The notes under the pieces: generated by a model | What the model was told of the DNA's origin: nothing | The model's database searches: none | What the model saw: only the letters and a program-made list of their open reading frames with translations | Translations under genes and position numbers: made by a program | NCBI GenBank assembly: GCA_024408505.1 | Contig: JAKSUZ010000002.1 | Coordinates: forward strand, 1,337-65,336 | Origin: Bacilli bacterium | Lineage (GTDB): Bacteria > Bacillota_I > Bacilli_A > RFN20 > CAG-826 | Direction of reading: 5' to 3' | DNA length: 64,000 nt | Shown here: one piece after another, positions 1-64,000 of the stretch | How positions within the stretch are numbered: the stretch's first letter is position 1 | Layout: every line of letters starts with the position of its first letter

Positions 1-763
1 AAGCTAAGAAACTATCGATTCCTCTAGCTACACTAGATATTTCTAATGCACTACCAATCGATAATATATTGAAGAAGTCTGGTGCATCGACACCAAAACC
101 AGATAAATCAAATCCTATATATCGCTTATTTTTGTATGCAGTAGTAGCGCTTTTTAACATATCCCTGATATAGAAGTTAAATGGTGCGCAAAAATTTGAA
201 GCCGTTTCGTCAAGAATTACGTTAGAAAAATAATCCTTGTCATAATCAAACCATGCTTTAGTTTTATATTTTTCGCCCTTAACCTCAGAATTATAGTAAC
301 GATAATATTCATCATCTGCATTATGCTCAATGCCAAGGTAGTACGATTCTTGTTCATTAGCAATCTTTAAATATGGAGAATCTTGTTCAAGATCCCAAGA
401 AGCAGTAATCTTATTCCCGGCAGCGATATTCCAATTATTAAAGTTAATTGGTTCAACTAGACCACTATCACTGATGTAATCAATTTTTACAGTACCTGAA
501 ATCTTAATACAATATTGAACAGTTGCCGTTCCTTGTTTGGAAAGTTGGAAAGGCAGCTCCGCATTTGTTTGTTCTTCTTCAGGAAATTGAGCCTCATGCA
601 TCTCTTCAAAAGTCTTAGCTAAATCATAAAAAGTATCAGCAGCTTTATAGCTAACACGATCTAATAAAGTGATATCTTTAACATTATTGCCGGTAGCCTT
701 ATCACAACTGGCTAATGTTACTGCGCATAACGCGAGTGGCATGAGTATTTTAATTTTATTCAT
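1..763 (-). CDS. Surface lipoprotein, cassette type A paralog (C-terminus lies outside the window)
   Basis: ATG at 763 with an AAGGAG RBS upstream. Reverse-strand translation starts MNKIKILMPLALCAVTLASCDKATGNN (signal peptide plus lipobox Cys). The frame stays open to the window edge. N-terminus parallels the 3425..4558 product. Confidence 0.7.
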   Translation of the reverse strand, partial: MNKIKILMPLALCAVTLASCDKATGNNVKDITLLDRVSYKAADTFYDLAKTFEEMHEAQFPEEEQTNAELPFQLSKQGTATVQYCIKISGTVKIDYISDSGLVEPINFNNWNIAAGNKITASWDLEQDSPYLKIANEQESYYLGIEHNADDEYYRYYNSEVKGEKYKTKAWFDYDKDYFSNVILDETASNFCAPFNFYIRDMLKSATTAYKNKRYIGFDLSGFGVDAPDFFNILSIGSALEISSVARGIDSFLA

Positions 764-793
764 AAACTTTTTCTCCTTAACTAACTTTATTTA

Positions 794-1930
794 TTACCAA
801 TAAATAGGGAAATATTCCTCAGGATTAAAGGAAGAGTCGATCTTACATCCATCCTTAACAACATTGTGGCTAATTTTACCATTAGCGTTGATGTTTGATA
901 AATCAAAAGGTGTAACAGCAGCATTTTCTTCGGGTTGTTCAAGAACCATTGAATAAGATACATTGCCATCTTTAATATCAAAAATAAACTCGTGTTGACG
1001 GATAAAATTATTTTCAAACGATACAAAGTAGTCAGCATTTAATGTACCAGAACTTTCAATAACTGGAACATTTCCTTCGTTAGATTCAATTTCAATTAAA
1101 TCCTCTAATTCTTTCATATCAAATTTATCGAATTTCAAATTAAATGATACCGCTGATTGATCTTCTTTATAGGTATAACGGCGAGAAAGAGCGGCATGGG
1201 TGAATTCATCAATTGCTTTAGCGTTTTCCTCATCGCTAAACCATAAGCCTGGTGTAATAAAGTTAATGTCATCAAAACCGGATAAATCAAAACTGATGCC
1301 TATAAGGTCAGGTCTGAATCGACCGGAATTTAAGGGCGATCTATATATTTTTCTCATGAAACAATTGCTATAAGCAACCTCATACATGACTAAATTTTCA
1401 AAACTTGCTCCGTAATATATCTCGGATTGAGCTTCATTTAACGCTTTGACATAATCATCTATAGCATATTTGATTTTGCCTAAAATAGGACTATTAATGT
1501 ACTTAAAATATCTTTTTGACTCGCCTTTTCCTTCTGATTTGATATAGGCACAAGTTTGACTATCGGCAATCTTAATGTAATCTTCATCTTTGTTCCATTC
1601 AACTGTGATTTTATCGGAAATGCTAAAGTCAGCATTAGGAACATTAATATTTAAGTCTCTTGTATGAATTTTAATTCCGCCAGTAATCTTTAGATTAACA
1701 TTGGTAGTGGAACTTCCGTTGCCAAATAAATCATAAAAATATTGGTCCTCATCTTCAACCTGAATTGTTTTTATTTGCTTCTCTCCAAAAGCTTTTATCA
1801 TTGGAGCGATGGTCACGCACTTATCGGTTTCTTTTTCGTAAGTAACGCGACTTAATCCTGCGTTACTACTGCAACTAGCTAATGTTGCTCCAAATAAAGC
1901 AAACGTGCTTAATAATTTTACTTTTTCCAT
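794..1930 (-). CDS. Surface lipoprotein, cassette type B paralog
   Basis: Track ORF is 794..2062. The likely start is the internal ATG at 1930, giving MEKVKLLSTFALFGATLASC (lipobox). Collinear with the 4584..5756 product: SRVxYEK, TIT(V/I)xWNxDEDYIKI, KxYFKYxxSPILGK, DLSGF, ADYFVxFENxFIRQHE. Confidence 0.8.
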   Translation of the reverse strand: MEKVKLLSTFALFGATLASCSSNAGLSRVTYEKETDKCVTIAPMIKAFGEKQIKTIQVEDEDQYFYDLFGNGSSTTNVNLKITGGIKIHTRDLNINVPNADFSISDKITVEWNKDEDYIKIADSQTCAYIKSEGKGESKRYFKYINSPILGKIKYAIDDYVKALNEAQSEIYYGASFENLVMYEVAYSNCFMRKIYRSPLNSGRFRPDLIGISFDLSGFDDINFITPGLWFSDEENAKAIDEFTHAALSRRYTYKEDQSAVSFNLKFDKFDMKELEDLIEIESNEGNVPVIESSGTLNADYFVSFENNFIRQHEFIFDIKDGNVSYSMVLEQPEENAAVTPFDLSNINANGKISHNVVKDGCKIDSSFNPEEYFPIYW

Positions 1931-1946
1931 AAATCTCTCCTTAATA

Positions 1947-3290
1947 TTAATATGTATAAATATTGTATGTCTGCGTTTTACTGGTGGTACCGTATGAAGA
2001 ATTTCCAGCATGCATATCGTATGGACTAGAATATGTTCGACTATATTTAATTTGTGAATCATTCTTTAAACGCCCTTGACTATCATAGCTGCATGACTTA
2101 TTGATAAGAGTTTTGGTCCAAGTCAAATAACTATAATTGTTATGAATAGAGGAGATAAAACCATAATTACTAACATTTCCTGGATAATATGGTTCAAGTT
2201 CTTCTTCGTTATATCTATATTCCGTTGTTACACTATTAAGCAACTTTTTAGGATCGTTTTTATAATACGATGATATCGTTTCACTTTCATAAATTTTATC
2301 ACTGATAGAGGATCCATAAATATCAGCACTATAAGCATATGTTTTAGAATTTATTAAACAATTGTACTTATCATAAGTATTATTCGTAACATAGGTAATA
2401 GAGGAATAATAGGAATAGGAAGAAGTATTAGAATTTTCTCCCCAAATAAGATATGGCTGTGGTTCATAAGGAACAGATCTATAAGTACTATCTATAACAC
2501 AAGTCTCAGAAACAATGTTATTGTTTTCATCGAATTCACGATTAATAGTTATATTTTGAACCGATGTGGCAATAGCACGCATTACTTTACTTCTTATATA
2601 TGTTTTAAATTCTTTCGAATCGCCAGAATAAATATATTGTTCAGTCATATAGTAAGAACTATCTTGGACATATGGATATGGAGTCGGATTATAACCATTA
2701 CTAAACACTCCACTAGAATAAATTGGATAGTCAGGATAAGCAGGCTCGTAATTTCTACCAAAAACATTTGTCTCTTTAAACACGAGTCGATTTAAATTAT
2801 CGTATGAATAATTTTCAACAGAATAGTTATTCACTCTAACATCAGCCGAACCCATAGTAAGCAAATTGTTCTTATGTAAAACTATGCGATGAGCCAATCT
2901 TCCATTCTTATCATAACGATTTGTATAACTAGTATCTTCTTCTCTAGTACCATAATTTATGATGAAACTAGATACGTTACCATTACTAGTCAATCCATTT
3001 TCAACAATACCTTTGCGCATTTCTACATTAGGAATATAAGTGGATTCAGCAGTAACACGATTATGACTATCGTATTCTCTAAGTGTAGCTCTCCTAGTAA
3101 CAACTACTGATGGTTTTAATTCGTTTGTTATATCGTAATATTCCCATACACCACCCATCGCATAGTTTTCGGTATACTTCATTTTGTATAAATCCGATGG
3201 ATCAACCTCATTTGGGTTAATTGTTGTTTTTGAACAAGCTGCCATAGAAAAAATAGCAAGGCCCGAGAAAAGAAGTAGTGCTTTTTTCAT
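1947..3290 (-). CDS. YD-repeat-containing lipoprotein, cassette type C paralog
   Basis: MKKALLLFSGLAIFSMAACS lipobox. Four YD/RHS-like motifs: EYDSHNRV, RYDKNGRL, YSYDNLNRL, SYDSQGRL. Paralog of 5778..7001. Confidence 0.8.
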   Translation of the reverse strand: MKKALLLFSGLAIFSMAACSKTTINPNEVDPSDLYKMKYTENYAMGGVWEYYDITNELKPSVVVTRRATLREYDSHNRVTAESTYIPNVEMRKGIVENGLTSNGNVSSFIINYGTREEDTSYTNRYDKNGRLAHRIVLHKNNLLTMGSADVRVNNYSVENYSYDNLNRLVFKETNVFGRNYEPAYPDYPIYSSGVFSNGYNPTPYPYVQDSSYYMTEQYIYSGDSKEFKTYIRSKVMRAIATSVQNITINREFDENNNIVSETCVIDSTYRSVPYEPQPYLIWGENSNTSSYSYYSSITYVTNNTYDKYNCLINSKTYAYSADIYGSSISDKIYESETISSYYKNDPKKLLNSVTTEYRYNEEELEPYYPGNVSNYGFISSIHNNYSYLTWTKTLINKSCSYDSQGRLKNDSQIKYSRTYSSPYDMHAGNSSYGTTSKTQTYNIYTY

Positions 3291-3364
3291 AAAAGTCTCC
3301 TTTTTATTTAGTCAACTTAACAATAACATATGATATCTATTTTGGCAATAAATGCATTTTAGAT

Positions 3365-3398
3365 ATAAAAAATAGGAAGCAATCACTTACTTCCTATT
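3365..3398 (-). terminator. Rho-independent terminator closing the upstream lipoprotein cassette
   Basis: On the minus strand: AATAGGAAG-loop-CTTCCTATT (9-bp stem) followed by TTTTTTAT, just downstream of the stop at 3425. Confidence 0.7.
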
Positions 3399-3424
3399 CT
3401 TATTGATTTTCGTTAAGAACTTAC

Positions 3425-4558
3425 TTAGTCTGCAGAAACTTCGCTATATTCACCGGGTTTAAAATCATCGGGTGTACATTCTTTAGTTACTTCCTCATTT
3501 CCGTGTAAGCAGAAATCAAAATCAGTAACATCGAGAATAATCGGAGTCTCACTGATAATTCCAGTTAAATTAAGATCAGTAATATCTAAATCAATCTCTT
3601 CTTGTTTAACGAAATAGTCAGCAAAAGCGGCAAAACAATCAAAATCTACTTTACCAGATGGACGAATACCGGTTCTTAATTCAATGATTGAATCATAGTC
3701 ACTTAAATTGACACCTTTTAAATCAACAGCGATAGAAGCGGTCTTATCAAAATCATCGGTAGCAAACTTCATTGAAAGTTCATTAAATGGATTTACAACT
3801 AAGAAAGCGTCAACCTGAGCGGTAAGTTCTTTGTCTTCGGCCCAAGAAGCAGGGGAGAAAATATTACTCTCGTAGCGTCCCCATCCATAATTATTAAACC
3901 AATTGTTTGAAAAGCCCGACAAATCAAATCCAATGCATTCGTAGTTAGGGTGAATACTTTGCCTAAACATATGCGGTAATCTAATTGATGAATTCGTTAG
4001 CGATTCCCTTAAAACGATATTGCCGAAATCGATGGATTCGCTTCCGCTCCAGTAATCACCATCTTGTACTTTATATTTGCCGTCTTGAGGAGAAGTGAAA
4101 TATCTATATAGATAATAGTTTCCATCTATTTCCTCAACTCCTACATAGTATGAGGTGCGATTATTTGTAACTTTAATGTAGCGTTTTGCGATGTCCCAAG
4201 AAATGGTAATGGTATCAGTCAAATTTAAATTCCAATTATTCAAATTAACGGATGGATAACTATAATCGCCAAGAAAAGAATAAGCCTTAATCTTTTTAGC
4301 GGATGCATTTAAACAATAACGAACAGTCGCAGTTCCTTCATTAAAAATCTGAAAATCGGTAGCGACACCATTTTGTTCTGGGGGAAATTGCTTTGTGTGC
4401 ATTGCTTTAAAGACGCTTGATAGACTAGTAAAAGTTGGGGCAGACTTATAATTTACGCGATTTAATTTTGGAATTGTAAAATTTACCTTGCTCGCGCCAC
4501 AACTGGATAAGAGTGCTGCGCAGAGAGCTAATGGAACTAAACATTTAATTTTCTTCAT
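3425..4558 (-). CDS. Surface lipoprotein, cassette type A
   Basis: MKKIKCLVPLALCAALLSSC lipobox. Distantly related to type B (TITISWD..RYIKV, YFTSPQDGKYK, GFDLSGF, ADYFVKQEEI). Confidence 0.8.
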   Translation of the reverse strand: MKKIKCLVPLALCAALLSSCGASKVNFTIPKLNRVNYKSAPTFTSLSSVFKAMHTKQFPPEQNGVATDFQIFNEGTATVRYCLNASAKKIKAYSFLGDYSYPSVNLNNWNLNLTDTITISWDIAKRYIKVTNNRTSYYVGVEEIDGNYYLYRYFTSPQDGKYKVQDGDYWSGSESIDFGNIVLRESLTNSSIRLPHMFRQSIHPNYECIGFDLSGFSNNWFNNYGWGRYESNIFSPASWAEDKELTAQVDAFLVVNPFNELSMKFATDDFDKTASIAVDLKGVNLSDYDSIIELRTGIRPSGKVDFDCFAAFADYFVKQEEIDLDITDLNLTGIISETPIILDVTDFDFCLHGNEEVTKECTPDDFKPGEYSEVSAD

Positions 4559-4583
4559 ATTTTTTTCTCCTTAAAACTCATTA

Positions 4584-5756
4584 TTAGTAATTTAATGGAA
4601 GATATTCAGCCGGATCAAAATTGTCAACTGAACATTGTCCTTTAATCACATCTTGACTAACTTGAATATTTGCATTGAGATTTCTAACAGTTATAACATC
4701 ATCAACAACTGTCTTGTTTGCTAATTCAGATTCATGACTATATGTAACAAGGAAAAGATTTAAGTCTTTTGTATTTAAAATAATTTCATGTTGACGAATA
4801 AAATCATTTTCAAATGCCACAAAGTAATCAGCGGTGATGGTTCCAAAACCTTCTAAAGTAGTATCTGTACCTTCAGGAATAAGTTCTTTTAATTTTGATG
4901 CATCATATTGATTAAATTTTAGATTAAGAGCTGCAGCAGAACCATCAGTTTTTTGACTATAATTGTGTTCAAAAGATGGTTCCGTAATGCCATCAATTGT
5001 AGTAATAACATTGCTGTTTTCTAAGATATTTCCAGGTGATAAGAAGTTATCCTCTAAAAATCCAGAAAGATCTAATCCGATGCCATCAAAGCCAGTATCA
5101 ATCACAGCGCGACCGGAGTTATCATTACCATATAATTTTTCAGCAAAATATCCGTTGTTATATGCTACTTCCATCATGACTAGATTTTTAAAACTTAAAC
5201 CTAATTCAATGACATCACCATCTTCATTCATAGAAAGAAGATATGGCTCTTCCTCATGAGTAGGATTAAGGCAGATCTTAACTTTGCCTAAAATTGGGCT
5301 TTCGAAATATTTAAAATATTTTTTATCTTCGCCCGTGCCTTCCGATTTAATGTAGGCGTGACTAACATTGTCGGAAATTTTGATATAATCTTCATCTTCA
5401 TTCCAAGAAATAGTGATTGTATCAGATAAATCGAAATTGATATCTGGTATATCAATCGAACGACTTCCACCACTGGCAAATTCAAATCCACCAGTTACTT
5501 TAAAATTAATGTTTGTTTTTACAGTACCGGACGAGAAGAGTTTAAAGTAACCTTGTGGACAAGTTTCTTCTAGTTCAGATTCAACTATATCAAGTTGTTT
5601 ATCTTTAAAGGCTTTAATAGTAGGCGCTATTTCAGCGCATTTACCAACGCTCTTTTCGTAAGATACTCTACTTAATCTACCGCCGTTACTGTTGCAACTA
5701 ACTAATGCTAAAGAAAAGAAAGCAAGCGTACTAATAAGTTTAATGTTTTTGTTCAT
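4584..5756 (-). CDS. Surface lipoprotein, cassette type B
   Basis: MNKNIKLISTLAFFSLALVSC lipobox. Paralog of 794..1930. Confidence 0.8.
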   Translation of the reverse strand: MNKNIKLISTLAFFSLALVSCNSNGGRLSRVSYEKSVGKCAEIAPTIKAFKDKQLDIVESELEETCPQGYFKLFSSGTVKTNINFKVTGGFEFASGGSRSIDIPDINFDLSDTITISWNEDEDYIKISDNVSHAYIKSEGTGEDKKYFKYFESPILGKVKICLNPTHEEEPYLLSMNEDGDVIELGLSFKNLVMMEVAYNNGYFAEKLYGNDNSGRAVIDTGFDGIGLDLSGFLEDNFLSPGNILENSNVITTIDGITEPSFEHNYSQKTDGSAAALNLKFNQYDASKLKELIPEGTDTTLEGFGTITADYFVAFENDFIRQHEIILNTKDLNLFLVTYSHESELANKTVVDDVITVRNLNANIQVSQDVIKGQCSVDNFDPAEYLPLNY

Positions 5757-5777
5757 ATATTTTTCTCCTTTTAATTA

Positions 5778-7001
5778 TTAATAAGCATATAAAGAGATTT
5801 CTTCAATCCCAGTGTGAGCATAAAAATCGCCATCTTCACTAAAATTGCCATCTAGAGCGACTAATGTGTCAATTGTTAATCTACCTTCGCTATCGTAATT
5901 ACATGAACGATAGGTAACAGTTGCTTCATTGACAAATTTAGAATAGGAATCGCCAATAAATATAACTGGCTCATCTTCAACTGATTCAGAATAAGACATA
6001 ATTGTGCAGCGATCAATTTTATTCGGATTATGTTTATAATAAGATGCTGTCATTTCCATAGCCAAAACATTAGAATAAATCGTGCTTCCTCCAAAAGAAC
6101 GAGTCGCATAAGTTTCTGCACCGACCATACAATGATAGTCATCATAAGTATAATTTGAAACGTAAGTTACTTCGGTTTTATACGTTTGCATTTCTCCATC
6201 ATAATTATCAGGAAGTATTCCTCCTCCTTGTTCTGTTTCAGTTGTATAAATGGCTGTTTCTTTGATAATATCGTTGTTCTTAAAATCACGAATTATATTA
6301 AGTGTTCGAATTAAAGAATCAACTTCTTCTCCTTCTTCTCGCATAACTGGAGTGTCTTCGAATATTTCTTCAGTTAATGAATAGGTTTTATATGTGCGTG
6401 AATTTCCTTCGTAGGTATATTCTTCAGTTGAAACTGCATAAGGGATATCGATATAAGAACTACCGATAATGTCTCTACTACCATATATCGGAATGCGCGA
6501 GGCACCATCACCCAAATACTCAGCTTTAATTAAGCGATTTTGATTATCGTATTCATATTTTTCAATATTGGCTGTTACCTTGCGATAATAATCCCATGAT
6601 GAGCGGTAATTTTCTTCTTTAACGATAAATCGATAAATTAAATTTCCCCTACCATCGTACTTATTTGTGTAACTAGTAATGGTGGTCTGCATATTTTTGA
6701 CATAAGAATTATTCATATATCTAAATGCACTTTTATATTCTTCTTCCATCACAACATGATTATGACTATCGTATCTACGATAAACATAAGTCGGGGTATT
6801 GCTTGTAGCAACCGGCACATCCGCTATAGAACCGTCAACTAAATAAACTTGCCTATAAGGGTCAGGTCCAATATATTGATATATTTGGCGCTGAGTTATT
6901 TTCGCCTTATATAAACTAGACGGATCAACAGTATTAGCCGTATTAGCACAAGCAGCGCATGAAAATACTGCAAGGGCTGATAAAAGAAATACTTTTTTCA
7001 T
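5778..7001 (-). CDS. YD-repeat-containing lipoprotein, cassette type C
   Basis: MKKVFLLSALAVFSCAAC lipobox. YD-like motifs: RYDSHNHV, KYDGRGNL, YEYDNQNRL, NYDSEGRL. Confidence 0.8.
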   Translation of the reverse strand: MKKVFLLSALAVFSCAACANTANTVDPSSLYKAKITQRQIYQYIGPDPYRQVYLVDGSIADVPVATSNTPTYVYRRYDSHNHVVMEEEYKSAFRYMNNSYVKNMQTTITSYTNKYDGRGNLIYRFIVKEENYRSSWDYYRKVTANIEKYEYDNQNRLIKAEYLGDGASRIPIYGSRDIIGSSYIDIPYAVSTEEYTYEGNSRTYKTYSLTEEIFEDTPVMREEGEEVDSLIRTLNIIRDFKNNDIIKETAIYTTETEQGGGILPDNYDGEMQTYKTEVTYVSNYTYDDYHCMVGAETYATRSFGGSTIYSNVLAMEMTASYYKHNPNKIDRCTIMSYSESVEDEPVIFIGDSYSKFVNEATVTYRSCNYDSEGRLTIDTLVALDGNFSEDGDFYAHTGIEEISLYAY

Positions 7002-7086
7002 AAAAGCCTCCTTGTCTAATCAAACTTATTATAACATACGAAAATAATCTTCAACAATAAAGGCAATGTACTAAATTAATCGATAA

Positions 7087-8265
7087 TTAATATGAACCAA
7101 TGTTTTCTTCGTAATACTTGGCTAAGATATAATTTTCTCTCGGAATGTATGTTCCGCCATCTTTTTTAATATCATGAATGAGCTCTCTATTTCTTGCTCG
7201 GATATTATGAATAGTACCATCGCCACCAGTTGGAGCGCCGATCATAATTTGTGGATTAATTCTTGGTACATCCTTGTCTATCTCTTTTACGCCTACAACA
7301 AAATTATTGATGGTAGCATTAAATTCTTTACTTAATTCTCCACCTATTGAACTAATGGCGTATTCGTCCCCTTGAGCACCGGCCGGACCAAACCACCAAG
7401 CAATGCAATCAGTAAGAAAAGCTGATGTATTATTAAATTGATAACCGATTCTAAAATTATCACTATAACAATTGCTTAGTTCAGTGAAACTAGAAATTTC
7501 AAAACCGACCGATTCATCATAATTATATTTTTTACAATCACCATTATGTAGTGGATGAACATTTTTCAAAATGTTTGTGCCACCGCTGCTTAATACACCA
7601 TGAGTGACGTGACCAATACGGATATTAGTCGCACTATTATCACTACCTTCTAGCTTTAATCCATACGATGTAGCGCTATCATTACAAATAATACTCATAT
7701 CTTGAATATCAGCATCTGAAGAACCACCACCATTAACGCCTGGCGCAATCCTTAAGCCAATCTCAACGCCTTTCATTGAAACATTTTGAACTCTAGTCTC
7801 TCTTCCACCCGCAATTTCAATTCCCGCCGCTTTTCCGCTTCCATCAATAATTCCGCCAGTTAAAGAGTAAACACTACCAGGTATAGTAACTTCATTAATG
7901 CGATCAAGTCCACCCAGAGAAACCATATATAAATATTCATCTTGCCATTTTTCTAGGACTCCGCCTCTTTTTACTTGATAATTATCACTCGCTTTTAAAA
8001 TTGCATAATTTGATAATTGTAAATCGACAGATTTAGTAGGATCACCAGGCGTTAAGATTTGATGATCTAATAAATATGTTCCATCGCGAAAATATAGTGT
8101 GCGATTAGGATTATTATTAATTAATTCTTGAATCTTATCGCTACAATCACTATGTCCTGAGGTATCAACATAACTAGCAACATCGATAATGCCACTACTT
8201 TTGTTATTACATCCAATAAGAGGCGCTACTAATGTTAGTAAACATAAAAATTTTAATTTACTCAT
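7087..8265 (-). CDS. Lipoprotein with a probable right-handed beta-helix (pectate-lyase-superfamily-like) domain
   Basis: MSKLKFLCLLTLVAPLIGCN lipobox. The N-terminal pattern DKIQELINNNPNRTLYFRDGTYLL resembles the start of pectate_lyase_3-type beta-helix proteins. The body is repetitive and rich in Gly/Asn/Ser. Confidence 0.55.
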   Translation of the reverse strand: MSKLKFLCLLTLVAPLIGCNNKSSGIIDVASYVDTSGHSDCSDKIQELINNNPNRTLYFRDGTYLLDHQILTPGDPTKSVDLQLSNYAILKASDNYQVKRGGVLEKWQDEYLYMVSLGGLDRINEVTIPGSVYSLTGGIIDGSGKAAGIEIAGGRETRVQNVSMKGVEIGLRIAPGVNGGGSSDADIQDMSIICNDSATSYGLKLEGSDNSATNIRIGHVTHGVLSSGGTNILKNVHPLHNGDCKKYNYDESVGFEISSFTELSNCYSDNFRIGYQFNNTSAFLTDCIAWWFGPAGAQGDEYAISSIGGELSKEFNATINNFVVGVKEIDKDVPRINPQIMIGAPTGGDGTIHNIRARNRELIHDIKKDGGTYIPRENYILAKYYEENIGSY

Positions 8266-8273
8266 AAAGTCCC

Positions 8274-8792
8274 TTAGATTTTATATTTAACAAGAGAATG
8301 AATCTCAACTGGTTCAAGAATCTTACGAGCTTTAAGATCGGTTAATTCAATTAAAAAAGAATAACCCACTAATTTAGCACCAATCTTTTTAACCATTTTA
8401 GTCATTGCTTTGGCACTACCACCGGTTGCGAGTAAATCATCAACAATTAACACGCGATCATTTTTCTTAATCATCTTAGGAGCGATTTCTAGAGTATTAC
8501 TTCCATATTCTAAATCATAAGAAACACTAACACCGACATAAGGCAATTTGCCCGGTTTACGAGAAACTACTACACCCGCGTTTAGTAAATGCGCAACGAC
8601 TGAGCCGAATAAAAATCCTCTAGCATCTGCGCAAAGGATTTTCGTAATTTTTTTATTTTTAAATGGTTTAGCCATTAATTCGTTTGCTTCTTTAAATGCT
8701 TTTGCATTTGCAAGTAAGGGAGTAATGTCTTTAAAAGAAATACCCTTCTTTGGCCAATTCTCTCTAATTGCAATAATTTTCTTATAATCCAT
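8274..8792 (-). CDS. apt: Adenine phosphoribosyltransferase
   Basis: 172 aa. PRPP-binding motif VLIVDDLLATGGSA and typical Apt N-terminal region (FKDITPLL, ARGFLFG). Confidence 0.9.
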   Translation of the reverse strand: MDYKKIIAIRENWPKKGISFKDITPLLANAKAFKEANELMAKPFKNKKITKILCADARGFLFGSVVAHLLNAGVVVSRKPGKLPYVGVSVSYDLEYGSNTLEIAPKMIKKNDRVLIVDDLLATGGSAKAMTKMVKKIGAKLVGYSFLIELTDLKARKILEPVEIHSLVKYKI

Positions 8793-8841
8793 AATATATG
8801 CTCCTACATATATTATTTTACTCTTTTAAAAAACAACAAAA

Positions 8842-9882
8842 CTATTTCTTTTTGCCTTTTTTAACATTAGGCAAAGCTTCTAAATTAGCGTTTTTAATAA
8901 ATAAATCGTAATCAGAAACGATTCTGTTTTCTTGAATGATGCGATATTTTTCAAATTCCGATAAAGCAAATTTTATTGCCACTTCGCGTGAAACCTTCCC
9001 TGGATTATCTAATATTGCTCTACCATTAAACTGAAGTAATAAATTTAATCTTTTGATGTAATCATCCATTGTCAGCGGAACATGCTTCTCGGCCATTTCT
9101 TCGCCGAAATCTAAATACATTTCAACCAAACGGGAAAGCGAAGTTAACTCCTTCTTTTCTAAATAATTTTTTGCTATCGTAACATCGGTTTTATGAATTC
9201 TACCCCTAGGAGCATTATTCCAAGTTTTCAATCCCATATTTTCTTTTTTTGAATCGGCGCGATTTATGATAATTTCAGGTGCAGTGTTTCCTGAAACAGC
9301 ATAATGTAATTTGTTCTGAACCGTTTTAAAAAACTCCAATGTTTTATTTGAACTATTGTCATAATCAACGGCAGTAGAAAAGAGATCGGTCACTTTTTGA
9401 TATAATCTCCTTTCGCTTAATCTAATTAATCGTATTTCCTCAAGCAATTCATCATAATAATCTTTAGTAAGATAAGCACCATTGGCTAATCGAATATTAT
9501 CTAAAGCATAACCCTTAATTGTATAATTCTTGAGAACATTAATTGCCCAAATTCTAAATTCAGTAGCTTTAGATGAGTTGACTCTAAAGCCAACCGCAAT
9601 AATCATTTCAAGCGAATAAAATTTAATATCCCTTTCTACTTCTCTATCTCCTTCGTTTTGAACTATTCGAAAATTTCGAAAGGTTGCCTTCTTATTTAAT
9701 TCATTTGAAGAATATATTTCATTAATATGGTAATTGATGGTATTAACACCAGTGTCAAAAAGATCCGCTATCGACTTTTGGGTAAGCCATAAATTATCAT
9801 CATCAATCACTGAATTAATCTTGTTTTGCTTAGATTGATATGTAAATATTAACGATTCAACTAAAGCTATTTTGTTTCCCAT
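8842..9882 (-). CDS. RhuM-family (virulence-associated, Fic/DOC-context) protein
   Basis: Pattern LWLTQKSIADLF...TINYHINEIY...FRIVQxEGxREVxRxIxFYSLEMIIAVGFRVNSxKATEFRIWA is typical of the RhuM family. Start is uncertain: ATG at 9882, or TTG at 9927 as in the track. Confidence 0.6.
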   Translation of the reverse strand: MGNKIALVESLIFTYQSKQNKINSVIDDDNLWLTQKSIADLFDTGVNTINYHINEIYSSNELNKKATFRNFRIVQNEGDREVERDIKFYSLEMIIAVGFRVNSSKATEFRIWAINVLKNYTIKGYALDNIRLANGAYLTKDYYDELLEEIRLIRLSERRLYQKVTDLFSTAVDYDNSSNKTLEFFKTVQNKLHYAVSGNTAPEIIINRADSKKENMGLKTWNNAPRGRIHKTDVTIAKNYLEKKELTSLSRLVEMYLDFGEEMAEKHVPLTMDDYIKRLNLLLQFNGRAILDNPGKVSREVAIKFALSEFEKYRIIQENRIVSDYDLFIKNANLEALPNVKKGKKK

Positions 9883-9954
9883 ATTTTTAACTATATATAG
9901 AGTATCACTATATATATCAACTTTCAATATAGCTGAAAGTTTGTATTCTTTGCC

Positions 9955-9980
9955 AATAAAAAAAGATGAATTTTCATCTT
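9955..9980 (-). terminator. Rho-independent terminator after the tRNA trio
   Basis: Minus strand: AAGATGAA-AAT-TCATCTT followed by TTTTTTATT, immediately 3' of tRNA-Leu(CAA). Confidence 0.7.
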
Positions 9981-9991
9981 CTTTAATAATT

Positions 9992-10073
9992 TGGTGGCCC
10001 CAAAGGGATTTGAACCCTTATGGTTTCCCGGACGATTTTGAGTCGTCTGCGTCTACCGTTCCGCCATGGGGCC
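9992..10073 (-). tRNA. tRNA-Leu (anticodon CAA), CCA encoded
   Basis: Reverse complement is GGCCCCATGGCGGAACGGTAGACGCAGACGACTCAAAATCGTCCGGGAAACCATAAGGGTTCAAATCCCTTTGGGGCCACCA. It folds as a cloverleaf with anticodon loop CTCAAAA and a long variable arm. Confidence 0.9.
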
Positions 10074-10079
10074 ATCTAA

Positions 10080-10156
10080 TGGTGCGCTCGATGAGATTTA
10101 AACTCATGACCTTAACCTTCGGAGGGTTACACTCTATTCAGCTGAGCTACGAGCGC
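10080..10156 (-). tRNA. tRNA-Arg (anticodon CCG), CCA encoded
   Basis: Reverse complement is GCGCTCGTAGCTCAGCTGAATAGAGTGTAACCCTCCGAAGGTTAAGGTCATGAGTTTAAATCTCATCGAGCGCACCA. Anticodon stem TAACC/GGTTA, loop CTCCGAA. Confidence 0.9.
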
Positions 10157-10161
10157 GTACT

Positions 10162-10243
10162 TGGTGCAGCTATTGAGATTTGAACTCAAACGGTTTCCCA
10201 CTAGATTCTGACTCTAGCGCGTCTACCATTCCGCCATAGCTGC
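10162..10243 (-). tRNA. tRNA-Leu (anticodon CAG), CCA encoded
   Basis: Reverse complement is GCAGCTATGGCGGAATGGTAGACGCGCTAGAGTCAGAATCTAGTGGGAAACCGTTTGAGTTCAAATCTCAATAGCTGCACCA. Type II tRNA with a long variable arm. Anticodon loop GTCAGAA has an unusual G at position 32. Confidence 0.85.
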
Positions 10244-10302
10244 GTATTTATTATATCTATTAAAAATAAAGGACGCTAACTTGCGCCCTCTACCTAGATA
10301 TC

Positions 10303-10725
10303 TTATTGACCTCGTGCCACTTTGTTTACGAGACCCATATCACATTGACCAGGATATTTTTCTTTGAAGAATTTCATAACTGCTGGAATGGACTTATCAG
10401 GTAAGGACGCCACTAGACGCCGGATTTCATCTTCCGACAACAACTTTGGCAAAAACCGCAGGATGGCAGCCTTTTGTTTATCGATTAAAGAAGCCTGATC
10501 AGGTTTACCTGCAGTAATATAAGCTTGTTTTTCTTCATCTAACTCTTTACTTAACTTAGTTAAAATGCGTACGGTATCCGCATCAGTAGTCTCTTTATTG
10601 TTCGCTTTATTTTCAATACTTAATTGCATATAGCGATTAATGGCGACACTTAAAGATGCACGAGCATCGTTATCGTGTGCTTTGAGAGCTTCTATGTTCG
10701 CTTTTTTTAATTCATCAATAATCAT
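10303..10725 (-). CDS. GatB/YqeY domain-containing protein
   Basis: 140 aa. Typical YqeY pattern: ALKAHDxxxxxxLSxxxxxxxxxxIE, LSEDEIRxLV, GxxDMGLVNKV. Confidence 0.8.
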   Translation of the reverse strand: MIIDELKKANIEALKAHDNDARASLSVAINRYMQLSIENKANNKETTDADTVRILTKLSKELDEEKQAYITAGKPDQASLIDKQKAAILRFLPKLLSEDEIRRLVASLPDKSIPAVMKFFKEKYPGQCDMGLVNKVARGQ

Positions 10726-10733
10726 AAGCGCCT

Positions 10734-11798
10734 TTATATTATAGCACTAACTTTGAGCGCGCTAGTAAAAGCCCACATCAAATTATAGCCGCCGCATAAT
10801 CCATCTTGATTAAGTGCTTCACCAATAATAAATACGTTTTTCTCGCGCTTACTATTAAAGGAGGAATCGACTTCATCAAGGCTTACGCCACCGATAGTGG
10901 CGACGCTATCATTTGCGTCATAGAACCCTTTAATATGAAACACTACTTGTTTAGGATTGCCTTTCTTCTTTAAATATCGGGCTAAATCATTCACAAAATA
11001 ATTTTCAAATTTTCCATTAAATTTAACCGAAGGAAGAAAATCCACTACTACTTCAGCGTTACTTAAATGGTTGCGTAAATAAATACTCGCAGCATGATAA
11101 ATGACTATTCCACTTAAACCATCTTTTTTAAATTGAAGTTCACCATCTTCTTCAAAATATGTTTTACCTTTACTAACTAATTTCACTCTTACTTCGCGAC
11201 GTAAACCATTGACTTCTTTAGTTGATTCAATAGTCTTAATTGGAAGTAATGCTGGGTGAAGTGGATAGACTTTATATCCATGTTTACTTAAATTAAGTAC
11301 AAAACTCGCATCTGCGCCTAATTTAGGTTGGCTACCTAAACCCGTAGCGATTACTAATTTATCAAATGGATAAGTTCCTTTATCGGTAATTAATTTGTTA
11401 TTGGTGTAATCAAGCGCTTGGCATTCACTGATGAATTTAACGCCTAACTTTTTCGCCTCACTTATTAAAGTATCCGTTAACATATTCGCAGATTCACTAT
11501 ATGGATAAATGTAACCTTCATGATTAATAGTAGCGATATTATGGTTATTAAAAAATTTAATTAAAGTATGAACATTAATTTCATTAAAAAGTTTTCTTGC
11601 TCTTTCTTCATTTAGATATTGACCTTTAATATCAAGAAGATTGCACATATTGCATTTTCCGTTTCCAGTTGCGCGTAATTTCTTTCCTAATTTATTATTA
11701 CGGTCAATAACTAAAACATCATAACGAGGATTCTTTTCTTTAATGGCTAGAGCGGATACTAGTCCGCTCGCACCACCACCAACAATAATGATTTTCAT
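10734..11798 (-). CDS. NAD(P)/FAD-dependent oxidoreductase, HI0933/YhiN/BaiN-like flavoprotein
   Basis: N-terminal dinucleotide fold IIIVGGGASGL, then LGKKLRATGNGKCNMCN and a C-terminal GGVSLDEV...IGEALNQDGLCGGYNL pattern. Confidence 0.75.
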   Translation of the reverse strand: MKIIIVGGGASGLVSALAIKEKNPRYDVLVIDRNNKLGKKLRATGNGKCNMCNLLDIKGQYLNEERARKLFNEINVHTLIKFFNNHNIATINHEGYIYPYSESANMLTDTLISEAKKLGVKFISECQALDYTNNKLITDKGTYPFDKLVIATGLGSQPKLGADASFVLNLSKHGYKVYPLHPALLPIKTIESTKEVNGLRREVRVKLVSKGKTYFEEDGELQFKKDGLSGIVIYHAASIYLRNHLSNAEVVVDFLPSVKFNGKFENYFVNDLARYLKKKGNPKQVVFHIKGFYDANDSVATIGGVSLDEVDSSFNSKREKNVFIIGEALNQDGLCGGYNLMWAFTSALKVSAII

Positions 11799-13711
11799 TA
11801 TTCGAGTTCAAATGCTCCTGTATATAGTTGATAATATACACCTTTTTGATCAATTAGTTGTTTATGAGTGCCACGTTCAATAATTTTTCCATGGTCAAGA
11901 ACCATAATTGCATCACTATTTTGAACAGTGCTTAAACGGTGAGCGATTACAAAAGTAGTTCTGCCTTCCATAATCTTATCCATACCTTTTTGAACTAATA
12001 ATTCAGTTCTAGTATCAATACTACTAGTTGCTTCATCTAAGATCATGACCGGAACATTCGCGACGGCGGCTCGAGCAATATTAATTAATTGTCTTTGACC
12101 TTGTGATAAGTTAGCACCATCGCCACTAAGCATCGTATCAAAGCCTTGTGGTAAGCGAGTAATAAAGTCATAAGCATTCGCTACCTTAGCGGCTTCAATT
12201 ACTTCTTCATCGGTCGCGGTTAATTTACCATAACGGATATTATCTTTAACGGTACCGGTAAATAAATTCGTATCTTGTAAAACGATTCCTAAGGATTTTC
12301 TTAATGAAGATTTTTTAATCTTATTAATATTGATTCCATCATAACGAACTTTACCATCTTCAATATCATAGAAGCGGTTAATTAAATTAGTAATTGTAGT
12401 TTTACCTGCTCCGGTTGCACCAACAAAGGCAATCTTTTCACCTGGACGAGCAGAAATCGAAATATCTTTTAATACTAAGTTAGGTGGATTATAAGCAAAG
12501 TTAACATGGGAAAGTAAAATATCACCTTCAAGTGGTACATATGTAACAGTGCCGTCAGCTTTATGTGGATGTTTCCACGCAAAGAATTTAGTTTCTTCAT
12601 TGGTCTCGTAGAAAGTATGATCATCACGATATTTAATATTTACTAAAGTAACATAACCATCATCTTTCTCGCTTTGTTCATCCATTAAATCGAAAGCGCG
12701 AGAAGCGCCAGCTGCGCCAAGGAAGATCATTGATAATTGTTGTGACAAGTTATTGACGTTATTAGTGAACATTCTTGCCATCATTAAGAATGAAACGATA
12801 GTGTAAACACCAACTGGTAAACCACTCATCGAAACATTAGGAACTTTAAAGACAATTAAGAGTGCACCAACAATGGCTAAAATAACATAGAGTAAGTTAC
12901 CAATGTTACCAATAACTGGCGCAAGCATATTACCAGCTGTGTTAGCAATAACACCATCATCTGCTAATTCTTTATTAAGTTTGGCGAAATCTTCTTGGCT
13001 CTTATCTTCATGCGAGAACACTTTAATAACTTTTAAACCATTGATCGCTTCTTCAATGTGGCCTTCAACAATACCTAACTTCTCTTGTTGTTTTCTAAAG
13101 TATTTACCACTTCTTGTACCAATCTTTTTGGCGGTGAAGAAAATGATTACTGTGGTAAATAACACAATGAGTGTTAAATATAGTGAATAATAAAGCATAA
13201 CGAATATTAAGGAAGTGACAATAACACCGGTTTGGAATACTCCAGGAAGTGATTCACGGACAATTTGACGAATAGTATCAATATCGTTTGTGTATATTGA
13301 CATAATATCGCCACGTTTGTGAGTGTCAAAATATCTAATCGGCAATGTTTCCATATGACTAAACATTGCTTTACGTGTTTCGTTCAAGAAGTCTTGTGTA
13401 ACAATCGCCATTGCTACGTTACATATCACTGCACTAATAATACCTTCAATGTAAATACCACCCATTAAACATAGGTAGAATATCATTTGTTGCCAGAATT
13501 CATCACCAGTAATAGTGCCTTTAGTGAACTCTTCAATTGTGGAAGTAATTGAACCAACTAAAACCGGTGAACAAATGGTACTAGCTGACATTGTGATAAT
13601 AAAGACTAAGCAAAGAATTACTCCAAGCTTATGCTTTTGCCACACCATTTTAATTAAACGTTTGATGGTGCCTTTCTTGGCTTTACCAACACTAGCTCGC
13701 ATGAGTGGCAT
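11798..13711 (-). CDS. ABC exporter, fused permease/ATPase (heterodimer subunit B)
   Basis: Six N-terminal TM helices. Walker A GATGAGKTT, signature LSQGQRQL, Walker B ILDEATS. The likely start is ATG 13711 after a GGAGGTG RBS (track start 13732). It overlaps the upstream partner. Confidence 0.9.
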   Translation of the reverse strand: MPLMRASVGKAKKGTIKRLIKMVWQKHKLGVILCLVFIITMSASTICSPVLVGSITSTIEEFTKGTITGDEFWQQMIFYLCLMGGIYIEGIISAVICNVAMAIVTQDFLNETRKAMFSHMETLPIRYFDTHKRGDIMSIYTNDIDTIRQIVRESLPGVFQTGVIVTSLIFVMLYYSLYLTLIVLFTTVIIFFTAKKIGTRSGKYFRKQQEKLGIVEGHIEEAINGLKVIKVFSHEDKSQEDFAKLNKELADDGVIANTAGNMLAPVIGNIGNLLYVILAIVGALLIVFKVPNVSMSGLPVGVYTIVSFLMMARMFTNNVNNLSQQLSMIFLGAAGASRAFDLMDEQSEKDDGYVTLVNIKYRDDHTFYETNEETKFFAWKHPHKADGTVTYVPLEGDILLSHVNFAYNPPNLVLKDISISARPGEKIAFVGATGAGKTTITNLINRFYDIEDGKVRYDGININKIKKSSLRKSLGIVLQDTNLFTGTVKDNIRYGKLTATDEEVIEAAKVANAYDFITRLPQGFDTMLSGDGANLSQGQRQLINIARAAVANVPVMILDEATSSIDTRTELLVQKGMDKIMEGRTTFVIAHRLSTVQNSDAIMVLDHGKIIERGTHKQLIDQKGVYYQLYTGAFELE

Positions 13712-15491
13712 GAGTGGCACCTCCGTTATCATCTTTTACGCGGTTTTGTGTGTGATAGACTTCTTGATAAATCTTATTTGTTTTTAAAAGTTCCTCATGG
13801 GTTCCAATTTGATCAATGTGACCATTATCCATAACAATAATTTTGGTCGCATCTTCCACTGAAGAAGTTCTTTGCGCAATAACAATCTTAGTAGTATTGG
13901 GTAAATCATCTTTTAAAGCATTACGAATCAACGCATCGGTTTTAGTATCAACCGCACTGGTCGAGTCATCTAAGATTAAAATCTTTGGTTTCTTAAGCAA
14001 GGCGCGTGCGATACATAAACGTTGGCGTTGACCACCGCTTACGTTTGTACCGCCTTGTTCAATATAAGTTTCGTATTTCTTTGGGAAACCTTGAACGAAT
14101 TCATCCGCTTGCGCAATCTTTGCCGCATTAACAATTTCTTCCTCGGTTGCATTTAAATCGCCCCAACGAAGGTTATCTGCGATGGTTCCTGAGAAAAGCA
14201 CATTCTTTTGTAACACTACTGCGACATTATCACGAAGTGTTCTTAAATCATATTGATGAACTGGATGGCCACCAACAATTAATTCGCCAGTAGTAATATC
14301 GTATAAACGAGAAATTAAACTAACTAAAGTAGATTTCCCACTTCCAGTTGAACCGATGATTCCAATAAAGTCACCCGATTTAATATCAAGATTAATTTCA
14401 TCTAGTGCATTTCTTTTAGCGCTCTTTGAATATTTAAAAGTAACTTTGTTAAATTTTACGGAACCATCTTTTAACTGCATGATTGGATCGGTTGGATTAT
14501 GAATTGTGGTTTCTTCACGTAAAACTTCTGCAATGCGTCTCACGCTTTCTAAGCTCATTGATAACATACCTAAAATGATGGTTACCATGAGCAATGCCAT
14601 TAAGATTTGTACACCATAGGTAAGTAACGCTGATAATTGACCCGGTCCTAAATCACCTTTACCACCATTTTGATAAATTAAATAAGCACCAAGTCCGCAA
14701 ACAAGCATATTCACGATGTGAATAGATAAGTTCATAATTGGAGAAGCAAAAGAAATAATGACTTCTGCTTTCTTAAATTCTTCACAAATAGCATCACTGG
14801 CTTTGCCCATCTTTTGAGTTTCATAATCTTCACGGACAAAGTTCTTTACCACACGAATGCCAGCTACGTTTTCTTGAATCGATTCATTTAATTTATCATA
14901 GCGTTTAAATACACGAGTAAAAATCTTGGTAGCTTTTCTTAACATAAATAAGAAACCAAGACAGACAAGTGGAATAACTCCAATGAAGATCCATGCCATT
15001 ACACCACCAAGCACAAAGCTTAAAACGGTAGCGAAGATAAACATTAACGGAGCGCGAACAATAATTCTAATGCCTAAGTTAAATGTCATAAATGTATTGT
15101 TGATATCAGTGGTTAAACGAGTAACTAAACTAGAAGTTGAGAAACGATCAATGTTAGCAAATGAGAATGATTCAATTTGTTTAAAAACATCCGCACGAAG
15201 GTTTTGCGCTAAACCAACCGAAGCTTTCGCTGCGGTCTTTGCGCCAAATATGCCACAAAGTAAACTAATAACAGCGATCGCTAAGAAAATTCCGGTGTAA
15301 ACTCCAATCTGGTTTAAATCAATTGAACCACCGGGTAAATCCGCCTTTTGAATAATCGTGACAAAAATACTCATAATGTAAGGAAGCGCACAATCGCACG
15401 CTGCTTCAACCATCATAAGTAAAGGAGTTAAAATCGCGTAGATTTTATACTCTCTTAAGCTCTGTAGAATCAATTTAAAATTTTTCAACAT
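13692..15491 (-). CDS. ABC exporter, fused permease/ATPase (heterodimer subunit A)
   Basis: TM domain plus Walker A GSTGSGKST, signature VSGGQRQRL, Walker B ILILDDSTSAVD. Confidence 0.9.
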   Translation of the reverse strand: MLKNFKLILQSLREYKIYAILTPLLMMVEAACDCALPYIMSIFVTIIQKADLPGGSIDLNQIGVYTGIFLAIAVISLLCGIFGAKTAAKASVGLAQNLRADVFKQIESFSFANIDRFSTSSLVTRLTTDINNTFMTFNLGIRIIVRAPLMFIFATVLSFVLGGVMAWIFIGVIPLVCLGFLFMLRKATKIFTRVFKRYDKLNESIQENVAGIRVVKNFVREDYETQKMGKASDAICEEFKKAEVIISFASPIMNLSIHIVNMLVCGLGAYLIYQNGGKGDLGPGQLSALLTYGVQILMALLMVTIILGMLSMSLESVRRIAEVLREETTIHNPTDPIMQLKDGSVKFNKVTFKYSKSAKRNALDEINLDIKSGDFIGIIGSTGSGKSTLVSLISRLYDITTGELIVGGHPVHQYDLRTLRDNVAVVLQKNVLFSGTIADNLRWGDLNATEEEIVNAAKIAQADEFVQGFPKKYETYIEQGGTNVSGGQRQRLCIARALLKKPKILILDDSTSAVDTKTDALIRNALKDDLPNTTKIVIAQRTSSVEDATKIIVMDNGHIDQIGTHEELLKTNKIYQEVYHTQNRVKDDNGGATHATHAS

Positions 15492-15559
15492 GCTAAGTAA
15501 ATATCATATTGCCTTAAAAATATTTGTCAATAATAAAACTCTCGAGTTTTATTAAAATA

Positions 15560-15585
15560 AAATCCCCTGCGTATGCGGGGGATAA
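15560..15585 (-). terminator. Probable terminator after tRNA-Glu
   Basis: Minus strand: CCCCCGC-ATAC-GCAGGGG (one mismatch) followed by ATTTTATTTTAAT. Confidence 0.5.
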
Positions 15586-15592
15586 TTTACGA

Positions 15593-15669
15593 TGGTGACC
15601 CGTATGGGGTTCGAACCCATGAATGCAAGATTGAAAATCTTGTGAGTTAAGCCTCTTCTCCAACGGGCC
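15593..15669 (-). tRNA. tRNA-Glu (anticodon UUC), CCA encoded
   Basis: Reverse complement is GGCCCGTTGGAGAAGAGGCTTAACTCACAAGATTTTCAATCTTGCATTCATGGGTTCGAACCCCATACGGGTCACCA. Anticodon stem CAAGA/TCTTG, loop TTTTCAA. Confidence 0.85.
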
Positions 15670-15675
15670 AGATAG

Positions 15676-15751
15676 TGGCGCCCACCGTAGGACTTGAACC
15701 TATAACCTATCGGTTAACAGCCGATTGCTCTAACCATTGAGCTAGGTGGGC
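15676..15751 (-). tRNA. tRNA-Asn (anticodon GUU), CCA encoded
   Basis: Reverse complement is GCCCACCTAGCTCAATGGTTAGAGCAATCGGCTGTTAACCGATAGGTTATAGGTTCAAGTCCTACGGTGGGCGCCA. Anticodon loop CTGTTAA. Confidence 0.9.
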
Positions 15752-15796
15752 AGCGAAAAAATCTTATCACAAGTGGCCAAATTGAGCAAATATCAT

Positions 15797-16027
15797 TTAC
15801 TTTTTAATTTTGGCGCGAATTGCACTATATAAATCATTTACTTTTTTAAGATTTTTTAATTCGTCACTTGTGAACTCGATTCCGAACTCATCTTCTAATT
15901 CAAGTAATAGTTCTACGACATCTAAAGAATCAAGACCTAATTCACGTAATTCTTTTTCTGGATTGATGGCTGTTAGTTTTAATTTTTTACATAAAACTGA
16001 CTCAACCTTTTTAATTGCTTCTTCCAT
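15797..16027 (-). CDS. acpP: Acyl carrier protein
   Basis: LGLDSLDVVELLLELEDEFGIEF contains the DSL phosphopantetheine attachment motif. The likely start is the internal ATG at 16027 (MEEAIKKVE). Confidence 0.85.
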   Translation of the reverse strand: MEEAIKKVESVLCKKLKLTAINPEKELRELGLDSLDVVELLLELEDEFGIEFTSDELKNLKKVNDLYSAIRAKIKK

Positions 16028-16089
16028 AATTACTCCGCAACGAGATATATTATAGCAAAATAGCAACTTTTCTCAATAGAGAAGTTCAT

Positions 16090-16437
16090 CTACTCATATA
16101 GTCCGATTACTACACTTCTTTTGATTGATATTTTGTTATCGGTTTTTTGATAAATAATCGCTTTATATGGTTTTTCAATAACGTAATAGAAAGTATCGCC
16201 CTTTTTTACCGCCGTACAATCTTCCATAGCGCAGTAAATATCGGCATTTATTTCCTTTTTAACATATGAGCGAATTGATTCAGTAACTCCACCACTTTTA
16301 CTGATGTAATAGCCGACTGTAGCTGACATTGAATCAAGTTCACCATAAATCATTTCGGTTGCAACTAAATCGCTTGATAATAAAATAGCAACACTGGCGA
16401 CTAGCATTGAAAACATTAAAATAATTCGTTTACCCAT
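16090..16437 (-). CDS. Small N-terminally anchored protein, last gene of the unknown envelope operon
   Basis: One N-terminal TM helix (RIILMFSMLVASVAILL) followed by a ~90-aa soluble domain. Start candidates at 16437, 16443 and 16455 overlap the upstream stop. Confidence 0.55.
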   Translation of the reverse strand: MGKRIILMFSMLVASVAILLSSDLVATEMIYGELDSMSATVGYYISKSGGVTESIRSYVKKEINADIYCAMEDCTAVKKGDTFYYVIEKPYKAIIYQKTDNKISIKRSVVIGLYE

Positions 16438-17095
16438 GAACATACTCCTCAACAATGATAATTGTCACAATGATGACTAACATCACAATAATCGCGGTTC
16501 CAATAATGGCAGTCGCTTTAACTAATTCATATTGACGGTTGTTATCCCGCTCTTCATCATCATCCACAACTTTTTTTAATTTTAAATACGATTCATTAAA
16601 ATGAAGAAGATTTTCTTTACTAGCGTTTTCTTTATATCGATATAAGCTAATCATCACCTCTTCAATCAATACACTAGAAAAGTTTTTAGCGAGATTTAGA
16701 TAAGGTGATAATGATTGATCCTTTTCAATTTCGGTAAAAAATGTTTCTAGTTTTTGATTCATTTTTAAGGATGCTCTTTCTTTTAAATTCATTAGAGCAT
16801 CTTTTACATTAACCTGATTGTTTATATCTTGATATAAATAGCGTAGAAGAATAGTTAATTCTTTAATTTGATCAGTTACATTTTTACTATAAAGAAATAA
16901 ATATCGATAAAATGCAACTGCATTCACTAACACAATTAAAAAGATAAAGGGAATAAATAACAAATTATTTTTGGTAAAAATAAATGCTACCACCATTGTC
17001 GCTACAAGAAATACATTAATAATTAGAATTATGGTTAATTCTTTTTTGAAATTGATGTTAGCGCGATTAATGGCAACTTTAATATTATTCTTCAT
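16430..17095 (-). CDS. Polytopic membrane protein with a central helical cytoplasmic domain (TadB/TadC- or GspF-like topology, unverified)
   Basis: Two N-terminal TM helices, a ~110-aa charged helical segment and a C-terminal TM helix. The likely start, ATG 17095 (MKNNIKVAINR), overlaps the upstream stop by 11 nt. Confidence 0.55.
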   Translation of the reverse strand: MKNNIKVAINRANINFKKELTIILIINVFLVATMVVAFIFTKNNLLFIPFIFLIVLVNAVAFYRYLFLYSKNVTDQIKELTILLRYLYQDINNQVNVKDALMNLKERASLKMNQKLETFFTEIEKDQSLSPYLNLAKNFSSVLIEEVMISLYRYKENASKENLLHFNESYLKLKKVVDDDEERDNNRQYELVKATAIIGTAIIVMLVIIVTIIIVEEYVHG

Positions 17096-17783
17096 AGCGT
17101 TTAATCCTCCCACGTGTGGCTCGCATAAATAAATGAATACTGAATAAGAAGAAAACAAAATAGAAGATGATGCCGATTAGATAAATTCCGGTTTTAGTAA
17201 TTTGATCAAAATAACTATTAACCGCGAAGCGGATAACAATTAAAACCGAGAAAGAAATAATCCATAATAATGAAAACTCTACTAATGCTCTCCAAATACT
17301 TTTTTGTAAAACTTTTTGGTTTAAAAGATAATTATTGTTTTCTTCTAATAAAAACGAAATTGCCTTATCATGCTCTTCGCTTTTGTTATTACAAATCGAA
17401 ATTGTTTTTAAAAAGAGTTGATAAAGTGAAGACGAAAAATAATCAGTTAAACGTTCTAATTTTTCTTCACCTTTAAATTCTTCAAGCATCTTTACTTGTT
17501 CTTTTAAAGAAGCGGATACATTTTCTTGCGCAGCAAGCAATGCATTATCAAGCGAATAATCAACGCTATAAGCAAGAAAGAAATCATGGATAAAAGTTGT
17601 TAAATCTTTATTGTGCATTAATTGCAGTCTTTCTTTACGTTTGAATAAAAATTCGTAAATAACAAAATACGCTAAATAGATGACCATGGTCCCAATTAAG
17701 AAATAAAGATTATTAGTTAAATAATAACCAGCTAAACCCGCTAATAAAGAAACCATTATATAAATTACATAATCAAAAATCAT
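17085..17783 (-). CDS. Polytopic membrane protein with a central helical cytoplasmic domain (same architecture as 16430..17095)
   Basis: Two N-terminal TM helices, a ~120-aa helical segment and two C-terminal TM helices. ATGA overlap with the upstream gene. Confidence 0.55.
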   Translation of the reverse strand: MIFDYVIYIMVSLLAGLAGYYLTNNLYFLIGTMVIYLAYFVIYEFLFKRKERLQLMHNKDLTTFIHDFFLAYSVDYSLDNALLAAQENVSASLKEQVKMLEEFKGEEKLERLTDYFSSSLYQLFLKTISICNNKSEEHDKAISFLLEENNNYLLNQKVLQKSIWRALVEFSLLWIISFSVLIVIRFAVNSYFDQITKTGIYLIGIIFYFVFFLFSIHLFMRATRGRIKRYEE

Positions 17784-18172
17784 AGATCTGTCTCCTCAAT
17801 TTCATATGTCGTGCTTTTGTAGTAATCGTTTGCAAATGGGACCGCTGCCCGTAGAGAAATTCTTACACCGGTGACATAACGATCAGTCATTTCTTCTTTG
17901 CTTTTGCTATCAAAATAATAGAAACCAACTTGGAATTTATCCACATAGTGCGATAAATTATTTTTTAAATGTTCAATTGAAGTAGCTTCCACAATTTGCG
18001 TATCATAAACTGGAGTCGGAAGTGGACCTTCAATATCAGTCACAATCCAACTAGCCGGTAAAGAATAATTTAACGTAGTGAATGCATTATCAATTGATTG
18101 AAAGGTCGTAGTAGTAAATAACGCTACACCAGAAAAAGAAATAATAAATAAAGCGAAAATCATTAAGATCAT
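17780..18172 (-). CDS. Small N-terminally anchored protein
   Basis: MILMIFALFIISFSGVALF TM anchor plus a ~105-aa soluble domain. 4-nt overlaps on both sides. Confidence 0.55.
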   Translation of the reverse strand: MILMIFALFIISFSGVALFTTTTFQSIDNAFTTLNYSLPASWIVTDIEGPLPTPVYDTQIVEATSIEHLKNNLSHYVDKFQVGFYYFDSKSKEEMTDRYVTGVRISLRAAVPFANDYYKSTTYEIEETDL

Positions 18173-19212
18173 ATAATAACCTCTACGATTTTCTCGCGAA
18201 TGTTAACTTCCTCGTCTTGTCGCATAGTGTCACAAAATTCACTATCTTCACAATCACCGAAAAACTTTTTCATATAAGTCATCATGAATTTACCTTTAAT
18301 GGTGAAATCAGAATGACTATGAACTTCTAGTTCAATATAACACGGGAGAAACTTTAATTCCGCTGCGCCTTTAAACGGTAACATCAAATTATGATAAGGA
18401 AGATAGTTTTCTTTTTGAATTAACGAACTATCGTGAGTAATTGGATCATAATAAATGGTCGGAGCGAAAGTAAAGTAACATTCATCCCCGTCTTTATTTA
18501 ACGTTAACGGGATATATCGATACATCGATTCTCCGATCGGAAAATCAGGAAACAAATTATATCGATCATAAAACGCGAAGCGTAATTCACCATTTAAGGT
18601 ATTATCTAATCCATTACGATATTTAAAACGTAAATAAGAAATATCTAAATCGTAATAAACTTCATTAACTCGTAAGTCCTCGAAATTTAAGAAACTAAAA
18701 GCATCTTCATAATGGTAATCCTGACTATGATCTAAATATGTGCTTTCTTTGATGTAGCCGGTTGAGAATTCTTGCCCATTCGTGGTTTCACTAATTTCAA
18801 AAGAGTCAATGGTCTTAGTGTTATACGCTAAGGTCGCACGATAAGTACCTTCGCCATTAATTCTTGCTTCGCATACAAAAGTAATTGGCGAATTATCATC
18901 AAGGTCACGAATATTAATTTCGTTACAACCATATAATAAGACACTTTGTCGAATAGAAAGAGATGTGATAGCGCTACTACCACAAAGATGTGAATTACCA
19001 TTTTGATCTATCCAGGTGTAGTTGTAGTAACATGATTTATCAACCTTACGAACAAGGATATCAATATAAGCTGATAATTTAAGCGTTCCTTTAGAAGGAT
19101 TTTCATCCGTAATCCCAAATGCCACAAACTGAATACTAGGTGCATTAGCGGTCGTCATACTACAACAAGTTATCGCCAATGGAAGAAAAATAAATCTAAG
19201 CACTTTTTTCAT
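18169..19212 (-). CDS. Secreted or lipid-anchored protein of unknown function
   Basis: MKKVLRFIFLPLAITCCS is a signal peptide with possible lipobox Cys. AAGGAG RBS 9 nt upstream. 347 aa, Cys-rich, with no motif I recognise. Confidence 0.6.
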   Translation of the reverse strand: MKKVLRFIFLPLAITCCSMTTANAPSIQFVAFGITDENPSKGTLKLSAYIDILVRKVDKSCYYNYTWIDQNGNSHLCGSSAITSLSIRQSVLLYGCNEINIRDLDDNSPITFVCEARINGEGTYRATLAYNTKTIDSFEISETTNGQEFSTGYIKESTYLDHSQDYHYEDAFSFLNFEDLRVNEVYYDLDISYLRFKYRNGLDNTLNGELRFAFYDRYNLFPDFPIGESMYRYIPLTLNKDGDECYFTFAPTIYYDPITHDSSLIQKENYLPYHNLMLPFKGAAELKFLPCYIELEVHSHSDFTIKGKFMMTYMKKFFGDCEDSEFCDTMRQDEEVNIREKIVEVII

Positions 19213-19567
19213 AGTTTAGTTCTCCTTCTTCATTGATGGCATGAGTTTTCTTCAAGTTTTCATAAAATAAATTAATCGCTTCTTCACGAAATCTCTTATA
19301 TTGGCGTTTGGTATAAAACTCTTCCCACCAAAACGAGTAGTTTTGATAGAAGAAATCACACTTAATGATTTTGCGAAGATGGTATTGCATCGCAAAATAC
19401 GCGGTCTCCACCGCTAAAATAAACTTCTCCCATGGTAGATGTCTACGGCACGCCGTAGATACTGCATCATAGAATTCTAGTTCTTGATTATAATCGGGGA
19501 AGAAATTGTTCACCCTTAGTAAATGGTGATAAGTCTCCGCCACATTTTGAATTGTTCTTTCTTTCAT
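19196..19567 (-). CDS. Small cytoplasmic protein, first gene of the unknown envelope operon
   Basis: ATG at 19567 is preceded by a GGAGG RBS (the track start at 19579 lies inside the RBS). Rich in aromatic residues, no TM segment, no recognised motif. Confidence 0.5.
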   Translation of the reverse strand: MKERTIQNVAETYHHLLRVNNFFPDYNQELEFYDAVSTACRRHLPWEKFILAVETAYFAMQYHLRKIIKCDFFYQNYSFWWEEFYTKRQYKRFREEAINLFYENLKKTHAINEEGELNYEKSA

Positions 19568-19629
19568 AATAGCCTCCATTTGGGAATATATCCCTTATTA
19601 GGTTATTAAAGAAAAAGGCCAAAAATCCT

Positions 19630-19720
19630 CACGGAGGCCTCTTTTATATTTATTCTAAATATAACTTTTTTTCGAGTTTTTGGAAAAGTTAACCAAATCA
19701 CGCATTAGTTAACTTTTTTT
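19630..19720 (-). promoter_or_regulatory. 91-nt conserved intergenic element, copy A (upstream of the unknown envelope operon)
   Basis: Aligns without gaps to 40367..40457. A 36-nt core (19666..19701) differs at one position. Two GTTAAC palindromes (19688-19693, 19708-19713) are spaced 14 nt apart. Confidence 0.6.
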
Positions 19721-20375
19721 ACAATAAGCTTAGTTGTTGATAGTGTAAATCCTTGACTGGCTTATAGGAAAAACGATATTCAGAATCGATTGGACCGAGC
19801 TCTTTTAATAGTCTTAAATGTTCCTTAGTGGGATAACCTTTATGCTCTTTAAATTTATATTTAGGATATTTCTTATCTAATTCATCCATATAACGATCAC
19901 GAGCGACTTTGGCTAAAATCGAAGCGGCTGCTACGGCTAACGATTTTGCATCGCCTTTCACTAATGGAATTACCTTACATGCCTCCATTGGTAATGGCAT
20001 TGCATCGGTAATTACCATATGGTATTTATGTTTTAAGTTATGTAGTGCAGTTATCATGGCTTTTCTACTAGCTTCATAGATGTTAATCTTATCGATCTCT
20101 TTAGCGCTTATAAAACTAACCGCATAACTAAGTGCATCCTTTTTAATAATTTTTTCTAACGCTTCGCGTTTCTTTGTGCTTAGTTTTTTAGAATCATTAA
20201 TATCTTCGTTTTTATAATCTTTAGGAAAAATCACCGCAGCCGCCACTACTGGACCCACAATCGGACCGCGACCGGCTTCATCCGTGCCAGCAATAAAGTT
20301 AATCGTTTTAGAATAAAATTTCTTTTCAAAATCTAACATATTAATCGAAGTAAAGCTTACCGAGTTTGCCATCAC
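19719..20375 (-). CDS. rnhB: Ribonuclease HII
   Basis: AGTDEAGRGPIVGPVVAAAV catalytic motif. An alternative start at ATG 20339 lies 1 nt after the rbgA stop. Confidence 0.9.
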   Translation of the reverse strand: MMANSVSFTSINMLDFEKKFYSKTINFIAGTDEAGRGPIVGPVVAAAVIFPKDYKNEDINDSKKLSTKKREALEKIIKKDALSYAVSFISAKEIDKINIYEASRKAMITALHNLKHKYHMVITDAMPLPMEACKVIPLVKGDAKSLAVAAASILAKVARDRYMDELDKKYPKYKFKEHKGYPTKEHLRLLKELGPIDSEYRFSYKPVKDLHYQQLSLL

Positions 20376-21141
20376 GAATATCTTTTAAGAATAAACTTCT
20401 CGCGCGTTCAAAATTAACGCTCTTATCGTTTTTAATTTGATACTTCTCCGCGATTGCTTTAAATGATTCATGAGAATTCTTTTTAATCTCACCATAACGC
20501 GCAACATAGAGTTTAGGATAATGTTTAGTAATATAAGAATACGCAAATTCACTTAATTCAATTACGGGTAAGATATTAATCTTAATTGCACCGATTAGGG
20601 CTAATACATAGTTAGATTCTAAATAATCAGTTGGTAATATTCCTGGAGTGTCTAATAAATAAAATTTATTATTTACATTAATCCAACGATTATTTTTGGT
20701 TAATCCTGGTTTATTTTCAACTTTAGTGATTTTTTTCTTCACTAACGCATTAATTAAAGAAGACTTACCAACATTAGGGATTCCAATAATCATCGCTTTA
20801 ATCGGTAACGGCTTAATTCCGCGTTTAATCTCTTTCTCGCGCTTTTTTGACATTATGGATGTAATTTTATTCACTAAAGCATTTAAAGACTTCTGATCGT
20901 TGATATTTACGAGAATGCTATTACTATCTAATTCAATTTTAGAAGTGTCCGCTAAATCAGATTTCATTAATACCAGTAGGTGTGGTTTATTAATTCCAAT
21001 AGTCTTAAAGAAAGGATTCGTGGTTTTATTTGGTGAACGAGCGTCCACTAATTCAATCACTAGATCCACAAGTTTAATAGCCTCTAATAACTTATTAGAA
21101 GCCTTTTTCATATGTCCTGGGTACCAATGAATAACATCCAT
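20341..21141 (-). CDS. rbgA: Ribosome biogenesis GTPase A (YlqF/RbgA)
   Basis: HWYPGHMKKA N-terminus and a circularly permuted GTPase (LMKSD...GIPNVGKSSLIN...DTPG). Confidence 0.9.
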   Translation of the reverse strand: MDVIHWYPGHMKKASNKLLEAIKLVDLVIELVDARSPNKTTNPFFKTIGINKPHLLVLMKSDLADTSKIELDSNSILVNINDQKSLNALVNKITSIMSKKREKEIKRGIKPLPIKAMIIGIPNVGKSSLINALVKKKITKVENKPGLTKNNRWINVNNKFYLLDTPGILPTDYLESNYVLALIGAIKINILPVIELSEFAYSYITKHYPKLYVARYGEIKKNSHESFKAIAEKYQIKNDKSVNFERARSLFLKDIRDGKLGKLYFD

Positions 21142-21286
21142 ACATTAGATTATATAACAAAAAAGAAAACGGACCTAATGAGGTGAACCCTATTTGTTGG
21201 ACACAACTGTTATATCATTATATCACGAGTTTTAGCACTTATAATTTAGATAATATATAATTAATCTTAGATAGAGGTTTTCATAC

Positions 21287-22435
21287 ATGAAAAAACTAGG
21301 TTTATTAGTAATGCCGTTAATGGCTGTTTCGTTTTTAGCGAGTTGTAATAGTGGCGGAGACAATCCTGAAAAAGATCTAGAATTCACTGCTAGTACTGCG
21401 GCTATATTAGATATATCTAGAACAATAGCAAATATTGCTTTAGATTGGACACCAATTGATCATTCTATTGAATGTAGTAATTTTACTTTTACTCTTAATA
21501 GTCAATCTCATATTAAATCAACAATAACACCAGGCGAAATTGGTTCTCGCCCATTACATTTGACTATAACATTTGATGAGCCGTTAAGCGAAGGCGATAA
21601 TGGCGATTTAAAGTTTCACTACAATGATATAACCGCTAAAAAGGAAGGCGATGCTGAAATTGATGGGATTGATATTAAGAGAACATTAGAAGACTGTACT
21701 TGGAAAGAAATTAACGAAATATCTATGAGTGGCAAGGCAGCAGAAACCTTTAAGATTGGCGACACTAAGACTGTTAAGGTCAATAATAAAAATCATAAAG
21801 TAAGAATTATTGGTTTTAATCACGATTATAGTGAACTACCAGACGATGGTAGCGCCCCAGATTCAAACAAAATGTTAGGCATTACTTTTGAATTCGCGAA
21901 TGTAATTACTAAAAACGATGGAAGTCCTGCTACTACTCCTTGGAATCAAGAAGATGCGAAAAATTATGATTATCGTAGTTCTACTCTTAATACTTTCTTA
22001 AATAACGATGTATTAAATATGCTTCCTAGTAGTGGTGACCCAAATAATCCTGATTTAAGAGAAGTTATTAAACCAGTTGATAAGAAGGTTGGCGTGTCCA
22101 CTGATGAAGGCTCTACTTATAACGCGATTAGTTTTGATGGTGACGCTCATCCATATCCTTATCTTTTTCCATTAGCATATGATGAAATAACCGTTGAGGA
22201 AGAGACAGGTGTTCCTTCGGATGAAGGTAACACCTACCAATATTATAAAAATTACAAATACAAAAAATATCGAGTTAAAAAGACAGTTGGTAGCGAGGAA
22301 GGAGGAGTATATTTTCTTCGTTCGCCTTCTACTAAAAGTAGTGGTGAACGCGCTACGTGGATTACTACGATTGGTGAGTTTGCCTTCCATTATGTTGAGT
22401 TGCCACGTGATCTCGCTCCCGCTTTCTGTATTTAA
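21287..22435 (+). CDS. Surface lipoprotein with a C-terminal DUF6273-like domain (unverified)
   Basis: MKKLGLLVMPLMAVSFLASC lipobox. C-terminal pattern YFLRSPS...APAFCI. The first 60 nt match the start of the 34321..35973 gene at 53 of 60 positions. Confidence 0.7.
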   Translation: MKKLGLLVMPLMAVSFLASCNSGGDNPEKDLEFTASTAAILDISRTIANIALDWTPIDHSIECSNFTFTLNSQSHIKSTITPGEIGSRPLHLTITFDEPLSEGDNGDLKFHYNDITAKKEGDAEIDGIDIKRTLEDCTWKEINEISMSGKAAETFKIGDTKTVKVNNKNHKVRIIGFNHDYSELPDDGSAPDSNKMLGITFEFANVITKNDGSPATTPWNQEDAKNYDYRSSTLNTFLNNDVLNMLPSSGDPNNPDLREVIKPVDKKVGVSTDEGSTYNAISFDGDAHPYPYLFPLAYDEITVEEETGVPSDEGNTYQYYKNYKYKKYRVKKTVGSEEGGVYFLRSPSTKSSGERATWITTIGEFAFHYVELPRDLAPAFCI

Positions 22436-22565
22436 TTAATAAACGCAACTTAGTTATAATATTTTAATCGACATTGAGTAAATCTCATTTTTACTGACAA
22501 CTCTGTTCTATCTTTCTTATAGCGATTAGTCGGAACTTTTCTTCTGTTATCCATCCTATAAAGAA

Positions 22566-22598
22566 AACCCCTCAGTTGGTTGTCCAACTTTCGGGGTT
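22566..22598 (-). terminator. Rho-independent terminator of rplS
   Basis: Minus strand: AACCCCGAAAGTTGG-ACAA-CCAACTGAGGGGTT followed by TTCTTTAT. Confidence 0.75.
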
Positions 22599-22624
22599 CG
22601 CTTCACTAAGTCCGTCTTCTTAAT

Positions 22625-22999
22625 TTATTTCTTCTCTTCCTTGTCTTGAGAATTTAAGTTTTCTTCAATTCGAGCACTCTTACCAGCGCGTTTACGTAGA
22701 TAAGTAATCTTATTACGTCTCACCTTGCCGCGTTTAGTAACTTCAATCTTACTAACCACCGGTGAATGGAGTGGGAAGGTTCTTTCCACACCAATTCCGC
22801 TACTAACCTTACGAACCGTAAAGGTAGCACTTACGCCAGAGCCACGACGTTGCATTACGACGCCTTGGAAAACTTGAATACGGGATTTGTTATTTTCAGT
22901 AATTCTAACTGAGACTTTAACAGTATCACCGCTTTTAAAATCAGGAATATTGCTCTTAAGTTGACGAGAAGCAATTTCATTCACTAAATCTTTACTCAT
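22625..22999 (-). CDS. rplS: 50S ribosomal protein L19
   Basis: [38 protein letters not shown]...FTVRK are L19 hallmarks. GGAGGAAG RBS. Confidence 0.95.
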
Positions 23000-23082
23000 G
23001 TTTCTTCCTCCTTTTCTTCTATCTATTCACTTCGTGTTCGTGCCTAGACTTCGGTAGCGGACCACGCGTAACATGAAAAATC
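23000..23082 (-). promoter_or_regulatory. Possible structured rplS 5' leader (L19-leader-like)
   Basis: A leader of roughly 80 nt, locally G+C-rich, lies between a TATAAC-like -10 and the rplS RBS. L19 leaders are known in Bacillota. I did not confirm the fold. Confidence 0.3.
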
Positions 23083-23138
23083 ATGCTTAGTTATAATAAA
23101 CTAAATACAAATAAAGTTCAATTAATAATCGTAATTGG

Positions 23139-23393
23139 CTATTTCTTTGTGTTTAATTCATCGAGCGTCTTAATAATAACTCGTTTGTTTTTTATATCAT
23201 CCAAAGACTTTTGTAATTTAATAATGTATTTAATATTATTAGAAGCTTTTTGCAATTCGTTATATTGATCAAGTGACATCAAAACAACATCTTTTTTATT
23301 TTTACGTGTAATGATGTAAATCTCACCTTTATTAGCTTCATCGCAATACTTCTTCAAAGAGTTGCGCGCTGTAGAATAATTAACCGTTTGCAT
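23139..23393 (-). CDS. Phd/YefM-family antitoxin (no adjacent toxin gene)
   Basis: N-terminus MQTVNYSTARNSLKKYCDEAxxxxxxIITRKNKKDVVLMSLDQYNEL matches the YefM/Phd pattern. Confidence 0.7.
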   Translation of the reverse strand: MQTVNYSTARNSLKKYCDEANKGEIYIITRKNKKDVVLMSLDQYNELQKASNNIKYIIKLQKSLDDIKNKRVIIKTLDELNTKK

Positions 23394-23442
23394 AAGAATA
23401 CCTTACAAATAAGATAGCATAAGTTGTCAATATCTTGTACAA

Positions 23443-24132
23443 CTATTTTTTCTTACTAAACGTTTGATCAATTAACTTAATGGCGAAGTAAGTAAAGAAA
23501 ACGCCTAAGGTATTACCGATTAATACCATGACTAGATTTAAGAAGGTTCCTAGTGTCCATGCTTGCGCATAGGCAATATACAACGTATTAGTCATTAAAT
23601 TCTCAAAACCACATACCACGAAAATCCCAACCGCTAAAATCGGAGAAATTACTTTAACAAAACCGTTGTTACTTCTTTTATAAGCCACACCACCAATAAA
23701 ACAAATTAATCCGCACATAAACCCGGTAATAATTGACATATACCAAGGTTTACCATCTTCACCACCGATTAAGATTTCTCTAGCATCCGTAAATTTAATG
23801 GCGGATAAAACAAAGTCTTCTCTACTATTTCCTGCGCGAAATAAATAGGCAAAAGCGACAATCGTTCCCATATTAACAATTAATGAAATGATAAGTGAGA
23901 ACAGTGCTTTCTTCTTATCTTTATCATTAACAACATTGCATAAATGGCAATTATATAATTCAAGATTAAAAAATAGACATAAAAGCAAACCAAAACCTTG
24001 AATAAAGGCGCCGGCGACAAATGCGCCATTAGCATCCATCGCAATTAATTCAAAACCCGCTAGGGCCATAATTAAACCAGCCACGAAACTAGAAATTGTT
24101 ACTCTTAAGTAGTGATTCATTATTTTGCCCAC
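23443..24132 (-). CDS. Formate/nitrite transporter (FNT)-like membrane protein
   Basis: Six predicted TM helices. VVCGFENLMTNTLYI resembles the FNT GFEHSIANM segment, with Asn at the central His position. Overlaps the upstream aminopeptidase stop. Confidence 0.5.
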   Translation of the reverse strand: MGKIMNHYLRVTISSFVAGLIMALAGFELIAMDANGAFVAGAFIQGFGLLLCLFFNLELYNCHLCNVVNDKDKKKALFSLIISLIVNMGTIVAFAYLFRAGNSREDFVLSAIKFTDAREILIGGEDGKPWYMSIITGFMCGLICFIGGVAYKRSNNGFVKVISPILAVGIFVVCGFENLMTNTLYIAYAQAWTLGTFLNLVMVLIGNTLGVFFTYFAIKLIDQTFSKKK

Positions 24133-25358
24133 TCTCCGTTTTTAAAGATTACTACTTTTTTATCGTTTTTGGTAATAGCGGTAATTTTTAAATCTTTAGT
24201 GCCAATCATAAAATCAACATGGTTAGTAGCGTTATTTAATCCTTTTCTTAACAAGGATTCTTTATCCATTAATTCATAACCACGATAAGTATAGCGATAG
24301 GCATCACCAAAGGCGAAATGACAACATGCATTTTCATCTAATAATGTATTAAAGAAAATAATATTGGTTTGATTAATCATTGATGAATATGGTACTAAAG
24401 CAGCCTCGCCAAGATAATGCATATTCTCTTCTTGGTTAATTAATTGTTTTAATAACTTTTCGTTTTTCTTCGCATGCGCTTCAACGATTCTTCCTTTTTT
24501 AAATTTTAATTTAATACCTTCAATTAATTGTCCATTTTCGCATAAAGGTTTAGAGGCGACGACTATACCTTCAGTTAATAAACGATGTGGAGAAACAAAA
24601 CATTCTTCGGTTGGAATATTGGAATAATATTTACTCTTACGAATAATATCAAAGTCATAAGTACCCGCGAATTGATAACGGTCGGTCATCCCGACCATTA
24701 AATCCGTTCCGTTCTTACTTTGATAATGAAGTGCTTTAATATGAAGTGAATTTAGCCACTTGGCTTTATCATCAATCGCTTTACAATGTTTATCCCAACC
24801 TTTAAGCGCATCATTCGCGGTTACGTAAGTAAACTTAAATATTAATTGCCAGAATTTTTCTACGCCTGCTTCTTTACTTAATTTTGGGAATAATAACTTT
24901 GCCCATTCAATTGATGGAAGACAAGCGATGGTATAAGGAGCGCGATAACTTGTGTCGCCTCTAACCTTATCAACATAAGCGCGACGAATCATATTCGGAA
25001 TCGAGGTCTTACGAGCATCCACTCCATTTAAATAATCTGGATTATTACTTTCTAGATAAATAAATGCAACATTATTTTTAACATCAAATTTAATTTCTTC
25101 TTTTTTATACGGTGGAATAATTTTTAATTCTTCTAAAGAAGTACGTTCGGCAATTAATCTTTCTACTGGACAATAATTCCAATTCACCACCACGTGGCGC
25201 GCTCCAGCTAGATAACATTCTTCTACTAAAGTATTAACAAAATCTGGTTGATCAATATCCGCAACAATTTTAATTAAACGTCCACTCGGAATATTTAAAC
25301 CACGTCTAACAATTAGACGAGCGTAGTTTCTTTTTAATTTTTCAAAATCTTTAATCAT
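24120..25358 (-). CDS. Aminopeptidase, M29 (AmpS/PepS) family, copy 2
   Basis: Collinear with 25355..26602 (KNGTDLxVG, VECFxSP, YLGExALVPY, DENAxCHxAFG, HIDFMIG). ATG 25358 forms an ATGA overlap with the upstream stop. Confidence 0.85.
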   Translation of the reverse strand: MIKDFEKLKRNYARLIVRRGLNIPSGRLIKIVADIDQPDFVNTLVEECYLAGARHVVVNWNYCPVERLIAERTSLEELKIIPPYKKEEIKFDVKNNVAFIYLESNNPDYLNGVDARKTSIPNMIRRAYVDKVRGDTSYRAPYTIACLPSIEWAKLLFPKLSKEAGVEKFWQLIFKFTYVTANDALKGWDKHCKAIDDKAKWLNSLHIKALHYQSKNGTDLMVGMTDRYQFAGTYDFDIIRKSKYYSNIPTEECFVSPHRLLTEGIVVASKPLCENGQLIEGIKLKFKKGRIVEAHAKKNEKLLKQLINQEENMHYLGEAALVPYSSMINQTNIIFFNTLLDENACCHFAFGDAYRYTYRGYELMDKESLLRKGLNNATNHVDFMIGTKDLKITAITKNDKKVVIFKNGEWAK

Positions 25359-26602
25359 AGCTTCTTCGCCCAATTCCCGTTTTTAAATATTTGAACCTTT
25401 TTGCCATCGCGCGTAGTGGCGACAATGTTTAAATCTTTATTACCAATCATAAAGTCAATATGGATATTACTACAGTTAATGCCACGCTTAATAAGTTCTT
25501 CTTTCTTTAATTTTCTTAAGGCTGGTTTATAGGTTGTTTCAATCGATGAGCCGAATGCTAAATGGCATGCAGCGTTTTCATCAATTAAAGTATTGTAATA
25601 AACCATTTTAGTGTTATTAACTTCTGAATCATAAGGCACTAAAGCCACTTCGCCTAAATAATGCGAAGCATCTTCGGTATTAATTAATCTTTTTAAAAGT
25701 TGTTCACCTTTCTTCGCCTTCACTTCGACAATTCTTCCTTTATGGAAACGAATAGAAAAATCTTTCATTAATTGACCATCTCTTGATAATGGTTTAGTGG
25801 AATAAACAATACCTTCGGTCACCAATCGATCGGGAGTGGTAAAACATTCCACGGCTGGCATATTCGGATTATAGGGTGGATTACCTAAAGAATCATGTGC
25901 GCCACCACAGAAAGTAACATCTTTATGAACACCAACGATTAAATCCGTACCATTCTTACTTGTATAGTGAAGAGTCTTAATATGAAGAGAATCAAGCCAC
26001 TTCGCTCTAGCTCTAATTTCTTTATTATATTTTTGCCAATTCTTAATTGGATCACCTTTAAGTCGACAACAAATAATAATTTTCTCCCACATTTTCATAA
26101 GCGCTTCTTTTTCGCTTAGTTTTGGGAAAAGAACTTTCGCCCATTCTTTACCAGGAACTGCGGCTAAACACCAAGGTGTTTCCACCATTCTCATCTTTTC
26201 GCGATAAGGCGCTCTTTCTTTTAAATGTGCTTTCTTAACATCCGCCACTTTAACTGGATCAATTCCTTCCATCCAGTATGGTGATTCGCTTTCAAGTACC
26301 ACTAACGGAACTTTTTCATCGGCTTCAAATTTAAAACGCGCAATCTCAGGAGAATAAACATTCATTAATTCTTCTTTACTGGTGTGCTTATAAATAGTTC
26401 TAAATACTGGGCGATATAGCCAAGTAACTTCTACGCGTCTAGCGCCTCGATTATAAAGTTCTTCAACGACGTAAGTAACAAATTCCGGATCATCTAAATC
26501 GGCTTGAACTTGGCATATTCGACCTTTGCAATCGTTGATACCAACAACTGCAATAAGTTTTGCGTATTTCTTCTTATAGATGGTTAATTCTTTCTCGGTC
26601 AT
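25355..26602 (-). CDS. Aminopeptidase, M29 (AmpS/PepS) family, copy 1
   Basis: Same family motifs as copy 2. 4-nt overlap with the upstream ThyX-like gene. Confidence 0.85.
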   Translation of the reverse strand: MTEKELTIYKKKYAKLIAVVGINDCKGRICQVQADLDDPEFVTYVVEELYNRGARRVEVTWLYRPVFRTIYKHTSKEELMNVYSPEIARFKFEADEKVPLVVLESESPYWMEGIDPVKVADVKKAHLKERAPYREKMRMVETPWCLAAVPGKEWAKVLFPKLSEKEALMKMWEKIIICCRLKGDPIKNWQKYNKEIRARAKWLDSLHIKTLHYTSKNGTDLIVGVHKDVTFCGGAHDSLGNPPYNPNMPAVECFTTPDRLVTEGIVYSTKPLSRDGQLMKDFSIRFHKGRIVEVKAKKGEQLLKRLINTEDASHYLGEVALVPYDSEVNNTKMVYYNTLIDENAACHLAFGSSIETTYKPALRKLKKEELIKRGINCSNIHIDFMIGNKDLNIVATTRDGKKVQIFKNGNWAKKL

Positions 26603-27192
26603 AGTTTATCTACACCAGTTAACTCCACAAAATGCGGTAAGCTTTCGCACCACTTACAAAATACATGCCATTCGCTTAATTTATGATGGCGTCTTTGTAA
26701 ATACATCGTTTTTAATTGTTGATAATTAGTAGTCATGGTCGCACCTAAACAGAAACCACTTGGAAGGGTTGCAACAAGTTCTCTCCATTTCGCAGTTCTA
26801 TTTGGATCAGTTAATTCCATCTTGAGCACTTCATCCGCTTTTTCTTGTGCGATTTGAATTACTCTTGGATCCGTTTCTTTTACGCATTGATCTCCTACTT
26901 TAAATTTAAGAAGACAGTGCATGGTGGATTGAGATGATACAAAATCAAACCAATGATATCTTTGGGCTTGTTTCCACCAATACAAAGGTGCAGTAACATC
27001 TAAATGCACTAAAATGCCCTTTAGATAATTATCGTGACCCTCACCATTACGCGCTCCGCCAAGCTTAGCACCCCGCACAAAATCTTTTCCATCACATGGA
27101 CTATTGTCGATTTCGGTGCGCATAGGATTACCACTCGCCTTCACCGCTCTTTCTAATCCATAAACATAACTGTTTTTAATGTTAAATTCCAT
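26599..27192 (-). CDS. ThyX-fold protein lacking the canonical ThyX catalytic motif
   Basis: GHDNYLKGILVHLDVTAPLYWWKQAQRYHWFDFVSSQSTMH aligns by eye to the ThyX segment [41 protein letters not shown]. The RHRxxSxxxxSxR residues are replaced. Confidence 0.55.
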   Translation of the reverse strand: MEFNIKNSYVYGLERAVKASGNPMRTEIDNSPCDGKDFVRGAKLGGARNGEGHDNYLKGILVHLDVTAPLYWWKQAQRYHWFDFVSSQSTMHCLLKFKVGDQCVKETDPRVIQIAQEKADEVLKMELTDPNRTAKWRELVATLPSGFCLGATMTTNYQQLKTMYLQRRHHKLSEWHVFCKWCESLPHFVELTGVDKL

Positions 27193-27973
27193 GATAAGCC
27201 TCCAATAAATTAACTAACAATGTTAAACGGGTTAATAAACCAACACCACCAGGAACAGGTGTTTGTAATTTTACTTTTAAATTCGGTTCCGCGTCTCCGT
27301 GTAAACCAGTTTCATCACGATTAATTCCAACATCCACTACGACTGCGCTTTCTTTTAATTTAAATTCATGATTTAAGAAATGTTGATGACCAATTGCCAC
27401 TACGATAATATCCGCATGTGCTAAATAAAATTCCATATCGCTTCGAGTGGTCTTACTATGTAATTGAGTCACATTCGCGGATTCATTACGTAATAAGATT
27501 TGCATAGGTTTACCAACGATATTACTTCTTCCAATCACCACTGCATTCTTACCCATAATTTCAACCTTTTCACTTTTTAGATAATCAATAATTCCTTTAG
27601 GCGTGCAAGGAGAGAAGGTCGACATTGGATGAAAACCATCAACGTCTTTCTTTGGGTTAACCGATAACTTAATAATGTTTTCGTTAATGTGTTTTGGAAG
27701 TGGCATTTGAACGATTAAACCATGCACTTTAGGATTATTGTTATATTTGTTAATAAGTTTAATTAAATCTTCTTGAGAGATGGTTGGTTGTTGTTTATCT
27801 AAGATTACATTCGCTCCAACTTCCGCCCCGTCTTTAAGTTTTCCACGTACATAAGCATCGCTAGCGGGGTCATTATTAACTTGAATAATAACTAAACAAG
27901 GCTTTTCGCTAAGTTTACTTATTTCTTCTTTAAGCTCACTTTTTCTTTTAGTAACGTAATCTTTGATAATCAT
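27182..27973 (-). CDS. folD: Bifunctional methylenetetrahydrofolate dehydrogenase/cyclohydrolase
   Basis: LVIIQVNNDPASDAYVRGK, GLIVQMPLP, VVIGRSNIVGKP and PVPGGVGLLT motifs. Confidence 0.9.
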   Translation of the reverse strand: MIIKDYVTKRKSELKEEISKLSEKPCLVIIQVNNDPASDAYVRGKLKDGAEVGANVILDKQQPTISQEDLIKLINKYNNNPKVHGLIVQMPLPKHINENIIKLSVNPKKDVDGFHPMSTFSPCTPKGIIDYLKSEKVEIMGKNAVVIGRSNIVGKPMQILLRNESANVTQLHSKTTRSDMEFYLAHADIIVVAIGHQHFLNHEFKLKESAVVVDVGINRDETGLHGDAEPNLKVKLQTPVPGGVGLLTRLTLLVNLLEAYHGI

Positions 27974-28035
27974 AGTTAGTATTATATAACAAAAAAACTA
28001 TCATAAAGATAGTTTTATTAATAATAACTAGTTAA

Positions 28036-28341
28036 TTAAAGAACGTTAATTAAAGTAGTAATCGCCATCGCTAACTGAGTTGGCTGATCAGGATCAGGTT
28101 TTGGTTCTGGTGCTGGTTGAATGGCGCTAATTAAAATTGCTAGGAAGAAGAAAACAATGGCAAAACCAAAGGTTAACCAAGTAATTACTCTTTCGCTACC
28201 TCTTTCTTTAGTCTTAGCAAAAACGTTAAGTCCACCACCAGTAATGGCACCAGAAGCACCTTCTGATTTACCACCTTGGAGCAAACTTAAAACAATAATG
28301 ATTAATGCTATAACTAGAAAGATGTAATCATACCATTGCAT
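28036..28341 (-). CDS. secG: Preprotein translocase subunit SecG
   Basis: Two TM helices flank LLQGGKSEGASGAITGGG. It carries an extra Pro-rich C-terminal tail. Confidence 0.8.
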   Translation of the reverse strand: MQWYDYIFLVIALIIIVLSLLQGGKSEGASGAITGGGLNVFAKTKERGSERVITWLTFGFAIVFFFLAILISAIQPAPEPKPDPDQPTQLAMAITTLINVL

Positions 28342-28457
28342 AATTTATCTCGCCTTAATATCTTCGCATAATTAACTAATTATGCAAGTTAATAGTTTTA
28401 TATCAAAAAATATTGTTATTTCATATAAATTATTATATAATTTATATGGAGTTAAAT

Positions 28458-28646
28458 ATGCGTGATCCGAAACGAATACCAATAATATTAAAAGAAATCG
28501 AAAAAATTTGGAATGGCTCTCCTGATTTAAGGCTAGGACAACTTTTATGCAATGTTTTAAGAGACCCTGCTCTTTATTATGTTGAGGATGAAAAATTAAT
28601 TGAGTATCTAAAAATGTATTATTGCGGATCAGAAATACAAAATTAA
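28458..28646 (+). CDS. Small conserved protein (YihD/DUF1040-like pattern, unverified)
   Basis: GGAG RBS 6 nt before ATG 28458. Pattern IEKIWNGSPDLRLGQLLCNV...DEKLIEYLK. Confidence 0.5.
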   Translation: MRDPKRIPIILKEIEKIWNGSPDLRLGQLLCNVLRDPALYYVEDEKLIEYLKMYYCGSEIQN

Positions 28647-29330
28647 ATGATTTATATTACAGGCGATACACACGGCGATATTGATTTTAATAAACTTGAA
28701 AGGCTAAAAGAAAAGAAATTAACTTACAAGGATACTTTAGTTATTCTTGGTGATTGTGGAATTTGTTGGTCAATTAAAGAAACTACTTATCTATTAGAAC
28801 TATATCGTTCGTTAAGATGTACCATCATTTTTCTTGATGGCAATCACGAAAATTTTGATATCCTTGAATCCTTACCAGTAGTTGAACATTGCGGTGCATT
28901 AATGCATAGTGTAGATAAACATATCTACCATGTAATGCGTGGAGAAATAATGAACATTGAGGGAATAACTTTTCTTTGTATAGGCGGAGCGCATTCAATT
29001 GACATTATGTGGCGGGTCCCAGGTATATCGTGGTGGCCAAGAGAAAATATTGAAGAACGAGATATCAATAACGCCAAAAAGAAACTTAGAAAATATAACA
29101 ATCAAGTCGATTTTGTTTTAACTCACTGTGTAGATTCATTAACTGTAACTAAAATCCTTAAATTTGAAAAAGATAGTTCAACCGATCAATTAAAGTTTAT
29201 TGATAGAACAGTTAAATATAAATACTGGTTATTTGGTCATTATCATTATGATTTTTGGCTAAACAAAAAGAAATTATGTATGTACCAAGACATCTATCAA
29301 ATCAATAAAGAAAAATTAATAAAAATATAG
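28647..29330 (+). CDS. Metallophosphoesterase (calcineurin-like)
   Basis: ITGDTHGD, ILGDCG, DGNHEN, GGAHS, LTHC and GHYH metal-ligand motifs occur in the canonical order. Confidence 0.8.
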   Translation: MIYITGDTHGDIDFNKLERLKEKKLTYKDTLVILGDCGICWSIKETTYLLELYRSLRCTIIFLDGNHENFDILESLPVVEHCGALMHSVDKHIYHVMRGEIMNIEGITFLCIGGAHSIDIMWRVPGISWWPRENIEERDINNAKKKLRKYNNQVDFVLTHCVDSLTVTKILKFEKDSSTDQLKFIDRTVKYKYWLFGHYHYDFWLNKKKLCMYQDIYQINKEKLIKI

Positions 29331-29341
29331 ATGACATTTTA

Positions 29342-29350
29342 TGTTATAAT
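29342..29350 (+). promoter_or_regulatory. Extended -10 promoter element (TGTTATAAT)
   Basis: Perfect TGnTATAAT, 12 nt after the stop of the upstream gene. The only + strand feature downstream is the repeat-containing unit ending in a terminator. Confidence 0.5.
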
Positions 29351-29375
29351 AATAATGCAATCGAAAGGTTGCGCA

Positions 29376-29456
29376 TTGCCGTTAGTCGAGATACGGCTAA
29401 TAAAAGCTCGATGAAAAATCTTGCCGTTAGTCGAGATACGGGGTATAAAAGCTCGA
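29376..29456 (+). repeat. Tandem direct repeat, 2 x 36 nt with a 45-nt period
   Basis: 29376-29411 is TTGCCGTTAGTCGAGATACGGCTAATAAAAGCTCGA. 29421-29456 is TTGCCGTTAGTCGAGATACGGGGTATAAAAGCTCGA. They match at 33 of 36 positions. Confidence 0.9.
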
Positions 29457-29467
29457 CTTAACAATTT

Positions 29468-29492
29468 CGTTCTCACATCGAGAACGTTTTTT
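29468..29492 (+). terminator. Rho-independent terminator
   Basis: CGTTCTC-ACATC-GAGAACG followed by TTTTTTG. Confidence 0.8.
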
Positions 29493-29515
29493 GTTAATAT
29501 ATAAGTTATGCAAGG

Positions 29516-30163
29516 CTAATTCTTTTTTGCTAAATCTACGTAGTAACGAATAATACCAAAATCAAATTCCGCAAAAGGAGTCTTACTAGTCAATTCAACA
29601 TCAATTGTATTATCTTTCGCTATAATCTTAAATCTTTGAAGGTTCATGGCGGTAGGTGCGCTCATCGCGGCTCTTACTACGAAATCGAAATTAGTCGGTT
29701 TACTCCCTTCAACTTTAGTTAATTTATCAATGTCTTTATTTTTGTGTGGATGACCCTCATTCGCTCCATAGCCAAAGGCTAGTGCGCATTGAATTGTTTG
29801 ATCATCCTTTTCAAACATGCGCTTTTTATATGATGCTCCAACATAGCACGTTGCAATGCCCATTTCATGAAGCTTAAGCATAATCTTCGCACTATAGTAT
29901 CCAGCTTCAACTGGATCATCGTGATAGAAAACTATGATATTTTGACATCCTTCCATCGTATGACGAGCGATGATTGAAGTAAATGCTTCTGGTTTATCAA
30001 AGAAGGCTTCAAAATGCGTTCCGTGTTGACGATTAATTTCATCAATCATATCAGTAATTTGGACTCGTTTCTCATCTTCGATGCGACGATCAACATAGCT
30101 TCGCACTGAATGTCTACTTTCTAAGAATTCAACTAAATTTTTCATAAGATTCTCCTTATTCAT
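29516..30163 (-). CDS. Nitroreductase-family protein
   Basis: RHSVRSY motif near the N-terminus and nitroreductase-like length. Overlaps the uvrB stop by 8 nt. Confidence 0.7.
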
Positions 30164-32129
30164 TATCGGCTTTTAATTCTAATAATATATCGCGTAATTC
30201 CGCTGCTCTTTCAAAGTTATATTCTTTCGCGGCTTGTCGCATTTCTTTTTCAATTTGTTTCATTTGTGCGGTTAATTCAGATTTAGATTTCTTACCTTTC
30301 TTAGTGAATTTAGTTAAATCACTTTCTTTATTAGAGATTGGTAAACGAATTTCTTTAATAATGGTTTCAGGGATAATTCCATTATCTTTGTTATATTTTT
30401 CTTGAATCGCTCGTCTACGATTAGTTTCCGCAATGGCTTCTTTCATCGAATCAGTCATATGATCAGCGTACATAATAACTTGACCGTTTTTATTTCTCGC
30501 TGTTCGACCAATAATTTGAATTAAGCTTCTCGTGCTTCTTAGGAATCCTTCTTTATCCGCATCAAGAATACAAATTAAAGATACTTCAGGAATATCTAAG
30601 CCCTCACGAAGAAGGTTAATGCCGACTAAGATATCGTATTTACCTTTTCTTAGTTCATAAATAATTGCGCTTCTTTCTAAAGTTTTAGTCTCATTATGTA
30701 AATAAGTAACTTTATAGCCTCGATCTTTTAAATAAGCAGTTAAATCTTCCGCCATCTTAATCGTTAAAGTAACAATCATTACTCTTTCTTTATTTTTAAT
30801 ACGCTTATTAACTTCACTAATGATGTCATCAATTTGACCCATCGTTTTTCTTACTTCAACTTTAGGATCAAGTAAACCGGTTGGGCGAATAATTTGCTCT
30901 ACGACTTTATTATTAGCTCTCGCTAATTCATAGTCTCCAGGGGTTGCACTGGTGCAGATTGTTTGCGGCATTACACTTTCAAATTCTTCAAAATTAAGTG
31001 GACGGTTATCAAGCGCACTAGGAAGACGGAAGCCGTATTCCACTAATACTTCTTTTCGACTTCGATCGCCATTATACATCCCTCTAACTTGAGGAATAGA
31101 AACATGCGACTCATCAATCACTAACATAAAGTCTTTTGGGAAATAATCAATTAAGTTAAATGGTCTTTCACCCGCTTTACGTCCATCAATATGTCTAGAA
31201 TAGTTTTCAATTCCTTTACACATTCCGAATTCAAGCATGCTTTCAATATCTTGACGTGTTCTCATATCAAGTCGTTCTGCTTCTAGCAATTTGCCATGTT
31301 TCTTAAAATATTTAAGACGATCATCTAATTCTTCTTTAATAGAAGTAGTTGCACGTTTAATTCTTTCGCGAGTAGAAGCGTGGTCATATGCCGGGAAGAT
31401 TGGATAGGTTTTAAATGAACCTCTTATTTCTCCAGTTAACGGATCAACTTCTTCAATCTTTTCAATCTCATCACCAAAGCAATCAATCCGAATTACAAAA
31501 TCGCGCGAATGAACGGGCGCGATTTCAATAATGTCTCCACGGTTACGGAAAGTTCCAGGCGCTAATTCAAGATTATTTCTAGTGTATTGAGCATCCACTA
31601 GTTGTTTATAAAAGTCTTGGCGGTTAATTTCTTCACCAACTCTAATTTCAAACACTAAACGACGATATTCATCTGGGTCAGTTAATCCATAAATCGAAGC
31701 CACTGATGCTACTACAATCGTATCGCGTCTTTCTAAGATTGAATTAATCGCACTAGTTCTAAGCATTTCGATTTCATCATTCATGACTGCGTTTTTATCA
31801 ATATAGGTATCAGTGCTCGGAAGATATGCTTCTGGTTGATAAAAATCGAAATTAGACACGAAATACTCTACTCGGTTATTAGGGAACAGTTCTTTAAATT
31901 CACCATATAATTGACCCGCAAGGGTTTTATTATGCACTAAAACTAATGTTGGTCTTTGGACTTTTTCAATTACATTAGCAATGGTAAAAGTTTTACCTGT
32001 ACCGGTTGCGCCAAGTAATACTTGAACTTGCTTTTTCTTTTTTAATCCATCAACCAAAGATGCAATCGCTTCTGGTTGATCACCAGTCGGTTTATAATTC
32101 GAAACAATTTTAAATTTTTGTTCACTCAT
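30156..32129 (-). CDS. uvrB: Excinuclease ABC subunit B
   Basis: [10 protein letters not shown] Walker A, DESH box, helicase motifs and a C-terminal UVR domain (FERAAELRD). Confidence 0.95.
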
Positions 32130-33100
32130 TTTTTCTTTGATTTCATCTTTTCTTTAACGCGAATTGGTAAGAACCCTTCGCCTAATACTAGATTAGCGCT
32201 AGATACCGTAACAAAAGCTTTTTGATCAATCTTAGCAATTTGATTTCTTACTTCTGGTAAGCTACGCTTATCAACCACAAAACGAACCATCTTATATTTT
32301 TTCTTAGTGTAACTACCTTCAACATCAATAATGGTTGAAGTTCTATCTAATACTTTAATAATGTAATCATCGATTTCTTTATAATGAGTGGTAATAATAT
32401 CAATAATGCAAGCGTTATTGGTGCTAACATACATCACCTCAATCACAACAGCACTAATTAATGCAGATAAAACTCCAACAAAAGCCGGAATTACGTGTTC
32501 TGGGATAGCAAACGCACTAGCGAAAATAATGACGCCATCAAAAAGGAACGAGGTGATTGATACTTTGATATGTAGATATTTATAACAAATAAAGCATAAG
32601 ACATCTAATCCACCAGTTGAACCGTCACCTAGGAAGGTAAGCGCAACACCAATACCAACAAATAGTCCGCCGAAAATACCTGCTAATAATAAAGCCATGT
32701 AATAATCGTTACGGGGGTCACTAACATCAAAATATTCAATAATAAAATTAAACATTCCGGTTCGCATAATTAAAGTTAAGAACGCTGGGAAGGCAAAAGT
32801 TGCAATCAAGGTATGAATCGTAAACTTCTTACCTAAGAAAATAAATGAAATAATAAATAAAATAATATTAAACGACCAAACAACAATATCAACGATATTA
32901 AAACCAATCGTAGATTCTAAATAATGGTTAATAATGATACCAATACCACTAATACCACCAGCAACAACTTTAGCCGGAGTTAAAAAGACCGCGGTACCAA
33001 ATGCTAGAACAAAGCTACCTAAGATACAAAGTAAGATATGTTTGATTTCTTTCTTATGATTAATAAGGAAATTAGTGAATTTGTTGTTACTTGACGCCAT
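32126..33100 (-). CDS. YitT-family membrane protein (DUF2179-containing)
   Basis: Five to six TM helices with GGxSGxG and GGSTGGLD motifs, plus a C-terminal soluble DUF2179-like domain. Confidence 0.75.
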
Positions 33101-34203
33101 GACGTTTAGCCTCCATCTCTAAATAATGATAGATGAATCCATCTAAATCTCCATCCATCACTCCGTTTACATCAACCTTTTCAAAGTCGGTGCGGTTATC
33201 CTTAACTAACGTATAAGGACAAAAAACATACGAACGGATCTGACTACCCCATTCTATATTATTTTTGACCCCAACGATAGCATCTAATTCTTTTTGTTTC
33301 TTCTCTACTTCTCTTTGATAGAGAATACCTTTAAGCATTTTCATACAATTTTCTTTGTTTTGAAGTTGACTACGTTCGACTTGGCTACTGACTACAATTC
33401 CAGTTGGTAAATGCGTAATCCGAACTGCGCTACTTACTTTATTCACGTTTTGTCCACCTGCGCCGCCACTACGGAAAGTATCAACCTTTAAATCATCTGG
33501 ATTAATTTCCACTTCAATATCATCATCAAATTCTGGAATTACGTTTACACTGGCAAAAGATGTATGTCTTCTTTTATTTGCATCAAAAGGAGATATTCTA
33601 ACTAAACGATGCACACCTTTTTCACCTTTAAGTAATCCATATGCGTGCACTCCACTAATTTTAATTGTCGCGCTTTTTAGCCCAGCTTCTTCTCCATATT
33701 GGTAATCAATAATCTCAACTTTGAAGTGATGTTTTTCCGCATAACGCGTATACATACGATAGAGCATATTCGCCCAGTCCATCGCTTCGGTTCCACCTGC
33801 GCCAGGATGAATATCAATAATCGCATTTAGATTATCAAACTCACCTGTAAATAATACTTTAATGCGCATCTCATCCACTTCTTTAATGAGTGAGGCGTAT
33901 ATTTCATTCGCAAGGTTTAACATGTCTAAATCGCCTTCTTTTAAGCTTTTAAGTAAATCGCTTAAATCTTTAAAAGAATTCTGAATATGATTGAAAGAAT
34001 TATAAATATCTTTATTACTATTTAATTCGTTAACAACTTTGACTGCGCGCTTTTGGTCATTCCAAAAATTTGGTTCGTTTTGTTCAGTTTCTAATTTATC
34101 AATCGTTGACTTTATTTTAGCGAGGTCAAAGAGAACCACCGAGCTGCTGGATCATTTCACTTAAGTGATTGAAGTCGTTTCTTAATTCCACTAGCTCTTT
34201 CAT
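33087..34203 (-). CDS. prfB: Peptide chain release factor 2, expressed via a programmed +1 frameshift
   Basis: ORF0 starts at ATG 34203 (MKELVELRNDFNHLSEMIQQLGGSL) and ends at in-frame TGA 34126-34128 within CTT TGA C. The +1 frame continues DLAKIK... through SPF and GGQ motifs to 33087. Confidence 0.9.
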
Positions 34204-34320
34204 CTTTATTCCTTCTAATTTTTAACTTCGCTATGGTTATATTTTACCGATTTTTCTTTAAGAAGGTAGAATTATTAGAAGTTTTTTCTAATATTAAGAT
34301 TAAATCTAATCGTTTTTTGA

Positions 34321-35973
34321 TTATTTATAGAACGGGTTATTCGGATCGTTTTTATATTTATCGTGATTCGACTTGTAAGGGCCTCTTAAATCTTCAACAA
34401 ATTCAGTGATTTCTTGGTTAAGCTCACCATATAATTCAAAATTCTTATAATGTTGGATAGAGTTTATTTTTTTAACATTTAAATTGAAATTTATTGTTGT
34501 GTAGCCTTCTATAAGGTAATCATCTGGATATTCTTTCATATAAGGATCTTGACCTAACAAGCCTTTAGAAAATAAGTTATAACTAGAATAATTTATTGGT
34601 TCAATATAGCCCATAATAATTCCGTCTTTTCTTAAAACAAAGTCGTTCAAGTGGTCGTGACCACAGAAGAACGATTGACCTTCCCCGAAACTTTTCATTG
34701 CATTAAAGATTGGCGTATGCTCACTTTCTTTAGCATAACGGACATCATGAGGGCTATAATTCATATCCTCTCTTCTACGACCCGTTATTACACCATCATT
34801 GTCAATACCTGCATAAGTAGCATCAGTATAAGGCCAAATATTTTCAATTGCTCCTATTCCCTGAGATTTACCTTCTCCTTCCCACTCTTTGTTTAAATAA
34901 TCGAGATATGCATCCTCCATATCTTTAATTGGATTATGAGAAAAGACAGTTGAATTAGCATTAGGCGAAATACTTCTAATTTTTTTAAATGTTTCTTGGT
35001 ACCAACTTATCTGTGAATCTTTTATATAATCATAAAATTTAATGTCACTCGCTTTACATTTTCCATTATCAATCATCCATTGTATTTCATTATTATAAAT
35101 TTTCTTATCAGCATTCGACATAACTCTTCCTGATTCAAGAAAAAACAATGATTGAGCTACTTTATTATCGCTACCTAAGATATTAATTACGTGGTTACCA
35201 ACACCTGAAACTAAATCTCCATCCGATGTATGTTTAATACTTGGATCTATTAAGCAATGATCATATTTAGACCACATATCAATCATTTCTTGACGATCCA
35301 TGGTTCCAAAATCACCTTCGTGATTTCCTAACACGCACGACCAATATACGCCTAATTCCTCTAAAGTTTTCGCAAATTGGATCGCTCTTCCTTCATTAAA
35401 TATTTCAGTGCATATATCACCACAGAATACTACAAAATCTGGTTGTTCATACATGATATTCTTAACCATAGTTGTATAGGCAGCGTTTGTGGTATTTTTT
35501 TCAGAGTCTAGATGAGTATCAGTAAGTATCATAATTTTAAAATCATCACTGATAGATCCATCTTCATTGTATTTAGCAATAGTTGTATATTCTTGGTCTT
35601 TAATTAACTTAGTAGTGTGACTAACCGGTTTAATTTCAGTTCCCCATAATAAATCCAATTTTGGGGCCGGGCCGGGATTTATCCAAAAAATTGCATGAAG
35701 CGTAATATCAGATGTAATTTTATTGTCTTTGAAAATAAATTTGGTTGGATTATCTTCATCTTCATCGTTAAGCGACCAGAATTTTAATGTTTCATCTCCT
35801 CTAGTTACAGACACTTGTGGCTCGTTCGCACACTCTCCATCTTTAACTATCTGGCTTTCAACTTCTGGGGTTCCGTTATTGACATCAAAACGAATGGTGT
35901 GTTCCTTTGTACCACAACTCGCTAAAAGCGATATAGTCATTAATGGCATTACTAATAATCCTAATTTTTTCAT
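34321..35973 (-). CDS. Lipoprotein with an N-terminal Listeria-Bacteroides-type repeat and a metallophosphoesterase domain
   Basis: MKKLGLLVMPLMTISLLASC lipobox. HTIRFDVNNGTPE...ITLHAIF repeat. Phosphoesterase motifs LTDTHLD, FCGD, LGNHEG, GHDHLND. Confidence 0.75.
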   Translation of the reverse strand: MKKLGLLVMPLMTISLLASCGTKEHTIRFDVNNGTPEVESQIVKDGECANEPQVSVTRGDETLKFWSLNDEDEDNPTKFIFKDNKITSDITLHAIFWINPGPAPKLDLLWGTEIKPVSHTTKLIKDQEYTTIAKYNEDGSISDDFKIMILTDTHLDSEKNTTNAAYTTMVKNIMYEQPDFVVFCGDICTEIFNEGRAIQFAKTLEELGVYWSCVLGNHEGDFGTMDRQEMIDMWSKYDHCLIDPSIKHTSDGDLVSGVGNHVINILGSDNKVAQSLFFLESGRVMSNADKKIYNNEIQWMIDNGKCKASDIKFYDYIKDSQISWYQETFKKIRSISPNANSTVFSHNPIKDMEDAYLDYLNKEWEGEGKSQGIGAIENIWPYTDATYAGIDNDGVITGRRREDMNYSPHDVRYAKESEHTPIFNAMKSFGEGQSFFCGHDHLNDFVLRKDGIIMGYIEPINYSSYNLFSKGLLGQDPYMKEYPDDYLIEGYTTINFNLNVKKINSIQHYKNFELYGELNQEITEFVEDLRGPYKSNHDKYKNDPNNPFYK

Positions 35974-36059
35974 AAGTATAACCTTATTTTATTATACATA
36001 AAAGATACATAGTGTAACACTCCACCCTAATTGTTATCTTGTTAGGGTTAAAGTGTTTT

Positions 36060-38507
36060 TCATTGGTTATTGGTAGAATTATTTTTATCTTTGACTTCAG
36101 CGTTTAACGCTTCTTGTTTACGTCTTTCAAGTTCTTCTTTTTCTTTCGCGATTTCTTCAGGAGTCTTAATGTGAATAATCACATTTAAAAGTTTATGCAC
36201 TACGTTAAGAGAAACATCATCTAACATTTCTCTAAACATTTGATAACCTTCATTAACATAATCTTGTAGTGGGTTAGTATTTGCGTAGCCTCTTAAATGA
36301 ATTCCTTCACGGAAAGACGCCATCGCATCAATATGCTTCATCCAACCTTGGTCAAGCGTTTGCAAAGTAATTTGTCTTTCAACTTGATCGGCAATTTCTT
36401 TACCCCATTCTTTACGTCTTTTTAAATAACGATCGAATAAGACATCGGTTAAATCAGGCGCGGCTTCTTCAACGGGCGCTTCATTAAATGCAGCGACTTT
36501 GATTGCGTTCTCAGGTAAGAAGCGTGGCATTAATTCTTTTTCTAGAATTGATGCTTTAATTAACTTCTCATGGTTATTAGGATCAATTGATTTATTCGCG
36601 ATTTTATTACCGGCTTTCTGGAAGAAGTCACTGATAATATCACCAATATCTTGCGCGAATAAAATCTTATCGCGCTTACCATATATAATTTCACGTTGCT
36701 TCGCTAAAACGTCATCATAATCAAGTAAGTTTTTACGAATATCAAAGTTCTTACCTTCAATTTGTTTTTGCGCGCCAGTAATCACATTCATTACCATACT
36801 TGATTCAAGTGCTTCGGTGCCTAAGCCTTCAAAGTAACGTACCATTCTTTCATTCGCAAAGCGTTTCATTAATTCATCATCAAGCGAAACATAGAAACGA
36901 GAGAAACCTGGGTCACCTTGACGACCAGAACGACCTCTTAACTGATTATCAATACGACGTGATTCATGACGTTCAGTGCCAAAGACACATAAACCACCAA
37001 GTTCAACTACACCGGGTCCTAATTTAATATCAGTTCCTCGACCTGCCATGTTAGTAGCAACAGTAATTTGTCCTTTTTCACCAGCATGCGAAATGATTTC
37101 CGCTTCACGTGCGTGGTTCTTAGCGTTAAGGACTTCATACTTTAATCCTTTCGTGTCTAATAATTTTGAAATTTCTTCACTACTTTCAACAGAAACTGTA
37201 CCGATTAAGATTGGTTGACCCTTATCATGTCTTTCACAAACTTCTTTTAATAAAGCTTGTAGTTTTGGTTGTTTATGTGCGTACACATAATCAATCGCAT
37301 CTTCACGAATTACTGGTTTATTAGTTGGAATACAAGTAACACGCATGTTATAAATCTTTTGGAATTCTTCTTCTTCAGTTTTCGCGGTACCAGTCATACC
37401 TGCCATCTTCTTATATAAACGGAAGAAGTTTTGATAAGTAATGGTCGCTAAGGTAATCGTTTCAGTTTTAATGTCCACATTTTCTTTAGCTTGAATAGCT
37501 TGATGTAGACCATCGCTATATTCACGGCCCTTAAGAATACGACCCGTGAATTGGTCAATTAATTGAATTTGGCGATCCGCATCCACCATGTATTCAACAT
37601 CTCTCATCATAATGAAGTTGGCTTTTAAAGCTTGATGAATACGGTGCACTAAATCAGCGTAATCTGGATTATATAGATTAGGAATCGCAAACATTCTTTC
37701 CGCTTTCTTACTTCCTTCATCAGTTAAGTGACAAGTCTTTTCTTTAATATCAATTTCAAAATCTTTATTCTTCTTTAACGTTTTAACAAAACGGTCCGCA
37801 ACGGTATATTGACTTGGAGTGGCCTTTTGTCCACCAGAAATAATTAACGGGGTTCTACTTTCATCAATTAAAATTGAGTCCGCTTCATCGACAATCGCAA
37901 AATTAAGTCCACGTAATACACGTTGCTTAACCGATTGCACCATGTTATCTCTTAGATAATCAAAGCCTAATTCACTATTCGTGGTGTAGGTAATATCACA
38001 TAAATAAGCCTCTTTCTTTTCGCTATTAGATTTCTCTCTTAAGTTACATCCAACGGTTAAACCTAAGAAACGATAAATTTGACCCATCCAGTCCGCGTCA
38101 CGACTTGCTAAGTATTCATTAACGGTAACTACATGAACACCTTTACCCGCTAAAGCGTTTAGATAAACGGCCATCGTTGCGGTTAAGGTTTTACCTTCAC
38201 CGGTTCTCATTTCAGCGACATCGCCATCATGAAGGACTAATGCGCCCATGACTTGAACTTTAAATGGGAATTGTCCTAAAGTTCTTTTGGCAGCTTCACG
38301 AGCGACTGCCATCGCTTCGTATTTAATATCTTCAAGGGTTTTACCTTGTTTTAGTTGATCTTTAAAATATTGAGTTTTCGCTCTTAATTCATCATCGCTT
38401 AACTTACGCATCGTTTCTTCAAATGCTAAAACTTTCGTGGCTTGTTTTTCATAATGTTTAGTCACGCGTTGATCGATTCGGAATATTTTTTCAATAAAGT
38501 TTGCCAT
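36060..38507 (-). CDS. secA: Preprotein translocase ATPase SecA
   Basis: MRTGEGKTL Walker A, VDEADSILIDE, TNMAGRGTDI. 815 aa. Confidence 0.95.
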   Translation of the reverse strand: MANFIEKIFRIDQRVTKHYEKQATKVLAFEETMRKLSDDELRAKTQYFKDQLKQGKTLEDIKYEAMAVAREAAKRTLGQFPFKVQVMGALVLHDGDVAEMRTGEGKTLTATMAVYLNALAGKGVHVVTVNEYLASRDADWMGQIYRFLGLTVGCNLREKSNSEKKEAYLCDITYTTNSELGFDYLRDNMVQSVKQRVLRGLNFAIVDEADSILIDESRTPLIISGGQKATPSQYTVADRFVKTLKKNKDFEIDIKEKTCHLTDEGSKKAERMFAIPNLYNPDYADLVHRIHQALKANFIMMRDVEYMVDADRQIQLIDQFTGRILKGREYSDGLHQAIQAKENVDIKTETITLATITYQNFFRLYKKMAGMTGTAKTEEEEFQKIYNMRVTCIPTNKPVIREDAIDYVYAHKQPKLQALLKEVCERHDKGQPILIGTVSVESSEEISKLLDTKGLKYEVLNAKNHAREAEIISHAGEKGQITVATNMAGRGTDIKLGPGVVELGGLCVFGTERHESRRIDNQLRGRSGRQGDPGFSRFYVSLDDELMKRFANERMVRYFEGLGTEALESSMVMNVITGAQKQIEGKNFDIRKNLLDYDDVLAKQREIIYGKRDKILFAQDIGDIISDFFQKAGNKIANKSIDPNNHEKLIKASILEKELMPRFLPENAIKVAAFNEAPVEEAAPDLTDVLFDRYLKRRKEWGKEIADQVERQITLQTLDQGWMKHIDAMASFREGIHLRGYANTNPLQDYVNEGYQMFREMLDDVSLNVVHKLLNVIIHIKTPEEIAKEKEELERRKQEALNAEVKDKNNSTNNQ

Positions 38508-38556
38508 AATAAGCGCTTAACAATTTTATCGTATTTGTAATTTTATTACAATAAAC

Positions 38557-39213
38557 TTATCTTTTTTCATAATTTTTAACTTTCGCGACAATTAAAAAAT
38601 GTAATCGTTTGGGTTGCCCTTTTTTAATTAAAGAAAGTGAGGCTTTTAGAGTCGCACCAGTAGTAGATATATCATCCACAAATAATACTTTTTTATTATG
38701 AATCTTTTCTAAATTAGAAATTTCTAATCGATTAATAACTTTATTTCTTTCTTCTTTATTTAAATCAGATTGTTTATAGTTAGTTTTCTTTTTGATAATG
38801 GGAAGAATATTTAAATTTAATACCTTAAAAATCTCGATTACATGATTAAATCCTCGTTCTTGATCATCTCTTTCTTCACTAGGAGCAGGCACTAAGATAT
38901 AACCTCGATATTTTCTAGTTAATTCATCTTTAAAATAATTTAAAAATGCTTTCGCTAGTTCAATATCTCCACATCCTTTTAAGGTATAAATCTTTTCTTT
39001 CATATAATCCGAATAAGTAAATAAATATTCTCCACTTACTCCATTAATCTTTTCACTTTTTCTAATTGGAGAAAGTAAAGATAGACAACGATCACAAATA
39101 TTAATATCCGGATGAAGTAAAGCATGCAGATTATCAATCTTAATTTCGTTAAAGCACATTATGCAATACGATTTTTTATCTTGTAAGATAGGTGTTATCA
39201 AGCTTGATGGCAT
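38557..39213 (-). CDS. comFC: ComF-family phosphoribosyltransferase-like competence protein
   Basis: N-terminal CxxC...CxxC zinc ribbon and C-terminal PRTase motif VLFVDDISTTGATL. Overlaps comFA. Confidence 0.8.
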   Translation of the reverse strand: MPSSLITPILQDKKSYCIMCFNEIKIDNLHALLHPDINICDRCLSLLSPIRKSEKINGVSGEYLFTYSDYMKEKIYTLKGCGDIELAKAFLNYFKDELTRKYRGYILVPAPSEERDDQERGFNHVIEIFKVLNLNILPIIKKKTNYKQSDLNKEERNKVINRLEISNLEKIHNKKVLFVDDISTTGATLKASLSLIKKGQPKRLHFLIVAKVKNYEKR

Positions 39214-40333
39214 GAATGGCCTCCTTCATACTTTGACTTACTTTATTCGCTAAAAAAATCACTTCACCAGTTGGAGCGTCGATTTTTCTTCCTACTCGAC
39301 CAGAGATTTGAATTAAGACTCCACTATCATACATTTCATCATCAGCGTTATAGATAATGACTTGGACATCTTTGATTGTCACTCCTCTTTCTAATACTGA
39401 AGTAGTCACTAAATAGTCATATTTATGTTTTTTAAAATCGGTAATAATCTCTTTCCGGTCTAAACACTTTGAGTGCACAAAATGACCTTTCTTAACAAAT
39501 ATTTTTAAAATCGAATAAATGGATTCCGCTAGTGAAATAGTAGGCGCAAAGATTAATAGTGGTTTTTTATTTTTTCGATATTCTTTAATCTTTTTGATTA
39601 AATAAAAAATTTTAAAATAGCCAATCCGAATCACACTGATTGGCTCAGGTAAAGCGTGACGATGATAACGAGTATGAAGTTCTAAGATTGGTAAATTATT
39701 CTTTTTAAAATCATCCACAATATCTTTCGGTGGAGTTGCGCTCATTAAGATATATGAACCTTTAAGTGATTTTTTAAATAAATTAATTAATAAACGATTA
39801 TCACGAAAAGGAAAAGCATCGATTTCATCTAAGATTAATAAATCAAAATAATTTGTGTATCGATATAGTTGATGGGTGGTGAGAATAATAATATCGCCAG
39901 TGAGTTGATCAGTATGTCCGCCATATACGCATACACTCTTACGATTAGGGAACGCAGATATAAAACGTGGAAATAAATCAATCGCAACTTCTCTTCGAGG
40001 TACGGCAAATCCTATGTGCATGCCGTGCGAAAGGGCATAACTAACGACTCCATACACTAGCTCGGTCTTCCCGCTTCCACACACCGCATGCACTAGAGTT
40101 GATTTATTGTCTTTAAAATTCTCTAGTAATCTAGTCGAAATTTTGCCTTGCTCAGGTGATAGTGGATAAGTTAGACTTGCGCTAGTGTCTTCATCGTCTA
40201 CTTTGTAGCTATTTACCTCCCTTCCTTGAAATGAGATGCAAAGACGACAATATGTTTGATTATTCTTCATGCCAAAATAGCGTGGATCTGTGTTTCCGCA
40301 TCTTGGACATACATATATCGCATTACTTCCCAT
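39176..40333 (-). CDS. comFA: Competence DEAD/DEAH-box helicase ComFA
   Basis: N-terminal zinc finger CPRCGN...CRLC, Walker A CGSGKTE, DEID box, MSATPP and helicase C motifs. Confidence 0.8.
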   Translation of the reverse strand: MGSNAIYVCPRCGNTDPRYFGMKNNQTYCRLCISFQGREVNSYKVDDEDTSASLTYPLSPEQGKISTRLLENFKDNKSTLVHAVCGSGKTELVYGVVSYALSHGMHIGFAVPRREVAIDLFPRFISAFPNRKSVCVYGGHTDQLTGDIIILTTHQLYRYTNYFDLLILDEIDAFPFRDNRLLINLFKKSLKGSYILMSATPPKDIVDDFKKNNLPILELHTRYHRHALPEPISVIRIGYFKIFYLIKKIKEYRKNKKPLLIFAPTISLAESIYSILKIFVKKGHFVHSKCLDRKEIITDFKKHKYDYLVTTSVLERGVTIKDVQVIIYNADDEMYDSGVLIQISGRVGRKIDAPTGEVIFLANKVSQSMKEAIHAIKLDNTYLTR

Positions 40334-40366
40334 ATTAGTTAATACGGAAAATATTCAATTTTTCCA

Positions 40367-40457
40367 CACGGAGGTGTGTGATATTTATACAAGTATAAAT
40401 ATATTTTTTTCGAGTTTTTGAAAAAGTTAACCAAATCACTGACTTGTTAACTTTTTT
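40367..40457 (-). promoter_or_regulatory. 91-nt conserved intergenic element, copy B (upstream of comFA-comFC)
   Basis: Gap-free alignment to 19630..19720. The 36-nt core is 40404..40439. GTTAAC palindromes at 40426-40431 and 40446-40451 are spaced 14 nt apart. Confidence 0.6.
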
Positions 40458-40595
40458 AGCCAAGACTTACTTGCTAAGTCATAATAATGGTAGAAGGCAG
40501 CAAGGCTTGAGTATTGTACTCCCGTTCCTGTCTTCTTTTTTTGTTTAGAGCATTGTAATATTAATTTATTAAGTTATAATGATTTCGAAATAAAT

Positions 40596-40829
40596 ATGAA
40601 AGAAACAATTACCCTATCCATAAGCAAAGAAGAAAAAGCGCTTTTAATGAAAAAAGCTAAAGCGCAACGCCTTTCATTGACTTCATATATACGTTTAGTG
40701 TCTTTAAATCAAGCAAGAAAGGATTTAAATGATATCAAATTAAATAATACCGACTGGAATTTATTAATCAGCGAATTAGATAATCCCAGTAAACCTAACG
40801 AAAAATTAATTAAACTTTTCGCTAAATAA
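40596..40829 (+). CDS. TacA/DUF1778-like ribbon-helix-helix antitoxin (no GNAT toxin downstream)
   Basis: The pattern ITLSISKEEKALLMKKAKAQRLSLTSYI...WNLLISELDNPSKPNEKLIKLF parallels DUF1778 antitoxins (an RHH strand, then a C-terminal L..LD.P....L..L tail). Confidence 0.55.
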   Translation: MKETITLSISKEEKALLMKKAKAQRLSLTSYIRLVSLNQARKDLNDIKLNNTDWNLLISELDNPSKPNEKLIKLFAK

Positions 40830-40957
40830 TGAAAAAGAAGAAAGTTGCTTTAAAAGATCCAAACGCAAAAGCGATGTGGGGAAGAACTAGATCCACTACT
40901 TTTAAAGACAAAACAAAATATACGCGAAAAGAGAAACATAAGAATAACTATCGTTAA
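40829..40957 (+). CDS. Possible 42-aa highly basic peptide
   Basis: Its ATG overlaps the antitoxin stop (TAATG). Translation is MKKKKVALKDPNAKAMWGRTRSTTFKDKTKYTRKEKHKNNYR, with 16 K/R in 42 residues. It is below the ORF-track size cutoff. Confidence 0.35.
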   Translation: MKKKKVALKDPNAKAMWGRTRSTTFKDKTKYTRKEKHKNNYR

Positions 40958-41386
40958 TTATTGTTCAATCATGTTGATGCGGGTTAAATGACGTCCCCCA
41001 TCAAATGGAGTATTTAAAAAGATATCTACACGACGAAGTACATCGTCAATTTTCATAAACTTTTGACCAAAGCTAATAGCATTCGCATTGTTATGATGTC
41101 GCATTAGGCTAACTACTTCATCTTCATAACCAATTCCGCATCTAATGCCTTTATAGCGATTAGCGGTCATACACATGCCTTCACCAGTTGTGCACACTAA
41201 AATTACATAATCAACTTTATGATTTACGAGCATCTCACAAGCTTTCTTTGCAAATTCTGGATAATGACAAGAATCAAGCGAATTTGTTCCGCAATCAAAA
41301 GTCTCGTGATTATTTTTCTTTAAATGTTCAATAATCTTACTTTTATAATCAAGACCACCATGGTCACTTGCTAATGCTATTTTCAT
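40958..41386 (-). CDS. rpiB: Ribose-5-phosphate isomerase B
   Basis: MKIALASDHGG start, a CTTGEGM-type active-site region, 142 aa. Confidence 0.85.
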   Translation of the reverse strand: MKIALASDHGGLDYKSKIIEHLKKNNHETFDCGTNSLDSCHYPEFAKKACEMLVNHKVDYVILVCTTGEGMCMTANRYKGIRCGIGYEDEVVSLMRHHNNANAISFGQKFMKIDDVLRRVDIFLNTPFDGGRHLTRINMIEQ

Positions 41387-41988
41387 AACTTGTTATACAC
41401 CTCAATTAACTTTCTTGAAGGTATTTTACCTTCACGAATCACTTTTATTTTATCACTTATTAATAAAATCGTAGATGGTTTGTCTTTTTTAATCTTATCG
41501 TTAATAACAGCGTCTAATTCTTTACCAAATTCTTTTTTAATTAACTTAATATCGTTAAGTGGATCTTTACCATTTCGATTAAGTGAAGGCACAAGTAAAG
41601 GTCCGCTTAACTTTAATAAATCAAGAGTTAATTTGTAATTAGGCACTCTAATTCCAATATAGCCATCTTTACTTAAATATTTTGGTAAGCCTATTTTAAC
41701 TGGAAGAATTAATGTTACTGATCCAGGTAATACTTTTTTAATAAATTTAGCGGTCTTTTTATTTAATTTTGCGAACTTTTTAATTTCATTAACATCGCCT
41801 AACATCAAGGTATATGGTTTATCCGGTGTTCTTCTTTTTAATTTATTTAAGGCTCTATACGCTTTAATAGAATCAAAACGACACGCAACCCCATAAACAG
41901 TTTCAGTTGGAAAAGCAACGAGTTTACCCCGTTTTAGAAGGCGGCTGGCTTTTAGAAGATCTGAACAACTTTTATTTAAAACTATCAT
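41383..41988 (-). CDS. tsaC: L-threonylcarbamoyladenylate synthase (TsaC/YwlC/Sua5 family)
   Basis: VAFPTETVYGVACRF, KLKRRTPDKPYTLML and IRVP motifs. Confidence 0.85.
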   Translation of the reverse strand: MIVLNKSCSDLLKASRLLKRGKLVAFPTETVYGVACRFDSIKAYRALNKLKRRTPDKPYTLMLGDVNEIKKFAKLNKKTAKFIKKVLPGSVTLILPVKIGLPKYLSKDGYIGIRVPNYKLTLDLLKLSGPLLVPSLNRNGKDPLNDIKLIKKEFGKELDAVINDKIKKDKPSTILLISDKIKVIREGKIPSRKLIEVYNKL

Positions 41989-42114
41989 TATTTAACTAGT
42001 ATACTTAAAAACACCTTAAATGTTTAATTTTTGCAAAATTACTTGATTTAATGCATCTTGTACTTTGAATAAAATCAATATACAATGATTGCATATTTTA
42101 AGGAGATTAATATT

Positions 42115-42990
42115 ATGAATTACAAAATGCTTAATTTTCCATTAGTGTTACTTTGCCCATTTCTAATGACTAACTGTGGAGGGAGAAGTTATAAAGTTAC
42201 CATTCCTGACACTAATGGGGTAATGATTAGTCCGAACACTGCTAAATCAGGTGAAGATTATGTAGGCACTATTTCTATTGCTAAAGACTTAACAGATTCA
42301 ATTTTACCAGATGCATTAACAAAAGTAACTTCTGGTAACAAAGAACTTTTGGCAGGCGATGGCTATACATATGAAGCTAAAAGCGATCATCTATCTGCTG
42401 ATTTTAAAATTCCAGGTGCGAATGTAGTGGGCGATATCTCCATTCAACTTGATTTAGTAGATGATAAAATTAACAGCCAAGAAGAACTTGCGAGTGTATT
42501 GAAATTTGAAGACGTTAAATACGTCCAAACTAGTGTGGCGATTCAACGTAGTGGTATCGAAGAATATTCTCCAAGCGTTTATCATAGCGAAATAAAAGAT
42601 GGAAGATATAATGGAAATTTTTATATTGAACGCACTAACGAGGAAACATATTGGAAATATATAAAAATAAATGACGTGTGGACAAAAAAAATGACCACCG
42701 TTGAAGAATGGAGAGGCGTAGAAAAAATATATACAGCTTATCATTTCGATGCATTAGTGAAAGAAGTAGGGTACAAAGGTTTTGAATATAAAGATGGTGA
42801 ATATTATAGTAATGTTAGAGGAATTGCCAAAATTCATCTAAAATTTATGAATAAGAAATTAACTGCTTATAAAACCGAGGAGTTTGATGACGATGAGGGT
42901 GAATGGATTGTTACCCAAGATACAAATTTTACATATAACGAATATACTCCAGATTTACCAGATGTTCCTGAACCACCGACAAATAGATAA
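42115..42990 (+). CDS. Surface lipoprotein of unknown function
   Basis: AAGGAG RBS before ATG 42115. MNYKMLNFPLVLLCPFLMTNCGG lipobox. Confidence 0.7.
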   Translation: MNYKMLNFPLVLLCPFLMTNCGGRSYKVTIPDTNGVMISPNTAKSGEDYVGTISIAKDLTDSILPDALTKVTSGNKELLAGDGYTYEAKSDHLSADFKIPGANVVGDISIQLDLVDDKINSQEELASVLKFEDVKYVQTSVAIQRSGIEEYSPSVYHSEIKDGRYNGNFYIERTNEETYWKYIKINDVWTKKMTTVEEWRGVEKIYTAYHFDALVKEVGYKGFEYKDGEYYSNVRGIAKIHLKFMNKKLTAYKTEEFDDDEGEWIVTQDTNFTYNEYTPDLPDVPEPPTNR

Positions 42991-43013
42991 CATAATCTAA
43001 TTATCTTTTGTTA

Positions 43014-43045
43014 AAACTTGGTTAGAATTACTAGCCAAGTTTTTA
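43014..43045. terminator. Bidirectional terminator hairpin between convergent genes
   Basis: AAACTTGG-loop-CCAAGTTT, with T-runs on both strands. Confidence 0.6.
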
Positions 43046-43047
43046 TT

Positions 43048-43875
43048 TTATTTTTTTACGATACTTAAAAAACGTATCTTATGATTAATATCTTGAGAAA
43101 AATTAAAACTATATTGTGAGAAACTTTTTTGCATTAATATTTTTAAATCGTCTACTAGATTAGGCGCAATCTCAAATAACATTAAACAAGGCGAACTTAA
43201 GTGGTTATTTTGAAAGATTTTTTGATACACATTATTTTGATCAGAAATAAATAACGCAGAATGAGGCTCATAATCTAAAACACTCTTATCTACATCTTTT
43301 TTAAATTTAATGTAAGGTGGATTAGATACGATTATATCGTATTTAACCTTATTTTCTGGGAATGTATCCGCTTGATAAACATTAACTTTAACATGATGAT
43401 CTTTAATATTTTTCTTAGCGACTTTGATTGCTTTTTCATTAATTTCGGTTGCATCTACTCTCGCGTCTGGAAATTCTTTTTTAAGTTTAATCGCAATCAC
43501 TCCGCTTCCGATTCCAACATCAAGAATATTTAACTTCTTTTTATTAGGATAATATTCATTAATTCTTTTGATTAAAAGAGTCACTAATTCTTCGGTTTCC
43601 ACTCGAGGAATTAAAACATCCTTATTTACATAATAAATATCGCCTAAAAAATAAGCTTTATTAGTAATATAACTAAGGGGCACACCACTCTTTAATTTTT
43701 CGAAGGCATTTTTGATGGATTTTATGTCCTTAATTTCTTCGTTTAATTTAAGGTAAAAAGATGATTGATTTTTTAAAGATAAAACATCAGTAATTAAAAA
43801 GCGAATATCAAGTTCATTTATATGATATTTTTTACCTTCTTTAATTAATGATAAATAAAGCTCTTTTAGTTTCAT
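43048..43875 (-). CDS. prmC: Release factor glutamine N5-methyltransferase
   Basis: SAM motif [10 protein letters not shown] and catalytic NPPY. 4-nt overlap with prfA. Confidence 0.9.
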
Positions 43876-44945
43876 TTATTTAACATCTTTTGCTCATTAT
43901 CAAAATGAATTAAAGCTTCGATGATATCTTCGATATCGCCTTCCATTACGCGGTCTAATTCTTGAAGCGTGAAGTTAATTCTATGATCAGTAACACGGTT
44001 TTGTGGATAGTTATAAGTTCTAATCTTTTCACTACGTTCTCCATGTCCAACTTTTAGCTTTCTTTCTTTGCCCATTTTTTCTTGTTGTTCATCAAGCGCT
44101 TTTTGATACACTTTTGTACGTAACATTTGCATACAAATTTCTCGGTTCTGAATTTGGCTCTTTTCGGTTTGACAAGAAACCACAATTCCGGTTGGTTTAT
44201 GGGTCATTCTAACCGCAGATTCAGTTTTATTAACATTTTGACCGCCTGCACCTTGGCTTCTATATGTGTCTACTTGAATATCACTTGGGTTAATAACAAT
44301 ATCAATTTCTTCCGCTTCTGGCATCACTAAAACCGTTGCGGTGGAAGTATGGATACGCCCGCTCGCCTCCGTTTTAGGTACGCGCTGAACACGATGCGCG
44401 CCTGACTCATATTTAAGTTTAGAATAGACTTTCTCTCCACTAATCTTAAAGGATATATTAGAAAATCCACCGGCATTTGAGTAACTAGCGTCTAATAATT
44501 GAATACGCCAATTATTCTTTTCTGCGTATTTAGTGTACATTCTAAATAAGTCGCCCGCGAAGATATTCGCCTCATCGCCACCCACCGCGCCTTTAATCTC
44601 AACAATGATGTTTTTATCATCGTTTGGATCTTGGGGAAGTAGTAAAACCGTTAATTTAGCGATTAATTCTTCCATAAGTTTACTTAAACGCTTATGTTCT
44701 TCTTTACCAAAAGAGGCAATTTCACTATCTTTATCATTAGACATTGTTAAAGCGTCTTTAATATTCTTTTCAGCATCTAAATATTGCTTAAAAAGCTCAC
44801 CAATCTCATCTAGAAGCGCTCTTTCTTTACTTAAATCGCGAAAAAGCTTCTTATTTTTGATGGTGGATTCAAGAAGAAGCTCGTTATCAATCTCCTTTAA
44901 TCTTGCTGCACTTGCAACAAGCCGATTTCGCATATTTTCTTCCAT
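43872..44945 (-). CDS. prfA: Peptide chain release factor 1
   Basis: PKT tripeptide region ([17 protein letters not shown]) and GGQ ([11 protein letters not shown]). Confidence 0.95.
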
Positions 44946-45061
44946 AATCGTATAGATTATAAAATAAAAGAATTCTTTTTGATATAAAAATTATTTGCTT
45001 TAATATAATTAAACTTGTAAAATCATAGAGCGTGTTTATTTATAAACAAGGGTTTTAAATT

Positions 45062-47134
45062 ATGAAAAAGTCAAAATTAATCACATGTCTATCCGCCGCA
45101 TTCGTATCGGCGATGGCTTTAATGAGCTGCTCTTCTCTTATCAAGAGTAAAAGTGGTGTTATCTTAACAATCGACGGAGTGGATTACACGGCCGAAGATT
45201 TATTTAACGATCAAAAGACACCAGCGGCTGCAGAAGCTAAATTTAATGCAGTCTATAAAGTTGCAATTCGTGCTTATTTTAAGAATCACACTGAAGATGA
45301 AAGCGAAATTAAACGTAATACTCAAATTAAAATTAATGAACAAAAGGCTACTGCGCAATCTAACGCTGATAAAAACGGCACTAGTTACGATGAAGAATGG
45401 AAAAAGATTCTAGATTCTAACGGTGTAGAAGATGAAACCGGTTTATACAATAAATTTGAATACGAGCTTCAAAAAGAGAAGTTTGAGAATAAGTTATATG
45501 AAAATAACTACGATGTTTTAAGAACCGGTGGCAAACTTCACGATAAAGATGGCAAAATTCCAGAAGGTACGGATGATGTTCCTGGCTATTTAGCAGAAAA
45601 AATGCCCTACCACATGAAGCACATCTTAGTCAAAGTTGGCGCTGCGGCTGGTGATAACACAACTGGAACCATTACCGCTGCTGAATCTGAGAAACTTTAC
45701 AAAGTTATTAGAGATTTAGCAAACGGTGCTAATTTCGATGCCGTCTCTAATGACTATAGCGATGATAAAACCGCTGCTGAAAGTCATGCAAGTTTAGGCA
45801 TTATGAGTCGAGATACATCTTTCGTTGATGATTTTAAATTAGGCACTTATTTCTATGAAGCCGAATACGGATATAGCACTTCTATTTCCGGCGGAGATTA
45901 TCAAGCATCTAAAGCCAAAGAGAAATTATTCAGCACAGGATCTATGGCAGCGACATGGGAAGAGGATATTACAAAATTAATCGACCCAACATCTGGTGAA
46001 GCAATCGGTGTTATTCCTTATGAAGCAGCCGAAAAATTAGCATTGAGAGCTGATGGTGGTTATGCTGATGTTGAATATGACCAAATTCCTAGTTTGAAAG
46101 CAGCCGGAGTTAAAAAAGAAGATTTTAAAGATAAATATCTCCCACGTAACGTTATCTTTAACAAATATTTCAATAAGCACAATATTATGATTATTGCGCC
46201 TGCAAAGTTGCCAACTTACAGTACACTTGTTGGCGATTATTTTAGTGCAGATGGTACGAAGCGATTGAAAGAAGATAATTATACTTGTACCTACGATACA
46301 AGCACATCTGCTTATCCAAACAAAGAAGGATTTAAGCGAGCGCCCAAAAACAATGACTATGTGATAGCTACGGAAGCTGGAACAAATTTCAAAGGCGCAA
46401 CTTCTTCAGACGTAGGACAATATGCTACCACACAACATATTTTGCGTGATGAAAACGGAAGAACAATCTTCGTATTCCGTAGTGGTACTGGTGGTTCAAG
46501 TAACGATGATTATCAAGGTATTCATTTTGTAGTTATCGAAAGAAGCCCGTTCATCGGTAAAGAATTTGATGATAACAATACATCAGGGCAACACTACACT
46601 GAATTAAAGGAATATTATACTGAATACTATCCTGGTCAACCTGGCGGGCACCATCCTGAATATACCGATGTTACTACTGGTGATAAGAATAAGCACACCT
46701 TCCCTAATTACATTATGTTGGATCCTGAATTAAAGAATAAGAAGGATAGAGCGGATACTGTTAAATCTGAATTAAAGAAATGCACTTCTGATTTAAACAC
46801 TTACATCTACGATTACCTACTCAAAGATAATAAGATTCAATTTAAAGATAGCGATCAAGCAAAGGCTATCCAAAAATCAATAACAGATTGGATTGGTATC
46901 AATCGTGAAGATGCCAAGATTGAAAAAGAGCATAATTGGGATAACAATTGGCAAACCTATTACTATAGTCTTGCCGCAAAATATGATGAACGTAAAGAAT
47001 ACAAAGTTAGTGCTAATCATATAATAAGCAGACTTGTCCCCGAAGCATGCACGGCAGCGTTATATTCTAGCGGAACAGATATATCTAACTTTATCAAAGG
47101 TGCATTTGGCGTAGGAGGTATCTTCCATGAATAA
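45062..47134 (+). CDS. Large lipoprotein with a parvulin-type PPIase (PrsA-like) segment
   Basis: AMALMSCSS lipobox. YHMKHILVKV...ANGANFDAVSNDYSDD...SLGIMSRDTSFVDDFKLG resembles the parvulin core. Confidence 0.6.
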   Translation: MKKSKLITCLSAAFVSAMALMSCSSLIKSKSGVILTIDGVDYTAEDLFNDQKTPAAAEAKFNAVYKVAIRAYFKNHTEDESEIKRNTQIKINEQKATAQSNADKNGTSYDEEWKKILDSNGVEDETGLYNKFEYELQKEKFENKLYENNYDVLRTGGKLHDKDGKIPEGTDDVPGYLAEKMPYHMKHILVKVGAAAGDNTTGTITAAESEKLYKVIRDLANGANFDAVSNDYSDDKTAAESHASLGIMSRDTSFVDDFKLGTYFYEAEYGYSTSISGGDYQASKAKEKLFSTGSMAATWEEDITKLIDPTSGEAIGVIPYEAAEKLALRADGGYADVEYDQIPSLKAAGVKKEDFKDKYLPRNVIFNKYFNKHNIMIIAPAKLPTYSTLVGDYFSADGTKRLKEDNYTCTYDTSTSAYPNKEGFKRAPKNNDYVIATEAGTNFKGATSSDVGQYATTQHILRDENGRTIFVFRSGTGGSSNDDYQGIHFVVIERSPFIGKEFDDNNTSGQHYTELKEYYTEYYPGQPGGHHPEYTDVTTGDKNKHTFPNYIMLDPELKNKKDRADTVKSELKKCTSDLNTYIYDYLLKDNKIQFKDSDQAKAIQKSITDWIGINREDAKIEKEHNWDNNWQTYYYSLAAKYDERKEYKVSANHIISRLVPEACTAALYSSGTDISNFIKGAFGVGGIFHE

Positions 47135-49097
47135 GAAAATATTAACTCCGCTATTTGTAGCGGTAAGCTTCCTTTTAATCGGATGTTCAACAAGTGAAAT
47201 TATTGGTCGTCCAGATTGGATCGATGATCCAATTGTTGTAGATCCAACTGATTTAAAAGACAACACCATGAAAGTGATATATGATGCTATTAAGAAATTA
47301 GGCGATACCAATGCTAATGTCTTAAATAAAGTCATATATGATATCGCCAAAAAACAAATTGGTACTTTTGATGAATTAACCAAATTCAGCAAATTAGAAA
47401 ATAAAGGTAATAGTGAATTTAAAGCATTCGTTGAAGCACATTCAATATATCAACCAGATAAAAAGAGTGCTATTAAAAAGGGTGGCACTATTACAGTTAA
47501 AGAACTTGCTGATTTAACTGATGCAGAAAAGAACGATGTTTCATATGGTAAAATCAAACAACAATATGACACTATTGTTGAACGCATTTTTGAAAAATTA
47601 TATAACGAAGTTAAAGGTGGCTCTTATACAATCGATTCGGTTAGAAAATTGTTTAGTGAAAAAGAATTTGTTAGACATTTAAAGAAAGAATTTTATGCAC
47701 CTAAAGATGCTGGTATTGGATATTTTGGTAAACAAGTATTCACACCAAAACCAATCGGTATGACTTGGAAAGAATTTGTCAATACAACAGACAATACAGA
47801 AACAGTGGAAAAGAAAGGTTTCCTCCACATTATGGATACTACAGGGAATTTAACTGAACTTTATTATCCAAAAACCGAAGGAGAAGATGGCGGCTATATC
47901 GGTCGTAAAATTTTGCCTGATATTTATCACGAAGTCTTAATTGAAAAATATGTCCGTGAACAAAGATACACAAACTTAGGTCGCGGATATGCTCGTAAAG
48001 CGCAAATGATTAAGATTGACCACAGTAGTTATGATGGCGAAGTGCGCAAAATGCTAAACGAATATGCTAAATTGCATATTACTGGAGGCGGAGAAACTGT
48101 TACTAAAGCCACATACGGCAGCTTAGATGATTTGAATTCAGCGATGATTGGTGTTGCTGATGCTGAAGAACAAAAAACCAATTGGAGCACTATTCGTAAA
48201 TATCTTGAAGCGGGTGAATTCCCAAAAATAAATATTGATGATACTTCTACAAATCAGATAGTATGGGCTATGCATATTGATGAAAACGGCGAGCCGACTA
48301 CTACACCAAAAACTACTTATGTTTTCCGTGGCACTAAATTAGGCGACCTCGTTGAAAAATTCAAGAAGGCTTACGATTTAATTCCAGGTACTACAACAAA
48401 AGGTGCTAATTTTACATATACACCTAAATCTCCATTTACCGAAGAAGCAAAAACTGCTTATAACGAATTAACTAATAACGGAGCCTATCCGATTGAAGTT
48501 GGTCTTGAAATTAAAGAAAGAGAACTTCTTTCTACTGATTTGACTCAAGATGGTTGGTATATGAAAGATGGCGGATTAACCGACTTACACGAAGATTTCC
48601 GCAACCGTTTATTTAACATTTCCACTTCTAACATTATTGATGAAGCTAAGAAAATGGAAACCGATGAAAGAGGCTGGAGCAAAGATTACGAATCAGGCGA
48701 TTATGCTCGCTACTTCGAATCAACTGATATGAAGGGTGCTACTACTAAACATGCTTATATCGTCGATAGTCTTGTTAGCCCTGATAAAGCTTGGGAATCC
48801 GTTGTCCTTAACAAAGACAACAACTTCTATATCGTTCAAGTTGACGAAGCCGCTTCATTAGCGAAACTCTCACTTGATGATGAACGTGCTTATATTAGAT
48901 TAAAGGCAACCGAAAATATAGCCGATTCTAATAATGCGATGAACGAGATTGTACGTGATATCACAAGACAAGTCGGTAGCAGCGACACCTATAAGAAGAA
49001 CGCTGAACAATATTACTTAATGATCAGTAACATTCTCTTCTACGATCAGAGTGTGTATGATTATTTCAAATCACAATTCCCAGATTTATTTAAGTAA
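47127..49097 (+). CDS. Large lipoprotein of unknown function, coupled to the PrsA-like gene
   Basis: VSFLLIGCSTS lipobox. 8-nt overlap with the upstream gene. Confidence 0.65.
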   Translation: MNKKILTPLFVAVSFLLIGCSTSEIIGRPDWIDDPIVVDPTDLKDNTMKVIYDAIKKLGDTNANVLNKVIYDIAKKQIGTFDELTKFSKLENKGNSEFKAFVEAHSIYQPDKKSAIKKGGTITVKELADLTDAEKNDVSYGKIKQQYDTIVERIFEKLYNEVKGGSYTIDSVRKLFSEKEFVRHLKKEFYAPKDAGIGYFGKQVFTPKPIGMTWKEFVNTTDNTETVEKKGFLHIMDTTGNLTELYYPKTEGEDGGYIGRKILPDIYHEVLIEKYVREQRYTNLGRGYARKAQMIKIDHSSYDGEVRKMLNEYAKLHITGGGETVTKATYGSLDDLNSAMIGVADAEEQKTNWSTIRKYLEAGEFPKINIDDTSTNQIVWAMHIDENGEPTTTPKTTYVFRGTKLGDLVEKFKKAYDLIPGTTTKGANFTYTPKSPFTEEAKTAYNELTNNGAYPIEVGLEIKERELLSTDLTQDGWYMKDGGLTDLHEDFRNRLFNISTSNIIDEAKKMETDERGWSKDYESGDYARYFESTDMKGATTKHAYIVDSLVSPDKAWESVVLNKDNNFYIVQVDEAASLAKLSLDDERAYIRLKATENIADSNNAMNEIVRDITRQVGSSDTYKKNAEQYYLMISNILFYDQSVYDYFKSQFPDLFK

Positions 49098-49107
49098 ATG
49101 AAACATT

Positions 49108-49134
49108 AAGGAGACTAAGGTCTCCTTTTTGTTT
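49108..49134 (+). terminator. Rho-independent terminator
   Basis: AAGGAGAC-TAA-GGTCTCCTT followed by TTTGTTTT. Confidence 0.8.
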
Positions 49135-49148
49135 TATAATATAGATGT

Positions 49149-49562
49149 ATGGATAATTGTATTTTTTGTAAAATCATTAAAGGTGAAATTCCTTCTAGTA
49201 AAATTTACGAGGATGATGATGTTTTAGCGATCCTTGATATTTCACAAGCGACGCATGGTCATACTTTAGTTATTTCTAAAGCACACTACCCAAACTTCTT
49301 ATCTACGCCTAAAGAGATTATGCATAAAGTCATGGATGTCGCACAACGAATCGGACAAGTAGAAATTGCCGTACTTGGCGCTAAGGGCGTAAATATCTTA
49401 ACTAATGTTGGTGAAGAAGCTGGACAAACCATTATGCATTACCATGTTCATGTAGTTCCTCGTTATACGCGTGATGCGGGTTTCCAGATTACTTTAAAAG
49501 AAAACGCGGTCGATAAATCATTACTTCCCGCGCTTGCTAATAAGATTAAAGAAAAACTTTAA
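49149..49562 (+). CDS. HIT-family nucleotide hydrolase/transferase
   Basis: CIFCKI zinc motif and histidine triad HYHVHVVP. Confidence 0.9.
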   Translation: MDNCIFCKIIKGEIPSSKIYEDDDVLAILDISQATHGHTLVISKAHYPNFLSTPKEIMHKVMDVAQRIGQVEIAVLGAKGVNILTNVGEEAGQTIMHYHVHVVPRYTRDAGFQITLKENAVDKSLLPALANKIKEKL

Positions 49563-49904
49563 TTACAATAGTTTAATGCTTTTATAAGCATTGTTTTTGT
49601 CGTTTGGATGCGGTTGAACTGCTATGACAGTTATTTCTTGTCTATTAGGTCCATACATCCAAAAAAGACGTCTAGCAGATGGAGTCTTATTTTCAATATA
49701 TGACTCGAATATCCTTACACCACACTCATGACTTAACACCTCAATTTCATGACTATTTAACCCTGGATGTAGCGGATTGCTACTAAGTAGATATAGTGCT
49801 TTACCAATTTTCTTACGTAACAAAATATCAGCTTTTCCATTTTTCTTGTTTAGGTCTATCCAAAACTTTTCCATTTTTGGAGTCATTAAAATTTTAAAAG
49901 TCAT
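49563..49904 (-). CDS. RelE/ParE-superfamily toxin (probable)
   Basis: 113 aa, 3 nt downstream of an AbrB-type antitoxin gene. The pattern L..NP.HPGL..H....GVRIFESYI....RRLFW.Y.....ITVIAVQPHP is like the RelE/ParE fold. Confidence 0.55.
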   Translation of the reverse strand: MTFKILMTPKMEKFWIDLNKKNGKADILLRKKIGKALYLLSSNPLHPGLNSHEIEVLSHECGVRIFESYIENKTPSARRLFWMYGPNRQEITVIAVQPHPNDKNNAYKSIKLL

Positions 49905-49907
49905 TAA

Positions 49908-50153
49908 TTATTTATATTCTGAAAGATCTATCGGTTTTGAAACTTTACCATCATTGAAGTCTTTTACTGATTGTTTAATCATCTTAAAGGTATTTTCAGA
50001 AATTTCATAAGGATTGATTAAAGCACGTGGCGAAAGAACAATAGTACCATTTTTATGTTCGGTTACAGCATAATAGCGGCAACTAGCACGACGCAAAGTT
50101 AATCTATTTTTTGAATCAACTTTGGCATTATAGCTTCTTAAAACAGCTTCCAT
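49908..50153 (-). CDS. AbrB/MazE/SpoVT-type antitoxin
   Basis: AKVDSKNRLTL is the swapped-hairpin DNA-binding motif. 81 aa. Confidence 0.65.
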   Translation of the reverse strand: MEAVLRSYNAKVDSKNRLTLRRASCRYYAVTEHKNGTIVLSPRALINPYEISENTFKMIKQSVKDFNDGKVSKPIDLSEYK

Positions 50154-50165
50154 AATATCTCCTTT

Positions 50166-50187
50166 GTGGGAAAGTGGGAAATCCCAC
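50166..50187 (-). promoter_or_regulatory. Operator-like repeats upstream of the antitoxin gene
   Basis: Minus strand reads GTGGGA-TT-TCCCAC-TT-TCCCAC, directly before the AAAGGAG RBS. Confidence 0.5.
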
Positions 50188-50226
50188 TGTACCAGTATAT
50201 TAAAATATATTAACTAGAAAAGCAAA

Positions 50227-51156
50227 TTATTTCTTCTTTTTATATAAACGACGCATATCCATGGTCATTAAGCGATTAGTGAATTCACCAGGATTAAGTT
50301 CTTTCGTATTGTTATCATACATCATCATCTTGGCATCTAAGTCATCGATGAAGTTTACTAAGATTGCTTCTTTAGTCGCGCCTAATACGGGTGAACCATA
50401 TTCATATTTACCATGACTAGATAATACGCAGTGCTCAATATGAATAATCTTTTCGTTTTCTTCTAAATGATATTTACTAGCCACATTATTAATCAAATTA
50501 GTGGCAATCACTAAATGACCAAGTAAATGTCCTTCACTAGTATATTCAATTGGTAAGAGCCCACTTAATTCTTTAATCTTGCCTAAATCATGTAAAAATA
50601 CGCTGGCTAAGACGATATCGCTATCAATGTCACTATAATGCTTAATTAAGAAGCTAGCGACGTCTAGCATGCTTACGGTGTGATAAAGTAGTCCACTTGC
50701 GAAGGCATGGTGATTATTACTCGCCGCGGGATAAGTTAAAATCTTTTCTTTATAAGTCTTATATAAATCATCTACAACGGTTTTAATATCTTTATCTTTA
50801 ATATTATTAAGATGCGCTTCTAATTTCTTTTGGAGTGTGTCTTTTGGAATTGGAGAAGTTGGGATGTAATCATCTAACTTAGTCACTTCAACTGAACGAG
50901 CATCTCTAATTCTTAACTCTAATTTATCTTTATACGATGTAACATCAAAAGAGATGTTCACAAATTTACCTGGTTTAAATATTTCTTGATCATCACTAGT
51001 CGCGTCCCATTTCTTCGCACTCATGGTACCACTTTTATCTTGAAGTAAAATGGTTAAAAGCTTTTTGTTATTAACCGTAACACTCATGGTTGCGCTTTTA
51101 ACTAAATATATTTCTTGGTAGGCGTCGCCTTCTTTAAGCGTATTAAGAAAAATCAT
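50227..51156 (-). CDS. yhaM: 3'-5' exoribonuclease YhaM (OB-fold plus HD domain)
   Basis: N-terminal OB-fold and an HD domain (FLHDLGK, GHLxxH). Confidence 0.8.
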   Translation of the reverse strand: MIFLNTLKEGDAYQEIYLVKSATMSVTVNNKKLLTILLQDKSGTMSAKKWDATSDDQEIFKPGKFVNISFDVTSYKDKLELRIRDARSVEVTKLDDYIPTSPIPKDTLQKKLEAHLNNIKDKDIKTVVDDLYKTYKEKILTYPAASNNHHAFASGLLYHTVSMLDVASFLIKHYSDIDSDIVLASVFLHDLGKIKELSGLLPIEYTSEGHLLGHLVIATNLINNVASKYHLEENEKIIHIEHCVLSSHGKYEYGSPVLGATKEAILVNFIDDLDAKMMMYDNNTKELNPGEFTNRLMTMDMRRLYKKKK

Positions 51157-51911
51157 AATTCATCCTCCATCACACCTTTTATTTTACTATAGCTGTAGCC
51201 TTTTCGCCTTAAGGCATTCATAATCTTAGTCTTATCATCATATAATCGTTTAAACTTTGCGTAATCTTTTTTAATCGCGCTTTCATAGTTAACACTAGTT
51301 AGTTTTACTTTAGTTAAAGCCTGATTAATTTCGCTTAACGAATAACCATTACGAAGTAAGTTATTAATAATCTTGTTCTTTTTATCAATAACATCTTTCT
51401 TTGCGTATTGCTGATCTAACTTTTTGACGTAGTCCACTAATGTACCAAATATAATATCTGGATTAATATGGTCTACTACCTTAGCGATATCATTCTCACA
51501 AATCCCTAATTCACGTAATCTTTCTTTAATAAAGTTCTTCCCTTTATGACGACGAATTAAGGTATCAACATAACTAAGCGCAAAACCTAAGTCATCAATT
51601 AGTTGATGCTCTTTTAAATATTGCATAATCATATTAATATTTGTGTCTTTAATTTTCTTCGCGATTAGTTTCTTTTTTAATTTACTTGATGTATATGCAT
51701 ATTTAGAAATTAAATTAAGCGCATAATTTAAATCTTTTGTGTAAGCATCAAAAGCGATGATTTTATCAATATCGGATTTACTTAATAATTTATTAAGATA
51801 TAAATTAAACTCCGTAAATGTATTAGGATTAATTTCTAATTTCTCATCATTAAAATAAAGAACAATCTTCTTTTTTAAAATGTGAATATCGGTAATTCTT
51901 TTCTGGTTCAT
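51153..51911 (-). CDS. recX: Recombination regulator RecX
   Basis: Repeated three-helix RecX modules (YALNLIS...SKLKKKL, GKNFIKERLRELGI, LRNGYSLSEI, LRRKGYSYSKI). Confidence 0.7.
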   Translation of the reverse strand: MNQKRITDIHILKKKIVLYFNDEKLEINPNTFTEFNLYLNKLLSKSDIDKIIAFDAYTKDLNYALNLISKYAYTSSKLKKKLIAKKIKDTNINMIMQYLKEHQLIDDLGFALSYVDTLIRRHKGKNFIKERLRELGICENDIAKVVDHINPDIIFGTLVDYVKKLDQQYAKKDVIDKKNKIINNLLRNGYSLSEINQALTKVKLTSVNYESAIKKDYAKFKRLYDDKTKIMNALRRKGYSYSKIKGVMEDEL

Positions 51912-51913
51912 AA

Positions 51914-53365
51914 TTATTTAATATTAAAATCCCGCCAACCATCATCACGACGATAACGATCTTTCTTTTTAGTTGAACGCGGTAAGATGTCTTCATCAAC
52001 TACAAAAGGTGAATTATCATCTAAATCCGTATCATCTAATTTATATTGGACTTTCTCTAATTCTTTTTCTTTAGTAATCTTCTCTTTAATATTTAAAGCG
52101 TCTTTTAGACGATTTTGTAATTCTTTGCGAGACATTTGAGTGGTTTCGTATAAAGTATCGCTACTTCTTTTTCTTTCTTCATAAGTCTCTAATTGCATAG
52201 TTACAAATGTTCTTCGATCAACATTAAGTGTTTCTTCTTTAGGCGATGCTTTATATAAAACCGTTACAATACCCGCTAATAAAACCGTAATATAATAAGT
52301 AGCAGAACGCCAAATAAGTAAGGCGCTTGTCATATATATTCCAGCTGAACCTCCAATATAGAAGGTTTCAAATAAAGATGAGAAGAATAATTCACTAACA
52401 CCAGCGCCACCTGGGATCGGGAATAAGCCAGTAATCATTTGATGATAGCTAGACATAAAGCAAGCATCGAAGAATGCTCTAACCGTCATACCACCTGTCG
52501 TAGTGCTATCAAAAGCATTAAGCGCCATACCCGCAAACCATGGAATAGAAAATTTACAAATTAGACCAATGAATAGTAACACTAAAATTAAAATGGTTAC
52601 TCTTACGTTACTAAGTAAACGTCTAAGTTCAATCTTGAAGTTCTCAACTTGAATTCTTAGTGATTCTCTAGTTTGATCAGGATTTTTTAAGATGTGAAGT
52701 TTAGCGAGTAATCCAACACCATAATGCATGATGAAGTTATGCATCTTGTGAGAATAGCTCATTAATAGAAGTACACCAATGATTGAAATGTTTAAAACAA
52801 AACCAATAATGGTTAAAGGCGCTAAAGGAAGGGTAAATGACCAAGTACCAATATGACCAGTGATTGACATACTAGTCATTAAATCAGCTTTAAAAATAAC
52901 CGTAACAATATCAAAAATAATTAAAGCGGTGTGATAAAGAATAAAGTACATCACTAGTAAACTAGCAGCATTCGAAATCTGAGTACCTTGCTTCTTTAAG
53001 GTATAAGCCTGCATCACTTGGCCGCCCTTCGCTCCCGGAGTAATTCCGCTATAGAAGGTGCCAATCATACTAACCGCGATGCCTTGGTTAATATGATATC
53101 TACGCGTATATAGGCGCATAAATACGGTAATAACTAGCCCATCAATTAAAAACGAAAAGAGCATGACTCCAACAATTGCGCCTAACCAACGACCATCACA
53201 ATTTGCGAATGCTTTAGCGATATCTTGCGAGTGACCTTTAAGAGTTAAAAATAGTGATAAACTAGTTGCAATTAAAACAAGCCCGATATAAACGGCGTAA
53301 CGACGAATCCCACTCTTTTTCTTATTAGCAGGCGCACTTTTTTTAACTTCGGCTTTGTCCATCAT
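51914..53365 (-). CDS. Flippase-like / lysylphosphatidylglycerol-synthase TM-domain (UPF0104-like) membrane protein
   Basis: About eight TM helices after a basic N-terminus, with a long charged C-terminal tail. The family call rests on topology and pattern only. Confidence 0.45.
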   Translation of the reverse strand: MMDKAEVKKSAPANKKKSGIRRYAVYIGLVLIATSLSLFLTLKGHSQDIAKAFANCDGRWLGAIVGVMLFSFLIDGLVITVFMRLYTRRYHINQGIAVSMIGTFYSGITPGAKGGQVMQAYTLKKQGTQISNAASLLVMYFILYHTALIIFDIVTVIFKADLMTSMSITGHIGTWSFTLPLAPLTIIGFVLNISIIGVLLLMSYSHKMHNFIMHYGVGLLAKLHILKNPDQTRESLRIQVENFKIELRRLLSNVRVTILILVLLFIGLICKFSIPWFAGMALNAFDSTTTGGMTVRAFFDACFMSSYHQMITGLFPIPGGAGVSELFFSSLFETFYIGGSAGIYMTSALLIWRSATYYITVLLAGIVTVLYKASPKEETLNVDRRTFVTMQLETYEERKRSSDTLYETTQMSRKELQNRLKDALNIKEKITKEKELEKVQYKLDDTDLDDNSPFVVDEDILPRSTKKKDRYRRDDGWRDFNIK

Positions 53366-53406
53366 TAAAAGTGTAGCACACCTAATTTCACTTTTGGGAC
53401 ACCACT

Positions 53407-54261
53407 TTATTTACTTACAGTAATTTTTACAATTTCAGGGTTACAATTGACCCTTAGAGGCATCATCGCCGAATATCCAAGGCCGCGAGACACTACTAAA
53501 TCAGTGTTATTTCGATGGTATGTTCCACCCATATAATCGCTTTCTTCTAATGCAACAGTAGAAGGTATCCAATTACCAATCTTAAATTGACCACCATGCG
53601 TGTGACCACTAATCACTAAATCAAAATTATAATTATCCGCAATCATTTTAAAGTTATCTGGGCGATGATCAAGTAAGATATTAAAATCGTCTTTATTAAA
53701 TGTTTTAGTCATCTCATCTAAAGATGCTTTAGTGGCTTCTTCTCTTTTTTTAAATGAAGCACCGCCACCGACTTTAAAACGAGCGTCTTCTAATCCATAT
53801 ATATGGAAGTGTTCATTAATATCAATATGGTCATCTTTAATATAAGTGACATTCTTTTCGTGCATTAATTGTTGTAGGGCTTCCCATTCTGGTGCGTACT
53901 GTTCATGGTTACCAGTAACAAAATAAGAACTCCCACTAATGCTATTACCGGCATCAAAGATTTCTTTAATATCATCAACCGATTTAGAATGGGTATCAAC
54001 TAAATCACCAGTATAGAAAATATAATCAACACGTTCTTGTTTTTTTAAAATATCAATCATATTTCCATTACTAAAATTAAGTGAACGGTGATGGTAATCA
54101 CTAATCACTAGACACGAGAATGAATCAACCTTATTAGACTTTAGTTCATAACTAACAATATCAAGCTGATCGCTACTAACACCGCATATAATTAAACCAA
54201 TAATGCAAAAGGAAAACATCACATAAGCAATGATTCTTAAAACTCGTTTAAAGATATCCAT
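53407..54261 (-). CDS. Membrane-anchored metallophosphoesterase (YkuE-like)
   Basis: N-terminal TM helix. SDYHH, TGDLVD, GNHE and GHTHGGQ motifs. Confidence 0.8.
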   Translation of the reverse strand: MDIFKRVLRIIAYVMFSFCIIGLIICGVSSDQLDIVSYELKSNKVDSFSCLVISDYHHRSLNFSNGNMIDILKKQERVDYIFYTGDLVDTHSKSVDDIKEIFDAGNSISGSSYFVTGNHEQYAPEWEALQQLMHEKNVTYIKDDHIDINEHFHIYGLEDARFKVGGGASFKKREEATKASLDEMTKTFNKDDFNILLDHRPDNFKMIADNYNFDLVISGHTHGGQFKIGNWIPSTVALEESDYMGGTYHRNNTDLVVSRGLGYSAMMPLRVNCNPEIVKITVSK

Positions 54262-54283
54262 CTTAAAAATATTATAGTCTCAA

Positions 54284-56095
54284 TTAATTACGTTTATTCG
54301 CAAATTGTGAATTATAAAGATCAGCGTATAAACCTTTCTTCTTTAATAATTGATTGTGGTTACCGCATTCAAGGACATCCCCGTCTTTCATAACGATAAT
54401 CATATCCGCGTTCTTAATGGTAGATAATCTATGCGCAATTACGAATGAAGTTCTACCTTTCATTAATTTATCCATCGCGTCTTGAATTAATAATTCAGTA
54501 CGAGTATCCACGCTACTAGTCGCTTCGTCTAAGATTAACATTGGAGCGTTCTGGACCATTGCTCTAGCAATCGTGAGTAATTGTTTTTGACCACTAGATA
54601 GACCGCTATCTTCTTTAAGTAACTTATCATAGCCACCTGCTTGTTTAATAAATTCATCGCAGTGCGTAGCTTTACAGGCTTCATATACTTCTTCATCGGT
54701 AGCGTCTCTACGAGAGAATTTAAGGTTTTCCATGAAAGTACCTTCAAATAACCAAGTATCTTGTAACACCATTCCGAATAGACTACGAACGTAGCTTCTA
54801 TTCATCTTAGTGGTATCAACACCCTCGATAGTAATTTTGCCACCATTAACTTCATAGAATCTCATTAAGAGGTTAACCATGGTAGTCTTACCTGCTCCGG
54901 TTGGACCAACAATGGCGATTTTTTGACCTTTCTTGGCTACTTGTGAGAAGTCATGAATAATGACTCGATCTTTAGTATAACCAAATCTAACATGATCAAA
55001 GGCCACGTTGCCTTCAACCTTTTGAATAGTAGTAGTCTTACTAGATTCATCTGGTTCATTAGTCTCTTCTAACATAGAGAAGACACGAGATGCCGCGGCT
55101 AAAGCTTGTTGGAAGGTCGCTAGTAATTGAGCAATGTTACTCATCGGCGCAATTAATTGTTCGCCATAAGAAACCGCTGCCACGACCATGGTAATAACTT
55201 GATGGGCTTCATCAGAGGTGCCACCATGTTCAGAGACTACAAGACTTGCGATATAACCACCGACTAAACATATAACGGCGAAGATTAAGTTACCAAAGAA
55301 GGTTGTAATTGGGATCATTAATCCTGCATAAGTTTCAGCTTTGAAATTGGTTTTCTCTAACTTGAAGTTAGTATCAGAGAATTTATCTTTAAAGCGTTTA
55401 CTTGCTCCGAAGGATTTAATAATTGCATGAGCGGTGTAACTTTCTTCCGCCAAGGAAGAGGTTTCGCTTGTTAAAGCTTGACGAGCCTCGAAGCTCTTTT
55501 GAGAACGTTTACCAACAATACCTAAGATTACTAGGATAATTGGTAGCATTACGATAATAATTAAGCCTAGCATCCAAGAGAAGGTGAAGAGAATAATAAT
55601 TGAACCAAATAAAGTAATCGTCGCAGCGATTAAGCTTGATAAGGTTAAGTTAAGCGTTTGACCAATGGTATCAACATCATTCGTGACATAACTTAAGACA
55701 TCACCAATATTACGAGTATCAAAATAATTAAGTGGAAGATGGTTAATCTTCTCAGCCATGCGTTTTCTTAATTCTTTACTAGTTTCAGTTGTGACACCAG
55801 TAATGATATAGATTTGAGTGTAATCAAATAAGAAACCACCACCAAAGAAGGCAAAGGCAATACCTGCATACATGTAAATACCAGGGAAGTCCCAGTTTTT
55901 CGTTGATTGACCAGCGACGATTCTTTGTGAGATTTGTTGAATCATTAATGGCGCACCTAATCTAAGGATTGCACCGATTGCGCCTAAGAATAAGGCGAAA
56001 ATAATTAATTTCTTATGAGGGGCTAAGCATTTAAGTAATTTCTTAAAGGAGCTTGGCTTTCTCGCTTCGTAGCGATTTTTAATAATGTTTTCCAT
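54284..56095 (-). CDS. ABC exporter, fused permease/ATPase (second pair, subunit B)
   Basis: Walker A GPTGAGKTT, signature LSSGQKQL, Walker B ILDEATS. Confidence 0.9.
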   Translation of the reverse strand: MENIIKNRYEARKPSSFKKLLKCLAPHKKLIIFALFLGAIGAILRLGAPLMIQQISQRIVAGQSTKNWDFPGIYMYAGIAFAFFGGGFLFDYTQIYIITGVTTETSKELRKRMAEKINHLPLNYFDTRNIGDVLSYVTNDVDTIGQTLNLTLSSLIAATITLFGSIIILFTFSWMLGLIIIVMLPIILVILGIVGKRSQKSFEARQALTSETSSLAEESYTAHAIIKSFGASKRFKDKFSDTNFKLEKTNFKAETYAGLMIPITTFFGNLIFAVICLVGGYIASLVVSEHGGTSDEAHQVITMVVAAVSYGEQLIAPMSNIAQLLATFQQALAAASRVFSMLEETNEPDESSKTTTIQKVEGNVAFDHVRFGYTKDRVIIHDFSQVAKKGQKIAIVGPTGAGKTTMVNLLMRFYEVNGGKITIEGVDTTKMNRSYVRSLFGMVLQDTWLFEGTFMENLKFSRRDATDEEVYEACKATHCDEFIKQAGGYDKLLKEDSGLSSGQKQLLTIARAMVQNAPMLILDEATSSVDTRTELLIQDAMDKLMKGRTSFVIAHRLSTIKNADMIIVMKDGDVLECGNHNQLLKKKGLYADLYNSQFANKRN

Positions 56096-57840
56096 TATGC
56101 TAACTCCTCCTTACTTAATTGGCTTAAGGCAATTTCTTTATAAACCTTACAGTTCTTAAGAAGTTCCTTATGCGTACCTTTGCCGACCATGTTGCCATTA
56201 TCTAGAACGATGATTTGATCAGCGTCCATAATGGTACCAACACGTTGAGCGACGATAATATTAGTGACTCCTTTACATCTTTTCTTAATCTCGCCTCTAA
56301 GAACTTTATCAGTCTTATAGTCAAGAGCAGAGAAGGAATCATCAAAGATAAATATTTCTGGTTTAGTGATAATTGCACGAGCGATACTTAAGCGTTGTCT
56401 TTGACCACCGCTTACGTTCTTACCACCTTGAGATATTTCATAGTTAATGCCATTAGTGAGTTTACTAACAAATTCATTTGATTGAGAAATATCTAATGCT
56501 TCTTTTAATTCTTCATCGGTTGCATTAGGAACGCCTAAGCAAACGTTATTTCTAAGCGTATCGTGGAAGAGGTATGGTTTTTGTGGGACGTAGCCAAACT
56601 TCTTATATAAATCATCTAATTTATATTTCTTAACATCTAGACCATCCACTAAAACTTGACCAACACTCGTGTCATAAAATCTTTGAATTAAATTTAAGAG
56701 TGTGGTTTTACCACTACCAGTTGCGCCGATAAAAGCTAAGGTTTCGCCTTTATTAACTTTAAAGCTTACTTTCTTTAAACTAGGTGCGCCTCCACCAGGA
56801 TAAGTGAAGCTAACATCTTTAAATTCAACCGTACCAACTTCGTTATATCTTTCGGTTTCTTTGTTATCTTTAATTTGAATCTCGGTTTCAATAACTTCAT
56901 TAATACGCTTCGCGCATATAGTTGAACGAGGAATCATAACTAAGATAATAACCATTAACACAAAGCCGGTTAGTAATAGACCTGCGAATTGAATAATAAC
57001 GGTCATCTTTGGATATTCTAGTTGCCCATCCTTAATTAAATGTGAACTAACTAGAGTAATCGCAATCATCATAAGACCAATGGTTAATTGAATACCTGGC
57101 ATTAAGAAACCTAATGCTCTATTTGCGAATTTATCGTCTTTAGTTAATGATTCATTAACATTAGTGAACTTCTCTTCTTGGTAAGATTCTGCGTTATAGG
57201 CTCTAACAACTCTAAGACCTTCAAGATTCTCTTTAGTGATTAAGTTAACCTTATCAATTCGTTTTTGCATGCTAGAGAAGCGGGGAAGCGCCAATCTAAC
57301 TACGGCAAAGATAATTAAGGCTAATAATAAGACTGCTCCTGCAATTACTAAGAATAATTGATAACGACAAGTATCAGGATCGGTTAATAAGAAGACAAAT
57401 GCTCCAACCGCAAGTAATGGTCCATAAAGCATAAAGCGGAATAATAAGACATAAGTGTTACTTACGTTTGTAATATCATTCGTGGTTCTAGTAATTAAGC
57501 TAGATACACTATACTTATTCATTTCGTTTTCACTAAACTGACCAATCTTGGTATATAGTTCATAGCGAACTCTTGCCATCATCTTCGCGGTTACTTTACT
57601 CGCTAAGGTACAAGTCGCTACTCCCATAACTCCACTAGCTAATGCTACTAATATCATTTGGATTGCGGTTAGCACCACTTCTTGCATGTTAACTCCAGAT
57701 GAACCATCTTGAATCATCTTAATGATTTCTCCCATTAAACTTGGGAGTAAAAAGTCGAAAACGACTTGGGCACAAGTTAATACGATGATTAAAATAACTA
57801 ACCACCAATAACTCTTTAGCCTTTTTAAAAATTTAAACAT
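56095..57840 (-). CDS. ABC exporter, fused permease/ATPase (second pair, subunit A)
   Basis: Walker A GATGSGKTT, signature VSGGQRQRL, Walker B IFDDSFSALD. Confidence 0.9.
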   Translation of the reverse strand: MFKFLKRLKSYWWLVILIIVLTCAQVVFDFLLPSLMGEIIKMIQDGSSGVNMQEVVLTAIQMILVALASGVMGVATCTLASKVTAKMMARVRYELYTKIGQFSENEMNKYSVSSLITRTTNDITNVSNTYVLLFRFMLYGPLLAVGAFVFLLTDPDTCRYQLFLVIAGAVLLLALIIFAVVRLALPRFSSMQKRIDKVNLITKENLEGLRVVRAYNAESYQEEKFTNVNESLTKDDKFANRALGFLMPGIQLTIGLMMIAITLVSSHLIKDGQLEYPKMTVIIQFAGLLLTGFVLMVIILVMIPRSTICAKRINEVIETEIQIKDNKETERYNEVGTVEFKDVSFTYPGGGAPSLKKVSFKVNKGETLAFIGATGSGKTTLLNLIQRFYDTSVGQVLVDGLDVKKYKLDDLYKKFGYVPQKPYLFHDTLRNNVCLGVPNATDEELKEALDISQSNEFVSKLTNGINYEISQGGKNVSGGQRQRLSIARAIITKPEIFIFDDSFSALDYKTDKVLRGEIKKRCKGVTNIIVAQRVGTIMDADQIIVLDNGNMVGKGTHKELLKNCKVYKEIALSQLSKEELA

Positions 57841-57900
57841 AACATAAATAGAGTAAAGAAAAGAGAGTAATAAGTCAATGTAATAATGAATTATTACAAT

Positions 57901-59205
57901 TTAATAGTTATCTTTTTTAATCATATAGATGTAAGTGGCGATTGTAGCTAGAAAATCAAGTAACATTCCACCGCCAAACATTAAGGCAATTCCATCAAGA
58001 GTCGGAATAAAGATTCCTGCTTTCCATAAAGAAAACATAATTACATAATAAGTTCCGTTAGTGACAATAGTTTGAATTAGCATTAAATAAGTCTTACCAC
58101 GCCCATAAATAATTCCATCTAATAAATAGTTATAGATAAACGCAATATAGAAACCGGTTTGAATTAAAACAATGTGGAAAATTGTTTCATAAGCATCAGA
58201 ATTTAAAACATATTGAATAAATGGTTTCCATGCAGGAATTGTAATTAGCCAAAGGATTGTAAAGAGCGTTGATATAACTATATAACCAAGAAATTTATCT
58301 TTTACATTTTTTCTGTTCTCAGCAGTTTCTTTTTTAATTACATCATAAAGCGCGGTGGCTGGTAATAATAACCAAGTCCAAATAAAATTGTTTGCCACCC
58401 AGTATGCGCCTTGTTCACTAATTGTGTTTACTAGACGAAGTACCATTAACATATAAGCAAGATTGCGGATAAATGATTCTAAACCTGATAATAAACCTAT
58501 CTTCCCGTATTCTTTTAGCCATTTAAAATCTAATTTATCTTTAGTAAAAACATTAATGCCTTCTTTCTTAAGCATAATGAAAGATGAAACCACCGAAATT
58601 ATTGACACAGCAATATTTGAAACCGCAATCCCATCCACTCCCATATTCGCTGAGCAAGGAAGCTTAGAAATTAAGAATGTATCTAACAATATAGATAAAA
58701 CTGTTTGAACCACTAATAAGATGTACATATACTTATCCTTATTAATAGTTACCAGTAAAACCGTAATAAATTTAGAAAGAATAGAAATAGTGGATGCAAC
58801 TGTTTCTAAACGTATATAATTAACAGTCTCAGTTAAAGTGCTTGGATCGCTTGCCATAAATTTACATAACGGCTCAGCGCAACTAATGATGATAATTGAT
58901 AATAGTAAATAAGCACCGCCACTTATTAATAATCCTGTTCTAGTTTTATTTGCTAATTCTTTTTTATTGTTAAACGATTTGCCTAACAAATAGAAAAGAG
59001 GCAAGATAAACGCTTCTTCAATTACTTCGTAAATGATGTTAACCCATGCGAGTTGAGAAGCAATGTCAACTCCGCTGCTACTTGGCAAATCACCTAAAAA
59101 GAATATTCTTAAAGTTTTATATAAAGCAGGTATTAATAGGGTTGTGGCTAGAACTAACCACAACCTCCAATTAAAGGTCTTAATGGAATTAATTATTTTC
59201 TTCAT
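57901..59205 (-). CDS. MATE/MOP-superfamily 12-TM membrane protein
   Basis: About 12 TM helices in two halves with MATE-like loops (GVDGIAVSN). Its ATG overlaps the stop of the upstream AAA protease gene (ATGA). Confidence 0.6.
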   Translation of the reverse strand: MKKIINSIKTFNWRLWLVLATTLLIPALYKTLRIFFLGDLPSSSGVDIASQLAWVNIIYEVIEEAFILPLFYLLGKSFNNKKELANKTRTGLLISGGAYLLLSIIIISCAEPLCKFMASDPSTLTETVNYIRLETVASTISILSKFITVLLVTINKDKYMYILLVVQTVLSILLDTFLISKLPCSANMGVDGIAVSNIAVSIISVVSSFIMLKKEGINVFTKDKLDFKWLKEYGKIGLLSGLESFIRNLAYMLMVLRLVNTISEQGAYWVANNFIWTWLLLPATALYDVIKKETAENRKNVKDKFLGYIVISTLFTILWLITIPAWKPFIQYVLNSDAYETIFHIVLIQTGFYIAFIYNYLLDGIIYGRGKTYLMLIQTIVTNGTYYVIMFSLWKAGIFIPTLDGIALMFGGGMLLDFLATIATYIYMIKKDNY

Positions 59206-60530
59206 AATTGTTCACCTTTATTATACTTCTTAATTAACTCTTCCATTTCAGTCTGATTTAATTTAACTTTTGACTTTAATTCTTTGAAAATATATTCCGC
59301 TAATTTTTTATTTTTTAGTAATATTTTTTTGTCTTCTTCGTATAAAGTTTGTAACTTATCAGCCATAAACTTTTCGATTTTAGCTGATTTAATTTCTGAA
59401 TCAGCATTGTTTCTTGAGGAGTTCATCATAAATTCGATTGAATTTATTTTTTCGCTTATAAGATCAAATCCAAACGCACCTATATTCATAACGCTAATAA
59501 TTAAGGCCTTGGCGTTACTCAAATCAGTCATACCGCCTAAACCAAGATCTTTAATATAAGTTTCTTCGGCTGCCATACCAGCAAGTTCTATCATAACTTT
59601 ATGATCCAATGTATTCTTAGTAACCTCAACACGTCTAGTTGGAAAATCATCAGTTCGCATAAATCCCTTGACATTTCCATATCTTTCAACTGATAATGCG
59701 CCAATTGTTTTGTTAAGAACATAGTTTAGAATGAAATGGCCTATTTCGTGATAGCAAGTTATGTCTTCTGGGCCATTCAAATCTACCTTACGAATTTCTT
59801 GAAAGAACACCACTGGAATAATTCTTTCAAAATCAGCGAGCGTAATTTTTGTTTTCTTTTTTGAAGCACAATCAATAATAGTTTCGTTAACTAGTGTTTT
59901 AATATCGGCGCCAGAGAAACCAGATGATTTATTAGCTAACACTTTTGGATCTATTGATTTAGTAATATCATTTTTAACCAAATATAGTTTGAAAATTGCT
60001 TCGCGAGATTTCAAATCGGGCATTGGCATTGTAATTCTTTTATCCATTCTTCCGCTTCTAATTAACGCAGGCGGTAATTTACCACGAGCGTTTGTGGTAG
60101 CGATGACCATAATCCCACTAGTTGAGGAAATACCATCAATTTCCGTTAAAAGAATTTTTAATGTCTTTCTTGAATAGTCAGAATAGAATTCTTCTGTCAT
60201 TACTAATTCATCAAGTTCATCAATAAAAATAATCGATGGTGCGTTTTCACGGGCTTTTTTAAATACATCTTTTATTGATTTAATAGTAGCAGTTTCAGTT
60301 TCACACTCATTACTTTCAAATTCATAAAACGGAACATTTGATTCATTGGCAATTGCTTTAGCAAGCATTGTTTTGCCAACGCCTGGTCTTCCAGAGAGAA
60401 TTAGTCCTTTCGGAATATAGGCACCAATTTTTTCATATTTTTTATGATTTTTGAGTACTTCAATAATTTTTTCGGCTTCTTGTTTCTCTTCATCGTAGCC
60501 AGCGATGTCTTTTAAATAAATTTTTTCCAT
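59202..60530 (-). CDS. Soluble FtsH-like AAA+ ATPase fused to an M41-type metalloprotease domain, with no TM anchor
   Basis: Walker A GRPGVGKT, Walker B IIFIDELD, second region of homology ATTNARGKLPPALIRSGRMD, then the zinc motif HEIGH. No hydrophobic N-terminal segments. Confidence 0.75.
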   Translation of the reverse strand: MEKIYLKDIAGYDEEKQEAEKIIEVLKNHKKYEKIGAYIPKGLILSGRPGVGKTMLAKAIANESNVPFYEFESNECETETATIKSIKDVFKKARENAPSIIFIDELDELVMTEEFYSDYSRKTLKILLTEIDGISSTSGIMVIATTNARGKLPPALIRSGRMDKRITMPMPDLKSREAIFKLYLVKNDITKSIDPKVLANKSSGFSGADIKTLVNETIIDCASKKKTKITLADFERIIPVVFFQEIRKVDLNGPEDITCYHEIGHFILNYVLNKTIGALSVERYGNVKGFMRTDDFPTRRVEVTKNTLDHKVMIELAGMAAEETYIKDLGLGGMTDLSNAKALIISVMNIGAFGFDLISEKINSIEFMMNSSRNNADSEIKSAKIEKFMADKLQTLYEEDKKILLKNKKLAEYIFKELKSKVKLNQTEMEELIKKYNKGEQL

Positions 60531-60583
60531 AAGTTTTCACCTCTGAAAATAATATTATTTATAAATAAAGATTAATGTTGTTT

Positions 60584-60602
60584 TGTGATAAATGTCATCA
60601 CA
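60584..60602. promoter_or_regulatory. Operator site 3, TGTGA-N9-TCACA, upstream of the FtsH-like gene
   Basis: TGTGATAAATGTCATCACA. Read on the minus strand, the site and its 3' flank closely match the site at 62630 and its flank (TGTGATGACAT.T.TCACAAAACAACATT). Confidence 0.6.
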
Positions 60603-60605
60603 CGC

Positions 60606-62234
60606 CTAGTCAAATTGTGAGATTTTTTCGTTTTTAAGATTGACTACCATAGCATCCCACATCGCCTTTTTCTCGCTAACAAACATATCGTACATATGCA
60701 AAGCGTCATCTGGAAAATTTACTTGCCCGGGTTTGTTTTTAAAATATTCTTTGCCGCCGTGAAAATGTATTTGCAAAAATAGAAACATGTAGTAACCGAT
60801 TTCTTTTGGGGCGTTATCCCATACTCTAGTGCTAGCATTGAATGCATAGCCACTACTATGCCCAATGTCTAAACTAATTTGATAAAGATTGTATATGCTA
60901 ACGCCAAAAGCAGAATTGTTAAGAGCTACACTAATATAGTCCTTAACAACCTGGCGATAGTATCCGTGCATTTCTTCGCTAGGATAAATAAAATATAAAG
61001 AATCTTGTTTTACGCCTTTTATAAAATCTTCTAATTTAAGGTTTGGAAATTTTTCTTTATAGTATTCGTTATATAATTTGGATAAGGGTTCATCGACTTT
61101 TGAGAATAAGGATGAATTAGCGTGAGAATGCCGAGAATAGAAATCAAATAACTGATAAGTGGTTGAAAGACGATAAGCTCTTTTCATGAAAGCATATTCC
61201 TTTTGAGTTTGGACTCCTGATACTTTCATAAACACGCCTAAGTTTTCAATAAAAATTTTAAATTTAATTACTGCTTGCTCATGAAAGCCAAATCCTCTAC
61301 AAATTTCGATATCCCGAATTAAAGCGATTAACGAACCGATTTGGCGATAATAAAAATAATCTACCGAATTATCCAAATAATGAGTTGTAGCATAATTCAA
61401 TCGCCCTAACACTTTTGCTTCCATTAACGCTCCACGAACATTTTGGTCAATTAATTTATTTTGTTGATTTTCATCAAACGAATTCATCTCGTTATCTGCT
61501 AGATATCCTCTTTCGTTCAAATACTCTAAACCGTATAGATATATCATTGTTATAACATCATGTCTATGTTTGGATATAGGTTCCAATATGTTTTCTTCAA
61601 ACGCAGCAGGATGTAATAAAATACTCAGAAATTGATAACAATCACCAAACGACGAGCCTAAATAATGATTGATCATCTTTAACGGGGAGACTGAGTGGAA
61701 AGGATATTTTTCGCTATTTATGTCGTAATTATGTATTTCTTTTTGTAGGAAAAATAAAGAATCCCGAGAAGCTGATTTTAAAAATTTAGTCTTACAGCCA
61801 AAAAACTTAGACCATTTTTGATAAAAACCCTCTAAATCCTTTTGACGATTTACTAATATGTCATTCGGCGGAAAATTTTCCATCACCCATTTAAATACAA
61901 CCGATTCATTCGAATATTCAATAGGCAAATATAATTCACGATACAAATCATAATTATGCTTTTTTAAATCTCCACACTCATGACATTTTAGAATTGCTAT
62001 CGCTTCCAACACATTTCTGGCATTTAATTCAATTCCTGGTGAGCCTATGCCACATATATGATCATTTAAAAAGATTGCCATCATATTGGTAACTAAATCT
62101 AGTTTTATACCATATTGAAAATAATCCTCGTTTGAAACGCTTGTATCATTAAATCGACTACGACAATCCTTATCGAGTTTAGACAGCGATTTATAGATAA
62201 TGTTTTTATTTTTTAAAGCTTCCTGAACATTCAT
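60606..62234 (-). CDS. 542-aa cytoplasmic protein of unknown function
   Basis: Long uninterrupted ORF that looks largely helical, with no TM segment or motif I recognise. A TATAAT lies 8 nt before the ATG and there is no SD sequence, so the mRNA may be leaderless. Confidence 0.6.
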   Translation of the reverse strand: MNVQEALKNKNIIYKSLSKLDKDCRSRFNDTSVSNEDYFQYGIKLDLVTNMMAIFLNDHICGIGSPGIELNARNVLEAIAILKCHECGDLKKHNYDLYRELYLPIEYSNESVVFKWVMENFPPNDILVNRQKDLEGFYQKWSKFFGCKTKFLKSASRDSLFFLQKEIHNYDINSEKYPFHSVSPLKMINHYLGSSFGDCYQFLSILLHPAAFEENILEPISKHRHDVITMIYLYGLEYLNERGYLADNEMNSFDENQQNKLIDQNVRGALMEAKVLGRLNYATTHYLDNSVDYFYYRQIGSLIALIRDIEICRGFGFHEQAVIKFKIFIENLGVFMKVSGVQTQKEYAFMKRAYRLSTTYQLFDFYSRHSHANSSLFSKVDEPLSKLYNEYYKEKFPNLKLEDFIKGVKQDSLYFIYPSEEMHGYYRQVVKDYISVALNNSAFGVSIYNLYQISLDIGHSSGYAFNASTRVWDNAPKEIGYYMFLFLQIHFHGGKEYFKNKPGQVNFPDDALHMYDMFVSEKKAMWDAMVVNLKNEKISQFD

Positions 62235-62274
62235 ACATTTATATTATATATAATCAATTCAATTTTAGTGATTT

Positions 62275-62293
62275 TGTGATGCACTACATCACA
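62275..62293. promoter_or_regulatory. Operator site 1, TGTGA-N9-TCACA, in the divergent promoter region
   Basis: TGTGATGCACTACATCACA (7-bp arms TGTGATG/CATCACA), between the 542-aa gene and the HTH gene. Confidence 0.6.
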
Positions 62294-62397
62294 TTCAATG
62301 TTTTTAGTTGTGTTTTTCTTCTTAATTGATATAATGAGCATGAAACTAGGCAACCGATGCCTCTTGTAGAGCGATCTACGCGGAGGAGGTAATCGAT

Positions 62398-62613
62398 ATG
62401 AATAGTTTCTCTTCCTATGACGCGATGATTGCGTTGTATGAAAAAATTCGGGACCGGATCAAAGATCGGCCTGATGTTACACAAGCGCTTCTTGCAAAAG
62501 AAGTAGGTGTCACACGTGAACACCTTAATAGGATGCTTAGCAATAAATATCCTATGAAAGTGGAAACATTGATCCACCTTATGATCCTTCTCGATATGAA
62601 TCGCCTGCTCTAA
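62398..62613 (+). CDS. XRE-family helix-turn-helix transcriptional regulator
   Basis: GGAGGAGG RBS. TQALLAKEVGVTREHLNRMLSNK is a typical HTH_3 helix-turn-helix. 71 aa. The gene is visibly more G+C-rich than its flanks. Confidence 0.75.
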   Translation: MNSFSSYDAMIALYEKIRDRIKDRPDVTQALLAKEVGVTREHLNRMLSNKYPMKVETLIHLMILLDMNRLL

Positions 62614-62630
62614 GAGCAGGCTTTTCTTTT
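62603..62630 (+). terminator. Rho-independent terminator of the HTH gene
   Basis: GCCTGCTC-TAA-GAGCAGGC followed by TTTTCTTTT. The stop codon forms the loop. Confidence 0.8.
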
Positions 62631-62648
62631 GTGATGACATATGTCACA
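62630..62648. promoter_or_regulatory. Operator site 2, TGTGA-N9-TCACA, upstream of the 329-aa gene
   Basis: TGTGATGACATATGTCACA, containing the perfect 12-nt palindrome TGACATATGTCA. Confidence 0.6.
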
Positions 62649-62687
62649 AAACAACATTTAACATATAAAACCGATATTATAAAATTA

Positions 62688-62742
62688 GCTGTAACGTTCT
62701 TACAGCAAAATCCTCCATAAGGGCAAGGCACAGACCTTGCCC
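62688..62742 (+). promoter_or_regulatory. Structured G+C-rich 5' leader with two hairpins
   Basis: GCTGTAA-CGTTC-TTACAGC (62688-62706) and GGGCAAGG-CACAGA-CCTTGCCC (62721-62742) flank AATCCTCCAT, which is complementary to SD-type sequences. The element lies 40 nt before the AAAGGAG RBS of the 62785 gene. Confidence 0.45.
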
Positions 62743-62784
62743 CTAACCTATATATAGAGGTATAAATATACAAAGGAGAATATT

Positions 62785-63774
62785 ATGAACGAAAAAGAAA
62801 ATATGCAATTCAAAAAATTTGTTGAAGAATTGCACAAATTGGCCATTGCTAATAAAGACAAGGAAGTGCCAGACGTAGTAAGTAATAGAGATGCTCTCAT
62901 TGCCTATTACATCGTTTCACATATTGATATTATTGACGAAGGCGATGCTTTATTGTTTTTGATTGCCAACAACTTAATTAACACTTATATCAAGCAACCC
63001 GAGGCATTAACTTGCTTTAAATACGTATTTAAAAATTCATTATTTATCATTCTAAATAATTTAAAGAAGCGTGATTTTCCGAATATAAAAGTGAATTATA
63101 TTGCCAAAGAATTAAATAATAATAATTTAATCCTGTTTACTATCTATGATATGCAATTTTCCTATCACTCTATCCCAAAACGTATGGAGTGGTGCATTAC
63201 TGATAAATATAAGAGCGACACTGTCTTCGCAGGCGTAAGAAATAAAAACTGTATTAATGAGTTATTTGCTCGAGTTCTAAAAAATAAAATCAAATACAAC
63301 AACATTACTATTAGAAAAAAACCTTTATTAAAAAATGCCTATGATTTAGCGGATGATTATTTAAGTGGAAAGCTAAAGAACAAGGATATTAAATACATTT
63401 GTCGTCTTCCTGATTATTGCTACACAGAACATCAAGATCAACTGGGCATTAAGGTTAATCAAATTAATCAATCAAGCCGAAAAAGCGGAATCAGCTATAT
63501 CTTACAAAGTAAATGGGGTGAATTTTATCGATCTGCTTTGGACAAACTTGACTTAGAGGAATCGAAAGGTAAATTATGTACAATAAGCGCCACGCTAAAG
63601 CAAAACGAAGCGGATTTAAATGCGGCAATTGATATTATAAAAAAGAATAATTATGTTCCAGTCGATAAAATAACTCCGTCAAGTTTTATTATAGTTAAAG
63701 ATGAAGAAGATAAGGATCGATTAATATCAAAACTCAAACATCCATATAATGGTGAATTTATTAAGCTTAAATAA
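62785..63774 (+). CDS. 329-aa cytoplasmic protein of unknown function
   Basis: AAAGGAG RBS. Long ORF with no TM segment or motif I recognise. Confidence 0.6.
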   Translation: MNEKENMQFKKFVEELHKLAIANKDKEVPDVVSNRDALIAYYIVSHIDIIDEGDALLFLIANNLINTYIKQPEALTCFKYVFKNSLFIILNNLKKRDFPNIKVNYIAKELNNNNLILFTIYDMQFSYHSIPKRMEWCITDKYKSDTVFAGVRNKNCINELFARVLKNKIKYNNITIRKKPLLKNAYDLADDYLSGKLKNKDIKYICRLPDYCYTEHQDQLGIKVNQINQSSRKSGISYILQSKWGEFYRSALDKLDLEESKGKLCTISATLKQNEADLNAAIDIIKKNNYVPVDKITPSSFIIVKDEEDKDRLISKLKHPYNGEFIKLK

Positions 63775-63807
63775 AAGAAATAACAATTTCTATATATTTT
63801 CTATATA

Positions 63808-63981
63808 TTAGATTAATTCAAGAATTTCGTAGCAAGTAAAGCCAAACGCTGAACGAGCGAGTCTTTGATCTGCAACGCTTTCGGCATCGGCTTTTGATTT
63901 GCCTTCTAAGACTTCACGAAAACAGACCCTCTTGGATTTGAGGCATTCTTGGTCAAAGTAATATCTGATTTCGTACTGCAT
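63808..63981 (-). CDS. Possible 57-aa protein, convergent with the 329-aa gene
   Basis: ATG at 63981 to TAA at 63808. Translation is MQYEIRYYFDQECLKSKRVCFREVLEGKSKADAESVADQRLARSAFGFTCYEILELI. No clear RBS. Below the ORF-track cutoff. Confidence 0.3.
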   Translation of the reverse strand: MQYEIRYYFDQECLKSKRVCFREVLEGKSKADAESVADQRLARSAFGFTCYEILELI

Positions 63982-64000
63982 AGTGTATATATAATAAAGC

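Follow-up and report, generated by a model that had tools for sequence, protein, structure and literature searches.

The 64,000-nt stretch of DNA analysed here (the window) was found to carry two tandem copies of a three-gene operon that was duplicated, together with its promoter and ribosome-binding sites (RBS), long ago. The six genes, all on the minus strand, make up two collinear units, C-B-A and C'-B'-A' (Table 1), and both the duplication and the lipoprotein nature of the products can be taken as practically certain. The host belongs to a genus of small-genome Bacilli from the horse gut, and the reading preferred here, at a probability of about 60%, is that the cassettes encode a lineage-specific surface lipoprotein complex that was duplicated long ago.

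Organization and age of the duplicated operon

Each unit is ~3.8 kb long with gaps of 16-30 nt between its genes. For B', a 422-aa open reading frame under table 11 (to position 2062) was rejected as an upstream extension that overlaps C' and has no RBS; the true start, preceded by an RBS, is at MEKVKLL. The A' gene was completed in the contig (C12:939-2099; window -397 to 763), its last 132 codons lying outside the window (C12:939-1336). The search for further copies past the window edge that the earlier note had proposed found only IS3-like transposase remnants beyond A', with contig C12 ending in these remnants 70 nt past this gene, and no third cassette was present in the assembly, which has only two C-type genes. 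The cassettes adjoin the IS remnants and a RhuM gene. The neighbouring lipoprotein encoded at 7087-8265 had been called a beta-helix protein in the earlier note, but searches with its sequence against Pfam, NCBIfam, PHROGs, PADLOC and the PDB gave no match that would back this assignment. It has no counterpart upstream of the cassette in genome G006.

Table 1. Features of the duplicated locus (window coordinates).
Feature	Position	Strand	Description
Adjacent lipoprotein	7087..8265	-	392 aa (APLIGC); outside the duplicated unit
Cassette 1 promoter and RBS	7020..7058	-	Predicted from sequence; aligns with cassette 2 upstream region
C	5778..7001	-	First gene of cassette 1; 407-aa lipoprotein, signal peptide ...AVFSCAAC
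B	4584..5756	-	Second gene of cassette 1; 390-aa lipoprotein (LALVSC), B clade of A/B family
A	3425..4558	-	Third gene of cassette 1; 377-aa lipoprotein (LLSSC), A clade of A/B family
Intrinsic terminator	3365..3401	-	Closes cassette 1; 15-bp stem then UUUUUU
Cassette 2 promoter and RBS	3296..3348	-	Predicted from sequence
C'	1947..3290	-	First gene of cassette 2; 447-aa lipoprotein (FSMAAC), paralog of C
B'	794..1930	-	Second gene of cassette 2; 378-aa lipoprotein (ATLASC)
A'	1..763	-	Third gene of cassette 2; 386 aa in full, runs past window edge

All three paralogous pairs could be aligned using BLASTP, with 31% identity for C/C' (E 2e-36), 44% for B/B' (E 6e-104) and 37-38% for A/A', in agreement with the earlier note, which had described the tandem duplication and estimated identities of 30-45% by eye. 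Residual direct DNA repeats at ~3.8 kb spacing were also detected across all three genes. Saturation of the paralogs at synonymous positions (dS 1.4-2.1) shows that the duplication is old, as that note had supposed. The array is not an assembly artefact because the copies have diverged too far for an assembler to mix them up, and the whole of it was reproduced in an independent Logan assembly, where contig L029 (10,489 nt) matches the stretch RhuM-apt-lipoprotein-C-B-A-C'-B'-A' at 100% identity.

An AAGGAG ribosome-binding site precedes each of the six genes. The predicted promoter of cassette 1 includes an extended -10 element (TGtTATAAT at 7036-7028), with an AAGGAGG RBS at ~7013-7007 just upstream of the C start codon (ATG at 7001), and that of cassette 2 comprises TTGCCA, a 17-nt spacer and a TG-extended TATTGT (3348-3320), with an AAGGAG RBS upstream of the ATG of C' at 3290. 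The upstream regions of C and C' still align, with ATATGTTAT...AAGTTGA...AGGAG.CTTTTATGAAAAAAG in common. The terminator said to close the first unit was recovered as a hairpin (3401-3368) and U-tract of -16.9 kcal/mol (z = -4.97), and only 1 of 200 shuffled sequences folded equally well. With a predicted promoter of its own for each and a strong terminator between them, both copies are intact and, judged from these signals, separately transcribable.

Properties of the encoded proteins

The products had been described as lipoproteins, and a pattern check (basic n-region, hydrophobic core and the lipobox [LVI..][ASTG][GAS]C) identified a lipobox signal peptide in all six (LASC, LASC, MAAC, LSSC, LVSC and SCAAC). 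A strain variant of C reads FAAC where C reads SCAAC. The genome encodes ~100 predicted lipoproteins, in many multigene families. Neither Mur ligases nor FtsW/RodA were found in the genome, which is 87% complete, making the earlier suggestion of a wall-less bacterium plausible, and the host is apparently wall-less on this evidence; a literature search for RF39 lipoproteins and peptidoglycan gave nothing relevant. As all six products are lipid-anchored, they would be expected to lie on the outside of the single membrane in a cell that has no wall.

A and B, previously noted as remote paralogs with several shared blocks, were found to be 26% identical over their full length (BLASTP, E 8e-25), with the blocks DTITISW, Y..SP..GK, GFDLSGF and ADYFV lined up. 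An exhaustive profile search was needed to find further homologues, as a word-indexed search with B retrieved only B itself. Among 1.84 billion proteins, the family accounts for 41 clusters, confined to one genus of the 48 in its taxonomic family, and all cluster representatives that retain the N-terminus have a lipobox signal peptide. In the phylogenetic tree, A (support 100/100) and B (support 100/99) form separate monophyletic groups, each of which includes several organisms, and the two clades are old and distinct as judged from the sequences.

The A/B relatives usually occur as ordered tandem pairs (G000 C50, G004 C3, L021 and L023). Since A and B diverged from each other long ago and their relatives are nearly always found as such a pair, they would be expected to work together, as non-redundant and probably heterodimeric partners. 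C-type genes occur only in C-B-A cassettes, in front of A/B pairs, suggesting that C may be a third, accessory subunit in the form of an open sheet of beta-hairpins. That A and B, perhaps with C, form a physical complex is given an even chance.

The A/B family had no match in Pfam, NCBIfam, PADLOC or PDB sequence searches, C could likewise be assigned to no NCBIfam family, and no Pfam hit of any kind was obtained at E <= 0.1 for A, B, C or their paralogs. PHROGs returned only two marginal matches for the cassette proteins, both of unknown function (E 0.001-0.006), PADLOC gave no match to an anti-phage defence model, and nothing in them pointed to a ligand, a catalytic motif or a known domain. 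The AF2 model of B (pLDDT 79.8, pTM 0.80) had no fold match in the PDB or BFVD, and the low-TM matches to porins and ssRNA-phage maturation proteins in these searches were considered noise. In a Foldseek search with the B model, lipid binders of the LolA-like type, namely LprG (PDB 3mh8) and EPDR1 (6e7o), were retrieved at a probability of 0.35-0.47, and LprG and EPDR1 were the only non-porin PDB entries with some probability. Membership of the LolA/LprG-like group was taken to mean an open half-barrel fold with a TM above 0.5 to a solved member, and the best TM was 0.15 when query-normalised and 0.24-0.27 when target-normalised. With TM values of 0.14 (the lowest) to 0.27 and an RMSD above 16 A, LprG and EPDR1 are not fold matches for B. 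These lipid binders resemble B in their lipoprotein context but share neither sequence similarity nor fold with it.

Some distant A/B family members adjoin CUT2-type ABC transporter genes, an arrangement that would fit nutrient capture instead. In that case the A/B pairs, alone or together with C, would be accessory surface proteins that bind a substrate, for example a sugar, nucleoside or lipid, and pass it on for uptake, and the duplication would widen the substrate range. In line with this, the A/B-like pair on C50 directly follows an operon for two Peripla_BP_4 lipoproteins, an ABC ATPase and a BPD_transp_2 permease, the single copy in G006 adjoins a gene for a Bmp/PnrA-like binding lipoprotein, a short family member on L025 is two genes from a BPD_transp_2 permease, and the weak Foldseek matches to LprG and EPDR1 are of the same tendency. 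However, neither the C-B-A cassettes here nor that in G006 adjoin any transporter, the pair in G004 is flanked by a HIT gene and a yhaM-like gene, and the structural matches do not exceed a TM of 0.27. As genes for ABC transporters and lipoproteins are abundant in reduced genomes, the adjacency may also be due to chance, and this explanation is considered unlikely.

C is an all-beta protein rich in Tyr, Thr and Asn, and a strain variant (P0007) is 96% identical to it. The earlier note had classed C as a YD-repeat protein, and five YD-like motifs (RRYDSHNHV, NKYDGRGNL, YEYDNQNRL, YTYDDYHCM and CNYDSEGRL) are present, the first three spaced 36-38 residues apart where the Pfam RHS_repeat (PF05593) has 38 residues. 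The classification proved overstated, as the RHS_repeat matches of P0004 (E 0.41, 11.6 bits) and P0008 (E 2.6, 9 bits) are well below the cut-off of 22 bits, C itself (P0001) has none even at E <= 10, and the internal-repeat statistics are weak (best E 0.0024 among 28 hhalign comparisons of C segments). No RHS, Tc or teneurin structure was among the top 50 Foldseek matches of the C model, in which ~18 strands are arranged in hairpins, though the low confidence of this model (pLDDT 58) makes this part of the test weak. Matches to outer-membrane barrels had a TM below 0.5, and a membrane-barrel reading of C was rejected in view of the weak model and its polar, charged strands. A faint C-like match in G008 was traced to an unrelated 862-aa lipoprotein.

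The motifs, their spacing, the faint RHS_repeat matches and the all-beta hairpin model could be read as signs of a miniature RHS/YD toxin system, with C a cut-down YD shell for a payload and A and B its helpers or immunity proteins. C, C' and the G006 orthologue do share YxYDxxxRL-type motifs and a predicted run of beta-hairpins with RHS/YD-repeat proteins, but C is lipid-anchored, is only ~400 aa long and scores below threshold. No RHS core, plug or C-terminal toxin domain was found in it (the core and toxin domain by Pfam and NCBIfam), and ~18 strands are too few to close a YD cocoon. A toxin system is considered very improbable.

Divergence between relatives and the question of selection

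The congeneric horse-faeces MAG Horse_feces347 carries one C-B-A cassette, with the order kept but at a different genomic site, and the presence of the cassette is patchy within the genus, again at different sites. Between the species represented by G000 and G006, cassette proteins are 25-37% identical whereas neighbouring core proteins are 79-96% identical, indicating that the former evolve much faster, to judge by these sequences.

The diversifying selection invoked in the earlier note was not borne out. Saturation of synonymous sites makes dN/dS between the paralogs uninformative, and a single strain pair was available via L017, which has 97.1% nt identity and covers cassette 1. In this pair, omega was 0.28 for A and 0.29 for B, gene-wide values that point to purifying rather than positive selection. 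The value for C was ~1.0, resting on 4 synonymous and 15 non-synonymous changes, and the difference from A and B combined was not significant (Fisher p 0.065). The strain differences are clustered and include five in-frame indels.

These observations bear on whether the cassettes could be a dedicated antigenic variation system, with variants switched or selected under diversifying selection to evade host immunity or phage. The very fast divergence relative to core genes, the omega of ~1 for C with clustered substitutions and indels, the patchy distribution and the adjoining IS remnants and RhuM gene would be in keeping with it. However, no simple sequence repeat tracts or tandem repeats of the mycoplasma switching kind were detected (TRF gave only two-copy matches of 8-11 nt), invertible repeats of this kind were likewise absent with inverted repeats at chance level, and there is no recombinase gene within 1-10 kb of the cassettes. 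Both units have intact, constitutive-looking promoters, A and B have omega values of ~0.29, and the excess in C comes from 19 substitutions. Such a system is considered rather improbable.

In the preferred reading of a surface lipoprotein complex, the fast evolution would reflect relaxed and/or episodic diversifying pressure, and what the second copy adds would be a diverged variant, not a higher dosage. The complex might act at the interface with the host, phage or other environmental ligands, and a binding or adhesin-type role is tentatively suggested. A more speculative idea, to which little weight is given, is that the A/B fold is previously unseen and could, with the hairpin sheet of C, form a new heterotrimeric lipid-anchored surface machine peculiar to a clade of wall-less gut Bacilli. 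It might be a receptor or gate of long beta-strands that does, in a single-membrane cell, the job of diderm outer-membrane beta-proteins, and the tandem copies would be specificity variants.

Significance and comparison with known systems

Surface lipoprotein genes are well known to expand in tandem in host-associated bacteria that have no wall, and the duplication event itself is therefore unsurprising. What is new is a three-gene operon unit that combines a paralogous pair with a hairpin-repeat protein, the true orphan status of both protein families, and an A/B fold that is confidently predicted yet unmatched. For uncultured gut "Mollicutes-like" Bacilli, this defines a fast-evolving surface module that could be used to tell strains apart, that may take part in interactions with host or phage and whose structure would be a worthwhile target.

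The variable surface lipoproteins of Mollicutes, multigene families of the Vsa, Vlp, Vsp and Vpma types, switch by site-specific inversion or repeat-tract slippage, and their proteins carry tandem repeats. The cassettes resemble these families as lineage-restricted, fast-evolving, clustered lipoprotein paralogs of a wall-less host-associated bacterium, but have no switching device or tandem repeats, and the repeated unit is an operon for three different proteins.

In the MIB-MIP system of Mycoplasma, gene pairs for an immunoglobulin-binding protein and a protease occur in arrays of tandem two-gene units, and the partners within one unit contact each other physically (PMC11213901). There is no homology with this system, as the six cassette proteins include no DUF31/peptidase or MIB domain (Pfam), and the cassette here consists of a pair of mutually paralogous genes plus a third gene. 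In organization, however, both are multi-gene surface cassettes that recur head-to-tail at a single locus in a bacterium with no wall (apparently so in the present host). In both, every unit is expressed separately from its own promoter and has its own terminators, and the copies are old and diverged.

A lipoprotein operon duplicated long ago in tandem with its promoter

The six genes at positions 1–7001 of the window, all on the minus strand, go back to an old duplication in tandem of a three-gene operon together with its promoter, and each of them encodes a lipoprotein. The source assembly comprises 1.23 Mb in 53 contigs with a GC content of 0.34, and the window corresponds to C12:1337–65336, where C12 is contig JAKSUZ010000002.1. 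The two units, C-B-A and C'-B'-A', encode proteins that each carry a lipobox signal peptide at the N-terminus, supporting the initial description of them as surface lipoproteins, and AAGGAG is found 5–8 nt upstream of every gene. The gaps within each cassette are 16–30 nt, and the 134 nt separating A from C' contain a terminator, made up of a 15-bp hairpin and a U-tract (-16.9 kcal/mol, z = -5.0), and a promoter with a TG-extended -10 element. The counterpart of this promoter, TGtTATAAT, was found upstream of C and, as the regions upstream of C and C' can still be aligned, the duplicated unit of ~3.8 kb took in the promoter.

The amino acid sequence identity is 31% for C/C' (E 2e-36), 44% for B/B' (E 6e-104) and 37–38% for A/A'. 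A and B also share 26% identity across their full length (E 8e-25), and the conserved blocks that the earlier note had named as common to both are present in this alignment. At the DNA level, the two cassettes share collinear patches of 69–78% identity and nothing more, hence the array could not have been created by an assembler confusing repeats. A Logan contig (L029; run SRR17543911; 10,489 nt) was found to be 100% identical to C12:880–11368 and carries RhuM, apt and lipoprotein genes followed by C-B-A-C'-B'-A'. The collinear paralog pairs and this independent assembly confirm the proposed duplication, and its presumed age is borne out by saturation of synonymous sites between the paralogs. 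A strain variant of cassette 1 with 97.1% identity was found in a second sequencing run, SRR17543913 (L017).

Further copies past the window edge, raised as a possibility in the earlier note, were not found, as the source assembly includes only two C-type genes and no third cassette. Just past A', IS3-like transposase remnants are followed by the end of C12. L029 also stops there, at C12:880, consistent with a repeat-induced assembly break.

Location of the cassette genes, flanking genes and further A/B-family members (window coordinates unless a contig is named; C12, C50 and C53 are contigs of the source genome, G003 is another congeneric genome)
Feature	Position	Strand	Remarks
C	5778-7001	-	407 aa ORF
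B	4584-5756	-	390 aa ORF
A	3425-4558	-	377 aa ORF
C'	1947-3290	-	447 aa ORF
B'	794-1930	-	378 aa ORF
A'	start at 763; full gene C12:939-2099	-	complete 386 aa once contig included
RhuM-family gene, full length	8842-9927		Pfam E 1e-101; two genes upstream of cassettes
IS3-family-like transposase C-terminal fragments (two)	C12:93-341, 683-868	+	at contig end, beyond window start
Locus with A/B-like tandem pair (388 + 412 aa) and upstream ABC operon	C50:56575-65731 (locus L026)		third A/B-family locus in source genome
Single short A/B-family member, 335 aa	C53:49981-50988		source genome
Three short-type A/B-family genes in tandem	G003:C46:781-3854		first one broken by TGA

Distribution and predicted structure of the A/B and C proteins

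None of the six cassette proteins matched entries in Pfam, NCBIfam, PHROGs, PADLOC or PDB sequences. When 1.84 billion cluster representatives were searched exhaustively with a profile, only 41 A/B-family proteins were found, all of 310–450 aa and all with a lipobox start. Among 301 genomes from 48 genera of the same taxonomic family, members were confined to one genus (4 of 7 genomes), and the two named relatives are both annotated "MAG: Bacilli bacterium", from horse faeces. The family is genus-restricted, orphan and fast-evolving. In a maximum-likelihood tree, A-type and B-type proteins fall into separate clades (support 100/100 and 100/99), each including proteins of several organisms, showing that A and B are long-separated paralogs.

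Tandem A/B pairing is the rule in the family, A and B having been retained as an ordered pair. The congeneric genome Horse_feces347 (G006) carries one complete C-B-A cassette with order and spacing unchanged, locus L021 includes a B'-like C-terminus followed by a gene whose product is 49% identical to A', and L023 carries another A/B-type pair. One A/B-like lipoprotein pair is located between a conserved HIT-family gene and a yhaM-like one in the congeneric genome G004 (L014 5232–7786). This slot is filled differently in the source genome, where two small overlapping minus-strand ORFs of 113 and 81 aa (window 49563–50153; C12:50899–51489) look like a toxin-antitoxin pair. No C-type protein was found outside these cassettes in homologue searches.

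A model of B built from a 10-sequence alignment (pLDDT 79.8, pTM 0.80) consists of one N-terminal helix and otherwise mainly of long antiparallel strands. Foldseek retrieved nothing with TM >0.27 in PDB or >0.16 in BFVD, suggesting that the predicted A/B fold is without a solved counterpart among the structures searched. The model of C (4 sequences; pLDDT 58) has ~18 strands arranged as hairpins. Its fold matches were outer-membrane barrels with TM <0.5, but a barrel reading was rejected in view of the weak model and of the abundance of Tyr, Thr, Asn and charged residues in the strands.

C had also been described as a YD-repeat protein, and this is not established. The description is based on five short YD-like motifs, and the RHS_repeat profile scored far below threshold on C-type proteins. 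Segment-versus-segment hhalign gave a best E of 0.0024 in 28 comparisons, and a fold search with the low-confidence model did not retrieve an RHS shell. "YD-like motifs" is the apt term.

Divergence and genomic neighbourhood

Core proteins on the contigs compared show 79–96% identity between the source genome and G006, as against 25–37% for the cassette proteins. The paralogs in the source genome are marginally closer to one another than to the G006 proteins. In the A tree, A and A' are grouped (94/87) with an A' orthologue of another organism nested within, and the B tree gives a weak hint of the opposite branching order. Together, these relationships place the duplication near the split from the G006 lineage, probably just after it, and before at least one later speciation.

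Diversifying selection, which the earlier note had seen as fitting the pattern, was not demonstrated. As synonymous sites are saturated (dS 1.4–2.1), dN/dS between paralogs is uninformative. In the single strain pair, omega was 0.28 for A, 0.29 for B and ~1.0 for C, the value for C resting on 4 synonymous and 15 non-synonymous changes and its contrast not being significant (p 0.065). Substitutions were clustered (in B, for example, the first 400 nt contain 31 and the remaining 800 nt 10), and five in-frame indels were present in 3.3 kb. The pattern is compatible with relaxed constraint, with recombination or with diversifying selection acting locally. Neither a repeat tract nor an invertible element that could act as a switching device was found at the cassettes.

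The cassette neighbourhood is variable. IS remnants lie on one side in the source genome and the RhuM-family gene, of a type frequent in genomic islands, on the other. The G006 cassette is downstream of a [FeFe]-hydrogenase gene that is 84% conserved between the two genomes, and the same slot in the source genome (C12:109060–113109, outside the window; compared with L013) is occupied by a gene for an unrelated 730-aa lipoprotein. This protein ends in APAFCI, an ending found in a 20-member lipoprotein family of the genome, and the site looks like a hot spot of lipoprotein gene replacement. Another lipoprotein cassette in tandem duplicate, also outside the window (C12:93186–98379), is a two-gene unit present twice, with one APAFCI-ending gene of the 20-member family and one gene of a 6-member family.

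Cell envelope and possible role

Homologues of Mur ligases and FtsW/RodA were absent from the source genome (87% complete), and both searches were positive in walled control genomes. As the loss of all of them by chance is unlikely at this completeness, a wall-less envelope, assumed in the earlier note, is plausible from gene content. Lipobox signal peptides were predicted in ~102 of ~1,100 ORFs of at least 100 aa, and the lipoproteins form many paralog families, among which the A/B family ranks second in size with 7 members. A high lipoprotein load in paralog families is a pattern known from Mollicutes.

A and B may act jointly at the cell surface, probably as a heterodimer that C would complement as an accessory subunit, and their role would be ligand binding or adhesion towards host, phage or environment. 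The main alternative is nutrient capture by A/B-family proteins, as three distant members adjoin CUT2-type ABC-transporter genes. A gap of 122 nt separates the C50 pair from a sugar-type ABC operon upstream of it, which encodes two Peripla_BP_4 lipoproteins, an ABC ATPase and a BPD_transp_2 permease. No CUT2-type transporter gene adjoins any of the three C-B-A cassettes.

Duplication of such a cassette is an ordinary type of event for this kind of bacterium, and the interest of the locus lies in its orphan protein families and the unmatched predicted A/B fold. Although the cassette proteins share no homology with MIB-MIP, the organisationally closest known system is the MIB-MIP arrays of mycoplasmas, which are tandem multi-gene surface units that each have their own promoter and include old copies (PMC11213901).

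Follow-up and report, generated by a model that had tools for sequence, protein, structure and literature searches.

Six consecutive open reading frames (g1 to g6) run from position 19567 to 16090 on the minus strand of the window, the whole 64-kb stretch of DNA that was analysed. Their junctions overlap by 17, 4, 4, 11 and 8 nt, as the first-pass annotation of this DNA had described for a translationally coupled operon; these values use the start codons given there. An orthologous locus, L002, was called independently and has identical starts and identical overlaps, and the start of g1 at 19567 has GGAGG 5 nt ahead of it. The genes and their downstream neighbour are:

19196-19567, minus strand: g1, 123 aa, cytoplasmic, ArpU/RinA-like protein of the MG284/MPN403 family
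18169-19212, minus strand: g2, 347 aa, predicted exported protein, a lipoprotein in the window's clade
17780-18172, minus strand: g3, 130 aa, predicted N-terminal transmembrane (TM) anchor
17085-17783, minus strand: g4, 232 aa, putative divergent single-domain T2SSF (TadB-like) platform protein
16430-17095, minus strand: g5, 221 aa, putative second platform protein (TadC-like)
16090-16437, minus strand: g6, 115 aa, predicted N-terminal TM anchor, homologue of pLS20 gene 40
15797-16027, minus strand: acyl carrier protein (ACP) gene, with its own promoter at 16076-16049

The order g1-g6 is kept in at least six related contigs, so the operon is no chance string of reading frames. The ACP gene has a separate strong sigma70-type promoter, and a PP-binding gene lies downstream of the cluster in L002, L004, L006, L044 and L045. 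The ACP gene is a conserved neighbour and probably not part of the machine.

The topologies predicted earlier mostly stand. In g4, two N-terminal and two C-terminal TM segments flank residues ~47-165, while g5 has two N-terminal segments and only one at its C-terminus, where two had been proposed. The lipobox of g2 (LAITC) is confined to the closest relatives, the more distant orthologues having a signal peptide or anchor only. None of the window proteins matches a Pfam family directly, including TadE, which had been suggested as a comparison, and a Foldseek search of the PDB with the AF2 model of g4 (pLDDT 95) gave no significant match. Assignment to the T2SSF family is for these reasons transitive, and proceeds through proteins of the B. 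badius plasmid pPM400. The profile of the g4 family (218 representatives) matches Bb_F2 of this plasmid with E=8.5e-17 and pLS20-type p38 with 1.3e-8, and that of g5 matches Bb_F1 with E=8e-9, Listeria p39 with 9.5e-6 and Bacillus p39 with 2.5e-3. Bb_F2 passes the gathering score of PF00482 (25.7 bits against 25.2), Bb_F1 falls 0.6 bits under it, and both are named T2SSF family by NCBI; PF00482 is also weakly matched by 4 of 140 g4 family members. Through this chain of profile homology, g4 and g5 are assigned as divergent single-domain platform proteins of the TadB/TadC/GspF type, in agreement with the design first recognised from their topology. Alignment of the two profiles with hhalign (probability 69%, E=4.6e-5) identifies g5 as a predicted distant paralogue of g4, and a 399-aa protein of L006 (P0170) is a g4-g5 fusion.

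Outside the window's clade the cluster is fuller. All six of the loci sampled there have the order g1-g2-g3-ATPase-g4-g5, with a T2SSE ATPase gene between g3 and g4, immediately upstream of g4. Three of these loci were read to the end (L006, L044 and L045), and in each g6 is followed by a gene for a 53-66 aa pilin-like protein, beginning MGEIKG|QILGIIL..., and then by the ACP gene. Within the clade, no ATPase gene was found at loci L002-L005 and L007-L010. A tblastn search of the 64-kb window for a T2SSE ATPase and a motif search for a class-III-signal pilin likewise found none, so the reported lack of a local secretion ATPase and pilin is upheld, as is the absence of a G-F/M-T-L-x-E prepilin motif from the small anchored proteins. 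The GG of the EQGGD motif in g4 is present in 0 of 13 members from the window's clade, versus 123-124 of 127 from elsewhere; the clade has lost this near-invariant motif, the most conserved cytoplasmic motif of g4. The operon is accordingly a reduced descendant of a conserved chromosomal cluster that is widespread among uncultured Tenericutes-like gut Bacilli. Rather than the entirely new envelope machine suggested earlier, it belongs to the type-IV-filament superfamily as a reduced form, and relatives have the fuller one, with ATPase and mini-pilin.

With ATPase, pilin and GG motif all lost, the six genes could be read as what is left of a decaying Tad-like cluster, or of an integrated conjugative element, with no current function. 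This is most improbable. dN/dS is 0.03-0.15 for each of the six genes, at saturated dS, and lowest in g6 and g1 (0.03-0.05), the best conserved; all six are under purifying selection, which argues strongly against decay. Reading frames are intact and overlaps identical across species in the operon orthologues, and the promoter element is conserved. The flanks are stable housekeeping genes (ylqF-rnhB upstream, ACP downstream), among which the chromosomal cluster has been inherited vertically.

The product of g1 has no TM segment and an F/Y/W content of 20%, so its description as an aromatic-rich cytoplasmic protein was accurate as far as it went. Beyond this, it scores 36.7 bits (E=3e-9) against the MG284/MPN403 model NF045770, for which the cut-off is 37.3, and 22 of 24 members of its family match that model (best 2e-21). 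Six of the 24 match ArpU (TIGR01637, best 2.2e-7) and one matches phrog_248, a 'transcriptional activator'. It is thus a probable small transcription activator of the MG284/MPN403 family, resembling ArpU and RinA.

For g2 and g3 no homologues of known function were detected. The g2 protein has a single N-terminal hydrophobic segment and 10 Cys residues; it has orthologues in every related locus searched, no match in Pfam, NCBIfam or PHROG, and no counterpart found in the plasmid modules discussed below, and is specific to the chromosomal clusters. With its one N-terminal TM segment, g3 directly precedes the ATPase gene in relatives and resembles pLS20 p36 (gene 36) in size, topology and position, with no similarity to it by HMM. 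The profile of g6, also with one N-terminal TM segment, matches Bacillus and Listeria p40 at 5e-5; g6 lacks a prepilin motif and may be an accessory protein resembling a pseudopilin.

Upstream of g1 lies an element which recurs once more in the window, ahead of comFA:

19646-19713, minus strand: shared upstream element of the operon (inverted repeat, promoter, palindrome)
40381-40451, minus strand: second copy, upstream of comFA (inverted repeat and palindrome)
38557-40333, minus strand: comFA-comFC, DNA-uptake motor genes (comFA 39176-40333; comFC 38557-39213)

In the operon copy, an A/T-flanked inverted repeat, GTTAAC-N14-GTTAAC (19688-19713), is accompanied by a sigma70-like -35 TTTCCA / -10 TATATT pair, the palindrome TTATATTTA-GAA-TAAATATAA (core 19646-19662) and, downstream of the palindrome, a conserved block CCTCCGTG.GGA. 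The comFA copy has GTTAAC-N14-GTTAAC at 40426-40451 and the palindrome ATATTTATAC-TT-GTATAAATAT at 40381-40402. Homologues of the window's comFA are named ComFA, and the order comFA-Pribosyltran(comFC)-secA is conserved. The element's 36-nt core has exactly two copies in the window, one ahead of g1 and one ahead of comFA, against 0.00 copies expected; the shared promoter element also occurs only twice (0.11 expected), and the palindrome, as ATATTTA-N-TAAATAT, is found in 64 kb only ahead of the operon and comFA. As the palindrome is AT-rich and overlaps a -10-like box, the resemblance may be due in part to a generic promoter. Upstream of orthologous operons the element is kept in L007 and L002, and the palindrome in L007, L009 and L010. 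In JAZLFE (L008/L049) and JAKSUV (L009/L051) the palindrome, together with a genome-specific flanking block, stands ahead of both operon and comFA. The comFA-type element noted in the first-pass annotation is thus real and extends to two other genomes, and from these shared cis elements we infer that the operon is co-regulated with comFA-comFC.

The element might instead reflect a general regulator, responding to growth phase or stress for example, or be an intergenic repeat, and the operon a Tad-like system for adhesion or secretion unrelated to DNA. Adherence is the commonest role of Tad systems, a sigma70-like promoter does lie inside the element, and the Cys-rich exported g2 could be an adhesin. 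This reading is nevertheless quite unlikely: in the whole 64 kb the element marks these two promoters and no others, its genome-specific flanks vary together between the operon and comFA in three genomes, in favour of a dedicated regulon, and the clade's operon has no pilin gene, so that an adhesive fibre is not encoded there.

The reading favoured here, to which we give a probability of roughly 0.55, is that the operon derives by reduction from a type-IV-filament (Tad/'VirB11'-type) cluster and belongs to the DNA uptake or transfer regulon, where its complex would correspond to the ComG module. The fuller cluster would consist of the g1 regulator, exported g2, bitopic g3, a TadA/VirB11-type ATPase, the g4 and g5 platform, bitopic g6 and a class-III-signal mini-pilin of 53-66 aa. 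The window's clade would have lost the ATPase and pilin genes from its operon, together with the g4 motif, and kept six genes. Transcription of these would start at a promoter that has its palindromic element in common with comFA-comFC, with g1 as the probable activator. Their products may form a membrane and surface complex, with the g4/g5 platform in the membrane and g2, g3 and g6 outside, passing DNA to ComEC/ComFA/ComFC. We know of no type-IV-filament machine that works without ATPase and pilin; this one would either borrow unlinked copies or work without them. ComFA, ComFC and ComEC together make up the DNA transport complex (PMC12663950). The operon probably encodes a membrane module that belongs to the competence regulon and functions in DNA transfer.

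Collinearity and profile matches relate the chromosomal cluster to a module formed by genes 36-41 in pLS20-type conjugative plasmids of Gram-positive bacteria. In pLS20, gene 37 is labelled 'VirB11' and the other five 'unknown', and what the module does is itself not known (PMC8557374). Plasmids of Listeria, Enterococcus and B. badius carry equivalents. On the plasmids an N-anchored protein of 126-132 aa comes first and the ATPase second; next are a protein of ~267 aa with 2+2 TMs and one of ~243 aa that has TMs at each end, and last an N-anchored protein of ~115-120 aa and a single-TM protein of ~47-64 aa. There is HMM-level homology between the ATPase and p37, g4 and p38, g5 and p39, and g6 and p40. 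Unlike the plasmid modules, the window's cluster is chromosomal and vertically inherited amid housekeeping genes, has g1 and g2, and lacks VirB4, VirD4, VirB6 and relaxase as well as the ATPase and small protein.

A second parallel is with MG_284-MG_286 (MPN403-405) of Mycoplasma genitalium and M. pneumoniae. MG_284 is a g1-family protein by its NCBIfam family name, and the C-terminal domain of MG284/MPN403 (NF045770) is present in g1. The cluster is directly followed by an ACP gene, and the mycoplasma genes lie upstream of one too, MG_287; by locus numbers, MG_285 and MG_286 fall between MG_284 and MG_287. In M. genitalium, sigma20 induces MG_285/MG_286 16-18-fold together with recA/ruvAB, and its overexpression enables DNase-resistant gene transfer (PMC6105099). 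This co-induction with DNA recombination genes in a gene-transfer regulon parallels the comFA link, although the regulator is sigma20 rather than a shared palindrome. Mycoplasmas have been reported to lack any type-IV-filament genes (PMC3244431).

Both parallels bear on a rival reading, in which the module does not take up free DNA but serves its transfer from cell to cell, in a conjugation-like mating or in forming mating pairs. Outside the lineage, the ATPase, g4, g5 and g6 have their closest relatives in conjugation operons, beside VirD4, VirB4 and VirB6-like genes, and MG_285/286, beside the g1-family gene, belong to the sigma20 regulon for horizontal transfer. This is unlikely, however, as VirB4, VirD4, relaxase and other conjugation genes are absent from all chromosomal loci (up to 20 kb), the partner sharing the cis element is comFA-comFC, which acts in free-DNA import, and the context is one of housekeeping genes and vertical inheritance.

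Tad systems (type IVc: TadA/CpaF, TadB, TadC, Flp, TadE/F, TadV) can serve transformation (PMC4322843). They share with the cluster two separate single-domain T2SSF proteins of ~220-250 aa, here g4 and g5, and small N-anchored accessory proteins; its relatives add a short TadA/VirB11-type ATPase directly upstream of the platform genes and, downstream, a very small pilin-like protein (~50-60 aa) whose short leader ends in G. They differ in that the window encodes neither ATPase, pilin, TadZ and prepilin peptidase nor any TadE-domain protein, its proteins lack a direct Pfam T2SSF match and the T2SSF-type GG motif, the relatives' pilin-like protein has no Flp G/xxxxEY motif, and g1 (regulator) and g2 (exported protein) are absent from Tad loci.

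In Bacillus and Streptococcus, comG and comF have ComK or ComX boxes in common. The operon differs from ComG in having no ComGA-type equivalog (NF041000 score far below cut-off), no G-F/M-T-L-x-E prepilin motif, a platform split into two genes and different accessory proteins. It resembles ComG in the relatives' order of ATPase, platform and small N-anchored proteins, in the fused two-domain platform protein of L006, as in ComGB, and in being a late-competence-type partner of comF; its promoter element is also that of comFA-comFC, genes for DNA uptake, which suggests that it functions in DNA transfer.

The operon occupies 16090-19567 on the minus strand and comprises six ORFs, g1 to g6 in transcription order. 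Gene calling confirmed that all six overlap, by 17, 4, 4, 11 and 8 nt when the starts of the first-pass annotation are used, and GGAGG precedes the g1 start at 19567. On an orthologous contig, L002, a separate gene call gave products of 123, 346, 130, 232, 221 and 115 aa with the same overlaps as in the window. Hydropathy and composition agree with the protein design originally described. The g1 product is soluble and 20% aromatic, g3 and g6 are anchored at their N-termini, and g4 and g5 have 2+2 and 2+1 transmembrane segments, respectively, each set flanking a soluble domain of ~110-130 aa. The N-terminal signal of g2 was likewise found, whereas the lipobox proposed for it is limited to the closest relatives.

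In close relatives (g4 identity 33-78%) all six genes recur, with ylqF-rnhB ahead of them and an ACP gene behind. The six-gene order is kept in the contigs of these relatives, and the operon is not confined to one strain. An exhaustive profile search with g4 returned 218 representative clusters, nearly all of 225-260 aa, and a profile search of contigs with 13 sequences led to four loci. A ComFA homologue from the same lineage carries the label 'Tenericutes bacterium'. No description of the chromosomal cluster was found in a literature search. Directly upstream of the ACP gene, at 16049-16076 on the minus strand, lies a near-consensus extended -10 promoter, TTGAGA-16-TGnTATAAT (11/12 matches), so that this gene, though it adjoins the cluster in all relatives, is probably transcribed on its own.

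The first-pass annotation had described an operon with neither secretion ATPase nor pilin, and this holds for the whole 64-kb window: no T2SSE ATPase is encoded in it, the pilin motif is absent from it, and neither g3 nor g6 has the prepilin motif G-[FM]-T-L-x-E at its N-terminus. Relatives outside the window's clade are organised differently. In six such loci (L001, L006, L044, L045, L052 and L053), g1-g2-g3 are followed by a T2SSE ATPase of 314-369 aa and then by g4, with g5 after g4 wherever the contig goes on. A T2SSE-family ATPase thus stands beside g4 in 6/6 sampled relatives outside the clade and in none of those sampled within it. In the window the 4-nt overlap of g3 with g4 excludes any ATPase remnant between them. 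The three loci that reach the end of the cluster (L006, L044 and L045) continue with g6, a conserved protein of 53-66 aa and the ACP gene; the small protein begins M[GS]E[IL]KG-Q[IL]LGI[IM]L, as a class-III-signal-like mini-pilin would, and the Flp motif is absent. In L006 a single protein of 399 aa represents a fusion of g4 and g5.

The loss of the ATPase is mirrored in the sequence of g4. Conservation in the g4 family is strongest at the motif E-Q-G-G-D, presumably the equivalent of GE-SG-L in T2SSF proteins. The GG of E-Q-G-G-D occurs in 123-124 of the 127 members that lie outside the window's clade and in 0/13 inside it, and its presence or absence tracks that of an adjacent ATPase exactly in every sampled locus. 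Comparison of the window with L007 or L002 gave dN/dS values of 0.03-0.15 for all six genes (dS being saturated), which argues that the reduced operon is functional and not decaying. This selectively kept form, with neither ATPase nor pilin, amounts to a natural experiment on what a platform and its accessory proteins might do alone.

The nature of that platform was not apparent from standard domain searches. When the six products were scanned directly against Pfam, NCBIfam and PHROG, only g1 gave a match; neither g4 nor g5 matched PF00482 at E<=1, and g3 and g6 had no Pfam match at that threshold beyond chance level, and thus no TadE domain (PF07811). Within the g4 family, PF00482 gave weak matches in 4/140 members (best E=4e-4), and in a separate scan 2/10 members matched across the whole domain, with the register as expected, at E 0.4-1. 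Searching PDB with the g4 HMM profile returned nothing significant. A g4 AF2 model from a shallow alignment reached pLDDT 69; the model used, at pLDDT 95, gave a best Foldseek hit against PDB at E~2 and no T2SSF chain, a search that may be insensitive for an all-helical membrane protein. More informative matches came from B. badius plasmid pPM400, on which the best-matching ATPase lies between Bb_F1 and Bb_F2, two proteins of ~240 aa that are both named 'type II secretion system F family protein' by PGAP. The g4 profile matches Bb_F2 over its full length, GGD motif included (E=8.5e-17, 58 bits), the g5 profile matches Bb_F1 (E=8e-9), and the two plasmid proteins themselves score 24.6 (Bb_F1) and 25.7 bits (Bb_F2) against PF00482, for which the gathering score is 25.2. 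On the strength of these profile matches and PF00482 scores, g4 and g5 are predicted to be divergent single-domain T2SSF proteins of the TadB/TadC type. The proposed platform design thus stands as profile homology to T2SSF proteins, albeit not as a direct PF00482 match at the gathering score. The suggestion of an entirely new envelope machine does not survive, since the operon, as a member of the type-IV-filament superfamily, does not represent a machine of a new class.

The same plasmids provide a wider context. The relatives' ATPase scores best against VirB11 and TadA-family models, under the cut-off in both cases, and its best matches in a plasmid collection are CpaF/VirB11-family ATPases of Gram-positive conjugative plasmids (1e-24 against those of the p37 type), around which the genes are arranged as in the chromosomal cluster. 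In pLS20 the region comprises genes 36 (126 aa, with an N-terminal transmembrane segment), 37 ('VirB11'), 38 (268 aa), 39 (243 aa), 40 (120 aa) and 41 (47 aa), all listed as unknown except 37 (PMC8557374). Profile searches against a database of ~1,900 ORFs picked out exactly the p38-, p39- and p40-type proteins: g4 matched p38 at 1.3e-8, g5 matched p39 at 9.5e-6 (Listeria) and 2.5e-3 (Bacillus), and g6 matched p40 at 5e-5. Our analysis thereby assigns putative T2SSF-type platform proteins to pLS20 genes 38 and 39. A filament module of Tad-like type may thus be present in conjugation systems of this kind, described as ones that 'appear to lack a pilus' (PMC11730352). The conjugation region of pPM400 (L048, 231-14939) encodes a VirB2-type T4SS pilin, VirD4, VirB4 and a PC4/YdbC ssDNA-binding protein, together with the T2SSE ATPase between two T2SSF proteins, a mixed T4SS/Tad-like arrangement.

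The window's g1 scores 36.7 bits (E=3e-9) against NF045770, the NCBIfam model for the MG284/MPN403 C-terminal domain, 0.6 below the cut-off, and 22/24 members of the g1 family match the model (best E=2e-21); these scores place g1 among the predicted members of the MG284/MPN403 family. The ArpU/RinA-type activator model TIGR01637 is matched by 6/24 members (best E=2.2e-7), the window's g1 itself giving no match, and one member matches phrog_248, 'transcriptional activator', at 1e-5. A PDB profile search with g1 found nothing significant, sigma28 alone appearing at E=1.2. By its position at the head of the operon and its ArpU/RinA-matching family, g1 would be the obvious candidate regulator.

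An upstream element shared with comFA had been reported, and in the window its 36-nt core is indeed limited to the regions upstream of g1 and of comFA. The alignment of the two regions spans ~95 nt and contains an inverted repeat (GTTAAC-N14-GTTAAC), a sigma70-like promoter and a palindrome, ATATTTA-N-TAAATAT, which occurs twice in the window against 0.11 occurrences expected. The palindrome is also found upstream of the operon in L007, L009 and L010 and upstream of comFA in L049, L050 and L051; L049 and L008 share a MAG (JAZLFE), as do L051 and L009 (JAKSUV). The cis element is thus common to the operon and comFA-comFC in three genomes. The palindrome flanks are common to operon and comFA inside any one of the genomes but differ from genome to genome:

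Palindrome flank, window: CCTCCGTG.GGA
Palindrome flank, JAZLFE: TTTTTCGTGTAAAAA...GAAwTTTCG..CATTTTTC
Palindrome flank, JAKSUV: ATTCGCGTTTT

Such genome-specific common flanks are what a shared, co-evolving regulatory site would be expected to look like. When metagenomes were scanned for the promoter core, the 33 hits were at chance level and added no member to the regulon, and Rfam searches of the 5' leaders gave no match.

Two observations concern the g1 leader itself. At 19580-19625 a short, GC-rich hairpin (GGGATATATTCCC and similar) lies directly before the Shine-Dalgarno sequence, as it does in the L002, L007 and L008 leaders; RNAalifold found four pairs with one compensatory change, a weak covariation signal. 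In L009 (7890-8208) and in the same region of L010, both from horse-faeces MAGs, ~330 nt of non-coding sequence separate the palindrome from g1; this stretch, which has no Rfam match, may represent a long leader or else an insertion. On the comFA side, two small ORFs lie between the promoter element and rpiB at 40596-40957 (plus strand), the first of 77 aa with a ribbon-helix-helix look (MKETITLSISKEEKALLMKKAKAQRLSLTSYIRLV...) and the second of 42 aa, very basic and overlapping it by one base; the pair could be antitoxin-like or of mobilisation type.

ComFA and ComFC act with ComEC in DNA import (PMC12663950), and in Micrococcus transformation is served by Tad pili (PMC4322843). The plasmid relatives of the module sit in conjugation operons. 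By locus number, M. genitalium MG_285 and MG_286 lie between MG_284, a g1-family protein by its NCBIfam name, and MG_287, which we take to be the ACP gene. Sigma20 induces MG_285 and MG_286 16-18-fold; recA and ruvAB are induced with them, and overexpressing sigma20 makes DNase-resistant gene transfer possible (PMC6105099). These contexts led us to rate a role in DNA transfer as the most likely: the operon would be the envelope module of a competence or DNA-transfer regulon in this lineage.

A fuller reading, to which we give a probability of only about 0.15, is that the operon encodes a complex derived from a type-IV filament, with a g4/g5 platform, g2, g3 and g6 as its other parts and an MG284-type, ArpU-like activator, which has become independent of an ATPase and pilin of its own and lives on, in Bacilli with no wall or almost none, as the envelope component dedicated to a DNA-transfer regulon. 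Were it correct, MG_284-MG_286 (MPN403-405), before the ACP gene, would be the last remnant of the g1-g6 complex, the membrane apparatus behind sigma20-dependent gene transfer in mycoplasmas would be identified, and the orphan 'VirB11' module on plasmids of the pLS20 type would turn out to be a filament machine, Tad-like in kind, that takes part in Gram-positive conjugation.

Mollicutes have served as a negative control without any type-IV-filament genes (PMC3244431). A Tenericutes-like gut lineage has a conserved and very divergent cluster of Tad/VirB11 type, missed by standard domain searches, and the cis element shared with comFA-comFC, along with the MG284-family link to the M. genitalium sigma20 regulon, offers testable hypotheses on DNA uptake and exchange in wall-less bacteria.

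Elsewhere in the window, five lipoprotein genes stand in a row at 794-7001 (minus strand), alternating, as judged by eye, between two paralogous families:

794-2062, minus strand, lipoprotein of family one
1947-3290, minus strand, lipoprotein of family two
3425-4558, minus strand, lipoprotein of family one
4584-5756, minus strand, lipoprotein of family one
5778-7001, minus strand, lipoprotein of family two

The array looks like the surface-protein expansions typical of Mollicutes-like genomes. Two further lipoproteins, at 21287-22435 (plus strand; DUF6273 protein by its NCBI name) and 34321-35973 (minus strand), have nearly identical signal peptides, MKKLGLLVMPLMAVSFLASC and MKKLGLLVMPLMTISLLASC, and are otherwise unlike. 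ARAGORN called a tRNA-Asn with anticodon ATT at 50681-50756 (plus strand), inside the coding region of a minus-strand gene at 50227-51156; it was not reported by Rfam and is thus probably a false positive.

Set beside known systems, the operon differs from Tad (type IVc) in that the TadA/CpaF ATPase, the Flp-type pilin and the prepilin peptidase are all absent from the 64-kb window. It differs from ComG in having no ComGA-type ATPase in the window, the relatives' own ATPase scoring 49-54 bits against an NF041000 cut-off of 300, and in a platform split into two genes where ComGB has two domains. A prophage or defence origin was rejected on the PHROG scan, for want of hits. The likeness to the pLS20 36-41 module is closer: g4, g5 and g6 are collinear homologues of p38, p39 and p40, and g3 agrees with p36 in size, topology and position only, although the window has no counterpart of the ATPase p37. 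The plasmid module sits in a conjugation operon, whereas VirB4, VirD4 and a relaxase are absent from the window and from every chromosomal relative locus; with the housekeeping flanks, this led us to reject an integrated conjugative element as the origin. What makes the operon unusual is its extreme divergence, its Mollicutes-like lineage, its selectively maintained form free of ATPase and pilin, and its bridges to both the 'VirB11' module of pLS20 and the mycoplasma sigma20 regulon.

Follow-up and report, generated by a model that had tools for sequence, protein, structure and literature searches.

A composite intergenic element upstream of comFA and of an orphan operon in uncultured gut Bacilli: a candidate shared promoter and control region

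The window, by which is meant the whole 64,000-nt stretch of DNA analysed here, derives from a group of uncultured, reduced-genome gut Bacilli; to our knowledge, nothing is known about gene regulation in this group, and a literature search on competence regulation in Acholeplasma or RF39-type Bacilli found nothing. Two intergenic sites of the window, called copy A and copy B, carry related sequences, and each lies ahead of a minus-strand operon (Table 1). The operon behind copy A begins with the gene for A1 (19196–19567, 123 aa) and further encodes a 347-aa lipoprotein-like protein, a 130-aa protein, polytopic membrane proteins of 232 and 242 aa, a 121-aa protein and an acyl carrier protein; apart from the last, Pfam and PHROG searches gave no match to any of them. 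The order of these genes is kept in four relatives (L134, L137, L138, L139). Judged by eye, the 232- and 242-aa proteins looked TadB/C-like, and an assignment as a Tad or competence pilus operon was considered and rejected. Pfam found T2SSF (GspF) in 0 of 40 remote relatives of the 232-aa protein, and Foldseek with its model (pLDDT 92) gave no PilC, GspF or TadB match in the PDB. Copy B precedes comFA and comFC, followed by secA; homologs of comFA bear the name ComFA in JGI, and the gene is the most widely conserved of those found behind the element.

Table 1. Features of the two copies of the element and the operons behind them (window coordinates)
Feature	Position	Strand	Description	Basis
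Operon behind copy A	15797–19567	-	7 genes, orphan except acyl carrier protein	ORFs
Copy A 5' leader hairpin	19580–19596	-	AAGGGATATATTCCCAA	Hairpin kept in orthologs with different sequences
Copy A module 5	19602–19609	-	TTAATAAC, -10-like, 17–18 nt after module 4	Core alignment, hexamer table
Copy A module 4	19619–19643	-	CCTCCGTGAGGATTTTT block, -35-like position	Core alignment, hexamer table
Copy A H2	19644–19664	-	Perfect all-AT palindrome, TTATATTTA-GAA-TAAATATAA	Palindrome scan
Copy A spacer	19665–19683	-	CG box and A-run (CCAAAAACTCGAAAAAAAG)	Part of 36-nt core
Copy A H1	19684–19717	-	Stem-loop with GTTAAC in each arm	RNAfold, arm complementarity, conserved in 11 copies
comFA–comFC operon behind copy B	38557–40333	-	comFA 39176–40333, comFC 38557–39213	Pfam DEAD/Helicase_C/ResIII, Pribosyltran
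Copy B module 5	40339–40344	-	TATTAA, -10-like hexamer	Hexamer table
Copy B module 4	40356–40380	-	CACACACCTCCGTGTGGAAAAAT, includes CACGGAGG at 40367–40374	Core alignment, hexamer table
Copy B H2	40381–40402	-	Perfect palindrome, ATATTTATAC-TT-GTATAAATAT	Palindrome scan
Copy B spacer	40403–40420	-	CG box and A-run (TCAAAAACTCGAAAAAAA)	Core match, spacer identity
Copy B H1	40421–40456	-	GTTAAC at 40446–40451 and 40426–40431	Folding, arm complementarity

The most similar part of the two copies is a 36-nt core, TTTTTTTCGAGTTTTTG[G/A]AAAAGTTAACCAAATCAC, which occurs at exactly two sites in the window (19666–19701 and 40404–40439, both on the plus strand) and is identical at 35 of 36 positions; none of 100 dinucleotide-preserving shuffles matched it, even with up to three mismatches. 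This agrees with the preliminary description of the sequence, which was also right about the CACGGAGG block common to both copies (19630–19637 and 40367–40374), about how far the copies lie from the start codons (62 nt from the ATG at 19567 and, for comFA, 33 nt from the ATG at 40333) and about GTTAAC-N14-GTTAAC, found at 19688–19713 and 40426–40451 and nowhere else in the window. GTTAAC alone is not enriched, with 21 sites observed against 21.8 expected. A gapless alignment over 91 nt had also been described, and of this the shared blocks stand while the gapless extent and the length do not: the copies are offset by 20737 at CACGGAGG and by 20738 at the core, without gaps the 91-nt stretches agree at 47 or 60 of 91 positions, depending on the offset, a 1-nt indel separates the CACGGAGG block from the core in the MAFFT alignment, and by nhmmer the similarity covers about 125–130 nt, beginning with the A-run that precedes the first GTTAAC and reaching as far as the ribosome-binding site or ATG. 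A possible third copy near secG/folD (28160–28450), indicated by a weak nhmmer match and a 12-bp AT palindrome, was rejected, the region being secG coding sequence and an ordinary promoter.

Read on the gene strand, the element is a series of modules: an A-run, an inverted repeat (H1), a T-run and spacer, a second A-run, an AT palindrome (H2), a -35-like block (module 4) and a -10-like block (module 5). The two GTTAAC hexamers are the arm cores of one long inverted repeat, AAAAAGTTAACCAAA ... TTTGGTTAAC(T/A)TTTT, in which the pairing reaches the A-run and T-run on the outside and gains up to four further pairs on the inside. The flanks of each hexamer lack symmetry about the hexamer itself; their axis of symmetry is the centre of the loop, and the arms measure up to 15–21 nt. 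In copy A, where H1 begins directly after the rnhB stop codon (19719–19721), the hexamers lie at 19708–19713 and 19688–19693 with the A-run on the 5' and the T-run on the 3' side, and the stem predicted by RNAfold has 13 bp, among them one U.G pair; copy B has the weakest stem in the family. Overall, H1 forms a single stem of 10–21 bp that departs from Watson-Crick pairing only by T.G or G.T, as read on the gene strand (pairs were counted by script, the MAFFT alignment being unsuitable because it places the N14/N15 gap inside GTTAAC). Its right arm and adjoining loop (GTGATTTGGTTAAC) are far better conserved than its left arm.

The 36-nt core consists of the spacer of copy A and the right arm of H1. 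In each of the 14 copies measured, H2 is perfectly palindromic despite a total length that varies from 17 to 24 nt, and it shows compensatory T-A to C-G changes in three copies (W_B, L062, L134) and symmetric arm insertions in a MAG from horse. Module 4 of copy A holds CACGGAGG, read on the gene strand. The position of the promoter is a placement from sequence: throughout the family a -10-like block lies 16–18 nt past a CG-containing -35-like block, both matching the sigma-70 consensus poorly (2–5 of 6 and 3–4 of 6 positions), and a simple promoter scan chose a different weak site in copy A, TTTCCA-17-TATATT. At comFA, which lacks a Shine-Dalgarno sequence, module 5 ends 5 nt before the ATG in copy B and 5–6 nt before it in 4/4 comFA orthologs carrying H1; in L144, a 56%-identical relative without the element, a TATA box is also found 5 nt before the ATG. 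The leader of copy A carries a hairpin about 7 nt after module 5 and immediately upstream of the ribosome-binding site GGAGG (19573–19577), and its orthologs form theirs from other sequences, namely GAGCA..TGCTC (L138, L134), GGGC..GCCC (L137) and GGGGAA..TTCCC(C) (L139).

A narrow clade of uncultured Bacilli, sampled as MAGs and metagenome contigs, contains at least 15 related copies at five kinds of locus; the search covered part of each genome, and the putative regulon members are the genes behind the copies found there. Besides comFA–comFC and the orphan operon after rnhB, these are three further orphan genes, coding for a coiled-coil protein, a membrane protein with a C39-peptidase domain and a 160-aa protein. 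The downstream gene starts 80–130 nt from the AT palindrome (190 nt in L026). The module occupies the orthologous position upstream of comFA in L001, L002, L049, L003 and L142, and upstream of A1 in L134, L137, L138 and L139, while the remaining intergenic sequence around both genes does not align among relatives. The proposal of a conserved, oriented, gene-proximal sequence common to comFA and the orphan operon is thus borne out. That the two window copies share an orientation, which had been offered as a clue, is correct and says little, because about 50 of the 59 ORFs of at least 110 aa are on the minus strand; what carries weight is that each of the 15 copies found is directed at a gene start. 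This orientation also rules against a dispersed repeat inserted without regard to direction. With two copies in the 64 kb of the window, 15/15 facing a gene start and no ending at terminal repeats, the element is not MITE- or REP-like in the DNA covered. Neither 193 kb of clade DNA, in which no additional copy was found, nor viral contigs and JGI metagenomes, which gave chance matches only, hold further copies, and therefore the element is not a prolific repeat; the viral and JGI scans show no sign of a phage-borne or widespread element. A genome collection was scanned with the pattern GTTAACN{6,7}GYGAWWTGGTTAAC; the matches listed, which covered the genomes of two relatives, also include conserved loci of Bradyrhizobium, related Alphaproteobacteria and Companilactobacillus.

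Not every part of the module is kept everywhere. At the operon-A locus H1 has decayed or been lost in L137 and L139, as it has at comFA in the more distant L003 and L142, with the rest of the module retained; at the L137 site a different terminator-like hairpin takes its place. The CG box is missing in L138 and L139. The spacer, too, is deleted or decayed in orthologs (L137, L139), so that neither it nor H1 can be essential in every genome. The upstream gene is co-directional in seven copies and divergent in three (W_B, L049 at 951, L002). As a separate observation, H1 is kept in these three copies, where no insulation is needed because the upstream gene is divergent, which speaks against a role as insulator.

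The spacer clusters by genome and not by locus: identity is 0.91 between the window copies (W_A and W_B), compared with 0.56–0.70 between W_A and its own orthologs, and 0.84 between JAZ_A and JAZ_B. The preliminary description had seen selection on half-sites rather than recent duplication, a view at odds with this genome-wise grouping of the sequence next to the hairpin. The pattern points to concerted evolution or co-evolution, and short-tract gene conversion, rather than a co-evolving factor, could have produced it.

The best reading of the element is a regulatory role. On balance, the sequence comparisons suggest that it is probably a shared promoter with an upstream control region, serving a small, clade-specific set of transcription units. 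Transcription would start 6–8 nt past module 5, so that the comFA mRNA would be leaderless and the operon-A mRNA would carry a stem-loop at its 5' end. The putative core promoter, consisting of the CG-containing module 4 and of module 5 (TAATAA/TATTAA), appears weak and so would probably need a dedicated factor that reads module 4 and/or sequences further upstream. H2, following its A-run, would be located at about -50 to -70 and appears to be maintained for its self-complementarity and not as an operator of fixed spacing. H1 with its two GTTAAC would lie at about -95 to -130, as a terminator-like hairpin whose sequence is nonetheless apparently constrained; most likely it stops transcripts that enter from the gene upstream, which is rnhB for copy A, and would leave expression to the regulated promoter. 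Like intrinsic terminators, including bidirectional ones, H1 forms a stem-loop between a preceding A-run and a following T-run (T4–5), often directly behind a stop codon (that of rnhB in the window, of valS in L026). Unlike them, it has an AT-rich stem (3–4 G-C pairs) and a loop of 7–14 nt, its sequence is conserved far beyond the needs of termination, and it is present behind divergent genes too; a consensus terminator scan made no call.

A1 would be the best candidate for the factor and would then regulate its own operon. Its structure model (pLDDT 83.5) weakly resembles small phage sigma-like regulators: the best BFVD matches are phage 'transcriptional regulator', ECF sigma, sigma-70 region 4, YlxM-like and DUF1492 proteins, with probabilities of up to 1.0 and E-values of 0.05–4, and roughly 20 of 50 weak structural matches in the PDB are sigma factors, all of the matches being insignificant (E ≥0.05). 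Sigma domains gave no Pfam match in A1 at E ≤0.1, and PDB sequence searches with A1 and A4 profiles yielded nothing informative. A 76%-identical homolog, P0145, is encoded inside an ICE-like cluster of genes for an integrase, SSB, DprA-like, ArdC-like, topoisomerase, primase and VirB4/TraG-like proteins. We take A1 to be comparable to the small sigma-like late-gene activators of phages and ICEs (ArpU/RinA-type, DUF1492, Tn916 Orf7-like), which it resembles in being small and all-helical and in its best model matches; it differs in that these are all weak (TM about 0.4–0.5), with no Pfam or PHROG match. A bolder version, which is unlikely as a whole, would have A1 descend from a phage or ICE, with a minimal sigma-like fold, and be domesticated as the dedicated factor of a regulon made up of its own envelope operon and comFA–comFC, reading modules 4 and 5, with H1 as insulator and H2 as a structure-dependent upstream element. 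If true, these gut Bacilli, a Mollicutes-like lineage, would have assembled a functional counterpart of ComX/SigH from unrelated components.

A comparison with ComX/SigX cin-box and SigH-type promoters shows parallels: a short conserved block before comFA and other units, oriented toward the genes, a T-rich tract upstream and a small sigma-like candidate reader. The box of the element, TNCGAAAA, is loosely similar to the cin-box (5–6 of 8 positions). The differences are that L138 and L139 lack the box, that none of the other members is a known late competence gene, and that the candidate factor has 123 aa and no Pfam sigma domains. The cin-box, TACGAATA (PMC6224593), was searched with up to one mismatch on both strands of both copies and gave no match, the nearest sequence being CTCGAAAA (5 of 8 positions); the K-box, AAAA-N5-TTTT, does not occur on either strand of either copy. 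A reading of the CG box as a ComX/SigH-type -10, with H2 as 5'-terminal mRNA hairpin, was set aside, because the box is absent in L138/L139, matches no known box, and the geometry at comFA puts the likely start beside the ATG. A competence regulon does not emerge either. In a check for comE, comG, dprA, ssb and recA, comFA–comFC are the sole competence genes among the members found in the part of the genomes covered, and the other genes behind copies are orphans.

The strongest alternative to a regulated promoter dispenses with a dedicated regulator. A housekeeping promoter and a terminator hairpin would have been duplicated as a reused ("mobile") cassette and homogenised by gene conversion, the similarity reflecting common descent and not co-regulation. 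Reuse of this kind is known in prokaryotes, where groups of highly similar promoters precede different genes (PMC3575422), and like them the element puts similar upstream regions before non-homologous genes, within and between related genomes, and shows signs of copying and homogenisation. In the horse MAG, two pairs of copies, one before comFA and the C39 gene and one before the coiled-coil and 160-aa genes, are about 96% identical in the compared spacer and module-4 segments, the genes behind them being unrelated. The grouping of spacers by genome, the functionally unrelated orphans behind the copies and the differing gene order (rpiB-element-coiled-coil gene in JAZLFE, rpiB-tacA-element-comFA in the window) fit as well. 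Against this, the copies at comFA and A1 are old and positionally stable in at least five genomes each; GTGATTTGGTTAAC and module 4 are kept, although a generic terminator or promoter would not need them; the core promoter is weak for a housekeeping one; and JAZ_A shares the genome-specific box but not the flanking H1 homology on which conversion would draw. The element also differs from the reused promoters of PMC3575422 as a long composite of two hairpins and a core promoter, with low copy number, stability at two loci across the clade and neither transposase nor terminal repeats. Such a cassette is thus a rather unlikely explanation; were it true, the finding would be an ordinary one.

A transcribed RNA leader or attenuator seems quite improbable. 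Transcription would start upstream of H1 or enter from the upstream gene, H1 and its U-run would be a conditional terminator, and H2 with module 4 would form alternative structures or a protein platform deciding read-through. Both hairpins look like structures in their variable lengths, compensatory changes and wobble pairs confined to the gene strand, and folding z-scores are -2 to -5 for most copies; the seven co-directional upstream genes would allow entry. One copy, on the other side, has a z-score of -0.98, the three divergent copies leave only 65–140 nt for an upstream promoter, and several orthologs have lost H1 and kept the remainder. Rfam gave tRNAs only at gathering score in the window and no match at E ≤1 in L049, which has two copies. 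No convincing alternative pairing was found either. Long-range pairing of the CG box (box 1) with module 4 around H2 was tried and set aside, leaving U.U mismatches in the two copies of the window and in two of those from horse; it fits L002, L049_cc and L061, with an apparent compensatory change.

A two-site model building on the preliminary description, in which two dimers of a competence regulator would bind two GTTAAC palindromes on one DNA face and define a competence regulon, is very improbable. In its favour, every copy with H1 has GTTAAC unchanged in both arms, the centre spacing is near two helical turns and comFA is the most widely conserved member. Against it, the symmetry is that of one inverted repeat, the unequal conservation of its arms is unlike two equal sites, the spacing changes between N14 and N15 among relatives (20 or 21 bp from centre to centre) and H2 measures 17, 19, 20, 21, 22, 23 or 24 nt, unlike a fixed-spacing dimeric operator, H1 is dispensable at both loci, the other members are not competence genes, and neither window copy has a cin-box or K-box.

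For the shared promoter and control region, the module ties comFA–comFC to a clade-restricted orphan membrane operon and a possible sigma-like factor, which gives a testable handle on a regulon and may bear on the control of DNA-uptake genes in these Bacilli. Its parts evolve differently: the hairpins persist as structures, the spacer is made uniform inside each genome, and the leader differs from locus to locus.

The 36-nt core TTTTTTTCGAGTTTTTG[G/A]AAAAGTTAACCAAATCAC occurs twice in the window, with one difference between the two sites, as the preliminary description had it; allowing up to 3 mismatches, it was matched in none of 100 dinucleotide-preserving shuffles. The arrangement GTTAAC-N14-GTTAAC is confined to these two sites within the window, which has 21 GTTAAC hexamers in all against 21.8 expected. 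Start codons do lie 62 and 33 nt away, if the ATG at 19567 (with GGAGG ahead) and the comFA ATG at 40333 are taken. A gapless 91-nt alignment had been claimed, and its blocks are indeed shared, but there is one 1-nt indel between the CACGGAGG block and the core, since their offsets between copies are 20737 and 20738. The similarity reaches past 91 nt, starting at the A-run that precedes the first GTTAAC and continuing as far as the ribosome-binding site or the ATG. Both copies do have the same orientation, but this is uninformative by itself because the minus strand carries about 50 of the 59 window ORFs of at least 110 aa. G+C content is 33.7% across the window, which is read with the standard genetic code. 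Its ComFA is 100% identical across 95% of its length to the public protein P0001, located on a 135.5-kb contig.

Features of the window and of loci from relatives (window coordinates unless a locus, L, is named)
Feature	Position or locus	Strand	Context
Core, copy A	19666-19701	+	
Core, copy B	40404-40439	+	
Copy A	between rnhB stop (19719) and seven-gene operon (19567 to 15797)		ahead of minus-strand operon
Copy B			ahead of comFA-comFC; secA next
A1	19196-19567	minus	123 aa, first gene behind copy A
comFA-upstream copies	window; L002; L001/L037 (JAZLFE01); L049 at 381 (Horse_feces345 MAG)		ComFA 88% identical in L002, 82% in JAZLFE01
comFA-upstream copies without GTTAAC hairpin	L003; L142		ComFA 70% and 66%
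A1-upstream copies	window; L138; L134; L137 (JAZLFE01); L139		directly after rnhB wherever the contig extends far enough
Copies at small coiled-coil protein gene	L049 at 951; L062		
Copy at C39-peptidase-domain membrane protein gene	L026		
Copy at 160-aa orphan gene	L061		further partial copy at L061 start
folD start region	27973-28040	minus	
Start of ComFA ORF	40271-40333	minus	21 codons
Hairpin and T-run	~40487-40545	+	ahead of TacA-like gene
TacA-like antitoxin gene	40596-40829	+	
ARAGORN tRNA-Asn call	50681-50756	+	anticodon ATT
309-aa ORF	50227-51156	minus	contains the tRNA-Asn call
Coiled-coil protein genes	L049 433-819; L062 5667-6038; L002 3-314	L049 and L062 minus	fragment in L002
Leader of C39-peptidase-domain gene	L026 3270-3460	minus	190 nt
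ICE-like cluster	L140 1-20522		

On the gene strand, the parts follow the order A-run, H1 (an inverted repeat with GTTAAC in each arm), spacer, H2 (an all-A/T palindrome), module 4 and module 5. Module 4 reads (T/C)T(T/C)CG(T/C)G-NN-CA-TTTTT, the complement of CACGGAGG, and the hexamer ahead of its T-run (GTGACA, GTCACA, GTGGCA and similar) is like a -35 box. Module 5, a -10-like block (TAATAA, TAATTA, TATTAA or TATTAG), lies 16-18 nt downstream. The best-supported reading of this arrangement, at moderate confidence, is a shared promoter with an upstream control region. Transcription would start 6-8 nt past module 5, a placement to which three observations point. All four comFA copies with H1 have no Shine-Dalgarno sequence and an ATG 5-6 nt after module 5, a geometry kept even in L144, a ComFA relative (56% identity) that has no element but does have a TATA box 5 nt upstream of an ATG without Shine-Dalgarno. 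Each of the four closest copies at operon A has a hairpin, different in sequence from genome to genome, that begins where transcription is predicted to start, some 7 nt past module 5 and ahead of GGAGG; the Shine-Dalgarno sequences of other units also begin there. Weak hexamers at both the -35-like and the -10-like position fit a promoter that would need an activator or else an alternative sigma-like factor. Elsewhere in the window, folD shows an apparent TATAAT 7 nt before an ATG without Shine-Dalgarno, suggesting that leaderless mRNAs may not be unusual in this organism.

Copies were collected from the comFA and operon-A gene loci of relatives and by a hairpin-pattern scan of species-representative genomes; genomes were searched as fragments, and copies and regulon members are counted among the matches listed. 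At least 15 related copies are present, the window included, every one facing a downstream start codon. A search of 193 kb of clade DNA with an HMM of the core brought up no additional copy, and scans of viral contigs and JGI metagenomes gave chance matches alone. Given these negative searches and the element-less L144, the family is limited to a narrow clade, at low copy number (two in the window, at least five in the horse MAG, Horse_feces345). Promoter reuse is a described phenomenon (PMC3575422), and a promoter-terminator cassette reused without a dedicated regulator would agree with the near-identical copy pairs in the horse MAG and with the unrelated genes behind the copies; this explanation is unlikely. 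Conserved loci that match the hairpin pattern GTTAAC-N6-7-GYGAWWTGGTTAAC are also present in many genomes of Bradyrhizobium, of related Alphaproteobacteria and of Companilactobacillus (among L005-L083); the few inspected are unrelated to the element.

H1 has the form AAAAAGTTAAC(C/T)AAA - loop - TTTGGTTAAC(T/A)TTTT. Its two GTTAAC hexamers are the arm centres of a single inverted repeat, and pairing extends on the outer side into the A-run and the T-run and on the inner side by 2-4 pairs (RNAfold stems of 10-21 bp), while the flanks of each hexamer are asymmetric about it. Some copies have 14 nt between the hexamers, others 15, and the right arm near the loop, GTGATTTGGTTAAC, is conserved far better than the left. 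Wherever the stems depart from Watson-Crick pairing, the pair read on the gene strand is T.G or G.T (at the first inner position in three copies, and also in L138 and, by eye, L134) and no A.C pairs were seen in the stems, which suggests that the stem may be read as gene-strand RNA. H1 is lost or decayed in several relatives. At the A1 locus of JAZLFE01 (L137) it is replaced by a small hairpin and T-run, GCGTAA-CTT-TTACGT-TTTT, resembling a deletion remnant, with the JAZ-type box, H2 and modules 4-5 kept; L139 has the right-arm remnant TTTCGTTAATT alone, fused directly to the A-run; L003 and L142 have the A-run, H2 and TATTCGCG without H1. This leaves the A-run, H2, module 4 and the following -10-like block as the universal core, with H1 and the spacer as sub-clade additions. 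Most simply, H1 would block read-through in a genome of mostly co-directional genes, judging by where it sits, directly behind stop codons, by its gene-strand-only wobbles and by the other terminator-like hairpin at the L137 site. Its strong sequence conservation and its presence beside divergent genes show that it is also under some more specific constraint. An RNA leader or attenuator, with a start upstream of H1, would account for the structural conservation but is distinctly improbable: some copies lie in divergent contexts, orthologs have lost H1, and neither an alternative pairing nor an Rfam match was found. Least probable is the original proposal of two GTTAAC dimer sites for a competence regulator, as the symmetry is that of one inverted repeat, the arms are unequally conserved, H1 is dispensable and the known competence boxes are absent.

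All 14 copies in which H2 was measured have it as a perfect palindrome, with arms of 7-12 nt, a loop of 0-3 nt and a total of 17-24 nt. Compensatory T-A to C-G changes occur in L062, L134 and the window comFA copy, and in the horse MAG insertions in one arm are matched in the other. Selection for self-complementarity, as a hairpin or cruciform, agrees with this pattern, and a dimeric operator whose half-sites keep a fixed spacing does not. H2 is conserved structurally, at roughly -50 to -70 from the predicted start. The spacer comprises some 13 nt followed by a CG box and an A-run; the sequence is AAAAACTCGAAAAAAA in the window and horse MAG and TTTT(T/A)CGTG(T/C)AAAAA in JAZLFE01. It groups by genome, not locus. 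That of copy A is 0.91 identical to copy B and 0.83 to the horse comFA copy, against 0.56-0.70 to its own orthologs; that of the JAZLFE01 A1 copy is 0.84 identical to the comFA copy of the same genome, against 0.56-0.64 to orthologs. H2 and the leader group by locus (TTATAT...ATATAA at A1, ATATTTAT...ATAAATAT at comFA). The spacer grouping reflects either short-tract gene conversion or co-evolution with a factor reading the spacer. The history appears to lean slightly toward co-evolution, since the JAZLFE01 A1 copy shares the box with no H1 homology on its left side for conversion to use.

The closest functional analogues are the promoters of competence sigma-factor regulons, from which the element differs in having no cin-box (sequence per PMC6224593) and no K-box, and A1 in having no Pfam sigma domains. 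Nor does the element fit Rfam families or a fixed-spacing operator, or show MITE-like properties. It would thus appear to be a new, clade-restricted shared cis-regulatory promoter module, of a kind already known.

A1 has 14 homologs among 5.8 billion cluster representatives and no Pfam or PHROG family assignment. An AlphaFold model built with these homologs is all-helical (pLDDT 83.5), and Foldseek returned nothing significant for it. The best viral-library matches are weak (E 0.05-4, probability up to 1.0): phage 'transcriptional regulator', ECF sigma factor, sigma-70 region 4, YlxM-like HTH and DUF1492 proteins. Among the PDB matches, also weak, sigma factors make up about 20 of 50 listed chains by the author's count, sigma-E region 4 included. 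Together with the presence of an A1 homolog (P0145, 76% identical) inside an ICE-like cluster, these matches make A1 a candidate small sigma-like regulator, as a lead. The L140 cluster encodes an integrase, SSB, DprA-like and ArdC-like (ArdC-N/MPTase) proteins, topoisomerase, primase and a VirB4/TraG-like ATPase; the A1 homolog there has 173 aa with an acidic C-terminal extension, and the other operon-A genes are absent. Of the operon-A products, Pfam and PHROG recognise the last alone, an acyl carrier protein. The 232- and 242-aa proteins had seemed TadB/TadC-like by eye, which was not supported when tested on the former: 40 of its 177 remote relatives (exhaustive HMMER search) were scanned and gave no T2SSF or other informative Pfam family, and no PilC, GspF or TadB structure in the PDB matched its model (pLDDT 92). 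Operon A remains an orphan membrane-protein operon.

The public ComFA annotation (P0001, 364 aa) begins 21 codons inside the ORF start and so is without the N-terminal CPRCG zinc-ribbon motif kept in full-length homologs (380-390 aa). Between the comFA control region and rpiB is an orphan TacA-like gene (Pfam TacA1, E = 2e-11) without an adjacent acetyltransferase toxin; no obvious gene lies ahead of it for the hairpin and T-run there to terminate. In JAZLFE01, an element copy and a coiled-coil gene follow rpiB at the corresponding position instead. Coiled-coil proteins adjoin comFA or rpiB in three relatives and are absent from the window; they share the C-terminus RLDYIVKAN(N/K)LKD and have weak DUF16/XhlA-like matches. 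The tRNA-Asn call is probably a false positive; the Rfam tRNA model is silent there. In L026, the leader separating the element copy from the C39-peptidase-domain gene contains a long-range stem, GGGCAATA...TATTGCCC, and a short ORF beginning MKKFSLVSHMLIV, which could encode a precursor peptide for the C39 peptidase.

What the first reader, a model, noticed from the sequence alone, without database searches (positions are those of the whole stretch)
29342..29492. Orphan promoter-to-terminator unit encoding a candidate sRNA built from two tandem pseudoknot-like modules
**Transcription unit**
- A perfect extended -10 (TGTTATAAT, 29342-29350) lies 12 nt after the stop of the upstream gene.
- A strong intrinsic terminator follows about 140 nt later (29468-29492).
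- The next gene is on the opposite strand, so this is not a 5' leader of any + strand CDS.

**The two repeats**
- Two 36-nt repeats (29376-29411 and 29421-29456) match at 33 of 36 positions.
- All three differences fall in one 4-nt patch.

**Possible fold**
- Each repeat can form interleaved pairings: GCCGT with ACGG(C), and (A)GTCGAG with CTCGA(CT).
- These are joined by an A-rich linker (TAATAAAA / GTATAAAA). The result is an H-type pseudoknot topology, as seen in small ligand- or protein-binding RNAs.
- TCGAGA recurs in the 3' arm of the terminator, so alternative pairings are possible.

I could not match it to any riboswitch class I know. preQ1-I, guanidine-II/III and SAM-II were considered.
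Basis: seen in the sequence. Interest (0 to 1): 0.7.

Follow-up and report, generated by a model that had tools for sequence, protein, structure and literature searches.

The report
Orphan CptI antitoxin RNA, toxin deleted
The promoter-to-terminator unit is the RNA antitoxin gene (cptI) of a known type III toxin-antitoxin system whose toxin gene has been cleanly deleted in this genome, so it is a leftover of a known system rather than a new riboswitch or sRNA class.

Summary
The extended -10, a 5' hairpin, two 36-nt repeats (33/36, 45-nt period) and an intrinsic terminator are all at the stated coordinates.

The proposed H-type pseudoknot is also right. It has the same 6/5/2/6/2/5/9/6/4 layout as the crystallised 45-nt CptI antitoxin of Eubacterium rectale (PDB 4RMO). 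Covariation across CptI units from about 100 cptIN loci supports both stems.

It is not an unknown sRNA or riboswitch. In the closest relative (L112) the same element is followed, 27 nt after the terminator's T-run, by an intact CptN toxin gene (NCBIfam CptIN, 166.8 bits; 4RMO_A, E=6e-26) and then the same convergent nitroreductase gene. The window lacks exactly those 483 nt. Only ATGCAAG (29508-29514) of cptN remains, and no cptN is found elsewhere in the 64 kb.

The element is therefore an orphan CptI antitoxin array. Normally CptN cuts the repeats in the A-rich linker, and each pseudoknot then bridges and inactivates toxin monomers. Here the RNA has no partner in cis.

The modules are 82/82 identical to relatives whose flanking gene is only 84-91% identical. 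This could mean recent toxin loss or retained function; I cannot tell which.

Verdict: a new member of a known kind, of modest interest.

The parts
29342..29350 (+). Extended -10 promoter element TGTTATAAT of cptI. There is no convincing -35.
   Evidence: Read in the sequence. A TGn-extended -10 is kept in relatives: TGCTATAAT in L112, TGCTACAAT in L002/L007, TGTTAAAAT in L008. The sigma-70 scan found no two-hexamer promoter here.
29357..29372 (+). 5' hairpin GCAAUC-GAAA-GGUUGC, starting at about the expected transcription start. It is probably a 5'-end stabiliser.
   Evidence: It is predicted in both the MFE and centroid folds. The stem is identical in L002, L007, L008 and L112. An analogous 5' hairpin precedes the repeats in most other cptIN loci.
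29372..29416 (+). CptI unit 1. S1 is 29378-82 with 29393-97; L1 is 29383-84; S2 is 29385-90 with 29407-12; L2 is 29398-29406 (UAAUAAAAG); the 3' tail is GAAA (29413-16). No cleavage-type A-rich linker lies on its 5' side.
   Evidence: Architecture scan, layout comparison with CptI_Er, covariation, and a match to the independent covariance model at 29386-29411 (19.0 bits, E=0.0036).
29413..29422 (+). A-rich linker GAAA^AAUCUU. By register with CptI_Er (UUGA^AAGUUU, scissile A45), the predicted CptN cleavage site is after A29416.
   Evidence: The position is inferred from identical segment lengths with the crystallised unit. The covariance model aligns the family linker CAAAU to 29415-29419. Cleavage itself was not tested.
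29417..29461 (+). CptI unit 2, a complete 45-nt unit: AAUCUU GCCGU UA GUCGAG AU ACGGG GUAUAAAAG CUCGAC UUAA. S1 is 29423-27 with 29438-42 (4 bp plus a G.G mismatch); S2 is 29430-35 with 29452-57; L2 is 29443-51.
   Evidence: The 6/5/2/6/2/5/9/6/4 layout is the same as CptI_Er, with 27/45 identity. The covariance model gives a full-length match at 29415-29459 (17.9 bits, E=0.007).
29468..29492 (+). Rho-independent terminator. In intact type III loci it separates the antitoxin repeats from the toxin gene and so sets the antitoxin:toxin ratio.
   Evidence: Found by the terminator scan. In L008 the stem changes in a compensatory way (CGTTCC/GGAACG), and the loop varies among relatives.
29508..29515 (+). 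Remnant of the toxin gene: ATGCAAG, the first 7 nt of cptN, plus one junction base (G29515). The 483 nt corresponding to L112:527-1009 are missing.
   Evidence: blastn shows window 28988-29514 = L112 1-526 and window 29516-30147 = L112 1010-1641. The L112 sequence is. tblastn of CptN against the whole window gives only noise.
29516..30163 (-). Convergent TM1586-type nitroreductase gene. It is a neighbour, not part of the system, and it marks the far edge of the deletion.
   Evidence: Pfam PF14512, E=9e-52. The same gene lies downstream of intact cptN in L111/L112 and is absent in L002.

Best explanation
**What it is**
The element is the cptI gene, the RNA antitoxin of a cptIN type III toxin-antitoxin locus. 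In this genome the partner toxin gene cptN has been lost through a 483-bp deletion.

**How intact loci work** (established for E. rectale CptIN; PMC4627078, PMC3401426)
- One promoter transcribes the tandem repeats.
- Most transcripts stop at the terminator, so the antitoxin is in excess. Read-through transcripts produce CptN.
- CptN is an endoribonuclease. It cuts the repeat RNA after a specific A in the A-rich linker.
- Each 45-nt H-type pseudoknot (S1, S2, and an A-rich L2 packed into the S1 minor groove) stays bound. It bridges two CptN monomers in an inactive 2:2 ring.

**What happens here**
The promoter, 5' hairpin, two pseudoknot units, one clear linker site and the terminator are all intact, but no toxin is encoded in cis. 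The predicted product is an unprocessed RNA of about 135 nt (roughly 29357-29492) with no partner. It is most likely a recent evolutionary remnant.

**Shown versus inferred**
- Shown: sequence anatomy, orthology, the deletion, and stem covariation.
- Inferred: transcription, the cleavage position, and lack of current function.
For: **The orthologous locus carries the toxin**
- L112 and L111 have the same upstream metallophosphoesterase, the same element and the same downstream nitroreductase, with a 161-aa ORF (P0121) between the terminator and the nitroreductase gene.
- P0121 matches NCBIfam NF047359, 'type III toxin-antitoxin system CptIN family toxin', at 166.8 bits against a cutoff of 90.
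- P0121 also matches PDB 4RMO_A, 'CptN Toxin', at E=6e-26 over residues 4-157 of 161.
- L007 and L008 carry the same RNA followed by the same toxin type.

**The toxin is missing here**
- The window lacks exactly L112:527-1009 and keeps ATGCAAG.
- No CptN homolog is found anywhere in the 64 kb.

**The repeats fit the family**
- The period is 45 nt with about 1.9 copies. Published cptIN values are 40-48 nt and 1.9-3.4 copies.
- The unit layout is identical to CptI_Er. This includes the 9-nt L2 (GUAUAAAAG versus AUAUAAAUG) with the kink U at position 4 and a terminal G.

**The stems covary**
- In 51 distinct units, 10 of 11 pairs show changes on both sides. 98.9% of cells are paired, against 26-36% in slid registers.
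- In a set chosen without reference to pairing, 42 of 43 units form 11/11 pairs, 7 of 11 pairs covary, and 0/500 shuffles reach the observed covariation score.

**An independent model finds the modules**
- A covariance model built only from other lineages' CptI units ranks the two modules first and second in the whole window.
Against: - No experiment shows transcription, processing or toxin binding for this RNA.
- The covariance-model E-values are modest (0.004 and 0.007).
- Only one clear A-rich linker site exists. The site after unit 2 is degenerate (UUAA^CAAU), and there is none before unit 1.
- Only 64 kb of the genome could be searched, so a cognate cptN elsewhere is not excluded.
- The deletion rests on a single assembly. 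The one read-based contig that overlaps (L001) ends inside unit 1.
- The modules are perfectly conserved (82/82) while flanking DNA is 84-91% identical. This is unexpected for a long-dead relic, although it is compatible with a recent deletion.
Confidence: 0.9

Rival explanations
1. The orphan CptI is kept by selection as a stand-alone antitoxin. It would neutralise a cognate CptN encoded elsewhere in the genome, or CptN arriving on a mobile element or phage (an anti-addiction or immunity role). The identity of the RNA is the same as in the best explanation; the difference is that it would be functional rather than a relic.
For: - Modules plus linker are 82/82 identical to L112 and L002, while the adjacent phosphoesterase 3' region is 90.8% and 83.7% identical.
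- The promoter, 5' hairpin and terminator are all intact in the window.
- The toxin shows a different lesion in several lineages with this RNA subtype, while the RNA stays intact: full deletion in the window, and an internal deletion in L002.
- Phage pseudo-ToxI shows that stand-alone type III antitoxins can work in trans (PMC5086642).
- cptIN loci do occur on mobile elements and viral contigs.
Against: - CptI antitoxins are highly specific for their own toxin, so a partner would have to be nearly identical to P0121. None is in the window.
- Searches for this RNA subtype in IMG/VR, phage and plasmid collections found nothing.
- The conservation could date entirely from before a recent deletion.
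- The L007 and L008 frameshifts lie in A-homopolymers and may be assembly errors.
Confidence: 0.2
2. It is a tandem ligand-binding riboswitch or regulatory sRNA. The pseudoknots would control termination, and therefore antisense read-through into the convergent nitroreductase gene.
For: - The topology resembles preQ1-I and SAM-II type pseudoknots with an A-rich loop.
- In this window a terminator follows the modules and a convergent gene lies beyond it.
Against: - No Rfam family matches, even at E<=10.
- Across about 100 loci the RNA is linked to cptN, not to a nitroreductase.
- L002 has the element but no nitroreductase.
- The TCGAGA alternative pairing is not conserved.
- The homologous RNA has been crystallised as a protein-bound antitoxin.
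Confidence: 0.02
3. It encodes a small repeat protein on the minus strand: the ORF 29339-29476, 45 aa, with the repeat RAFIxRISTNG.
For: - The 45-nt period is a multiple of 3.
- The ORF stays open in L002 and L007.
Against: - No ribosome-binding site precedes it, and its GTG start lies inside the terminator stem.
- L008 has a 1-nt insertion in unit 2 that breaks the frame.
- Family-wide periods are 44-49 nt, mostly 46, which is incompatible with coding.
- The substitutions are compensatory in RNA stems rather than codon-patterned.
Confidence: 0.01

Closest known systems
CptI antitoxin of CptIN from Eubacterium rectale (PDB 4RMO; Rao et al. 2015, PMC4627078)
   Same: - The unit is 45 nt with the same segment layout: 5' tail 6, S1 5, L1 2, S2 6, junction AU, S1' 5, L2 9, S2' 6, 3' tail 4.
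- L2 is A-rich, with a U at position 4 and a terminal G.
- The A-rich linker has a scissile A.
- There are about 2 repeats.
- The locus grammar is promoter, repeats, terminator, toxin.
- The orthologous toxin P0121 aligns to CptN_Er over its full length.
   Different: - Sequence identity to CptI_Er is only 27/45.
- S1 and S2 have different sequences, through compensatory changes.
- L1 is UA rather than UG.
- The first unit lacks a 5' linker site.
- In this window the toxin gene is absent.
cptIN loci with truncated toxins but full repeats and terminator (Bryantella formatexigens, Lachnospiraceae 9_1_43BFAA and others; Blower et al. 2012, PMC3401426)
   Same: The antitoxin array and terminator are intact while the toxin has decayed. 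L002 in this study, with its internal cptN deletion, is of this type.
   Different: Here the toxin ORF is removed entirely, leaving 7 nt, rather than being shortened to 45-101 aa.
ToxI of ToxIN (Pectobacterium atrosepticum) and antiQ of AbiQ
   Same: These are also type III systems. Tandem-repeat RNA is processed by its own toxin into pseudoknots that inhibit that toxin, with a terminator between the repeats and the toxin gene.
   Different: - ToxI units are about 36 nt, have a triplex core and form a 3:3 hexamer.
- ToxN is a different sequence family. The orthologous toxin here is called by the CptIN model, and the toxin ORFs of the L007 and L008 loci gave no significant Pfam match (P0121 itself was not scanned against Pfam).
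Phage pseudo-ToxI (stand-alone antitoxin mimic; reviewed in PMC5086642)
   Same: It is a type III antitoxin-like repeat RNA that exists without a toxin gene in cis.
   Different: It is phage-encoded and selected as an anti-defence. The present copy is chromosomal, sits at the ancestral locus and arose by deletion of the toxin.

Membership tests
cptIN type III toxin-antitoxin system (CptI RNA) | Tandem direct repeats of 40-48 nt in 1.9-3.4 copies (Blower 2012, Table 2) | tested here: met
   The period is 45 nt. There are two 36-nt cores at 33/36, plus one linker, giving about 1.9 units.
cptIN type III toxin-antitoxin system (CptI RNA) | A promoter upstream of the repeats and a Rho-independent terminator between the repeats and the toxin gene | tested here: met
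   The extended -10 is at 29342-50 and the terminator at 29468-92. This is sequence-level evidence only; transcription was not measured.
cptIN type III toxin-antitoxin system (CptI RNA) | The repeat unit folds as an H-type pseudoknot: two stems, a short L1 and a long A-rich L2 | tested here: met
   The layout is collinear with CptI_Er. 10 of 11 pairs covary in A3. In the set chosen without reference to pairing, 42 of 43 units are fully paired and 7 of 11 pairs covary.
cptIN type III toxin-antitoxin system (CptI RNA) | Sequence and structure similarity to CptI units of other cptIN loci | tested here: met
   Covariance model R1, built without any window-type sequence, ranks the two modules first and second in the 64-kb window at 19.0 and 17.9 bits (E=0.0036 and 0.007). 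The significance is modest.
cptIN type III toxin-antitoxin system (complete locus) | A CptN-family endoribonuclease gene immediately downstream of the terminator | tested here: not met
   In the window only ATGCAAG remains, and no CptN is found in the 64 kb. The feature is met in the orthologous locus L112: P0121 matches NF047359 at 166.8 bits and 4RMO_A at E=6e-26.
cptIN type III toxin-antitoxin system (complete locus) | CptN cleaves the repeat RNA after a specific A, leaving a 2',3'-cyclic phosphate, and the RNA neutralises the toxin | not testable with these tools
   The cut site after A29416 is inferred by register only.
Known riboswitch and RNA families in Rfam 15 (including preQ1-I, SAM-II and guanidine-III) | A match to the family covariance model | tested here: not met
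   Nothing reached the gathering score in the window except tRNAs. At E<=10 over 29300-29530 there were only spurious hits to the promoter and terminator.
toxIN (ToxI/ToxN) type III family | The associated toxin belongs to the ToxN/AbiQ sequence family | tested here: not met
   The toxin ORFs of the L007 and L008 loci gave no significant Pfam match and no toxin-family match in PADLOC. P0121 is called by the CptIN-specific NCBIfam model.

The most novel reading that the evidence does not exclude
The toxin-less CptI is maintained by selection as a stand-alone 'vaccine' RNA. It would disarm a cognate CptN delivered by incoming mobile elements or phages, or a second copy elsewhere. Repeated toxin loss with perfect antitoxin retention in this Bacilli lineage would then reflect domestication of a type III antitoxin as an anti-addiction module.
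Probability: 0.12. Interest if true: 0.55.

Novelty: new member of a known kind. Interest (0 to 1): 0.25.

Why it matters
**Practical value**
- It removes a false lead. A well-formed orphan tandem-pseudoknot RNA turns out to be a type III antitoxin, not a new riboswitch.
- CptI was not matched by any Rfam 15 model, and the toxin ORFs scanned against Pfam and PADLOC gave no toxin-family match. Automated annotation will therefore leave such loci, and especially toxin-less ones, unexplained.

**Biological value**
- It documents a clean case of toxin excision with the antitoxin gene left intact, alongside a sister locus that still has the toxin.
- It extends the crystallographic CptI pseudoknot architecture to a divergent subfamily through compensatory changes in both stems.

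If the orphan proved functional, it would be an example of an RNA anti-addiction module.

Tried and rejected
**Searches that found nothing**
- Rfam at the gathering score and at E<=10 gave no relevant family.
- Pfam and PADLOC scans of the downstream ORFs in L007 and L008 gave no useful match. Identification came from PDB sequence search and NCBIfam instead.
- blastn of the element against the phage and plasmid collections, and a pattern scan of IMG/VR for this RNA subtype, found nothing.
- tblastn of CptN against the window found no second toxin.

**Hits and ideas discarded**
- The genome pattern hit in Enterococcus raffinosus (L009) is a chance match inside a coding region.
- Synteny through more distant phosphoesterase homologs (L003-L006) did not carry the element.
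- A riboswitch or antiterminator built on the TCGAGA repeat in the terminator was rejected, because that sequence is not conserved.
- The minus-strand 45-aa ORF was rejected because of the frame-breaking indel in L008 and the family periods that are not multiples of 3.
- A 19-aa plus-strand ORF starting at ATG 29355 was rejected on reading the sequence: it begins at or before the expected transcription start, has no ribosome-binding site, and the region is explained by RNA covariation.

Full report
**1. Observation**

- TGTTATAAT lies at 29342-29350, 11 nt after the TAG stop of a 227-aa metallophosphoesterase ORF.
- Two 36-nt direct repeats lie at 29376-29411 and 29421-29456. They match at 33/36, with a 45-nt start-to-start spacing.
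- The three differences are consecutive: CTA at 29397-99 versus GGT at 29442-44.
- The shared 19-mer occurs twice in the window, against 0.00 expected by chance.
- The only terminator-like site in 28300-30300 is a 7-bp stem at 29468-29486 followed by T6.
- The next ORF is a convergent TM1586-type nitroreductase at 29516-30163 on the minus strand.
- A 5' hairpin at 29357-29372 is predicted in both the MFE and centroid folds.
- No Rfam family matches, either at the gathering score or at E<=10.

**2. Relatives**

The upstream phosphoesterase placed the window in an uncultured 'Bacilli bacterium' assembly.
- A syntenic MAG contig (L002; phosphoesterase 84% identical at the protein level) carries a nearly identical element, but has no nitroreductase.
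- A degenerate pattern scan of 185,579 species genomes found the motif in only three more contigs. These were L007, L008 and L010 (the same contig as L002). A fourth hit, inside an Enterococcus coding region, is a chance match.

In L007 and L008 the terminator is followed, 21 nt after its T-run, by an ORF beginning MQEGKFYFIKD.
- Pfam and PADLOC did not recognise this ORF.
- PDB sequence search matched it to 4RMO_A, 'CptN Toxin', at E=1e-21.
- A homolog search produced P0121, an intact 161-aa version.
- P0121 matches NCBIfam NF047359, 'type III toxin-antitoxin system CptIN family toxin', at 166.8 bits against a cutoff of 90. It also aligns to CptN_Er over residues 4-157 at E=6e-26.

**3. The deletion**

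P0121 is encoded on contigs L111 and L112. Their gene order is phosphoesterase, then the element, then cptN, then the convergent nitroreductase.

| Window | L112 | Identity |
|---|---|---|
| 28988-29514 | 1-526 | 91.9% |
| 29516-30147 | 1010-1641 | 82.9% |

The window therefore lacks exactly L112:527-1009, which is 483 nt running from the third codon of cptN to 4 nt past its stop. It keeps ATGCAAG at 29508-29514 plus one junction base. tblastn of the toxin against all 64 kb gives only noise.

Other relatives also show damaged toxin genes.
- L002 has an internal cptN deletion.
- L007 and L008 have apparent frameshifts. These lie in A-homopolymers (8 versus 6 A in L007 versus L002), so they may be assembly errors.

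**4. The RNA**

Published cptIN loci have repeats of 40-48 nt in 1.9-3.4 copies, with a terminator before the toxin gene. Loci with truncated toxins but full repeats have already been noted (PMC3401426).

The crystallised CptI_Er is a 45-nt H-type pseudoknot. Its L2 is A-rich (A27-G35) with a kink at U30, and A45 is the scissile base (PMC4627078). I recovered its sequence from the published primer and compared it with window unit 2.

| Segment | 5' tail | S1 | L1 | S2 | junction | S1' | L2 | S2' | 3' tail |
|---|---|---|---|---|---|---|---|---|---|
| Length (nt) | 6 | 5 | 2 | 6 | 2 | 5 | 9 | 6 | 4 |
| CptI_Er | AAGUUU | ACCAC | UG | ACCGAU | AU | GUGGU | AUAUAAAUG | GUCGGG | UUGA |
| Window 29417-29461 | AAUCUU | GCCGU | UA | GUCGAG | AU | ACGGG | GUAUAAAAG | CUCGAC | UUAA |

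The segment lengths are identical and 27 of 45 bases match. By register, the cut would fall after A29416, in GAAA^AAUC.

**5. Covariation**

Using an alignment of 19 CptN homologs, I fetched 80 metagenomic and 20 viral-contig cptN loci. Nearly all show a promoter, a 5' hairpin, about two repeats (mostly 46 nt) and a terminator upstream of cptN.

| Set | Units | Cells paired | Pairs changed on both sides | Control |
|---|---|---|---|---|
| A3 | 51 distinct | 98.9% | 10 of 11 | 26-36% paired in slid registers |
| A4 | 43 distinct | 99.8% | 7 of 11 | 0/500 shuffles reach the covariation score |

- The A3 units were picked partly by their ability to pair, so that result is biased.
- The A4 units were delimited only by the linker motif CAAAT recurring at 46 nt, without reference to pairing. 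In this set 42 of 43 form 11/11 pairs in the fixed register, whereas shuffled cores form 1-7.
- A covariance model built from A4 contains no window-type sequence. Scanned over the whole window with filters off, it ranks the two modules first and second, at 19.0 and 17.9 bits (E=0.0036 and 0.007). The second match is full length.

**6. Interpretation**

The element is a cptI antitoxin gene that has lost its cptN partner. The riboswitch or novel-sRNA reading is not, and the terminator TCGAGA pairing is not conserved.

The minus-strand 45-aa ORF is excluded by three observations:
- a frame-breaking insertion in L008;
- repeat periods across the family that are not multiples of 3;
- stem covariation.

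**7. Open point**

Modules plus linker (82 nt) are identical between the window, L112 and L002. Over the same comparisons the adjacent phosphoesterase 3' region is only 90.8% and 83.7% identical. This shows strong constraint on the RNA during the divergence of these lineages. It cannot date the toxin loss.

A recent relic is my preferred reading. A retained trans-acting antitoxin remains possible, although CptI-CptN pairing is highly specific. This RNA subtype was also not found in the phage, plasmid or IMG/VR collections.

**8. Verdict**

This is a new, toxin-less member of a known kind. Interest is modest.

Noticed in passing
L113:1501-2205 (protein P0123; NCBI GCA_036830845.1): The annotated 234-aa CptN homolog appears to start too early. 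Its N-terminal extension translates the CptI repeats and the terminator. The real start is probably the ATG near L113:1622 (ATGAAAGAGAATAATTTT). The locus sits between a phage-type integrase and MobL/lysozyme-like genes, so it is on a mobile element.
   Followed up: partly
L091-L110 (IMG/VR viral contigs): Twenty cptN loci lie on contigs classified as viral. The 2012 survey found cptIN only on chromosomes. I did not check whether these are prophage-borne.
   Followed up: no
L007:1040-1060, L002 near 3925, L008 near 610-620: The apparent cptN frameshifts sit in A/T homopolymers (GCAAAAAAAAG in L007 versus GCAAAAAAG in L002; 7 A are needed to stay in frame). They could be assembly errors or genuine slippage-prone sites that switch the toxin off.
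   Followed up: partly
window 26599-27192 (-): This 197-aa ORF lies immediately downstream of folD and overlaps its end by 11 nt. It has no Pfam, NCBIfam or PDB sequence match, yet it is conserved at the same position in L002. Its function is unknown.
   Followed up: partly
window 28413-29330 (+): A 77-aa ORF with no family match and the metallophosphoesterase form a plus-strand islet, together with cptI, among minus-strand genes (secG, folD, uvrB). GC skew flips sign in 28001-30000. This may be an inserted module. The window-type cptIN subtype does not always travel with the phosphoesterase: at L008 the nearest downstream gene has a UvrC-like N-terminus by eye.
   Followed up: no
window 9995-10243 and 15596-15751 (-): There are two tRNA gene clusters, of three and two tRNAs.
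   Followed up: no
L007:1184-1663 (-): In MAG342 only the C-terminal 159 aa of UvrB follow the cptIN locus, and an unrelated 593-aa ORF comes next. A second uvrB-like match lies at L007:3539-3778. This may be a rearrangement or a chimeric MAG contig.
   Followed up: no
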